NCBI GenBank assembly: GCA_027037615.1
Contig: JALVZN010000051.1
Location: 1 to 36,823, forward strand
Direction: 5' to 3'
DNA from: a candidate division WOR-3 bacterium
GTDB lineage: Bacteria; Hydrothermota; Hydrothermia; B15-G9
Length of the DNA stretch: 36,823 nt
Shown: piece after piece, positions 1-36,823 of the stretch
Numbering within the stretch: position 1 is the stretch's first letter
Layout: each line of letters begins with the position of its first letter
Notes under the pieces: model-generated
Databases searched by the model: none
Seen by the model: the letters and a program-made list of their open reading frames with translations, nothing else
What the model was told of the DNA's origin: nothing
Program-made: the position numbers and the translations under genes

Positions 1-3000
1 CAGTGCTGTCACGAAGACCATCTCCATCCGTATCAAGATTCAATGCACCAGCTACCGCACCAGGCCCAACATACACCGTCTCCCAGCCATCATATCCGTC
101 AACAAGCTTATCACCATCTGTGTCATTATTGGTAGCATCTGTCTCAGTCCCATCAGTCTGACCATTGTAGTTAACATCTTCGCCAAATCCATCGACCAGA
201 TAGTCACCGTCAGTATCTCTTTCAAACAATGCGTCATCAATGGTGGTATTGCCATCGGCGCGGAAGACAGCCAAATCGGTGCCAGAAGAAGTGATCGGAG
301 CACCAAGACCAAGTTGTGTTCCATCCTGAAGGCTGTCAAGATCAGTCGAAGCAAGTGTAGGCTCTGTCACAGTCGAATATCCGCCAATATTTGAAGCGGC
401 GACAGAGTTCCAATCATCGACAACCCATGTCCAACGACCTGTATTGTTGTCGTAAGAAAGGTGGCCATAGCCAAACTCGCCAGGACGATCGCCGGCACTG
501 TAATCCAGACTTGCATCTGCATCGTCGTAACCGTCAGCAAGGCCATCATCATCCGTATCCTGATCGTTAGGATCGGTGTGAATGAACCAATCCTCAACAT
601 TGTCAGTTATACCATCGTGGTCGGTATCCTGAATATGGAGCGGATCGGGATCTATACAATCGGTATAGAAATCTCCATCGGTATCGGGATTCCTCGGGTC
701 TGTCTCAGTAGCATCAACTACACCATTATGATTAGCATCCTCAGTGCCGTCGTAGCCACATCCAGACCCATCATCATCGCCATCTGTGTCAACCATGAGA
801 GGATCTGTCCAGTGATGGAATGAGCTTGGTATAGGCGAGTTAGCGCCACGCTCAATGTTATCAGGCAAACCATCGCCATCTGTATCGTCGTTCATCGGGT
901 TGGTCCTTCTCGGCACCCAAACCGTATCGCCGGCAGCCACTTCGTCGCCATCGTAGAGGCCATCGCCGTCGCTATCCACTGAGTTGCGCAGCGTGCCCTC
1001 ATAACTTTCGATACCATCAGTCAATCCGTCGTTATCGGCGTCGTTCGGGGTATACATCGCCCACTTGAAGCCTTTACATGGGTTAAATCCAGCCTGCGGT
1101 CCGTTTATGTAGTAACCGTCCATCTCGGACAGGTCACTCATTATGTCAGCATCGGAAGATGTGGTAGGCGGAAGACCACCAAGATGGTCAGAGTTACTGG
1201 ATGCATAATACGAATCAATGTTATCCCAGATGTAAGAGAAGCTTGAACTTTCTATATGAACCCTCGTTGTATAGAAGACAATCGAATCAAGCGGTGCACC
1301 GGGGTTCGTTCCGCCAAGGGAATCTGCACTCGCCTTGAAGCCCCATTTGCCCTTCTTGGCCCACCTTGTAGCGTGAATTTCCTGATCGTCGTTAAGTCCA
1401 TCACCGTCAGAGTCAAGATCAAGAGCATTCATTATACCGTCACCATCGTAGTCGAGAGAGCCATCGACAAATGTCCAATACATCACAAAGAAGGAATCAG
1501 CATTCGTGTTGTCTATAAGCTCACTATAAGCGGAGTCAACAACTGCATGACCATCCTCTACACCATCACCATCCGTATCGACATTCCTCGGATTAGTCGC
1601 AAGGAAACCGCCCATCTTGCCGGTATAGAGACCCGACCTCGGAGTGGCTCCACTGAACAGGCATGAGGCATAACCGAGGGTAAGCTCTCCGACGGAATCG
1701 CCATCTGCGGGATTGAACTGGCCATCGCCGTTGACATCCACAAACCCGTCAACCAGCCCGTCGCCGTCCGTGTCCCTGTTGAGAGGATCGGAAGAATACC
1801 ATGCTCCATACCAGGCACTAGCAGAATCATAGCCAGCGGCCGGGTTCGGCGAATTGGGCACAGGATCAAGGTCGATCACATTGGGCATGTATTCATCGCC
1901 ATCCCACAGCCCATCGTCATCAGTGTCACGGTCATAAGGATTGGTACCTATGTAATTTTCGAGGCCAGTAGGCAGACCATCGCCATCAGGATCATCAAGA
2001 CCAACATCAGTCCATATCGGATCCCATGGATCTGCCATCGCTATACCATCGTGGTTCTGAGCGGCAACTTCCACATAGAATGTATCGGGAACGCCGTCGT
2101 TATTGTAATCCCTTATTACAGGCTCATTGAAGACCACCGCACTATCATGACTGCCATGATAGTTGCTCGAAACAACTGTCGGGTAGTAGATAGAATCGGC
2201 ATCGGGGCCTTCAAAGATAGGCAGATAATGGCCTATCCAGACGGTATCAGAACCAATAACCGCATAAGTCACGAATATGCTATCGTTATCGGTATTTGGA
2301 TTGTAGGGATCAAGGCCAAGACTAAGCTCGAGGGTATCAGAAAGACTATCGCCATCACTATCAAGCTTCGCAGGGTTGGTTCTCTGGAAACCGGTCTCAG
2401 CGAGATTCAGATCGTTTCCAGCCTCCCAGCCATCTGTTAGGCCATCCCTATCAAAATCGCTCCTGCGCGACGCAGCTATCGCTGAGTCAGCAGGCCAACC
2501 CATATCATCTTCGAAGAACTGCTTTTCGTTTGGCAGCTTATTGTCTGAATATTTCCATCCGGGATCGTAACTGCCATCAAACAACCCATCGTTATCGCTG
2601 TCAATATCTCTTGCATCCACTATGCCGTCGCCATCTGTGTCCGTCATCGTTCCACCGTCGTAAACACCATCATGATCGCTATCAATCAGATTGCTGTGCG
2701 TCGAATCATCCGACGCCTCTGTCAGATCATCAATGCCATCGGCATCTGTATCGGTAACATAAGGATTTAATCCATTCTCAAGCTCAAATTCGTCAGACAA
2801 ACCATCACCATCCGTATCAACAGCATCAGGATTCACTCGCTCAAAATACCCGGCATTAGAACCATTCGTCAAATTAAGGTCATTTCCGGCCTCCCAACCA
2901 TCCGTCAGGCCATCTACATCTGTGTCTGCCTTACGGGAATCCGTGCCAAAAGTATCCTCATTCGGCACCCTATCATCTGCATATTTCCATCCGGGATCGT

Positions 3001-4816
3001 AACTGCCATCAAACAGCCCATCGTTATCGCTATCAATATCCCTTGCATCTACTATGCCATCGCTATCTGTGTCCGTCATCGTTCCACCGTCGTAAACACC
3101 ATCATGATCGCTATCAGTCAGATTGCTGTGTGTCGAATCATCCGACGCCTCTGTCAGATCGTCAATGCCATCACCATCTGTGTCCGTCGACAGAGGATTC
3201 AGCCCATTCTCAAGCTCAAATTTGTCGGACAGACTATCGCCATCTGTATCAACAGCATCAGGATTAACTCGCTCAAAATCCCCGGCATTGGAACCATTCG
3301 TCAAATTAAGGTCATTTCCGGCCTCCCAACCATCCGTCAGGCCATCTACATCTGTGTCCGACTTACGGAAATTGGTATGGAATGTATTTTCATTCGGCTT
3401 CTCGTTGTCAGCGTATGTCCATCCGGGATCGTAATCTCCATCAAACAAGCCATCATTATCGCTGTCCAGATCCCTTGCATCGGGCAAACTGTCGCCATCA
3501 GCATCACTCGGGCCAATGGAATCAATAACAAGGTATGCATCATGGCCTGATGCAGTTACGACAACCACATTAGAATCATTATCGAGTTTAACCTCAACAG
3601 AATCAGGAATACCATCGCCATCCGTATCGTTGTTGTTGTAATTAAGCCTATATTTAATCTCGCTTTCATCCACAACACCGTCACCCGTTCCGCCATCATT
3701 ATCGGTATATCCATATGCGCTTGTGTGGAAGAAATTTTCCTCTGAGCCGTCCGCCAGACCATCTCCATCCGAATCCATATCGCGGAAATTGGGAACGCTG
3801 TCACTATCTGTATCATCCGTCTTCTCATAGCCTTTAGGAGCGTAGCTGCTACTATCGCCATCCACGATGCCATCGTTATCAGCATCCGGATCGAGCGCAT
3901 CGATAACTCCGTCTTTGTCAACATCCGTGGCGGCAAGGAATCCGGTGACGGTATCAACATACATCGTACCATTCCACTGCATGGTTGAGGCGCCGCCGGA
4001 AGCAACAGTTCCCGCCAAAATAGCAGCATCATCGGCACACTCAGTGGCATCATCGATTCCATCACCGTCGCTATCCGTCGTATCCGGGTTAAGACCGAGT
4101 TTTATCTCAAGTTCATCGCTAAGTTTATCGCCATCTGTATCCGCTTTTTTAGGATCAACATTCCATTTTGCATAAGTGTAAACCTCTTCTCCGTCCCCTA
4201 AACCATCTCCATCTGTATCTGCATTATAAGGATCTGTACCGGTTCCCCCAGCTCCATACTCATATTTGTAATTTCCGCCACCATTGTTAAAGGTAAACCT
4301 AACCCCGCTGGCGCTGCGCACATCGTAGCCGTAGTAATGACCGTCAAGCAAACCGTCGTTATCGGAGTCTATATCGAGAGGATTAGGGATACCATCACCA
4401 TCGGCATCATTTGGAGTTGCTGTTGTAACGGTTCCTGTGAAAGCTGTATCGCCCATCCACTCAGCATTGTCTCTTATACCATCGCCGTCAGTATCAGGGT
4501 TTCTTGGATCGGTTTCATTTCTATCTATAACACCGTTCTTATTTGCATCCTCGAGTGTATCAGGAACACCGTCATTATCAAAGTCACCCTGCGGATGTGC
4601 GACCGACGGTGTGTAAGGTGTCCCATCGGGATTCACCAGGCCAAGCATTATATCCTTGTCATCAGACAATCCATTTCCGTTAGTGTCAGGGATTTTTACC
4701 TGGGCAGCCGCCTGCCCTATCCATAGAACTCCCAAGAGTCCTGCAACCAGGAAGAGCCTCCACAGACTCTTCTTCCTCCTATCTGGGGCTCTGCTGCCAC
4801 CACCACCTTTTGACAT
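1..4816 (-). CDS. Giant secreted Asp/Gly-rich Ca-binding repeat protein (thrombospondin type 3-like DxDxDG repeats), 3' end outside window, >=1605 aa
   Basis: Not in the ORF track, presumably because no stop lies in the window. ATG at 4816 follows AAGGAGG. N-terminus MSKGGGGSRAPDRRKKSLWRLFLVAGLLGVLWIGQAAAQ looks like a signal peptide. Many motifs such as DFDNDGVPDTLE and ETDPRNPDTDGDGIRD. The window edge reads DTDGDGLRDST in the same frame as the start. Confidence 0.9.
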   Translation of the reverse strand, partial: MSKGGGGSRAPDRRKKSLWRLFLVAGLLGVLWIGQAAAQVKIPDTNGNGLSDDKDIMLGLVNPDGTPYTPSVAHPQGDFDNDGVPDTLEDANKNGVIDRNETDPRNPDTDGDGIRDNAEWMGDTAFTGTVTTATPNDADGDGIPNPLDIDSDNDGLLDGHYYGYDVRSASGVRFTFNNGGGNYKYEYGAGGTGTDPYNADTDGDGLGDGEEVYTYAKWNVDPKKADTDGDKLSDELEIKLGLNPDTTDSDGDGIDDATECADDAAILAGTVASGGASTMQWNGTMYVDTVTGFLAATDVDKDGVIDALDPDADNDGIVDGDSSSYAPKGYEKTDDTDSDSVPNFRDMDSDGDGLADGSEENFFHTSAYGYTDNDGGTGDGVVDESEIKYRLNYNNNDTDGDGIPDSVEVKLDNDSNVVVVTASGHDAYLVIDSIGPSDADGDSLPDARDLDSDNDGLFDGDYDPGWTYADNEKPNENTFHTNFRKSDTDVDGLTDGWEAGNDLNLTNGSNAGDFERVNPDAVDTDGDSLSDKFELENGLNPLSTDTDGDGIDDLTEASDDSTHSNLTDSDHDGVYDGGTMTDTDSDGIVDARDIDSDNDGLFDGSYDPGWKYADDRVPNEDTFGTDSRKADTDVDGLTDGWEAGNDLNLTNGSNAGYFERVNPDAVDTDGDGLSDEFELENGLNPYVTDTDADGIDDLTEASDDSTHSNLIDSDHDGVYDGGTMTDTDGDGIVDARDIDSDNDGLFDGSYDPGWKYSDNKLPNEKQFFEDDMGWPADSAIAASRRSDFDRDGLTDGWEAGNDLNLAETGFQRTNPAKLDSDGDSLSDTLELSLGLDPYNPNTDNDSIFVTYAVIGSDTVWIGHYLPIFEGPDADSIYYPTVVSSNYHGSHDSAVVFNEPVIRDYNNDGVPDTFYVEVAAQNHDGIAMADPWDPIWTDVGLDDPDGDGLPTGLENYIGTNPYDRDTDDDGLWDGDEYMPNVIDLDPVPNSPNPAAGYDSASAWYGAWYSSDPLNRDTDGDGLVDGFVDVNGDGQFNPADGDSVGELTLGYASCLFSGATPRSGLYTGKMGGFLATNPRNVDTDGDGVEDGHAVVDSAYSELIDNTNADSFFVMYWTFVDGSLDYDGDGIMNALDLDSDGDGLNDDQEIHATRWAKKGKWGFKASADSLGGTNPGAPLDSIVFYTTRVHIESSSFSYIWDNIDSYYASSNSDHLGGLPPTTSSDADIMSDLSEMDGYYINGPQAGFNPCKGFKWAMYTPNDADNDGLTDGIESYEGTLRNSVDSDGDGLYDGDEVAAGDTVWVPRRTNPMNDDTDGDGLPDNIERGANSPIPSSFHHWTDPLMVDTDGDDDGSGCGYDGTEDANHNGVVDATETDPRNPDTDGDFYTDCIDPDPLHIQDTDHDGITDNVEDWFIHTDPNDQDTDDDGLADGYDDADASLDYSAGDRPGEFGYGHLSYDNNTGRWTWVVDDWNSVAASNIGGYSTVTEPTLASTDLDSLQDGTQLGLGAPITSSGTDLAVFRADGNTTIDDALFERDTDGDYLVDGFGEDVNYNGQTDGTETDATNNDTDGDKLVDGYDGWETVYVGPGAVAGALNLDTDGDGLRDST
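2549..3500. repeat. 432-bp (144 aa) tandem repeat inside the giant gene: two close copies plus a partial third; a more diverged copy lies at about 2270-2548
   Basis: The anchor (a/g)tat(t/g)tccatccgggatcgtaa starts at 2549, 2981 and 3413, spaced exactly 432 bp. Copies 1 and 2 share long near-identical stretches. Confidence 0.9.
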
Positions 4817-4962
4817 GCAACTACCTCCTTGTTCTCTCAATAATTGTTTTACTATGGCTCCAGCCACTTCCATTGCAAACCTCCATTTTTTTTCTGCCCG
4901 CAGTCATTGTTTATCCGCCATTGACATACATTTAGTAAAATCTCGGATATTCAGTTTTTCTA

Positions 4963-4991
4963 TTATTAAGGCTGTTTTTCAACAGTGTCAA
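4963..4991 (-). promoter_or_regulatory. Candidate sigma70 promoter for the giant repeat gene
   Basis: Minus strand TTGACA (4991-4986), 17 nt, TAATAA(T). Confidence 0.45.
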
Positions 4992-5033
4992 GTCAAATAG
5001 GCACATACACAATGGCACTCAACACATATAATT

Positions 5034-5615
5034 TCAGCCATTTTCAGCAAATTCTGCTTCCACCATCTCAAGGACTATATGGCCAATCATCTCATGCGAT
5101 TCCTGTATCCTCGCAGTGTCCCTGGACGGCACATGAATTACAAGGTCACAAAGCTCTTCCACTTCGATCTCACGCTCTCCGGTGAGATAAATCACCCTCA
5201 ACCCTTTATCGACAGCCGCTCTCACAGCACGATTCACATTTGGCGATCTACCTGAGGTGGATATAGCAACGAGGACATCTCCCTCCACACCATAAGCCTC
5301 CACCTGCCTCGCAAAAACATTCTCATACCCATAATCGTTCGAGGTCGCCGTCACGATCGAAGGATCGGAAGAAAGCGCTATCGCCGGTATCGCAGCCCTC
5401 TCCCTCTTGAACCTTACAACAAGCTCAGCTGCAAAGTGTTGGGCATCAGCAGCGCTTCCACCATTCCCGCAAAAAAGCACCTTGTGACCGCTTTTTACTG
5501 CATCAAAAATGATCTCCGACGCCTTTACAAGATCGTCGGGATTAAGTTTCTTCTTTACTTCTATGGATTCGTTGATTCGAGCTATTACAAGCTCTCTCCT
5601 GGTTTCTTTGTCCAT
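5034..5615 (-). CDS. gmhA: Phosphoheptose (D-sedoheptulose 7-phosphate) isomerase, SIS fold
   Basis: Motifs CGNGGSAADAQHFAAEL, NDYGYENVFARQV, ISTSGRSPNV, TARIQESH. Confidence 0.95.
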   Translation of the reverse strand: MDKETRRELVIARINESIEVKKKLNPDDLVKASEIIFDAVKSGHKVLFCGNGGSAADAQHFAAELVVRFKRERAAIPAIALSSDPSIVTATSNDYGYENVFARQVEAYGVEGDVLVAISTSGRSPNVNRAVRAAVDKGLRVIYLTGEREIEVEELCDLVIHVPSRDTARIQESHEMIGHIVLEMVEAEFAENG

Positions 5616-6406
5616 TATGCTCCTCCATCGTGAATCTTGAAAACTTCAACTGCGTTTGAGTATGTGATTCTGGCCATGCTCTCCACATCAACACCTCTCA
5701 ATTCTGCAACTTTAGTTAGCGTATAAACCACAAAAGAAGGCTCATTCCTTTTGCCTCTAAATGGGACAGGGGTGAGATAAGGGGCATCGGTTTCAACAAG
5801 CAACCTGTCATCGGGAACGGCCATGACGACATCGAGGATTTTCCCTGCCTTTTTGAAAGTGACATTGCCTGCAAAAGATATCCAGAAACCCAATTTGAGC
5901 GCCTCAGTGGCCTCATCAACTCCTCCACTAAAACAATGAAAGACCCCTTTGACATCTCCTGAATAGTCCCTGAGGACATCAAAAACATCATCAAAGGCGT
6001 CGCGCACATGGACGATTATCGGGAGTTCATGTTCAATGGCAAGTTCGATCTGAGACCTAAACGCACGATGCTGCGATTCGCGGGATGAGTAATTTCTATA
6101 AAAATCCATGCCTATCTCACCGATGGCCACGATGTATGACCGATCACCGGACAATAGAAAGCTATTGAGGACATTGAGCTTCTCCTGAGCGAAACTGTCA
6201 GCTTCGTGAGGATGAACCCCGACGGCGGCGTAAACAGTATCGGGGAACCCTTTTGCAAGTTCGATGGCAGCCACGGAATCATGAATATCCGTTCCCGGAA
6301 CGACAATCTTAGAAACTCCATTGTCCTTTGCCCTGAAAACAACAGCGTCCACATCATCCTTAAACTTCGTATCGTTTAAATGGGCGTGGGTATCAAAAAT
6401 CTGCAT
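5615..6406 (-). CDS. tatD: TatD family hydrolase/DNase
   Basis: Motifs DTHAHL, GVHPH, IGEIGMDF, HVRDA, HCFSG, ETDAPYL. Confidence 0.95.
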   Translation of the reverse strand: MQIFDTHAHLNDTKFKDDVDAVVFRAKDNGVSKIVVPGTDIHDSVAAIELAKGFPDTVYAAVGVHPHEADSFAQEKLNVLNSFLLSGDRSYIVAIGEIGMDFYRNYSSRESQHRAFRSQIELAIEHELPIIVHVRDAFDDVFDVLRDYSGDVKGVFHCFSGGVDEATEALKLGFWISFAGNVTFKKAGKILDVVMAVPDDRLLVETDAPYLTPVPFRGKRNEPSFVVYTLTKVAELRGVDVESMARITYSNAVEVFKIHDGGA

Positions 6407-6417
6407 TTCAGGCGAAA

Positions 6418-6789
6418 TTATTTAGATGGCTGAGCTGATTTTCCGGGCGCAGTCTCACTCATCGTGCATGTCCCATCAAATATGACCCCATCCTCGACAA
6501 TGAGGCCCTTGCAGTAAAGGTCACCTTTAAATCTTGCACCGGACTGGAATTCGACCTTCTGAGCGATTACCATTTTGCCCTGTATGTGCCCACCTATCTT
6601 CGCATTTTGAGCAAAAATCTCGCCTTCTATCATGCCCGTTTTGCCCACAACGAGCGTCCCCTCGATCTTTATGTTGCCTTTAAATTTACCATCGATGCGG
6701 GTTCCACCTTTCACTTCTATGGTTCCCTCAAATACACCACCCTCACCGACAATCGTATCCATTTTTTCATAAGCTTCTTTTCCCTTCAT
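6418..6789 (-). CDS. Bactofilin (polymer-forming cytoskeletal protein)
   Basis: Beta-helix pattern TIVGEGGVFEGTI...RIDGKFKGNI...LIVEDGVIFDGTCTM; GGAGG upstream. Confidence 0.92.
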   Translation of the reverse strand: MKGKEAYEKMDTIVGEGGVFEGTIEVKGGTRIDGKFKGNIKIEGTLVVGKTGMIEGEIFAQNAKIGGHIQGKMVIAQKVEFQSGARFKGDLYCKGLIVEDGVIFDGTCTMSETAPGKSAQPSK

Positions 6790-6803
6790 GACTTCATTAC
6801 CTC

Positions 6804-9800
6804 CTATTTTGCTATTGCAAATCGCTGAACATATGATTTACGCACACCATTGGCTTCACTCTCAATTGTTACAAAGTATAAGCCATTGGACGGCATTTCT
6901 CCATCCAGATCATAGCCGTTCCAGACAATTTCGTTGTAGCCGGCGGACAGCAACCGCTCGCCGCTGTCCCATATTTTTCTACCGCCAAGCGTCCAGATCT
7001 TCACTTCTACAAGCGCAGAAATGGAGAGGCGGAAACTTATGATTACATTTCCATCAGAGGTAATGGGATTGGGGTACACGAGCAAATCGCTGATGGCTAA
7101 TCTGTCTTCGCCCGTAACATAGAAATTCCACACTCTGGAATATGGATTTTCATAAATATCGTATTCCCTTATGGTTAAACTCTGTTGCCCCTCTTCACCA
7201 AAATTAAGGGTGTAGTAGGCTGAGCCAGATGTGTCGCTGTCCATATCGTATTCAAACAGCTGAGTAAGGTCAACAGGATTTGGGTTCAAGCTATACCAGA
7301 GGCTCAGTCCCGGTTCGTTCGGCCTGACAGCACGGGACAGATTTATGCCAAGATCGTCCACAACTTTAATTTCAACGGGGATGTTGTTCCTTACGGTATC
7401 CCCATCAGCCAATTTTCTTCCTTTATATAACAGCTCGATAGAGGCGCCCATCGTATCTATTATGATCCTGTTTTCACGGATGATAACCCTATTGTCGGCA
7501 TTGCCTGCCGATCCCCACACCGATGCGGGATTGTAGATTATCAGATTGGCCTGTGTGCCGGTGTCCACGCTGACAGGTACCCAGAACGCTCCATGTGCGG
7601 AATCCCCTTCAAAACTGGCTTTTCCGACGAAAAACGGGGCAGGCGGTTTGGTATAGTGTATAACTGTGACGCCGTCAGGAGAATGGTATGTGATGTTTTT
7701 CCTCGTGCCGAGAGCGTTCACATAGAGGAACCTGCTTGATGAATTGGTAAGGCCATGCGCTGACCATGCACTCCTTCGGCCACGCTGAAGCGTGTCGTCG
7801 GCCGTAACATCTAACTCTGGATACACGAACGAGTAAGGGGTCGCTGGATCACCGAACAGAACGAAATAAAAGCCTCGAGAGTTGATTATCCCATGCGTCA
7901 GGAGTTCGCCAAAAGGATGTGGGAGGCTGTCAGTCCTGAGCACGCTCACCATGCCCTCGAAAACACGCATATTGGTAGAATGGAACTCCCCGACGGTAGA
8001 GGAAACAGCTGCGATGGCACCGCCCGGCCTGAGCGTCCAATCCTCGGTTATGGATCTCGGATATTTTATCCTGTCAAATCCGCCAACTTTACAGGAAGCC
8101 ACAAATACAAATGGGTTCTTTCTGCCCGCATTTATCTTTCCGGCATCTCTCTGCAAATCAAAGAGTTTCTCGTGTGACAGCTGAGCAGGATGGCCATGTA
8201 TGAATATCACAACCATCGACGCCCCTCTGTTGAACTCGCTTATGAAGGCCTCAGATGCTCCAAGCCTCACTCTCGGCGCTGGACGCGGAAATTCGATCTC
8301 GTAAACATGGGAAACATCCATCGTATGCGGTATCCAGTAGTTGTAAATCATGTTTATGTAATACATGTGCTGCGTGTCACCACCTATGTTCTGGTTCTCG
8401 CCATATTCGTCGTCGGCGACAAGCAGCACCCTATCCCTCCACAATCCAGTGGCGTCGCCGGACTCGTAAACCCGAACCTTCTGGAGGTAATCGCTCAGCT
8501 CGCTCCTGTATCTGATAGGTATCCTACCGATGAATATGTCAGGGTAATCGTCTCCGTTCATATCGGCGTAGAAGATGTCAAGCGCACCGAGCTGGGATTC
8601 TATGTTGAGCAGATAAAAAGGCTCATAAGGAGGCACAAAGTTGCCGAATGTCGTGGTATAACCTTTGTAATCATAGTGGCCGTCACCGACAAGCGTCAGG
8701 TAAAGCAGAGAATCGTCGTTATCGTAAACATATCTGACGAAATTCCGTATTGCGACAGGGTCTTTGATGCCAAAACCGAACTCGTCGAAGATATTTTCAG
8801 TTGTCACCGTCAATATGCTGCCGCTCCCGACCTCCCAATGCCCATCCGAGGTCGGCAACATGATGTGATCCCTGCGCCAGTTAGCGTATCTGGAAAAAAC
8901 GCCCTTGAAAACGGAAGGAACAACGGCGAGGTAGCGAACCCCGTTCACATCCTGCTCCCTGAGATGTGATGGGAAATAGAGCCGCATGTAGGCCGGCTTT
9001 TTGGTAGATGATTCAAGGTAAAAGACATCACCTGCGTCAACGGTGGCTCCAAACCGTCCATTTGACACAGCGAAAACGGACGGAGCAACGCCGTTTGAAA
9101 CCTTCCACGCCCTCACAACAGATTGATGGACAGACAGCTCAACATCACCATGAGCCGACTCAAAGAAGATCGAGGTGTCGGCCTGAGCCGATGTCGTGGC
9201 CGTGTATTTGATGTTGAAATAGTCAAGGAACACATAATCGCTCCGACTCCGCCACAGCGTATCGAATTCCGACGGGTAGATGACAAGCGTCAGCTCGTTG
9301 GAAGCTCGAAGGTGATGGTAGTCAACCACAACCTTCTTAGACATGAGGCCACTCAGTGATGTCGTAGCAATCGAATCCCCGTTGAGGATAACATCGACAT
9401 ATCTCATCTGGTATTTGTCTCCGCCGATAAGCTGAATCTCAAATGTGCCGTTTGAATCAGCAACACCGCTCAGGTTGAAGCGAAAACTCATTGACGCCGT
9501 CCTGCTACCAGCATCCCGCTGTATCATCTCGCCAATCCACCATAACCCTTTCTGAGCGATGTTAAATAGCTCCTGCTCATGGCGATAAAACCTTGTGCAT
9601 GTGGTGAGCTGACTTCCACTCACCCCCTGTGAAGGCCTCAATATCAGCCCTTCGCCCGGCCGTGCATACAGGCCAAGCCAGTAAAAATTCGTGTCTGAAT
9701 ACGGATGGTTGAAATAATCGTATTCCTCACCGTTCCAAATATACCTCTGCATCGGAATTCCGTAGAAAAGCAGCCTGTCACCAGGGCCGAACACGCCATC

Positions 9801-10649
9801 TCCGCCATCATCCAGCAAAAATCCGACACGTTTCATAGTCAGATTAGCTGAATCCACATCGGACGGCAGCATTACGCCGCCCAGGGAGTAAAGGGCAATC
9901 TGATCCGATGGAATTTCGTTTATGCCGAGTTTCTGAAGATCGTCAAAATCGACCTCATAGATACCCTCACCATAGACTGCGATCTTGACCCATGTGGTCG
10001 CATTGGAAAACGGATCTCGCCAATCGAGCGGGCTTGCTTTGTTGATACGCCAACTCTTTCCGATAGCATAATTCACAAAATTTAACCTCTGAATTGCCTC
10101 CAGATGCAAATTTTCTCCCTTAACATCGTGCGGTTTGCCGTCAAATGTGACCTTAACTCTGATTTTTCGCAAAATTTTCAGTGTGTTACGGCCGGGATTG
10201 TATCTGATCGGGTATATGGCGACCTCAGCGTATCTGAGCCCCCCGATAACACCGGTTCCCAGCACCTTATAATCCACATCGGGAAATTCCCTGTCCTTAA
10301 GGTAGTCCTCCGACATCTCATACCTTTTGCTCATGCCGTCGTCTTCAAACCTCGGAATTGGAAGAAGCGGAGCCTTCAGATAGATTTTTTCCACATCAAG
10401 CCGCTCGACAGAAACATTAAACCCGCCCGTCTGAGGAAGGATGAACATGAGCTTGCGGTAGTATTGCGGCGGCGATCCGACATCTCCATCGATGAGCAAC
10501 TCGTCAGAAAGTATGTTGAGGAACTTCCCTTTATCCGTCACAACGGTGGTCGTATCCATCGAACTGAGCTCATACTCGCCCACAAATCCTTGAGAATCCG
10601 ATGAAATAAGCCGAAAAGCGGCAAAAAATAAGAGTATAAAGTTACCCAT
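6804..10649 (-). CDS. PorU-like peptidase C25 (gingipain family) protein with N-terminal propeptide and C-terminal FlgD-Ig/T9SS-like domain
   Basis: KIAVYGEGIYEV, IFDEFGFGIKDPVAIRNFV, LVGDGHYDY, IGRIP, LVADD; putative catalytic His (IHGH) and Cys (ASCKVGGFD); LFGDPA; C-terminal YPNP...GYNEIVWNGYD...SNGLYF. Confidence 0.85.
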   Translation of the reverse strand: MGNFILLFFAAFRLISSDSQGFVGEYELSSMDTTTVVTDKGKFLNILSDELLIDGDVGSPPQYYRKLMFILPQTGGFNVSVERLDVEKIYLKAPLLPIPRFEDDGMSKRYEMSEDYLKDREFPDVDYKVLGTGVIGGLRYAEVAIYPIRYNPGRNTLKILRKIRVKVTFDGKPHDVKGENLHLEAIQRLNFVNYAIGKSWRINKASPLDWRDPFSNATTWVKIAVYGEGIYEVDFDDLQKLGINEIPSDQIALYSLGGVMLPSDVDSANLTMKRVGFLLDDGGDGVFGPGDRLLFYGIPMQRYIWNGEEYDYFNHPYSDTNFYWLGLYARPGEGLILRPSQGVSGSQLTTCTRFYRHEQELFNIAQKGLWWIGEMIQRDAGSRTASMSFRFNLSGVADSNGTFEIQLIGGDKYQMRYVDVILNGDSIATTSLSGLMSKKVVVDYHHLRASNELTLVIYPSEFDTLWRSRSDYVFLDYFNIKYTATTSAQADTSIFFESAHGDVELSVHQSVVRAWKVSNGVAPSVFAVSNGRFGATVDAGDVFYLESSTKKPAYMRLYFPSHLREQDVNGVRYLAVVPSVFKGVFSRYANWRRDHIMLPTSDGHWEVGSGSILTVTTENIFDEFGFGIKDPVAIRNFVRYVYDNDDSLLYLTLVGDGHYDYKGYTTTFGNFVPPYEPFYLLNIESQLGALDIFYADMNGDDYPDIFIGRIPIRYRSELSDYLQKVRVYESGDATGLWRDRVLLVADDEYGENQNIGGDTQHMYYINMIYNYWIPHTMDVSHVYEIEFPRPAPRVRLGASEAFISEFNRGASMVVIFIHGHPAQLSHEKLFDLQRDAGKINAGRKNPFVFVASCKVGGFDRIKYPRSITEDWTLRPGGAIAAVSSTVGEFHSTNMRVFEGMVSVLRTDSLPHPFGELLTHGIINSRGFYFVLFGDPATPYSFVYPELDVTADDTLQRGRRSAWSAHGLTNSSSRFLYVNALGTRKNITYHSPDGVTVIHYTKPPAPFFVGKASFEGDSAHGAFWVPVSVDTGTQANLIIYNPASVWGSAGNADNRVIIRENRIIIDTMGASIELLYKGRKLADGDTVRNNIPVEIKVVDDLGINLSRAVRPNEPGLSLWYSLNPNPVDLTQLFEYDMDSDTSGSAYYTLNFGEEGQQSLTIREYDIYENPYSRVWNFYVTGEDRLAISDLLVYPNPITSDGNVIISFRLSISALVEVKIWTLGGRKIWDSGERLLSAGYNEIVWNGYDLDGEMPSNGLYFVTIESEANGVRKSYVQRFAIAK

Positions 10650-10676
10650 TTGAATCTCTCCTGATGATGAATTGGA

Positions 10677-11510
10677 TCACTCTTTCAAGCCTGTCCTCGC
10701 ATAGCTTTCCACTATGTGCTTCTGGGCTATGAAGTAGAGTATGACAAGGGGGATTATGGCAATAGTGGACGCAGCCATCAAAGCAGGGTAGTTGGAGCTT
10801 TCCCCCTGAGCAAAATAGGCCAATCCAACCTGCACAGGCCTCATTTTATCGCTGTTGGTGACCATCAATGGCCACATAAATGAATTCCAGCTCGCTATGA
10901 TCGTGAATATTGATACGGTGACAAGTGCCGGTTTGGTCAGAGGCAGAATTATCTGCCACAGGAATCTGAAACGGCTGCATCCATCGATGACAGCCGCATC
11001 ATAAAGGTCTTTCGGTATGCTCCGAAAGTGCTGTCTCAACAGGAATATAGCGAATATGTTGACGCTCCACGGCACAAAAAGTGCATAATAAGTGTCTATC
11101 CAGTTCAGTTTCTGCACAATTATGTAAAGCGGAACCACATAAACAGGTATTGGAACGATCATGAGGGAGATGATGGCAGTGAAAAGCGTCTCCCTCCACT
11201 TAAATTTGAACCATGAAAACGCATAAGCGGCAAGGATAGCCGTTATCAGCACGCTGACAAGGTTCAAAAGTGTGACAACCGTCGAGACATAGATGTATCT
11301 GGCAAAATTAACCTTCGTAAACGCCTGTTTGTAGCCTTCTAAAGTGAACGGATGAGGTATCCATGTCGGAGGTATCCTTATAGCGTCTGCCTGCGTTTTG
11401 AAGGAGGTTATGAGCATCCACAAGAACGGCAGGAGCATCCAAACAGCCCCTGCTATGAGAATCGCATAAACCAGAAACCTCTCTATCCTGTGTATGAGCT
11501 TATATTTCAT
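10677..11510 (-). CDS. Carbohydrate ABC transporter permease (MalG/UgpE type)
   Basis: PFLWMLITSFK; EAA-like loop IPKDLYDAAVIDGCS; WNSFMWPL. Confidence 0.93.
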   Translation of the reverse strand: MKYKLIHRIERFLVYAILIAGAVWMLLPFLWMLITSFKTQADAIRIPPTWIPHPFTLEGYKQAFTKVNFARYIYVSTVVTLLNLVSVLITAILAAYAFSWFKFKWRETLFTAIISLMIVPIPVYVVPLYIIVQKLNWIDTYYALFVPWSVNIFAIFLLRQHFRSIPKDLYDAAVIDGCSRFRFLWQIILPLTKPALVTVSIFTIIASWNSFMWPLMVTNSDKMRPVQVGLAYFAQGESSNYPALMAASTIAIIPLVILYFIAQKHIVESYARTGLKE

Positions 11511-12441
11511 AATGCACCCTCTTTTCGCTGTATTTCTTCTGGAAAATTGTTATCACGAGTATCAGCAAGAAGAAGACGAAGGCGATGGCCGAGCCATATC
11601 CGACCTCATATTCCTCAAATCCTCTCTGGAACAGGTAGTAGATGATGACCATCGTGGAATGGAGCGGCCCGCCGGGCGGCGGCCCCGTCATCGTCCAGAC
11701 AGGTGCGAACATCTTGAACGACGAGATAGTGGTCATTATCGTGACATAGAAGGTTGTCGGTGACAGAAGCGGCAGAGTAACATTCTTGAACGCCTGCCAT
11801 GGAGTAGCTCCATCAACTCTGGCTGCATCGTAATAGACAGGCGGGATGTTCTTCAGGCCAGCCAGGAATATGATCACATTGTAGCCGATGCTTCGCCATA
11901 CGCCCAATAAACTCAGGGAAAACAGCGCCAGAGACGGCCCCTTCAGAAGGAGCGGCAATTTTACGCCAAAAATCAGCTCAAATATGCCGCGCGGCTCCTC
12001 AAGCCACCTCAACGGATGCATCCCTATCAGCTCCAGCAGGTAGTTGAACAACCCCCTCGACGGATCGTAAAGCCATTTCCACACAACAGATACAGCCACA
12101 ATGGATGTAACCACAGGCAGGTAGTAGATAGTGCGGAATGTGCCAAGCGCCTTAACACCTTTGTTGAGAAGTATAGCGAAAAACAGCGAGATAATGATCG
12201 CAAGCGGCACGGTAAAAAGCACATAGTAGAATGTATTCAGCATTGAGCGCCAGAAAAGAGGATCCTGAAGCAGAACATAGTAGTTGTATAGCCCAACAAA
12301 TCCCTTCTCGCCGGCGATCCCCCACTCGTAAAAACTGAACCTGAAGGCGAGAATAATCGGCAACACTTTGAACACCAGGAGTATCACCAAAGCCGGAGAC
12401 AGTAACAGCAATGGATACAGCCAATTAGTTTTCCTGCTCAT
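11500..12441 (-). CDS. Carbohydrate ABC transporter permease (MalF/UgpA type)
   Basis: FVGLYNY, FRTIYYLP, IFLAGLKNIPPVYYDAARVDGA. ATG at 12441 with GAGAGG upstream is preferred over TTG at 12456. Confidence 0.92.
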   Translation of the reverse strand: MSRKTNWLYPLLLLSPALVILLVFKVLPIILAFRFSFYEWGIAGEKGFVGLYNYYVLLQDPLFWRSMLNTFYYVLFTVPLAIIISLFFAILLNKGVKALGTFRTIYYLPVVTSIVAVSVVWKWLYDPSRGLFNYLLELIGMHPLRWLEEPRGIFELIFGVKLPLLLKGPSLALFSLSLLGVWRSIGYNVIIFLAGLKNIPPVYYDAARVDGATPWQAFKNVTLPLLSPTTFYVTIMTTISSFKMFAPVWTMTGPPPGGPLHSTMVIIYYLFQRGFEEYEVGYGSAIAFVFFLLILVITIFQKKYSEKRVHYEI

Positions 12442-12459
12442 TTTCTGCCCTCTCAATTT

Positions 12460-12723
12460 TTAGAATTTGTGAAGCAAATAAATCATCAAGAACATAAAGA
12501 TAATCGCAAGTAAGTTAAACGAAATCATAAGTTTAAGTCCGAAATCCACTATAAGCAAATTCACCTCAAAATAGTTGAACCCAACGGAAACCTGATTTAC
12601 CAGCAAATCCCTCAGGGGTGACTCAGGCAGAAATCTATGGATTAACGCACCTATAACATCTCCGGTTATTGTGCCCAGTATTATGGCGGTTATCACTTTT
12701 TCAGTAGTTCGTCGCATCAACAT
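12460..12723 (-). CDS. Small membrane protein, DUF4321-like
   Basis: 87 aa; [12 protein letters not shown] and [21 protein letters not shown] pattern; GGAGAG upstream. Confidence 0.7.
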
Positions 12724-12739
12724 GGCTTCAACTCTCCAA

Positions 12740-12822
12740 TGCCCGGGGCGGGACTCGAACCCGCACGGGGTTTCCCCCAGGGGATTTTAAGTCCCCTGTG
12801 TCTGCCATTCCACCACCCGGGC
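12740..12822 (-). tRNA. tRNA-Leu(TAA)
   Basis: GCCCGGG acceptor stem, anticodon arm GGGGA-CTTAAAA-TCCCC, long variable arm, GTTCGAGTC T-loop; CCA not encoded. Confidence 0.96.
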
Positions 12823-12834
12823 AAATAACATACA

Positions 12835-12907
12835 AGGCGGCGCCGGGATTCGAACCCGGGATTAACGGTTTTGCAAACCGTCGCCTTAGCCACTTGGCTA
12901 CGCCGCC
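12835..12907 (-). tRNA. tRNA-Cys(GCA)
   Basis: GGCGGCG acceptor stem, anticodon arm ACGGT-TTGCAAA-ACCGT, GTTCGAATC T-loop, U discriminator; CCA not encoded. Confidence 0.96.
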
Positions 12908-12921
12908 AACAATTCCGCAAA

Positions 12922-12950
12922 ATTATAACATGTAAATAAGCCCGTATCAA
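12922..12950 (-). promoter_or_regulatory. Sigma70 promoter of the tRNA-led operon
   Basis: TTGATA (12950-12945), 17 nt, TATAAT (12927-12922) with extended -10 TG; 14 nt upstream of tRNA-Cys. Confidence 0.8.
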
Positions 12951-13336
12951 GGAATTTCAGACTCGTCTTCCCCTGCCGCAGAGGGTTCAGAGTCAGCAAG
13001 AGGCACCTCGCCGTCCAACTTGCCGCTCTCGATCCTGTCTATAACTTCCTCAAACTCAGGCCCCAGCTCGTCGCCAAGCTCCTGCCCCATCTTTTTAGCA
13101 AACTTGGCAAGGGCTTTAGGATCGTCCGGGTCGAGATTTTCGATATCGGTCGATTCAGCTAACCGTTCCAGCCGCGCCTCCTCGGACTCGATGTATCTAA
13201 TTCTGGAAATCAACTTCTTTACATTCTTGCTCCCACATCGGGGACATTTAGGCTCTTCATGCCCTCCGACAACATTCAACTCATAGACGACAAACTTTTT
13301 CCCACAATCGAGGCAAAGATATTCGTAGATCGGCAT
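12947..13336 (-). CDS. FmdB family zinc-ribbon protein
   Basis: [12 protein letters not shown]...[14 protein letters not shown], followed by an acidic helical tail. Confidence 0.9.
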
Positions 13337-13345
13337 AGCTGTCGG

Positions 13346-13507
13346 TCAATTCTTCTTCACATTGACATACTTTCTCTCTTTGAATTCCTGCTTTTTGCCC
13401 TCATTCCAGTTCTGGACAGGCCTGTAATAGCCGACGATTCTCGAATAAACCTCTGTCGGCATTACAAGGGCTTTGACCTTGCGGCTCTCTTTCACTGCTG
13501 TTTTCAT
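13346..13507 (-). CDS. 53-aa free-standing NrdD-like glycyl-radical C-terminal peptide
   Basis: Too short for the ORF track. MKTAVKESRKVKALVMPTEVYSRIVGYYRPVQNWNEGKKQEFKERKYVNVKKN matches the class III RNR C-terminal signature YSRxxGY.RP...WN.GK..EF..R. GGAGG upstream; ATGA overlap with the SPFH stop. Confidence 0.88.
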   Translation of the reverse strand: MKTAVKESRKVKALVMPTEVYSRIVGYYRPVQNWNEGKKQEFKERKYVNVKKN

Positions 13508-14514
13508 TTCAAATCCTCCTTTTTCTTGCTTATTTTGTAAAGCACCTCTGAAATCCTGTCAACGGATCCCATAAGTTCAACGGGGAAAAATATTTTTGAG
13601 GACTTAGATTCCGATATCTTCTCGAGGGTTTCAATGTATTTAATTGCCACGAGATAGCGCATCGCCATGTCAGGATCGGCCCTCATTATGCTGGCTATAA
13701 TCGATCGAATTGCTTCTCCTTCAGCGGAGGCAATTTTCACAGTGGCTTGAGCTTCACCTTCGGCTTTAAGTATGGCCGCCTGCTTCTCACCTTCAGCACG
13801 GGTTATAAGTGCATTTTTATCACCTTCCGCTCTCCTCTCAACAGCTTGTCTGTAAGCATCTGCCTCTATCAGCTGAGCTTTACCTTTCCTTTCAGCAACG
13901 GCGCTGGCCTCCATGGCCTCCAACATTTCCGGCGGTGGGGTTATCCTCTGTATCTCAAAATTGGCTACGCGGATACCCCAATCTCTCGCTTTTTCCTGCA
14001 CCTCTTCGATAACCCCTGCCTCAATGGTAGACTTTTTCTCTATCGCGGCATCCAATTCATATTTCCCAATATGTTCGTTAAGACTCGTTTCCGCGAGCTG
14101 TTCTATGCCATCAGGGATATTGGCAATGCGATACGCCGCAAGGAGTGGATCCACGATCTCGTAGAATATCAAAGCATCGACCTTGATAGGCACATTCTCT
14201 TTCGTTATCGCTTGAATTTCGGGAAAATCAAGGATTTGAATCCTGAGATCGAGGTAAGGAGATTTAACCCGCTCATAAACCACTTTGCCGTTGATGGATT
14301 TTGTTCTAACGATATAGACCTCTCTTGGCCGTTCGTGCAGGAATCTAAAAAGAATATGTAGTCCCGGAGGAGCAATCCTGCTAAAAGAGTTAAATCTTTC
14401 AACAATCATGATATGCGCTTCGGGGACTTCCTCCACTTGTATGAACAAAAACATTGATGCAGCCATTACGATAAGAAAAAATAAAACTATGCTAATTATT
14501 ATCCCGATAGACAT
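13504..14514 (-). CDS. SPFH/band-7 (stomatin/QmcA-like) membrane protein
   Basis: N-terminal TM; AITKENVPIKVDALIFY, WGIRVANFEIQRITPP; AEG-rich coiled coil. Confidence 0.92.
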   Translation of the reverse strand: MSIGIIISIVLFFLIVMAASMFLFIQVEEVPEAHIMIVERFNSFSRIAPPGLHILFRFLHERPREVYIVRTKSINGKVVYERVKSPYLDLRIQILDFPEIQAITKENVPIKVDALIFYEIVDPLLAAYRIANIPDGIEQLAETSLNEHIGKYELDAAIEKKSTIEAGVIEEVQEKARDWGIRVANFEIQRITPPPEMLEAMEASAVAERKGKAQLIEADAYRQAVERRAEGDKNALITRAEGEKQAAILKAEGEAQATVKIASAEGEAIRSIIASIMRADPDMAMRYLVAIKYIETLEKISESKSSKIFFPVELMGSVDRISEVLYKISKKKEDLK

Positions 14515-15109
14515 CGCTACCTCCTATCGTGTCAGAATTTCTTAACGGCATAACAAGCAGAACATACCTTGACGAGATAGCCCCACCAAGAAATTGGGAA
14601 ATTCCGCCAAGCATTCTCTCCCTGACGGCTTTCACAACAACATCGGTTCCCGCCCTGATTTTCATTCCTCTCAACGAGACAGCAGGCAGAATGAGGCCAA
14701 ACACTTTAACCAGACCTTCGGAATTATGTTCTATATTCTTAACAACCAGCCCCTTTTGATTTATAAGCCGCTCTAAAGTCAGTTTATCCTTGACTTTATC
14801 AGGTATGTTGGATTTTTTCACGCGCTTCATATAGCCTTTGTTTATTAGCATCGAAAAAAACATAAGTGCAAGAAAACTAACAACAGTAAAAACAATAAAT
14901 TGCCATAATAATCCCACCTTTAATAGACTCAGAATTCCCGCGAAAACTGCCCCCACGGAATGCCAGATGGCGATAGGCTTCGGATAAAGTGCATCAGCAA
15001 TCATTGACACTATTGCAATACAAAACCACACTATCGCAACAACAAGCCACTGGGAATTTTGATGTGAGTTGGCATTAGCAATAACCGTCCAAATAAGTGA
15101 GCCTGTCAC
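14492..15109 (-). CDS. NfeD-like membrane protein (C-terminal OB fold)
   Basis: Three TM segments, then LINQKGLVVKNI...GLVKVFG...IRAGTDVVVKAV; lies upstream of SPFH as is typical; GTGA overlap with the upstream gene. Confidence 0.8.
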   Translation of the reverse strand: MTGSLIWTVIANANSHQNSQWLVVAIVWFCIAIVSMIADALYPKPIAIWHSVGAVFAGILSLLKVGLLWQFIVFTVVSFLALMFFSMLINKGYMKRVKKSNIPDKVKDKLTLERLINQKGLVVKNIEHNSEGLVKVFGLILPAVSLRGMKIRAGTDVVVKAVRERMLGGISQFLGGAISSRYVLLVMPLRNSDTIGGSDVYRDNN

Positions 15110-16002
15110 TCTTCCCCCACCTCCTCAAGGGAAAGCGATATGCTTTTCCATTTATATCCCACTATTGTCCTGTCCTTTTTGTCGAAAAACAGGTCAAGCC
15201 GGCCAATACTCGTAAGCCTCTCGTATGTTCTCACGACTATGCCATGTGTGTAAGGCGATTCATAAGGTTCGCGCATCCCCCTGCCATCAAAACCGCCGAC
15301 GATAACATCGATATCAGGCACAGAATCGATGAGAAGCGTATCCCTCGCAAGCCCGATATGGGTCAAGGCCACAACGATGTCAACTTTTTTCTCGTCTCTG
15401 AGAAAATGTGCCATCTTTCGCGCAGTTTCAACCTCACGGCTGAAAAAGTAGTTATCTCGCGTCCAGAATGGCATGAATATGAAACTCGCTTCGGACACGA
15501 GCCCGAACACCCCGACCCTAACGCTGTCGAAATCGAAGATCTTATAAGGCACGACATAAGGCGGATTCTGGAGGGTATCATCTGCCCGACGGAGATTGCT
15601 GCAAAGAAACGGGAAATCGGCCTTTTCTCTCATCCTCACAAGCGAATCCGGCCCCATCATCAACTCCCTGACGCCAGGTTCCATCGCATCATACCCTGCC
15701 CGATTCATGTAATCCAGGACAGGCTGAACAGTAAACCACAGGCCAACCGGGCCGCCGCCAACGGCCTCACCGGCATCAAGCAAAAGGACATAAGCTCCCT
15801 CTTTCTGAGCTTCATCTCTGACCGCCGAAATGGCCGCAATGGCGGCATCAGCACCGCCCACTGGAGGCGGAAAATCGGGATTTATCCATGTCGCGGGCTG
15901 CGGAGCAACTGCTCCATGTATGGTGTTGGTGTGTAATATGATTATCCTGGCGGTATCGCCAATTGAAGCCACAAGGGACAGGGTTATCAACAAATGCATC
16001 AT
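15106..16002 (-). CDS. Secreted 5'-nucleotidase N-terminal-like metallophosphoesterase with degenerate metal ligands
   Basis: Fold motifs ILHTNTIHG, LLLDAGE, GYDAMEPGVRE, FPFLCSN, VALTHIG, IDVIVGGFDG; no C-terminal substrate-binding domain. Confidence 0.85.
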   Translation of the reverse strand: MMHLLITLSLVASIGDTARIIILHTNTIHGAVAPQPATWINPDFPPPVGGADAAIAAISAVRDEAQKEGAYVLLLDAGEAVGGGPVGLWFTVQPVLDYMNRAGYDAMEPGVRELMMGPDSLVRMREKADFPFLCSNLRRADDTLQNPPYVVPYKIFDFDSVRVGVFGLVSEASFIFMPFWTRDNYFFSREVETARKMAHFLRDEKKVDIVVALTHIGLARDTLLIDSVPDIDVIVGGFDGRGMREPYESPYTHGIVVRTYERLTSIGRLDLFFDKKDRTIVGYKWKSISLSLEEVGEE

Positions 16003-16556
16003 TCCAGTATCTCCTTTGGAACTTCGGTTGTAGAGAGCCTGAGCACATCCTGAAAGTGCTTTTCGAAATAATCAGCAATCGCTTTCGATTTGATCATGAC
16101 AGACGCCTCGTTATTTCTGGCGAGCGCAAAATAGCTCCAGTTGTGCGAGCCCACAAATGTTATGTAACCATCGATTATTATCAGCTTATCGTGACTGGTT
16201 ATGTCTATCGGATCGTAATAGACCTTTACGCCGGCAGATTTGAGGCTATCCCCAAATTCCTTGTTTTTCAATGTGTTGCTTACATTCCATGATGACGCAT
16301 CGAGAATTACGACAACATCAACCCCTCTCTGCTTCGCCTTGATTATCTCGTTCAAAAGCACCGAGTTGGGATCATCTTTATACTTTCTGTAATACCTCGC
16401 AGAAAACATGAAAATGTGCAAAGTCTTTTTGGCTTTCTGGATTTCTTTTATCAATGTGGGGTAATAATCCCTGTTGGGCAGTGGCACGACATCGTCAGCA
16501 GGCAACGCTAAAAGCAAGGCAGGCAAAAGCAAAGTAAGGTATAACAGTTTTCTCAT
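15999..16556 (-). CDS. Secreted phospholipase D family protein (Nuc-like, single HKD motif)
   Basis: Signal peptide; HDKLIIIDGYITFVGSHNWS...NNE. Confidence 0.9.
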   Translation of the reverse strand: MRKLLYLTLLLPALLLALPADDVVPLPNRDYYPTLIKEIQKAKKTLHIFMFSARYYRKYKDDPNSVLLNEIIKAKQRGVDVVVILDASSWNVSNTLKNKEFGDSLKSAGVKVYYDPIDITSHDKLIIIDGYITFVGSHNWSYFALARNNEASVMIKSKAIADYFEKHFQDVLRLSTTEVPKEILE

Positions 16557-16704
16557 GATTTTCCTCCACTTTTGGAAGTTAATTTATAAAGCTTATCCTC
16601 CTTTTCTTCAAAATCAAAAACAAAATGCAAAAGGGAACAGCTGCACAAAAGCTACATGCCGTAACTCACCATTCCCCAATCGGTGACAATTCTATCAGAA
16701 TAAA

Positions 16705-17448
16705 TCACTTACTTGATTTGACGGCAAGCGCATGCATGGTCACAGGCGACCACGAACCGAGAACAATGTAATTGTCTTCGATGTCGTCATGAATCAGATA
16801 ATTGGAAGGCGGGGTATGATCGACCCGTGTCATGAAGTAATGGCGCCATCCATGATAATACGACTCCCCGTTCCATGTAACCAGAAGGGAATGTTCCCTA
16901 CCGGCCTGCCAGTTCAGCATCGTGATAAATTCGGAAGCAGAATGACTTGAGCACCAGCTCTTCACATCGTTCCAATCGGCAAGTCTGTAATCGGAGCCGA
17001 ATTCGGCCTGAACGGCAGCATTCAGGTCAGCAGTGTCAGGATAAGATTGACTCGTGATAGCAAACGGGAACACTTCTATGGTAATCTGATGCGGCGGTGA
17101 CCATTCGGACAGTGCTCCGTGAGCATCCTTTGCCTGTGCCCTGACAGAGTATGTGCCGGGCTCGGAATAAGTGTGAGATGTGCCCCTGTTCTCGTTCGGT
17201 GGCATGAAATAGTTTGTCCAGCCGCTTATGGTGCCATCCCCAAAGTCGAACCTCACAGCTACACTGTCACCATCGGGATCAGTCACATCAGCCGTAAAGA
17301 AATAGCTTCCGCCGACACAGCCCCTTGCATTTCCGTTAGGTGCGGAAGATATCGAAGGAGGATTGTTTTCGGGTGTCTCCGTTTTATTACAGGAGGCCAC
17401 CACCGTAATCATCATCACAATTCCCATAACGCTCAGAAATCTACGCAT
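16705..17448 (-). CDS. Lipoprotein with PKD domain and an unknown C-terminal domain
   Basis: Lipobox VVASC; DPDGD...FDFGDG...HTYSEPGTYSVRAQAKD; GGAGG upstream. Confidence 0.82.
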   Translation of the reverse strand: MRRFLSVMGIVMMITVVASCNKTETPENNPPSISSAPNGNARGCVGGSYFFTADVTDPDGDSVAVRFDFGDGTISGWTNYFMPPNENRGTSHTYSEPGTYSVRAQAKDAHGALSEWSPPHQITIEVFPFAITSQSYPDTADLNAAVQAEFGSDYRLADWNDVKSWCSSHSASEFITMLNWQAGREHSLLVTWNGESYYHGWRHYFMTRVDHTPPSNYLIHDDIEDNYIVLGSWSPVTMHALAVKSSK

Positions 17449-17520
17449 AACATCACCTCCGTCGCTGCCTTATTTTATTGCTCTGAAGTCTCAAATTTCC
17501 ATTTTTGGCCCTTGAATTCC

Positions 17521-17549
17521 TTGACTTTATCCGAGTCGTAACATAAAGT
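17521..17549 (+). promoter_or_regulatory. Sigma70 promoter of fur, probably leaderless
   Basis: TTGACT, 17 nt, TAAAGT, 7 nt, ATG; no Shine-Dalgarno. Confidence 0.6.
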
Positions 17550-17556
17550 TTTCGAC

Positions 17557-17994
17557 ATGAGTCAGGATATGGTGAGGCTTAAGGAAGAACTTGAAATGCG
17601 AGGCCTTAAATTCACGAGGCAGCGTAAGATAATCGCTCAAAAGATCTTTTCGATGAAAAAACATTTCACAGCAGATGAGCTCTACAACTCCCTGAAGAAA
17701 AAATATCGTATATCACGCGCAACGATTTACAGAACCCTCGATGTGCTTTCGAGCCTCGGCCTTGTGGAGGTTCACAACTTCGGTCAGGGGAAAAGATATT
17801 ACGAATCGATCAGCGGGAAAAAGTCGCACTGCCATTTCATCTGCACAAGCTGCATGAAGATAATTGAATTCCCTTCGGATGAGATCGAGAAGATCATAAC
17901 AAACATGGCATCCCAACACAATTTCAAGATCAACAGATACAGCATAAATGTTTACGGCTTATGCGAAGAGTGTGCCCGAAAAAGGAAAAAATGA
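17557..17994 (+). CDS. fur: Fur family transcriptional regulator
   Basis: TRQRKII, HFTADELY, ISRATIYRTL, HCHFICTSC, YGLCEEC. Subfamily (Fur/Zur/PerR) is not resolvable here. Confidence 0.9.
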   Translation: MSQDMVRLKEELEMRGLKFTRQRKIIAQKIFSMKKHFTADELYNSLKKKYRISRATIYRTLDVLSSLGLVEVHNFGQGKRYYESISGKKSHCHFICTSCMKIIEFPSDEIEKIITNMASQHNFKINRYSINVYGLCEECARKRKK

Positions 17995-18070
17995 TGCACG
18001 AATGCAGCGGGGACGGTTACACCTCATGATTTTCATGATGACAGTTAACATTCCTTTGGCAGAATGCGTC

Positions 18071-18172
18071 TTAAACAACCACCGCCTCACACCGATCCAT
18101 CCACGGACGGAGCTCTCTGAGTAGCTCCCGCTCAATAAGTTTCCTGCCCTTTATCTCATCTTTCCCCATCAT
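18071..18172 (-). pseudogene. 5' fragment copy of the AAA/DUF4143 ATPase gene
   Basis: Reads MMGKDEIKGRKLIERELLRELRPWMDRCEAVVV then stop; the intact gene reads MMGKDEIRGRKLVERELLRELRLWMDQREAVVI. Confidence 0.85.
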
Positions 18173-18400
18173 AGCGCACCAATTTTACCTCTCACTCCAC
18201 AATAGTTCAACTTTTGTGGAGCCAAAGTCCAGAAAAGTTCAAAATAAGGCAGCAGATTCTGGTAGCTTCAGGGTAGCGTCAACGGGCTCAGGGAAAATTT
18301 CCTTATCCTTTTAACTTACTTCCGTGCCTCTTAAGGAGGTTGCACAATGCAAACAAATATCCTGATCGCTTTTGTGATTTCAGGGAACCGCAAAGATAGC
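18078..18400. repeat. Direct repeat copy 1 (~325 bp; partner at 19637-19963)
   Basis: Near-identical at an offset of 1559 bp over the first ~215 bp, then more diverged. Confidence 0.93.
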
Positions 18401-18402
18401 AT
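18347..18402 (+). pseudogene. Frameshifted 5' fragment of the GH57-like gene
   Basis: AAGGAGG, then MQTNILIAFVISG, frameshift, TAKIA; the intact gene reads MQANILMVFVLLSGTAKIA. Confidence 0.75.
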
Positions 18403-18453
18403 CTTAGATTGGCGGATTGCGAGATCCGTCCCGTGTTTGAAATTCGATACCCC

Positions 18454-19731
18454 TCAGGACAGGAGTGGGGCAGGCAGCATCAGGACATCGGCTCCATCGA
18501 TTTTATCCCTTGCCGAAACCGATTTTGTAGCCACAATTGCATGAGGCGGTTGATATCTCCTGCAAAAGCTCCTTAAAGAAGTCGGCACAGCCGTCCTGTC
18601 CTTGAACTTAACCTCAATCGGGATGGTCAATTCGCCGCTCAGCAACAGGAAATCCACTTCCACACCGCTCTTTTTGCGCCAGAACCTCAGGCGCTGGTGC
18701 GGATTAAGCCTGCGAATGAGGCCGAGAAAAATCCCGTTCTCGGCATAGATGCCCGCTTCTTTCGGACGATGGCGTAATGGCGAGAAGTTGCCCAGCCCCC
18801 AGCTTATCAATCCAGTATCGACAATGTAAACTTTGGGCGCCTTTTTGATTTCCGTGCGGGGATTTTTCCCGAAAGGATACAACCTTTTCACAAGGAAAAG
18901 TGCCTCGAGCAAACTGACATAACTCTGAACCGTTTTCACGCTCACGCCGACATCACGAGCCAGCTCGGTCAGGTTAAGGAGATTGCCAGCGGTCCCGATC
19001 AAAGCCAAAAACACCTTCTCGAAAGTGGCGGCATCACGGCCGGAGAGGAGCAGTCTCATGTCACGAACGGCATAAATCCTGAAAATCTGGCCCAAAAGCC
19101 TCGTTTTGACATCGACCTCCTCCGCAAGCACCACTTCAGGAAACCCTCCATACACGAGATATTCCGAATAAAGCTCCATGATGCGCTCAGGAAGGCGAAA
19201 TTTCGGCAGGTCAGGCGCTGTTACATCAACCTCTGGCAGCATGTTCATGTAATTGTTCTCTCCCTTAAACCTCAGGAATTCCCTGAAGCTCAAAGGGTAA
19301 AGCTCAAACTCGACAATCCTGCCTATCATGGAATCCCTGAAATTGCTCAAAAGCGCTGTGCTGGAAGAACCTGACAAAAAAAGTTTGATCTCAGGATGGT
19401 GATCCACCGCCAGTTTGACAAAATTCGAGGGATTATTCATCAAATGGAACTCGTCTATCAAAACCACGCCGTGCCCACCTATGAAACGCTTAAGCGCCTT
19501 CGGGCCGGCATCCATGATGTCCCTGTCATCGGGGTCCTCCATGTCAAAATAGAAAACATCATCGCGGGACTCCAGGATCTTCTGTGCGATGAGCATAAGC
19601 AGTGAGGTTTTGCCGACCCGTCTCGCCCCCAGGATGACCACCGCCTCACGCTGATCCATCCACAGACGGAGCTCTCTGAGTAGCTCCCGCTCAACAAGTT
19701 TCCTGCCTCTTATCTCATCTTTCCCCATCAT
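18454..19731 (-). CDS. AAA_14 ATPase with DUF4143 (winged HTH plus PD-(D/E)xK-like) C-terminus
   Basis: Walker A GARRVGKT, Walker B VLIDE, LSGSSS, YGGFPE, HTH LTELARDVGVSVKTVQSY, KVYIVDTGL, EVDFL...IEVK. Confidence 0.92.
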   Translation of the reverse strand: MMGKDEIRGRKLVERELLRELRLWMDQREAVVILGARRVGKTSLLMLIAQKILESRDDVFYFDMEDPDDRDIMDAGPKALKRFIGGHGVVLIDEFHLMNNPSNFVKLAVDHHPEIKLFLSGSSSTALLSNFRDSMIGRIVEFELYPLSFREFLRFKGENNYMNMLPEVDVTAPDLPKFRLPERIMELYSEYLVYGGFPEVVLAEEVDVKTRLLGQIFRIYAVRDMRLLLSGRDAATFEKVFLALIGTAGNLLNLTELARDVGVSVKTVQSYVSLLEALFLVKRLYPFGKNPRTEIKKAPKVYIVDTGLISWGLGNFSPLRHRPKEAGIYAENGIFLGLIRRLNPHQRLRFWRKKSGVEVDFLLLSGELTIPIEVKFKDRTAVPTSLRSFCRRYQPPHAIVATKSVSARDKIDGADVLMLPAPLLS

Positions 19732-19963
19732 AGCGCACCAATTTTACCTCTTGCTCCACAATAGTTCAACTTTTGTGGAGCCAAAGTCCAGAAAAGTTCA
19801 AAATAAGGCAGCAGATTCTGGTAGCTTCAGAGCAGCGTCAACGGGCTCAGGATAAAATATTTCCATATCCTTTATCATTACCCCATAACTCTAAGGAGGT
19901 TGACGGGATGCAAGCCAATATTTTGATGGTTTTTGTCCTTTTGTCGGGAACGGCCAAGATTGC
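19637..19963. repeat. Direct repeat copy 2
   Basis: Covers the ATPase 5' end, the divergent intergenic region and the GH57-like 5' end; matches 18078-18400. Confidence 0.93.
19741..19781 (-). promoter_or_regulatory. ATPase promoter overlapped by a 29-bp palindrome (candidate operator)
   Basis: TTGAAC (19769-19764), 17 nt, TAAAAT (19746-19741). Palindrome GCTCCACAA-T-AGTT-C-AACT-T-TTGTGGAGC at 19753-19781; its core is retained at 18195-18221. Confidence 0.65.
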
Positions 19964-22900
19964 CTTTGTTCATCATGGGAATCAATCGCTTGCGGACAAC
20001 GGTTCCCTGGCAATGCAGCAGGGCGACCCCGGCTATGTCGGCAACAGCTACCATCGCACGCTCGACACCCATTTTTATTACGGGAAACCCATCGACATCC
20101 ACATGAGCGGCCCGCTGGCTCAATCTTACGGATGGATGCAGAACGGACACGACATCCTCGGCCGATTGCGCAATTCCGACCTCGTTTATATCGTTGGCGG
20201 CTCTTACGCCGAAAATATCCTGCCTTACGCAGACCGAGAAGTCAACGAATTTTCGATGTGGTATGTTCAGCAGGTCTATGATTCGCTTATCAAAGGCGTT
20301 GGCTATCCTGACTTGCCGAATGTGATCTGGATTCCGGAACGGGTCTGGAAATCGCAGAACCTCATGCCTTACTCGCTCATCGAAGTTTTGAACCAGAAAT
20401 ATGGCAAATTCGATGGCAACGGAAACTATCTGGCGCCGTGCATCCTGTTGGACGACAATGTCCACGAGTGGTATTCTCACACATTCCCCGACGGCACCGA
20501 GTGCCACAATTCGCACAAGGTGCACATCATGTATGACAATTCGGGCAACTATGTCTTCGTGGTGTTTATCCAGCAGCATGCGCGCAACGACTGGGTGTGG
20601 AACGAGGTCTGGAACACATGGACAGGCTCCGAGCACCTCCCTGCGCTTGCCAACGATGCTGATCAGGAGCAGGTCTGCGTCTATGGCGACGACTGGGAGA
20701 AGGCGGCCGGCGTCGCGGGCTGGGATTTCGGCAATCCGGGCGCACCGGCCAACTCTTACGACGCCAACATCGCATGGGCATCCAGTCAGAACTGGATTCA
20801 ATTCGTGCATGTGGCCGAAGTCGCCAGATGGTGGGGCGTCGATAAGCTCTTAGACAACGATCCGAACAACGATCCACCGGCCATCAACATCGACTACGCA
20901 GCTTATCCAGAGCTCCACAGCTGGACGGGCGGCAATTACGACAACTGGTATAACGATTTCAAGAACACGCAGGCATACGGATGCGGGCTCGCTCCCGACC
21001 TCAACGGCAACGGGGTCAATGGCGATTATGAGGATCTCTGGAAAGAGACCTACAATGCGCTCATGTCTGCGCCTGACAACCGCATCTCAAAACTCGGCTG
21101 GGTGACACTTTCCGGAATGCTCTACGAAACCGCATGGCACACAGGTCCCGGCGGCGAGCTGGTCTATTGGGGTCGAAATCTATGGAATCACACGCGTTAC
21201 GGCATACTGTTTGCCGAAGCTGCAAACTGGCTCGATACATGCGCAAGCGTCAACGGCGGACACATCTATGTGGCGGATTTAGATGGCGATGGCATCGACG
21301 AATATGCAATCTACAACTCGAAGATATGGGCGGCGTTCGACAGGCGCGGCGGGCGCGCACTCTTGGTGGCGACATCAGATGGCGATGTCGTTGTGGGCAA
21401 CTTGATGTCGAACTGGGGCAATGAGGGCGATTACGACGATGGTGGGCATCCCGGCCTGTTTCACGATTCGCAGGCCGAAAACTCATGGTTCAATGTGACC
21501 ATCGATTCATCGGGCGATACGGCCATCCTGACACTTTCAGAAGCCTACGATTACAACGGAAATCCATCGACCGATCTCACCAAAACGATCAAACTCGCAT
21601 CAAACGACAGCTATCTCATTGTCCAATACCAGTCCACATGGACCAACTGGACCAAGGCAGGGGTCACGCCGGACATCTGGAATGTGCTTCTGAACGGCTA
21701 TGAGCTCGGTTTCACGAGCGGCATTTCGCCCAACGGATGGGTCTATTCCGGCTGGCAGAACGACCGCACAGGGGCAAAAGCGGTTTTCTTGTGGGCTTCA
21801 GGCAACGGATTGGTGTATCACAACTTAGGCAAAATGGCGTCTGTGGCAGAGAAAATCGAGCTTGGCAACGGCACGAACTACACCGTCTATTTCTATGCGG
21901 GCCGCGGCCAGCCCGATGTCAATGCTCAGGGGCCCGGCGATCAGGAAGGGCCGTTTATCGTTCAGACATGGCAATACCCTGAAGATCAGATCATGGAGAC
22001 GGATTCCGTGCTCGTGGTGTCGAACATCTGGGACATCGGCGGCGTTCAGGGAGCATGGATTCGCTACGGTGTCAACGGGAACTGGTCCTATCCTGACATC
22101 GCAATGGTTCAGGACGACGGCGACACGCATGACTGGGACGGCGACGGTCAGCCCGACCCAAACCTCTGGGGCGGCTACATTCCGCCTCAACCTCTTGGCT
22201 CGCATGTGGAATACGCCATCCGCGCACTTGACAGCTCAAGCAACGAATCATGGGACAACAATTACGGCCAGAACTACGATTATTTTGTCGGAGTCGTCAA
22301 TTTTGACATGGACGGCCAATTAGACAGGGTAGCCACCCTTGCATCCGAGAACGGCGGCATGCACCTCTGGTATTATTTCAGCAGCGACACCTCACGCCTC
22401 TACTTCGCAACCGAGGCGGCCGGAAACGGTTCGGATTCCTACGCAAACGACCACTTCATATTTGTTGCGTTTTCGGACGATTCAACCCTCATGGATGCGC
22501 CATGGGCCAAGAGCGGCAAGGTGGGCCACTATTCGTTTTTCCTTGCGGACGAAAACGATAACGATTTCGTCGGGTGGTTTGACTCCACGGGCAACCTGTT
22601 GAACGACACGACGAAATTCAGGTGTGCAGCTGGGGCCACGGAGAACGACATCCTCGAAGGCGTCCTGTATCTGGACAACATTTTCAACGGCAAGGAGATA
22701 CCACAGGATGTCTGGGTGGCCGTCGGGACATATCAGACACAGGACGGGGGAGCACTTCAGTGGCAGGTGCCAAGACCACCATCCGGCACAATAGACTCCA
22801 TCATCTCCAAAAACGAATTTCTACATATAAATTTCACAACCGGCGTCATCGAAGAGCCCTCCGACAGAGGCCTGCCATCGATCTTTGCGATAAAAGCCTA

Positions 22901-23138
22901 TCCTGTTCCGTTCGGGAACCAGTTAAACCTGAGCTTCAAGCTGTTGAGAAACAGCGACATCCACATAAGGCTCTACAACATATCCGGCAGAATGGTCAGG
23001 AACCTGTTTGACGGCGAACTCGAAAAAGGTCAGCACGACATGAGTTTTGAATGCGACACATTGAGCAGAGGGATTTACTTCATAACCATAACGGACGGCG
23101 AGGAAACCCGCTCGGTAAAAGCCGTGAAGATAGAATGA
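19908..23138 (+). CDS. Secreted modular GH57-like glycoside hydrolase with CBM-like modules and a T9SS-like C-terminal domain (1076 aa)
   Basis: ATG 19908 follows AAGGAGG. GH57-like motifs HHGNQ, WIPERVW (nucleophile Glu), GDDWEK (acid/base Asp), DLDGDGIDEY. Starch-CBM-like WDNNYGQNY. C-terminal YPVPF...LYNISGRMV...GIYFI...VKAVK. Confidence 0.8.
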   Translation: MQANILMVFVLLSGTAKIAFVHHGNQSLADNGSLAMQQGDPGYVGNSYHRTLDTHFYYGKPIDIHMSGPLAQSYGWMQNGHDILGRLRNSDLVYIVGGSYAENILPYADREVNEFSMWYVQQVYDSLIKGVGYPDLPNVIWIPERVWKSQNLMPYSLIEVLNQKYGKFDGNGNYLAPCILLDDNVHEWYSHTFPDGTECHNSHKVHIMYDNSGNYVFVVFIQQHARNDWVWNEVWNTWTGSEHLPALANDADQEQVCVYGDDWEKAAGVAGWDFGNPGAPANSYDANIAWASSQNWIQFVHVAEVARWWGVDKLLDNDPNNDPPAINIDYAAYPELHSWTGGNYDNWYNDFKNTQAYGCGLAPDLNGNGVNGDYEDLWKETYNALMSAPDNRISKLGWVTLSGMLYETAWHTGPGGELVYWGRNLWNHTRYGILFAEAANWLDTCASVNGGHIYVADLDGDGIDEYAIYNSKIWAAFDRRGGRALLVATSDGDVVVGNLMSNWGNEGDYDDGGHPGLFHDSQAENSWFNVTIDSSGDTAILTLSEAYDYNGNPSTDLTKTIKLASNDSYLIVQYQSTWTNWTKAGVTPDIWNVLLNGYELGFTSGISPNGWVYSGWQNDRTGAKAVFLWASGNGLVYHNLGKMASVAEKIELGNGTNYTVYFYAGRGQPDVNAQGPGDQEGPFIVQTWQYPEDQIMETDSVLVVSNIWDIGGVQGAWIRYGVNGNWSYPDIAMVQDDGDTHDWDGDGQPDPNLWGGYIPPQPLGSHVEYAIRALDSSSNESWDNNYGQNYDYFVGVVNFDMDGQLDRVATLASENGGMHLWYYFSSDTSRLYFATEAAGNGSDSYANDHFIFVAFSDDSTLMDAPWAKSGKVGHYSFFLADENDNDFVGWFDSTGNLLNDTTKFRCAAGATENDILEGVLYLDNIFNGKEIPQDVWVAVGTYQTQDGGALQWQVPRPPSGTIDSIISKNEFLHINFTTGVIEEPSDRGLPSIFAIKAYPVPFGNQLNLSFKLLRNSDIHIRLYNISGRMVRNLFDGELEKGQHDMSFECDTLSRGIYFITITDGEETRSVKAVKIE

Positions 23139-23215
23139 AGTCCATGCAAATCTAACAATATCAGCATTTATGAACGGATTTTCATGTATCACGCTATGCC
23201 CATAAAATAAAAGGC

Positions 23216-24460
23216 ATGGTTAGGGTAAAACCGTTCAGAGGATTAAGGCCACCGAAGGAGCTGGCAGCGCTTATAGCCTCGCTGCCGTATGATGTCATGA
23301 GCACGGAAGAGGCCAGAGAGATGGCCAAAGGGAATCCTTATTCCCTGCTTCACATCACCCGTGCCGAGATAGACCTCCCGCCTGGCATCGACGAGCACTC
23401 AGAAGAGGTTTACCGCAAATCGAGAGAGAATTTCCAGAAGTTCCTGAAAAACGGATGGTTAGTTCAGGACAAGGAGCCTCATTTTTACATCTACGCCCAG
23501 ACCATGAACGGACGCACTCAATACGGGATAGTCGGAGGCGCACACTACATGGATTACTACGAGGGACGCATCAAAAAGCACGAATTGACACTCCCCGACA
23601 AGGTGGAAGACCGCACAAAACACATACTCGTCAACAACGCACAGTTGGAGCCCGTTTTTCTGGCATTCCGCGATGTGCCTGAGCTCACTCAGATAATGAT
23701 GGATTGGGTGAAAAACCACGAGCCGGAATACGATTTTGTGGCGGACGACGGCATCGGCCACCATTTCTGGGTGATAACCGATCCAGAGGTCAACCGGGCT
23801 ATCGAGGAGCTGTTCGCCACGAAGGTGCCGCATACCTACATCGCAGACGGACATCACAGGACAGCTGCTGCTGCGCTTGTGGCAAAACGCAAGGCAGAAG
23901 CGAACCCGCATCACACAGGCGAAGAGGAATACAACTACATAATGGCCGTCCACTTCCCGCACAACCAGCTGAAGATCCTCGAATACAACCGTGTTATAAA
24001 GGATCTAAACGGCCACACGCCTGAGGAGTTCCTCAACCTGTTAAAACAGCACTTCGATGTTCAGGAGTGGAAAGAGCCCTATAAGCCCGACAGGGAATGC
24101 ATGTTCGGCATGTATCTCGACGGCAAATGGTATAAGCTGATGGCCAAATCTCACACATGCAGCACGGATCCGGTCGAAGGCCTCCATGTCAGCATCCTGT
24201 CGAAATATGTGCTCTATCCGCTTCTCGGCATCAAAGACCTCAGGCGGTGCAAGAGAATCGACTTCGTCGGCGGAATTAGAGGCCTCAAAGAGCTTCAACG
24301 CAGGGTGGACAGCGGAGAGATGGCGATTGCGTTTGTGCTGTATCCCACGAGGATAGAGGAGGTAATGCGGATAGCTGACGAGGGCAAGATAATGCCCCCG
24401 AAAAGCACATGGTTTGAGCCAAAACTGAGGAGCGGACTGGTTATACACAAGTTGGATTGA
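23216..24460 (+). CDS. DUF1015 family protein
   Basis: VKPFRGLRP, LPYDV, IKKHELT, IADGHHR, MPPKSTWFEPKLRSGL. Confidence 0.93.
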   Translation: MVRVKPFRGLRPPKELAALIASLPYDVMSTEEAREMAKGNPYSLLHITRAEIDLPPGIDEHSEEVYRKSRENFQKFLKNGWLVQDKEPHFYIYAQTMNGRTQYGIVGGAHYMDYYEGRIKKHELTLPDKVEDRTKHILVNNAQLEPVFLAFRDVPELTQIMMDWVKNHEPEYDFVADDGIGHHFWVITDPEVNRAIEELFATKVPHTYIADGHHRTAAAALVAKRKAEANPHHTGEEEYNYIMAVHFPHNQLKILEYNRVIKDLNGHTPEEFLNLLKQHFDVQEWKEPYKPDRECMFGMYLDGKWYKLMAKSHTCSTDPVEGLHVSILSKYVLYPLLGIKDLRRCKRIDFVGGIRGLKELQRRVDSGEMAIAFVLYPTRIEEVMRIADEGKIMPPKSTWFEPKLRSGLVIHKLD

Positions 24461-24559
24461 CATCAACTTAGCGGCAGACGACCGATCCGCTATCGACAGC
24501 GCCGCAACTCAGCTGAGCCTTGCAACAGGTTCAGCGTGTTCAGGTTAGCTTGAAATCCC

Positions 24560-25771
24560 TTACTTCACAATGATGAGCTTCCTGAGTGTGCCGTCCTTGC
24601 CGCGCCACAGGTAAACGCCGGGCTTTGCAAGCGACGATGTATCGCGTGCAACTACCCTTCCGGTGACATCAAAGACAGCAGGAGTGGGCTTTTGCGAAGG
24701 CAACGGCAATCCATGGACATCTTCCTCAACTGACTGAAGCCTTTTGTGGAATTCCAGAGAATCTATAACCGCGCCATCGGTCGCCCTGATGGCCTTGATG
24801 GACATGACAGTATCGGTAACAGTCACAAGCACATAGTGATAGCACGATGCTGAATATGCCACCCACGAGGCGGAGCCGGGTGTATAAAGCGGAGCGCCAC
24901 CGCCGCCTGTAACGATGTAAGTCACGCCATTTATGGGGACAGACCTCTGGTAAAAGTGGTTGTGGCCGTTGAAAACGATCGGCACGCCGTATGATTCCAA
25001 AATGTCACACCACGCAGCCCTGACATCGTAGTCGGAACCGTGCCCTCCAGCACTGTAAGGCGGACGATGGAAATAAACCACCACCCATTTTGACGAATCC
25101 TGAGTTATCTCCTCCAGCCTTTGTTGCAGGTATGTCCTTTGCGATGAATAGTCGATCGTCTCAGTGTTAAGTGCTATGAAAACCACATTTCCATACTCAA
25201 AGGTGTAATACCGTTCGTTTTCCGGAAGGTGGAAAAACTGGCGATAGATGTAGGAAGGGGTATCGTGATTGCCAATCGTGGGCATAATAGGCGAGTTGTG
25301 CAGAAGATCGGCCTCAATGGCGAAGAACTCATACCAATCGTCGATGTCGTTTCCATGTCCAACCATGTCGCCCGTATTGATGACAAAATCAGGATCCTGC
25401 TGTGCTATCGCATCGACAACCATTTGATGGGCAGCGGAATCTGACCTGTTATCGCCATAGACTACAAACCTGATGGTATCGGCGGACAGAGGAGCGGTGC
25501 GAAAACTGTAAATCGGTGTGGAATAACTGCTTCCAGCGACCTTGTAGATGTAGCGATGTCTCGGAGTTAGGCCTGTCAACTTAAAGGAATGGGCTATAAC
25601 TGAAGCTGTATCCCAGACCGTGTCAGTAAGCGACCCGACGCCATAAGCTATGAACCCCGAATCGGCAACAACGCTATACCACGATATGGTTATGGTGGTG
25701 GAGGTTGAATCCTCCCAATTCATATACGGCCCCAATCTCAACTGTATGAGGGCAAAGAAAACGGTTAACAT
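24560..25771 (-). CDS. Secreted purple-acid-phosphatase-like metallophosphoesterase with FN3-like N-domain and a short T9SS-like tail
   Basis: YGDNR, NTGDMV, GNHD, FHRPPYS, GHNHFYQR, VTGGGG; tail VFDVTGRVV...PGVYL...KLIIVK. Confidence 0.88.
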   Translation of the reverse strand: MLTVFFALIQLRLGPYMNWEDSTSTTITISWYSVVADSGFIAYGVGSLTDTVWDTASVIAHSFKLTGLTPRHRYIYKVAGSSYSTPIYSFRTAPLSADTIRFVVYGDNRSDSAAHQMVVDAIAQQDPDFVINTGDMVGHGNDIDDWYEFFAIEADLLHNSPIMPTIGNHDTPSYIYRQFFHLPENERYYTFEYGNVVFIALNTETIDYSSQRTYLQQRLEEITQDSSKWVVVYFHRPPYSAGGHGSDYDVRAAWCDILESYGVPIVFNGHNHFYQRSVPINGVTYIVTGGGGAPLYTPGSASWVAYSASCYHYVLVTVTDTVMSIKAIRATDGAVIDSLEFHKRLQSVEEDVHGLPLPSQKPTPAVFDVTGRVVARDTSSLAKPGVYLWRGKDGTLRKLIIVK

Positions 25772-25912
25772 CTCGTGCCTCCTCGTATAAGCTATCGGCT
25801 TAACAGCTCATTGTTGCAAAAGCTTATTTTCACAAAAAAAACACTTTGATGTGATACAGATCAAAAATCGGCGACAAAGAAATTACGGTTCCCCTCATTC
25901 ACAACAAACTCC

Positions 25913-25940
25913 TTGAAGTAGAAGCAAGTTACCTTATAAT
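25913..25940 (+). promoter_or_regulatory. Candidate sigma70 promoter of the four-gene membrane operon
   Basis: TTGAAG, 16 nt, TATAAT. Confidence 0.55.
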
Positions 25941-25995
25941 AGACTTGCGCTTTTTTGCTGAAATATGGGTCAAAAGAAAAATTGGAGGGTTCCTG

Positions 25996-27099
25996 ATGAC
26001 AGGGGTCTTACTTATAGCATTTTTGATAGGGCAAAGTGCCCCCAATGGGTTTACTTTCAAGGCCTTTGACACTCCTAACGATCAGGGAAATTCTATCACG
26101 CTTGAATGGTCAGGGGATACAACTCCGATCAAGATAGTAAGGATATTCCGAGCCGACAATGCAGTAGGGCCATTCACCCCCATAAAGATACTCTTCGGAA
26201 ACATCCACTCCTACGATGACAAGGATGTGAAAGACGGCAAACCTTACTACTACAAAGTCATTCTGATTACAACGGAGAATGAGATCATATCGTCACCTGT
26301 TCTCGGGCCGGTAAGCAGCAAGCCGTCATGGTTCGACATGTCAAAACTCCCACTCTTCATCGTCCTCGCATTCTACATACTGGTGCTGCTTTATTACATC
26401 CTGTCCGCTCGAAAAGGGAAAGAGATCAAGTTAAGGCCAATAGCCGGGTTAAACGCAATAGACGAAGCGGTCGGCCGTGCGGCTGAGATGGGTCGCCCGA
26501 TACTTTTCACCACGGGCTTGCTCAGCATCGACAACCTCTCAACCATAGCGGCGCTTAACATCCTCGCACATGTGGCTAAGAAAGCAGCACAATACCAGAC
26601 GAGGCTGATCGTCCCGAACTACAACCCTGCCGTCTATACCGTCGCAGAAGCCATTGTCAGAGAATCATATCTTGCTGCTGGTCGTCCGGATCTTTTCAAC
26701 AGCGACGACATATTCTACATTTCCAGCCGTCAGTTCGGATATGCAGCTGGCGTCACAGGTGTCATGCTGCGTGAGAAAACAGCTGCACACTTCTTCATGG
26801 GGTACTACTTCGCAGAGGCTCTCCTGCTGACCGAGGTCGGCGCCTCAACTGGCGCAATTCAGGTCGCTGGAACCGACGCAATCACCCAGTTGCCGTTCTT
26901 CATCGTAACATGCGACTACACTCTGATCGGAGAAGAGCTCTACGCTGCAAGCGCTTATCTCTCGAAAGATGCACTGCTCGCAGCCACGATCAAAGGTCAG
27001 GACATCATGAAAGCGGTCATAATCGCTTTCCTAGTGATATTCTTCTTCGTTGCGATTGGCGCCGAAAGCCTGGCCATGAAAGTGGCCAACCTGTTATAA
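25996..27099 (+). CDS. FN3-like domain + TM + DUF6754-like domain membrane protein
   Basis: ATG 25996 follows GGAGG. FN3 pattern SITLEWS...YDDKDVKDGKPYYYKV; TM; then LRPIAGLNAIDEAVGRAAEMGRPI...QLPFFIVTCDYTLIGEELYAASAYL. DUF number recalled from motif, not searched. Confidence 0.75.
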   Translation: MTGVLLIAFLIGQSAPNGFTFKAFDTPNDQGNSITLEWSGDTTPIKIVRIFRADNAVGPFTPIKILFGNIHSYDDKDVKDGKPYYYKVILITTENEIISSPVLGPVSSKPSWFDMSKLPLFIVLAFYILVLLYYILSARKGKEIKLRPIAGLNAIDEAVGRAAEMGRPILFTTGLLSIDNLSTIAALNILAHVAKKAAQYQTRLIVPNYNPAVYTVAEAIVRESYLAAGRPDLFNSDDIFYISSRQFGYAAGVTGVMLREKTAAHFFMGYYFAEALLLTEVGASTGAIQVAGTDAITQLPFFIVTCDYTLIGEELYAASAYLSKDALLAATIKGQDIMKAVIIAFLVIFFFVAIGAESLAMKVANLL

Positions 27100-27113
27100 C
27101 AGGAGGTTAAACA

Positions 27114-27734
27114 ATGAAGCGATTTCTGAGTAGAACATTACCTCTTTTGATGGTGTTAATTTTCGGTGTTCTCGGTGCCATCCAGTATTTTGTGCCACAC
27201 AAAGTCTCACAGGTTTATTACAGAACCATTTTGACATGGGCCATCGGTGTATCGTCCATGGCTGTCATAATGGCTGCCATCAGCTTCTTGAGATACCACT
27301 ACAAAAAGATCATGAGCTCCGAGGGCGATACTCTCTATTCATCGATAGCCCTTGTGGCGTTCCTGGCAATGCTCGGATTTGGCGCATTCGGAACCGATAA
27401 GGGCAGCCTGTTCTATCAGTTCTATCAGAACATTTTCGTCCCGATAAACTCGACAATGTTCTCACTGTTAGCATTCTACATGGCATCCGCATCTTACAGG
27501 GCGTTCAGAGCCAAGACATTCGAAGCCGCTTTGCTGCTCACAGCGGCAATCATCGTCATACTCGGCACAACCCCCATCGGAAGCTCCATACTCCTCGACA
27601 AAGTCACGATGTGGATAATGAGCATACCAAATCTTGCACAGAAACGCGGCATATTGATAGGAGTCGGGCTTGGTGCTACGGCAACTTCTTTGAAAATAAT
27701 TCTCGGCATTGAAAAGAACTGGCTTGGAGGATGA
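27114..27734 (+). CDS. Uncharacterised polytopic membrane protein (about 5-6 TM)
   Basis: AGGAGG upstream; hydrophobic; STMFSLLAFYMASASYRAFR and RGILIGVGLGA. Confidence 0.85.
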   Translation: MKRFLSRTLPLLMVLIFGVLGAIQYFVPHKVSQVYYRTILTWAIGVSSMAVIMAAISFLRYHYKKIMSSEGDTLYSSIALVAFLAMLGFGAFGTDKGSLFYQFYQNIFVPINSTMFSLLAFYMASASYRAFRAKTFEAALLLTAAIIVILGTTPIGSSILLDKVTMWIMSIPNLAQKRGILIGVGLGATATSLKIILGIEKNWLGG

Positions 27735-28609
27735 AAATGGGCAAATTTGATATTTCCAACATAGACAGAAGATGGATTTACATAACAATTTTGTTGGGAG
27801 CCCTGCTTCCGCTATTCGTTCCGATAACATTCGCTCCGAAGATCTCGCCTGAAGTCAAAGCGGTTTACGACTACATCGATAAACTGCCTCCGGGATCAGT
27901 TATACTGCTCTCGTTCGACTACGGTCCGAGCACTTTGCCCGAAACCGAACCGATGGCGGAAGACATAATGAAACACGCCTTTATAAACGGCGTTCGTGTC
28001 ATCGGGATATCCCTCACCGAGGAAGGGGCTCTCCTCGCCCTTAAAGCTTACAACAATGTCGTCAAAGAATTTGAGAATTACGGAACGATAAAGGTCAATT
28101 ACGGCTACGATTTCGTGTTTCTCGGTTACAAAAGCGGTCGTCAGGCCGTCATCCTGAGCATAGGAGAGGATATAAGAAAAACATTTCCGACCGATTATCA
28201 GGGCACCAGCATTGATGACATCCCCATGATGTTCAATGTTAAGAACTACAAGGACATCTCGCTGGTAGTCGATATCTCCTCAACAAATACGCCCAATGAC
28301 TGGATAACTTACGCTTATTCAAGGTATAAAGTTCCGGTGGCCGTCGGGGTCACAGCGGTGCTTGCAGCAAACTATTATCCGTTCATTCAGACAGGGCAGA
28401 TCATAGGCTTGATCGGAGGCGTTAAAGGTGCGTCCGAATACGAGTACCTCGTAAACCAGAAAATTCAGTCCAACTGGGGGATGAAACCGAAACGAATGCC
28501 CGCAATGCGCAACATGTCAGCTCTTACTGTCGCAGAACTGTTGATAGTGCTGTTCATCATACTTGGTAACATCGGTTACTTTTCCCAAAAAGGCAATAAA
28601 AGGAGGTAG
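27731..28609 (+). CDS. Uncharacterised protein: alpha/beta domain between two TM anchors
   Basis: ATGA overlap with the previous gene; TM at both ends; VILLSFDYGP, FVFLGYKSG, GLIGGVKGASEYE. Confidence 0.85.
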   Translation: MKMGKFDISNIDRRWIYITILLGALLPLFVPITFAPKISPEVKAVYDYIDKLPPGSVILLSFDYGPSTLPETEPMAEDIMKHAFINGVRVIGISLTEEGALLALKAYNNVVKEFENYGTIKVNYGYDFVFLGYKSGRQAVILSIGEDIRKTFPTDYQGTSIDDIPMMFNVKNYKDISLVVDISSTNTPNDWITYAYSRYKVPVAVGVTAVLAANYYPFIQTGQIIGLIGGVKGASEYEYLVNQKIQSNWGMKPKRMPAMRNMSALTVAELLIVLFIILGNIGYFSQKGNKRR

Positions 28610-28615
28610 CCAGTC

Positions 28616-29248
28616 ATGGCTATAAGCTCATCGATATGGGTATGGATAGCAGCATTTTTGACACTGGCAGTATTTTCATTCCTTTACAAAGACAACATCA
28701 TTTACAAAATGGTCGAAGCACTTTTTGTGGGAGTTAGTGCTGGATATTCAATCGTCATCATATTGAAACATTCCTTTGTGCCAAATATCTGGACGCCGCT
28801 TTTCGTCAGCCACAACCTTCTGTATCTGATACCGTTCCTGCTTGGACTTCTTTTCTTTGCAATGCTATCTCGGAAAACTGCTTATCTAACCCATATTCCT
28901 TTCGCTTTCCTGATCGGAAGCGGTGCCGGTTTTGCGCTGCCGCTTGTGTTTCAGACAAATGTCATGGCTCAGGTGAAAGGCACAATGCTGTTCGCTCCAA
29001 GTCACTACTCATCATTGGGAGCCTTCGTCAACGCTCTCATAATCTTCATCGGGGTTCTGACAGTGCTGTTCTATTTCTTTTTCTCAAGGGGCGAGAAAAC
29101 TAACAGGAGCATCATAGTCAAGACCGGGATAGCCTTCATCATGGTGGGATTTGGAGCATCGTTCGGTTACACGGTGATGGCCCGTCTATCCCTACTCGTG
29201 GGAAGGCTATACTTCTTATTTGGGACATGGCTGGGAATCCTTCATTGA
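28616..29248 (+). CDS. Uncharacterised polytopic membrane protein (about 6 TM) with an internal repeat
   Basis: AGGAGG upstream; LTLAVFSFLYKDN...FVGVSAGY and LTVLFYFFFS...MVGFGASFGYTV. Confidence 0.85.
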   Translation: MAISSSIWVWIAAFLTLAVFSFLYKDNIIYKMVEALFVGVSAGYSIVIILKHSFVPNIWTPLFVSHNLLYLIPFLLGLLFFAMLSRKTAYLTHIPFAFLIGSGAGFALPLVFQTNVMAQVKGTMLFAPSHYSSLGAFVNALIIFIGVLTVLFYFFFSRGEKTNRSIIVKTGIAFIMVGFGASFGYTVMARLSLLVGRLYFLFGTWLGILH

Positions 29249-29313
29249 TTTTTGATTTGCAAGGTGCAAATACAGGGGGCTGCCGAAAGTGTGATTATAG
29301 GCCTCTTGCGGAT

Positions 29314-29329
29314 TGGCACACTTATTGCA
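29314..29329 (+). promoter_or_regulatory. Sigma54 (-24/-12) promoter of the pilin gene
   Basis: TGGCAC-ACTTA-TTGCA with canonical GG-N10-GC spacing. Confidence 0.85.
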
Positions 29330-29381
29330 AGAATAATATAGTGGTTCTTTGACAAGAAAGAAAAAAACAGGAGGTAGAACC

Positions 29382-29897
29382 ATGAGGCGTAAAGGCTTTA
29401 CGCTCATAGAGCTTATGATCGTGGTGGCAATCATAGCCATCCTGGCGTCAATCGCCATACCGCAGTACAAGAAGTTCCAGCTCAAAGCCAAGACATCTGA
29501 GGCTAAGAGCAATATCGGCGCAATCAGGAGCGCTGAGGAGACATACTCCGCTGAGCACGATGTGTATCTGAAAGCACAGGCGAGTCCGGGCACGGTGCCG
29601 GGTGCTCAGGCTGCTGATTGGCCTGCCGATGCCGGTGGATTTGATGACATAGGCTTCAAACCTGCTGGCAAAGTTTATTACAGCTACTGGGTAGGTGAAG
29701 ACACAACAACTGCTAATACCAACGACAATGGAACTGTTGTGGCTAATGATAGTGTCAACATCTATATCATGGCAGAAGGCGACCTTGACGAGAACGGCGG
29801 AGCTGGTGAGGCCCCCGCACTCAATGCTAACGATGGTGTGTTCTATGCAAGCGACGAAGATCCCAAGATTAACGATATGCATCCGGGCAAATTCTAA
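29382..29897 (+). CDS. pilA: Type IVa pilin (PilA-like)
   Basis: ATG 29382 follows AGGAGG. Class III signal MRRKG|[22 protein letters not shown] with E5 and P22, then [11 protein letters not shown]. Confidence 0.9.
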
Positions 29898-29924
29898 TAC
29901 GATTATCTCATCTACAGCCGTCAG

Positions 29925-29958
29925 AGGGAGAGGATTTGTTCCTCTCCCTTTTTATTTT
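29925..29958 (+). terminator. Intrinsic terminator after the pilin gene
   Basis: AGGGAGAGGA-TTTGT-TCCTCTCCCT followed by TTTTATTTT. Confidence 0.85.
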
Positions 29959-29967
29959 CCTTGAGCC

Positions 29968-30621
29968 GTGTTTACGGTGTGTTTTCGTGGTACTTCCCCA
30001 TCTCAAGTCCCTCCAGGACAAGTTGTAAACATCTCAAAATTCAAGTCCCTGCCCTTTGTGGATTTCGATCTCATCCCGATTGAACAGGCGAAACGCAGGC
30101 TTTCGAGCCTCAGAAGGCCGATCATCGGCATATTCGATGGCGGCAGCGTGCCACACCGCATCTGGCCATACGACAGGGTGTTACGGCTGATAAAAAGGTT
30201 GAACGAAAGGGGCTACTCGGTGGTCGTTGTCGGCGGCAGAATCGAATTACCGCTATCGCAGATTATCAAAAAGGAGCTCAAACTCCCGAACGACCGTTTC
30301 CTTGACCTCATCGGAAAAACCAGTCTGTCGGAGACCGCGGCCGTCCTAAGTCAATTAGACTTACTGATTTCAACGGATTCATCTCTGCTCCATCTGGGCT
30401 ATGCCGTTGAAACAAAAACAGTTGCATTGTTTGGCCCCGGAATACCCGAAAAATGGGCTCCAAGAGGGCATGGACACATCGTGATTCGCAAAAATCTGCC
30501 GTGTAGCCCGTGCACGAAGTTCGGCTATACGCCTGCCTGCCCCTACGGTTACAGGTGCATGAAGGAGATAAAGGTGGACGATGTGATGGCCGGCGTCGAA
30601 AAGGCGATGAAAGGGGAATAG
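29968..30621 (+). pseudogene. Glycosyltransferase family 9 (heptosyltransferase-like), C-terminal domain only; probably 5'-truncated
   Basis: RIWP, DLIGKTSL, ISTDSSLLHL, VALFGP, PCSPC...C...CM. The N-terminal domain is missing, there is no SD, and the ORF starts right after a terminator. Confidence 0.65.
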
Positions 30622-30646
30622 GGGCGGAGGAAAGCCCCTCCGCCTC
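30621..30646. terminator. Hairpin between the convergent GT9 and AGCS genes
   Basis: GGGGCGGAGG-AAAGCC-CCTCCGCCTC; no clear U-tract. Confidence 0.55.
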
Positions 30647-30647
30647 A

Positions 30648-32054
30648 TCATTTAACGGGTTTGAAGTTGTCGGGATTGCTGATGTAAGCCTTAAGTTCTC
30701 TCATGGCCACCCCACTTAAGAGGAAAAGCGCCACAAGGTTGGGCAGCGCCATGAAGCCGTTGAACACATCCGAGATGTTCCACACGATACCGAGGCTGGC
30801 CACTGCACCTATCGGTATGAGCACAATCCACAGGATTTTATACCAGAAGATGACTTTCGGGCTGTCGAACAGGTATTCAATTCCCTTCTCCCCGTAGAAA
30901 TACCAGCCGATAAGCGTGGAATATGCGAAGAGCGCAAGGCCAAGGTTGACGATCCAGCTGCCGACATTGCCAATTCCGAGCTGGAACGACTTTGCCGTCA
31001 GAGCGGCGCCGTTCAGCTCACCTGTGGAATAAAAACCTGCGACGATTATGACCAATGCCGTCATCGTGCAGATGACGATGGTGTCGATGAACGGGCCGAG
31101 CATTGCGACGATGCCCTCGCGGGCAGGCAGATTGGTTCGAGCCGCCGAATGTGCCATCGGTGCGGTTCCAAGCCCGGCTTCATTCGAGAAAATCCCTCTC
31201 GCAAATCCCATCCTCATTACATAGAGCACAGCCGTTCCAAGTATCGCCCCGCGCGCAGCGTGACCTGTAAATGCCTCTGTGAATATCAACTTGAAGGCGT
31301 CCAACAACTTATCGTAATTGATGACGAGTATTGTCAGGGCGCCGAGCACATAGAAGACGCTCATCGTCGGGGTCAACCTTGATGCGACCTGAGCTATCCT
31401 CTTGATGCCTCCGATGATGACGAGCCCTGTGAGAGCCGCCAGAACGAGCCCTATGACAAGCTTGACATAGAAAAGGGTGTTAGCTGATGCGTTTGCGCCT
31501 GAAATCAATCTGCTCAGCGCATCTGCAACGGAATTCGCCTGCACAGTGTTGCCAATTCCGAACGCCGCAATCGCTGTGCTAAGGGCGAAGAAAACCGCAA
31601 GCCACTTAAAGTTCCAACCGTAGCGCTCCTTGATCCCCATCTCGATGTAATACATCGGGCCACCTTTAACGCTGTCCTTCGTGACCTTACGGTATTTGAC
31701 CGCAAGCGTTGCTGAGGTGAATTTCACTGCCATTCCAAAAAGAGCGGATATCCACATCCAGAAAACGGCGCCTGGCCCACCAGCGTATATGGCGGTGGCA
31801 ACGCCCGCAATGTTGCCCGTGCCGATGGTCGCCGAAAGAGCTGTTGAAAGCGCCTGAAAATGCGTTATGTGCCCCTCGTGCTCAGGACGGTCGAATTTGC
31901 CGCTGATCAGGCCTATCGCATGTTTGAAAAGGCGAATTTGCACGAATTTGGTCCTGATGCTCAAGTATATGCCTGTAAGCAGGATGACGATGATCATCGG
32001 CAGGCCCCACACAAAATCCGAGAGCCAGTTCACCAAGCTTTTCAACACTTCCAT
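30648..32054 (-). CDS. Alanine/glycine:cation symporter (AGCS family)
   Basis: FQALSTALSATIGTGNIAGVATAI, GGPGAVFWMW, GGPMYY, RGIFSNEAGLG, FIDTIVICTMT, MALPNL. Confidence 0.95.
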   Translation of the reverse strand: MEVLKSLVNWLSDFVWGLPMIIVILLTGIYLSIRTKFVQIRLFKHAIGLISGKFDRPEHEGHITHFQALSTALSATIGTGNIAGVATAIYAGGPGAVFWMWISALFGMAVKFTSATLAVKYRKVTKDSVKGGPMYYIEMGIKERYGWNFKWLAVFFALSTAIAAFGIGNTVQANSVADALSRLISGANASANTLFYVKLVIGLVLAALTGLVIIGGIKRIAQVASRLTPTMSVFYVLGALTILVINYDKLLDAFKLIFTEAFTGHAARGAILGTAVLYVMRMGFARGIFSNEAGLGTAPMAHSAARTNLPAREGIVAMLGPFIDTIVICTMTALVIIVAGFYSTGELNGAALTAKSFQLGIGNVGSWIVNLGLALFAYSTLIGWYFYGEKGIEYLFDSPKVIFWYKILWIVLIPIGAVASLGIVWNISDVFNGFMALPNLVALFLLSGVAMRELKAYISNPDNFKPVK

Positions 32055-32074
32055 TTCACCACTCCTGTTTTTAG

Positions 32075-32110
32075 AAAAAGAGCGGCAGGCTGAACCACCA
32101 CCTGCCGCTC
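32075..32110 (-). terminator. Intrinsic terminator between the SSS and AGCS genes
   Basis: Minus strand GAGCGGCAGG-N11-CCTGCCGCTC-TTTTT. Confidence 0.75.
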
Positions 32111-32117
32111 AACCTTC

Positions 32118-33542
32118 TTAATCCTTAACGCCACGAATTGAGTCTATGATGTAGCCTAAGAAAAGGAAGAAAATCGCCGATGCGACGCTTCCATAAGTCT
32201 TATCGATGTGGAACCAGCCAAGCCTGTTGGCTATCACACAGATGAAAATCACTATCGTGCCGCCGATGAACGCCATCTTCACGCCGAGTTTGCTCGTCCA
32301 CGGCCTCAGATAAATGCCAGCAAGTATGACTATTGCGCCTATCGCACGAATCGCATAAGAGACATAGGCGGAATCGAGAATTGCGCCTTTTATGATGATT
32401 GCAAGCGGGATGGTGATGAGGTTTATCCATATCACAAGCTGCCTTGAGGATTTCAACAGCGTTGCGTCATCGGCATCCCGTTTCAGGAGGTTATGGTAGA
32501 TGTCCCTGATGGTTATCGTAACGACGGCGAAGTTCACCGGGCCAACGGTCGAAAGTATTGCGGCCATGATGCCGGCTATGGCAATTCCGCCTATCACAGG
32601 ATGGATGAAATTGGTGCTCATCAAGAGCTTCGGCAGCACCTGTTTTGTGTTCTCTATGGTCGAAGGATCGAAGAACCTGCCCGTTCTGGCTATCAAGCCG
32701 AGGAAAGCGACCATCACGCCGAACGGTGCAATTATCAAACTTGAAAGGACAGCGGCTTTTTTCGCCACGCTCGGCGTTTTCGCGGCGAAGACAGGCTGAA
32801 TGCTTGCCTGTCCGGCCATCCCACCGAGTATCCCACCAAGGAGCAGAGAGAAGGCGTAGCTTATGTTCGTGCTGAACGGGTTATAGAAATTGGACGGCGA
32901 GCCTGTTGCGATCAGTGCCTGCTGCAACCCGTGAAAGCCTCCGATCCTGTGCATGCCTATGACAAAGGCGAGTCCAAGCCCGAGGAACATGGTCACCACA
33001 TGTATGACACCGGTAATCGCTATGGCGTGCATTCCCCCCATGTATGTGTAGAAAGTGATTATCACGGAAGCGATTATCACTCCCCAGAACCAGTTTATGT
33101 CGAACAGCCTTGAGACCACACCGGCGAAGGTCTGAAGCTGCACATAGGAGAGGGTGATGTAGGCTATCAGAAATGCGATGGCGGAAATCGTGCGCACATC
33201 CCGACCGAACAGGTGCTCCAGCATCTCACTTACGGTGTAAACCCCATATTTGCGGTAATGATAGGCCACTGTGAAGCCGATTATGACCATTCCGGTAGCT
33301 GTGGCGAGGTTGTAAAGCATCGGCTGAAGCGTCCCGATCTTGAACGCCTTTTCGCTGACGCCGATGGTGCTCATCCCACCGAGCCATTCAGCTGCAACGA
33401 CAACCGCACATGTGATCACGCCGAGGTTACGACCTGCAATCAGGAAATCTGCGGATGTCCTTGTGGCAAGCTTTTTGGTGAAGACCGATACCAACATGAC
33501 AAACAGGAAATACGCCGTGACTATTGCTATGTACACGATCAT
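32118..33542 (-). CDS. Sodium:solute symporter (SSS) family transporter
   Basis: DFLIAGRNLG, YTYMGGMHAIAIT, AGIMAAILST; about 13 TM. Confidence 0.9.
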   Translation of the reverse strand: MIVYIAIVTAYFLFVMLVSVFTKKLATRTSADFLIAGRNLGVITCAVVVAAEWLGGMSTIGVSEKAFKIGTLQPMLYNLATATGMVIIGFTVAYHYRKYGVYTVSEMLEHLFGRDVRTISAIAFLIAYITLSYVQLQTFAGVVSRLFDINWFWGVIIASVIITFYTYMGGMHAIAITGVIHVVTMFLGLGLAFVIGMHRIGGFHGLQQALIATGSPSNFYNPFSTNISYAFSLLLGGILGGMAGQASIQPVFAAKTPSVAKKAAVLSSLIIAPFGVMVAFLGLIARTGRFFDPSTIENTKQVLPKLLMSTNFIHPVIGGIAIAGIMAAILSTVGPVNFAVVTITIRDIYHNLLKRDADDATLLKSSRQLVIWINLITIPLAIIIKGAILDSAYVSYAIRAIGAIVILAGIYLRPWTSKLGVKMAFIGGTIVIFICVIANRLGWFHIDKTYGSVASAIFFLFLGYIIDSIRGVKD

Positions 33543-33679
33543 CTCTCATCTCCTGGTTTTGTTGTTCTGATGGGACAAAATCTTACTGGAACTCAGCAGG
33601 TTTCTCAAATCTTATCGGCTTATACCCCATGTTATCCGCAACTTACCGTTCATGTATCGGGTTTCCATGTGTATAATCA

Positions 33680-34951
33680 ATGACTATGAAAGCATTAAAG
33701 AAACTCGGGTTAACCAGGGACAGTCTTGCGTGGGCGCTATACGATTGGGCCAATTCAGCTTATGCCACGGTAGTCCTTGCCGCAGTGCTGCCGGCTTATT
33801 ACGCATCTTATGTGGCATCCCCGTTGCCTGCATACCTGAGAACGGCATACTGGGGTTATACCAATTTCATAGCAACGGCCCTGATAGCCATAATCGCCCC
33901 GATAATCGGAGGCATTTCCGACAGGTCCGCCAGCAGGAAAAAGTTCTGGATAGGGTTCGCTCTGCTCGGAATACTCGGAACCGGATTGCTCTACTATGTC
34001 GATAAAGGCGATTACCTCATGGCATCCGCACTGTTCATTGTCTCAATGCTCGGGTTCGGAGCCGCAAATGTGTTCTACGACAGCTTCCTCATTCAGGTTT
34101 CATCGCACAAAACATCCGATTTCGTGTCCAACCTCGGCTACGCTCTGGGCTACATCGGCGGCGGCATATTGCTGGCCATAAACCTCCTGATGATTCAAAA
34201 ACCGCATCTGTTCGGGCTTGAGAACCCGGTTCAGGCTATAAAGATAGGCTTCGTGCTCGTTGCGTTGTGGTGGCTTGTGTTCTCCATACCGTCGTGGATG
34301 CTGATACATGAGGAACGAGAGGAGCACCACATCCCGCTTAAAGAGGCCGCCCTCGATGGAATTGTGCATTTCGTGCGGATATTCAAGGAGATAGTGAAGA
34401 TTAGGAATGTCCTCATTTTTCTGATCGCATACTGGCTATACAACGATGGCATATCGACAATCATCAAGATGGCTGTGGTTTATGGCAAAGAGATAGGCAT
34501 CGGGAACGACGCCTTAATTCTGGCAATATTGATGGTTCAGTTCGTGGCGGCTCCGTTTGCCCTGTTGTTCGGCGTCATAACGCGCTTCATCCCGACCAAA
34601 TTTGCGCTATTTATCACGCTTGCAGTGTATTCAATCATCGCCGTTTTCGGCTATTACATGAAAGATGCGCACGACTTTTTTATTCTTGCCTTTCTGGTGG
34701 CGACGGTGCAGGGAGGGGCACAGGCGTTGAGCCGCAGCATGTTTAGCAGGTTGATACCTCCGGAGAAGAGGGCCGAATATTTCGGTTTCTTCTCCATGTC
34801 AGGCAAGTTTGCGAGCATATTTGGGCCGCTCCTCATGGGGATAGTGACACAGGAGACGGGCTCCGGCAGGAACGGCATCCTCATTCTGGTCGTGCTGTTC
34901 GTGCTTGGAGGGATTGTTCTCGGTTTTGTGAAGGAGAAACCGGCGACATAG
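33680..34951 (+). CDS. MFS transporter (UMF1/Atg22-like); start may be 33686
   Basis: WALYDWANSAY, NVFYDSFL, GYALGYIGG, YWLYNDG, QALSRSMFSRLIP. Confidence 0.92.
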   Translation: MTMKALKKLGLTRDSLAWALYDWANSAYATVVLAAVLPAYYASYVASPLPAYLRTAYWGYTNFIATALIAIIAPIIGGISDRSASRKKFWIGFALLGILGTGLLYYVDKGDYLMASALFIVSMLGFGAANVFYDSFLIQVSSHKTSDFVSNLGYALGYIGGGILLAINLLMIQKPHLFGLENPVQAIKIGFVLVALWWLVFSIPSWMLIHEEREEHHIPLKEAALDGIVHFVRIFKEIVKIRNVLIFLIAYWLYNDGISTIIKMAVVYGKEIGIGNDALILAILMVQFVAAPFALLFGVITRFIPTKFALFITLAVYSIIAVFGYYMKDAHDFFILAFLVATVQGGAQALSRSMFSRLIPPEKRAEYFGFFSMSGKFASIFGPLLMGIVTQETGSGRNGILILVVLFVLGGIVLGFVKEKPAT

Positions 34952-34954
34952 GCC

Positions 34955-34981
34955 GTTGCGGGCGGCTTCGCCGCCCGCAAC
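34955..34981. terminator. Hairpin between the convergent MFS genes
   Basis: GTTGCGGGCGGC-TTC-GCCGCCCGCAAC, a perfect 12-bp stem. Confidence 0.7.
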
Positions 34982-34989
34982 AATATAAT

Positions 34990-36177
34990 TCACTTCCTCT
35001 TTAGAAGCAGCAGTATTCCAGCTCCAGCGATGAATGATGTCACCGCGCCGTAATAGAACGGAGCCGACGGCGCAATCTTATCCCACAGCAGACCAGCAAT
35101 CACACTGGCAGGCAGCAGAGACAGGCCCATAAGGGTGTGGTAGAGGCCGTAAGCTGTCCCTAACCTCTCAGATGGCACGAAATCGGACACAACGGCCCTG
35201 CCAACTCCTTCCGTCATGGCATAGTAGATGCCATAGACGATGAGGATGAGAAATGCATAATCCATATGCTCATGCTTTATTAAGGCGAGCGAGATATAGA
35301 CAGCAGCGAACACGAGATAGCCAGCGCCTAAGACGAATTTCTTGCCGATTTTGTCGGACAGTGCACCAAGCGGCGTCGCAAGCAAGGCGTAAGACACATT
35401 GAAAATGAGGTATAACATGATTGTGCTTGACTCCGAGAAGCCAATATTTCTGAGCCTCAAGATGATGAATGCATCGCTTGAATTCCCTATTGCAAAGATC
35501 ACAGTGAACACGAGCAGGATGTAGAATTGCGCGGGGAAGCCCCGAAACGACAGCGTCTGACGGGTGCGATGATCCGTCGCCTCCGCCCTGTGCTTTTCCC
35601 TGACGAAAAATATCAGAACGAAGATGGCGATGGCGCCGGGGATGGCCGTCAGGTAGAAAATCGTCCGCAGGCCTTCGGGATTGAATTTGAGTATCAGGTA
35701 TGCGGTCAGTGGGCCGAGTATGGCGCCCAGGGTGTCAAGTGTCCTGTGAAATCCAAACGCCATTCCGGTCGCACCAGATTGAGTTGACTCGGCGATCAGG
35801 GCGTCTCTTGGCGATGTGCGGATCCCCTTCCCGACGCGATCGAGGAACCTGCCGATCAGCACATGCCACCATCGGGTAGAAAGTCCCATGAGCGGCTTCA
35901 CAACATTGGAAACGGTATAACCTGTCAGGATTAGCGCTTTCCTTCTGCGGATCCTGTCGGAGAGGTATCCGGAAAACACCTTCAAAAGACTGGCTGTGGC
36001 CTCCGCAAATCCTTCTATGAGCCCGATGGATGTCGCCGTGGCCTTCAGCACGGACGACAGGAAAAGCGGTATTACAGGGTAGATCATCTCAGATGAGATG
36101 TCCGTGAAAAATGACACGATGCCGAGCGCAACTACATTCTTGCTTATCTTCGCTTTTTGGCCTTCTCTTGCTTCCAA
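34990..36177 (-). CDS. MFS transporter
   Basis: TTG start after AGGAGG; SFFTDISSEMIYP, GYLSDRIRRRK, DRVGKGIRTSPRDALIA, GNSSDAF. Confidence 0.92.
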   Translation of the reverse strand: MEAREGQKAKISKNVVALGIVSFFTDISSEMIYPVIPLFLSSVLKATATSIGLIEGFAEATASLLKVFSGYLSDRIRRRKALILTGYTVSNVVKPLMGLSTRWWHVLIGRFLDRVGKGIRTSPRDALIAESTQSGATGMAFGFHRTLDTLGAILGPLTAYLILKFNPEGLRTIFYLTAIPGAIAIFVLIFFVREKHRAEATDHRTRQTLSFRGFPAQFYILLVFTVIFAIGNSSDAFIILRLRNIGFSESSTIMLYLIFNVSYALLATPLGALSDKIGKKFVLGAGYLVFAAVYISLALIKHEHMDYAFLILIVYGIYYAMTEGVGRAVVSDFVPSERLGTAYGLYHTLMGLSLLPASVIAGLLWDKIAPSAPFYYGAVTSFIAGAGILLLLKRK

Positions 36178-36823
36178 TTCACACCTCCTACCTGTGGCAT
36201 TATGCTTGCCTTGTTGTTGACAGCGGTCGATTCCGCCGCAAAGCTCCGAGATGTTGAATCGATGATAGCAGACATTGAGGATCCGTTATTTGAAATATTT
36301 TTGCTGATGAACTCGATAAATCCGTTGATCTTTTCATCCACAATAGAATCTTTAATGACGGCGGTAATGGCATCCCTCAATTTGGCCAACCTGTTAATAA
36401 TTATGTGCTTTGCCGTATTAAGTTTGTCACCACCTTTTCCAACTCGTTTTACGCATTTCTGTATGTCATAAGCATAGTCGCTATAATAACCTAACAGAAA
36501 GAGATAGTAAGGCAGAGCCAAATCGGATTCTCCGGGTGAAATCTTCTGAGAAATATACCTGCTCGAAAGCTCCGTAACATACCTATGAACCCTTATAGAT
36601 GTGCAACTGGCGGAATCGCTCATCCTTGCGTTTACCACGGTGCCTTTGAATATCTCCTTTAACCTGTATATGATACTCTTATGGCTCTCGATTGGCCCTC
36701 GTTTTCCTTTTAGAATTGTTCTGTCACATAAGATCTTTTGAGAATCTTCCGCATAAGTGCCACTCCAGTGAGTCATCCTCTTTACATAGTAGGACATATA
36801 AGAAAGGTTTATGCTTGCCAGAC
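36144..36823 (-). CDS. Hypothetical protein, probably the 3' part of a gene starting beyond the window
   Basis: The frame stays open upstream of ATG 36797 to the window edge (LASINLSYM...). No recognisable motif. Confidence 0.55.
   Translation of the reverse strand, partial: LASINLSYMSYYVKRMTHWSGTYAEDSQKILCDRTILKGKRGPIESHKSIIYRLKEIFKGTVVNARMSDSASCTSIRVHRYVTELSSRYISQKISPGESDLALPYYLFLLGYYSDYAYDIQKCVKRVGKGGDKLNTAKHIIINRLAKLRDAITAVIKDSIVDEKINGFIEFISKNISNNGSSMSAIIDSTSRSFAAESTAVNNKASIMPQVGGVNWKQEKAKKRR

Follow-up and report, generated by a model that had tools for sequence, protein, structure and literature searches.

A DUF6754 four-gene membrane cassette of a candidate division WOR-3 bacterium and its putative seven-gene system with a GlmL-like ATPase

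What kind of membrane system do four tightly packed genes encode in a 36,823-nt stretch of DNA (the window) from a candidate division WOR-3 bacterium? A preliminary description of this locus had attached the label "DUF6754-like" to it and had proposed a new class of secondary transporter or a trans-membrane sensor. The four genes, here called A to D (Table 1), are co-directional, and the coordinates of the ORF list gave the same intergenic gaps as had been described, namely 14, -4 and 6 nt, with an overlap of 4 nt between the start of C and the stop of B. The ORF of A ends at 27099 and opens at 25945 or 25996, and a Shine-Dalgarno-like GGAGGG lies 7 nt 5′ of the ATG at 25996. The single candidate promoter that had been described for the four genes was found upstream of A; it is a consensus match and by itself weak evidence, since the region contains 10 promoter-like sites and shuffled versions of it contain 5.8 ± 2.5. 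A type IV pilin-like ORF comes next after D, and the terminator-like hairpin lies beyond this ORF, not directly 3′ of D; the stretch 29349-29897 lies between D and the hairpin. In a search of sequencing runs by sampled words, nine DNA runs matched at least half of the words from 25900-29300, those with labels being hydrothermal-vent metagenomes, and no RNA run was listed for this region.

Table 1. Features of the cassette region, with positions in the window, strand and description
Gene A	25996..27099	+	367 aa from ATG at 25996; PF20539, E 3e-105
Gene B	27114..27734	+	206 aa, polytopic membrane protein, no known family
Gene C	27731..28609	+	292 aa; extracytoplasmic Rossmann-like alpha/beta domain between two TM helices
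Gene D	28616..29248	+	210 aa, polytopic membrane protein, no known family
Fn3 domain of A	26053..26313	+	residues 20-106
DUF6754 region of A	26320..27060	+	residues 109-355; alpha/beta core = residues 145-325
Promoter-like site TTGAAG-16-TATAAT	25913..25940	+	10/12 consensus matches; 5′ of A
Terminator-like hairpin	29923..29951	+	12-bp stem and T run; first strong one 3′ of D

We analyzed the four proteins by profile searches, AlphaFold2 models and Kyte-Doolittle scans over 19 residues. The label given to the locus was borne out by A, which scored 351.4 bits on PF20539 (DUF6754), where the Pfam gathering score is 27, over profile positions 2-248 of 257. The model of A (pLDDT 92.8) comprises the Fn3 domain, a TM helix at 115-139, an alpha/beta domain at 150-323 and C-terminal helices; hydrophobic TM segments were found at 118-136 and 337-355, and a short hydrophobic helix at the N-terminus stands ahead of the exported Fn3 domain. 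Because an ARKGK stretch follows the first TM segment, the Rossmann-like DUF6754 core of A is predicted to be cytoplasmic. The model of C (pLDDT 94.7) shows a TM helix at 13-29, an alpha/beta domain at 40-249 and a second TM helix at 257-291, and both ends of the protein probably lie inside the cell, since conserved Arg residues stand before the first and after the second helix. B and D have five and seven hydrophobic segments, respectively. These results agree with the proposed set of two polytopic and two membrane-anchored alpha/beta proteins, one with an Fn3 domain.

Within the module, mean pairwise identity was highest in the DUF6754 core of A (63.3%), and reached 55.8% in the C-terminal half of B, 45.6% in D and 41.1% in the ectodomain of C, while the Fn3 domain of A was the most variable part (27.5%). 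Longer, fused forms of D were found in 10 proteins, eight of them in one-member clusters, and their extra domains were inconsistent. An A-B-A′-B′ internal duplication was considered and rejected, as the hhalign probability was 4% when B was compared with D and 1.7% when A was compared with C. A complex prediction with A (residues 108-367), B, C and D, in which D was scored, gave 0.76 in three runs, 0.00 and 0.00 in controls with D replaced, and 0.72 in a control with C replaced, so that these scores argue neither for binding nor against it.

The preliminary description had seen no Walker, EAA, HisKA or redox motif and had set the locus apart from the ABC, TRAP, ECF and two-component classes. 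Our scans led to the same result. Walker A, EAA, H-box, CxxC, CxxCH and [ST]GA[ST] motifs were all absent from A-D, which together hold one Cys. Against Pfam and NCBIfam, A-D showed no match to ABC_tran or BPD_transp at E ≤ 0.1 and none to HisKA or HATPase_c, and no match to TRAP, ECF or redox families was found in these collections or in the motif scan. Among the sequences of solved structures, A was matched only through its Fn3 domain, B and D had zero matches in the PDB, and the best match of C was not below E 0.39. Fold searches with the ectodomain of C returned only generic Rossmann-like matches, and those with the model of A, Fn3 included, returned lists filled by Fn3 domains.

We then surveyed the gene neighbourhoods of A homologues, as the preliminary description had suggested. 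The 80 loci surveyed come from many phyla and contain 97 A genes, of which 81 have B, C and D directly behind them at median gaps of 10, -1 and 1 nt, and conservation of this order at so many homologues and loci excludes a chance arrangement. As for the other 16 A genes, six had room downstream and ten lay near a locus end; A genes standing alone occur in locus L055, as second copies in L062 and L072, and as an extra A in L034. The 2.06-Mb genome of the window contains three paralogous cassettes with the same order, one of them being that described here. The system is present in metagenome-assembled genomes (MAGs) labelled Candidatus Eisenbacteria, Zixiibacteriota, Poribacteria, Latescibacterota and Stahlbacteria, and also in MAGs labelled Nitrospira, anammox Planctomycetota, Ignavibacteria and Candidatus Methylomirabilis. 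Judged by sequence comparison, the cassette of the window is a typical member of the DUF6754 (PF20539) four-gene cassette family, which is catalogued in Pfam without a described function. A consistent cargo gene beside the cassette, also anticipated earlier, did not emerge: the 131 immediate neighbour genes fall into 121 Pfam families, the commonest being DHQS and AP_endonuc_2 with 9 members each, in loci that apparently belong to Poribacteria. Lipoate-ligase domains were present in 3 of the 131 flanking genes, too few to speak for a link with lipoate, and B12 mutase families were absent from their 25 commonest Pfam families.

Three further genes of this genome, each in single copy, encode putative cytoplasmic partners of the cassette: a GlmL-like ATPase of about 600 aa with the ASKHA (actin/Hsp70) fold (contig C180, E 7e-129), P with 373 aa (contig C72, E 6e-133) and S with 125 aa (contig C121, E 1e-35). 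They are dispersed over three contigs, none of which is that of the cassette. The ATPase matched PF13941 over its full length (E 4e-128), and its motifs DxGSTTTK, TSSAGGG, DxGGATTD and GSGG show no variation among 14 sequences, with identities of 62-70% across phyla in these 14 and 67-83% within the phylum of the window. P, which shares 58% identity with a homologue in a Desulfuromonadaceae-labelled MAG, appears to consist of a hybrid-barrel N-domain, an alpha/beta centre and a KOW-like end (about 375 aa), as suggested by weak, sub-threshold matches to hybrid-barrel (RnfC_N, NqrA_N), KOW and TIM phosphate-binding segments. A lipoyl- or biotinyl-type swinging-arm site in P is unlikely, given that the lysine of the "IAETK" hairpin varies (Q, S, R, N).

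GlmL, or MutL, is an accessory protein of the coenzyme-B12-dependent glutamate mutase. The ATPase resembles GlmL/MutL and the GlmL-related Or-4 (PF13941) in its full-length match and its ASKHA nucleotide-binding motifs, but it stays below the NCBIfam cut-offs for GlmL (231 against 475 bits for the equivalog NF040745, and 223.5 against 600 bits for NF040744) and below the TIGR01319 subfamily cut-off (170 against 204 bits), and passes only the broad Pfam MutL model. It further differs from GlmL by a C-terminal extension of about 150 aa and by its pairing with P, S and the membrane cassette. For the cytoplasmic domain of A and for B, C, D, P and S, we found no studied family or structure beyond generic Rossmann-like folds. 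Against the sequences of solved structures, P had no match below E 0.01 and the ATPase only a chance-level match to MgtE (E 0.009); the Protein Atlas clusters nearest to D and to P are unnamed or hypothetical; and none of the seven system proteins matched a PADLOC anti-phage defence model at E ≤ 0.01. Literature searches for DUF6754, PF20539 or PF13941 returned no paper. Those for GlmL name phrases returned only a paper on ThiC, which appeared unrelated from its listing, and for those combining GlmL, membrane and actin-like ATPase, nothing among the 20 listed of 535 papers looked relevant by title and the start of the abstract.

How are these partners tied to the cassette? The ATPase gene lies within 10 kb of the cassette in 22 of the 80 loci, and in 19 of these 22 the order is ATPase-P-A-B-C-D; of the 14 loci examined for S, 12 have it as the gene immediately before the ATPase. 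In the remaining 58 of the 80 loci, and likewise in this genome, no ATPase gene is next to the cassette. We checked five genomes of other candidate phyla whose cassette locus lacks the ATPase, and all five carry the ATPase (65-70% identity) and P elsewhere. Of 121 genomes from the phylum of the window, 111 have A and 109 have P; of 61 genomes, 57 have the ATPase and 57 have S. The ten genomes without A all belong to one genus and all lack P, and the five of them that were tested also lack PF13941 and S; this joint absence counts as a single evolutionary event, and related genomes are not independent samples. Among the A-positive genomes, a match was missing for P in two (94% complete), for the ATPase in one and for S in one. 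A genome of this phylum has 1-5 matches to A, and mostly one each to P and the ATPase. The ATPase and P are also known as fusions, one a protein of 950 aa and the other a 988-aa frame from another phylum. Taken together, these genome comparisons show that the A-D module belongs to a putative seven-gene system with the ATPase, P and S.

Based on this distribution, on the invariant ATPase motifs and on the conservation gradient within the module, we propose that one ATPase engine serves several paralogous membrane modules, and that ATP turnover is coupled to a trans-membrane process, a reading to which we give a little less than an even chance. A-D would putatively form a complex in the inner membrane. 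In this complex, the strongly conserved DUF6754 domain of A on the cytoplasmic side, and perhaps the conserved half of B with it, may serve as the constant docking face for S, the ATPase and P. On the periplasmic side, the fast-evolving Fn3 domain and the ectodomain of C may set the specificity of each paralogous module. The module would then link ATP turnover by the ASKHA protein to a trans-membrane process, of which substrate movement is the likeliest. A narrower version is a new class of primary transporter or translocase, in which substrate-specific four-protein modules are energised by the shared ASKHA ATPase working with two cofactor proteins; this is possible but clearly the more doubtful statement. 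In ECF and MsiK-type ABC importers, several membrane modules share one ATPase, and the layout proposed here would be analogous. The likeness lies in the diverged modules, 1-5 per genome, and in one conserved nucleotide-binding set encoded elsewhere; unlike those importers, the present system shares no homologous component with them and has the ASKHA fold instead of an ABC ATPase, Walker A and EAA. To our knowledge, no ASKHA ATPase is known to energise a transporter, and we know of no description of ASKHA-type energy coupling in prokaryotic transport.

Could the system be a trans-membrane sensor instead, as had also been proposed? The Fn3 domain and the ectodomain of C would then sense the outside, and the signal would pass through DUF6754 to the ASKHA protein, acting as a regulator and not as a motor. 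Several links to transcription are consistent with this. In one genome of the phylum, a diverged ATPase paralogue of 705 aa with an N-terminal GntR HTH domain stands directly before a P-like gene and A-B-C-D, and frames of 731 and 743 aa occur in two others. In the genome of the window, the ATPase gene is flanked by a PALP enzyme gene and a sigma-70-family gene, with its stop overlapping the sigma-70 start, and the gene after the ATPase encodes a sigma-70 homologue in 9 of 30 loci of the phylum, which all come from three families of the window's class. However, kinase, HTH, GGDEF and receiver domains are all missing from the standard ATPase, P, S and A-D, the HTH form is an addition found in a minority beside the standard set, and the sigma-70 adjacency is limited to one class and could be inherited synteny. 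Moreover, several modules on one very conserved ATPase would be unusual for sensors. We consider the sensor unlikely, and a weaker reading than an ATP-driven membrane machine.

An actin-fold protein may also be held by membrane partners in order to organise the envelope without transporting any solute. In MreB-MreCD and PilM-PilNO, a cytoplasmic protein of this fold acts together with membrane proteins, some bitopic and others small and polytopic, and the present system resembles these complexes in composition, including bitopic proteins with a domain on either side of the membrane. Almost every genome of the phylum has the system, and the ATPase is strongly conserved there, which looks like housekeeping, and the pilin-like gene after D in the window would suit such a biogenesis or scaffold complex. 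Against this, no Pfam or NCBIfam scan revealed similarity to Mre or Pil proteins, the ATPase belongs to the GlmL/hydantoinase-A branch, and pilins are not among the commonest flanking families in other loci. The 1-5 diverged modules per genome, with their variable ectodomains, fit specificity better than a single scaffold. A scaffold complex is improbable in our estimate.

We also weighed a membrane-docked enzyme, in which the ATPase and P would form an ATP-dependent enzyme like the related hydantoinase/oxoprolinase-type ASKHA proteins, and the modified compound would be delivered or removed by the A-D module (vectorial metabolism). When P is aligned across phyla, some 100 of 375 columns are invariant, with many polar or charged residues among them, A is rich in invariant charged residues in its cytoplasmic domain, and the ATPase also matches Hydantoinase_A around its phosphate-2 motif. 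The fusions of the ATPase with P fit this reading as well. However, P matches no enzyme family beyond its weak sub-threshold matches, and a conserved metabolic neighbour is absent among the 131 flanking genes. The probability of this enzymatic reading is slim.

A stand-alone secondary transporter with an incidental ATPase association, close to the self-contained carrier of the preliminary description, would explain why this genome and the 58 loci have no adjoining ATPase. The co-occurrence of the module with P, S and an ATPase whose nucleotide-binding motifs are invariant speaks against it, as do the joint loss of the whole set in one genus, the occurrence of the ATPase and P away from the cassette in each of the five checked genomes and the ATPase-P-A-B-C-D order of the 19 loci. 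A-D also lack similarity to secondary-carrier families in Pfam and NCBIfam, and we regard this transporter as very unlikely. A divergent Rnf/Nqr-like ion-pumping redox complex is close to refuted: the Na+-NQR/Rnf inventory of a soluble subunit with a hybrid-barrel N-domain, a pair of polytopic subunits with some 200 aa each and bitopic alpha/beta subunits is similar, and P has its weak matches to RnfC_N and NqrA_N, but hhalign against the Rnf-Nqr subunit alignment of this lineage gave probabilities of 0.5% for B and 2.2% for D, PF02508 was unmatched in the Pfam scan of A-D, these proteins with their one Cys have no flavinylation, Fe-S or heme motif, and the genome encodes separate, genuine Rnf/Nqr subunits.

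If the proposed ATP-driven membrane machine is real, a seven-gene membrane-plus-ATPase system has gone unstudied although it is present in most genomes of a phylum. Conservation as strong as that of the ATPase across phyla usually marks core cell functions. The ATPase and P are extremely conserved and almost universal in the phylum, which would be compatible, too, with a housekeeping role in the envelope or in an enzymatic process, as opposed to nutrient uptake. Elucidating the function of the system would give thousands of "hypothetical" membrane proteins a role and correct the label "glutamate mutase L" on its ATPase, and it could bring to light a novel mode of ATP coupling at the membrane.

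The four cassette genes, A to D, are co-directional and separated by 14, -4 and 6 nt, exactly as the preliminary description gave, and the ATG at 25996 is the likely start of A because it is preceded by GGAGGG. A single candidate promoter had also been proposed; a promoter-like site does lie upstream of A, but the scan that detected it counted 10 such sites where 5.8 were expected across the region, which makes it weak evidence alone. No terminator-like hairpin was found directly 3′ of D, and the first strong one comes after the ORF that follows; this ORF is a type IV pilin-like gene, has a promoter-like site of its own and has no further pilus genes nearby.

Coordinates of the features in the window and in other loci (L, locus examined; G, genome; C, contig)
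Feature	Locus	Position	Strand	Detail
1624-aa ORF	window	2-4873	-	no Pfam match
C25 gingipain-like peptidase	window	6804-10649	-	with propeptide
1121-aa protein	window	19773-23138	+	type IX secretion sorting tail
DUF1015 protein	window	23216-24460	+	E 8e-114
Purple-acid-phosphatase-like metallophosphoesterase	window	24560-25771	-	Fn3-like N-domain
Promoter-like site TTGAAG-16-TATAAT	window	25913-25940		upstream of A; consensus scan
Gene A	window	25945/25996-27099	+	ORF; 367 aa from ATG 25996
Gene B	window	27114-27734	+	ORF, 206 aa
Gene C	window	27731-28609	+	ORF, 292 aa
Gene D	window	28616-29248	+	ORF, 210 aa
Promoter-like site, pilin-like gene	window	29313-29342		
Type IV pilin-like gene	window	29349-29897	+	N_methyl motif E 1e-9; starts 100 nt after D
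Terminator-like hairpin	window	29923-29951		
Carrier cluster	window	30648-36177		
ARPP-1 domain protein	L004 (C107)	3385-4299	+	304 aa; PF20208, E 3e-62
Sigma-70-family gene	L006 (C180)	8981-9826	-	regions 1.2, 2, 3, 4
ATPase of window's genome	L006 (C180)	9826-11724	-	632 aa; PF13941, E 7e-129
Extra A	L034	8729-9817		ahead of full cassette
Solitary A	L055	9902-11035		
Second A, solitary	L062	16986-18149		
Second A, solitary	L072	11131-12300		
Inserted transport genes	L078	4395-8684	+	Latescibacterota MAG
ATPase-P fusion	L089 (G095:C22)	4760-7612	-	950 aa
ATPase-P fusion frame	G134:C17	25817-28639		988 aa
ATPase with N-terminal GntR HTH	L092 (G004:C40)	6101-8218	-	
P-like gene	L092 (G004:C40)	5083-6108	-	
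A-B-C-D	L092 (G004:C40)	3910-1784	-	

A database of one genome per species was searched with an alignment of three A paralogues, which confirmed at least 569 DUF6754 A sites, and the best 80 of these were analysed as loci. Their MAG labels include Candidatus Eisenbacteria, Zixiibacteriota, Poribacteria, Stahlbacteria, Latescibacterota, Edwardsbacteria, Fermentibacteria, Cloacimonadota, Ignavibacteria, Nitrospira, Brocadiaceae/Scalindua, Methylomirabilis and Dormiibacterota, among others. Using subunit HMMs built from the three copies in the window's genome on ORFs called in these 80 loci, we found that 81 of 97 A genes have B, C and D immediately behind them in the order of the window, with median gaps of 10, -1 and 1 nt in the 81 complete cassettes. 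The other sixteen A genes comprise 10 within 2300 nt of a locus end and six with room downstream. With such room, B was undetected after A in L016 and D was undetected in L069; an extra A preceded the full cassette of L034, and three loci carried solitary A genes (L055, L062 and L072). The window's genome holds three cassettes of the same order, namely that of the window and a tandem pair on an 8.9-kb contig. Independent occurrence of the four genes, the contrary outcome set in advance, was thus not what we found, since 81 of the 97 sites and all three cassettes of this genome keep the order. An ARPP-1 domain protein is encoded between the two tandem cassettes. The survey of neighbourhoods for cargo genes came out negative: the flanks differ by lineage, and the 131 immediate neighbours fell into 121 Pfam families, with no attached 'cargo' gene among them.

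The protein anatomy proposed from the sequence, two polytopic proteins and two membrane-anchored alpha/beta proteins, one of them with an Fn3-like domain, agreed with hydrophobic windows (five in B, seven in D) and with AlphaFold2 models of A and C. A matches Pfam DUF6754 (PF20539) at E 3e-105. In its model (pLDDT 92.8) a short helix opens the chain, a beta-sandwich spans residues 20-106, and a long transmembrane helix (115-139) leads to a five-stranded alpha/beta domain (150-323); the helices of the C-terminal end contain a second hydrophobic segment (337-355). From the conserved ARKGK stretch after the first transmembrane helix and the positive-inside rule, we infer that the DUF6754 domain is cytoplasmic and the Fn3 domain outside. 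C was predicted (pLDDT 94.7) as an alpha/beta domain between two transmembrane helices, and this domain should face the periplasm, because conserved arginines stand ahead of the first helix (R13, R14) and past the second. Both the DUF6754 domain of A and the ectodomain of C are three-layer sandwiches of Rossmann-like type; no specific structural relative was singled out for either, and one may still exist. Duplication between B and D or between A and C was undetectable by hhalign (4% and 1.7%). As had been noted for Walker, EAA, HisKA and redox-cofactor motifs, the motif scan of A-D was empty, with no Walker A, EAA, H-box, CxxC, CxxCH or flavinylation-type motif and one cysteine in all four proteins together.

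A GlmL-like ATPase of the ASKHA (actin/Hsp70) fold lay within 10 kb of the cassette in 22 of the 80 loci. In 19 of these 22, a partner of about 375 aa (P) stood between the ATPase and A, in the order ATPase-P-A-B-C-D. Of 14 loci examined, 12 encode a conserved small protein of about 110-130 aa (S) in the ORF immediately upstream of the ATPase. The window's genome carries a single PF13941 protein, a single P (373 aa, contig C72; 58% identical to a homologue in a MAG labelled Desulfuromonadaceae) and a single S (125 aa, C121, E 1e-35), separated from one another and from the cassettes. Five of five genomes of other phyla whose cassette locus lacks the ATPase carry it (65-70% identity) together with P elsewhere, the two being adjacent in four. 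Of 121 genomes sampled from the window's phylum, 111 gave A and 109 gave P; the 10 A-negative genomes all belong to one genus and all lack P, and PF13941 and S were absent from the five of them tested. In a subsample of 61 of these genomes at least 90% complete, the ATPase and S were each detected in 57, the three genomes of the A-negative genus being negative for both. The mismatches (A without P in G101 and G059, no ATPase in G059, no S in G048) came from fragmented assemblies 94-96% complete. The joint absence in the A-negative genus is supportive rather than statistical evidence, because it counts as a single evolutionary event and close relatives do not give independent observations. Within the phylum, A gave 1-5 matches per genome and P and the ATPase mostly one full-length match each, while some genomes hold a second, diverged set (43-49% identical). 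Taken together, these results show that the conserved four-gene unit belongs to a seven-gene system of single-copy ATPase, P and S with multi-copy modules. The ATPase and P genes of L078, upstream of A-B-C-D, are separated by genes for a family-5 solute-binding protein and two Opp-type ABC permeases.

The ATPase matches Pfam MutL/GlmL end to end, falls under the NCBIfam GlmL cut-offs (231 vs 475, 223.5 vs 600, 170 vs 204) and extends by about 150 aa at its C terminus. Sequences across phyla share 62-70% identity with the copy in the window's genome, and those within its phylum 67-83%; the ASKHA motifs DxGSTTTK, TSSAGGG, DxGGATTD and GSGG show no variation among 14 aligned sequences, so that a working nucleotide site is likely. 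The copy in the window's genome also carries about 20 inserted residues near residue 480 (alignment columns ~617-636), rich in E, K and D and seen in none of the 13 other aligned sequences. P has about 100 of 375 columns invariant across phyla; it showed only sub-threshold similarity to hybrid-barrel (RnfC_N, NqrA_N, biotin-lipoyl) and KOW models, no related solved structure at the sequence level, and only unnamed nearest clusters in the Atlas. Two ATPase-P fusions, one in a phylum genome and one in a genome of another phylum, both with a P-like region lacking the KOW-like end, support the view that the ATPase and P probably function jointly. A diverged minority paralogue of the ATPase bears a GntR HTH at its N terminus; in L092 it stands directly ahead of a P-like gene and A-B-C-D, which may form an autoregulated second system. 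In the window's genome, the stop of the ATPase gene and the start of a sigma-70-family gene overlap. Of 30 phylum loci, 9 have a sigma-70 homologue after the ATPase, and all 9 belong to three families of the window's class.

The claim that the module matches no characterised system held in the searches made, as Pfam, NCBIfam, PADLOC and solved-structure searches gave no studied relative beyond generic Rossmann-like folds. Pfam covers only subunit A of the cassette, as a DUF; B, C and D had no family match at a meaningful level in Pfam or NCBIfam, and B and D no solved relative at the sequence level. PADLOC models matched none of the seven proteins, and literature searches turned up nothing relevant on the system.

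Mean pairwise identity was 63.3% for the cytoplasmic DUF6754 core, 55.8% for the C-terminal half of B and 45.6% for D, and 41.1% and 27.5% for the outer parts, the C ectodomain and Fn3. We propose that each module would dock a common engine of ATPase, P and S through its constant cytoplasmic side, that the variable outside parts may give each module its specificity, and that ATP turnover would be coupled to a trans-membrane process, most likely transport. In ECF transporters and some ABC importers, several membrane modules use one common ATPase; their layout is alike, whereas their parts are unrelated to the seven-gene system. To our knowledge, an ASKHA-driven transporter has no precedent.

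A sensor, with the modules perceiving rather than transporting, is unlikely, and so, to the same degree, is a scaffold of the envelope; a membrane-docked enzyme seems slightly less probable again. A stand-alone secondary carrier is improbable. The earlier interpretation is supported in part: the module is heteromeric and uncharacterised, but its link to an ATPase speaks against a self-sufficient carrier. An Rnf/Nqr-like pump can be practically dismissed, as the likeness is only compositional, with hhalign probabilities of 0.5% and 2.2%, cofactor motifs absent and Rnf/Nqr subunits of the genome's own.

Large secreted proteins surround the cassette in the window, and a conserved DUF1015 protein is encoded two genes upstream. 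Just downstream lies a cluster of four conventional carriers (a Na+:alanine symporter, an SSF-family symporter, an Atg22-like MFS and another MFS protein), so the genome does not lack ordinary secondary transporters. The window copy is an ordinary member of the unstudied DUF6754 family, and the kind of system matches nothing studied. We hold tentatively, at a little under even chances, that several paralogous modules are served by one shared ATPase engine, whose turnover would be coupled to a process across the membrane.
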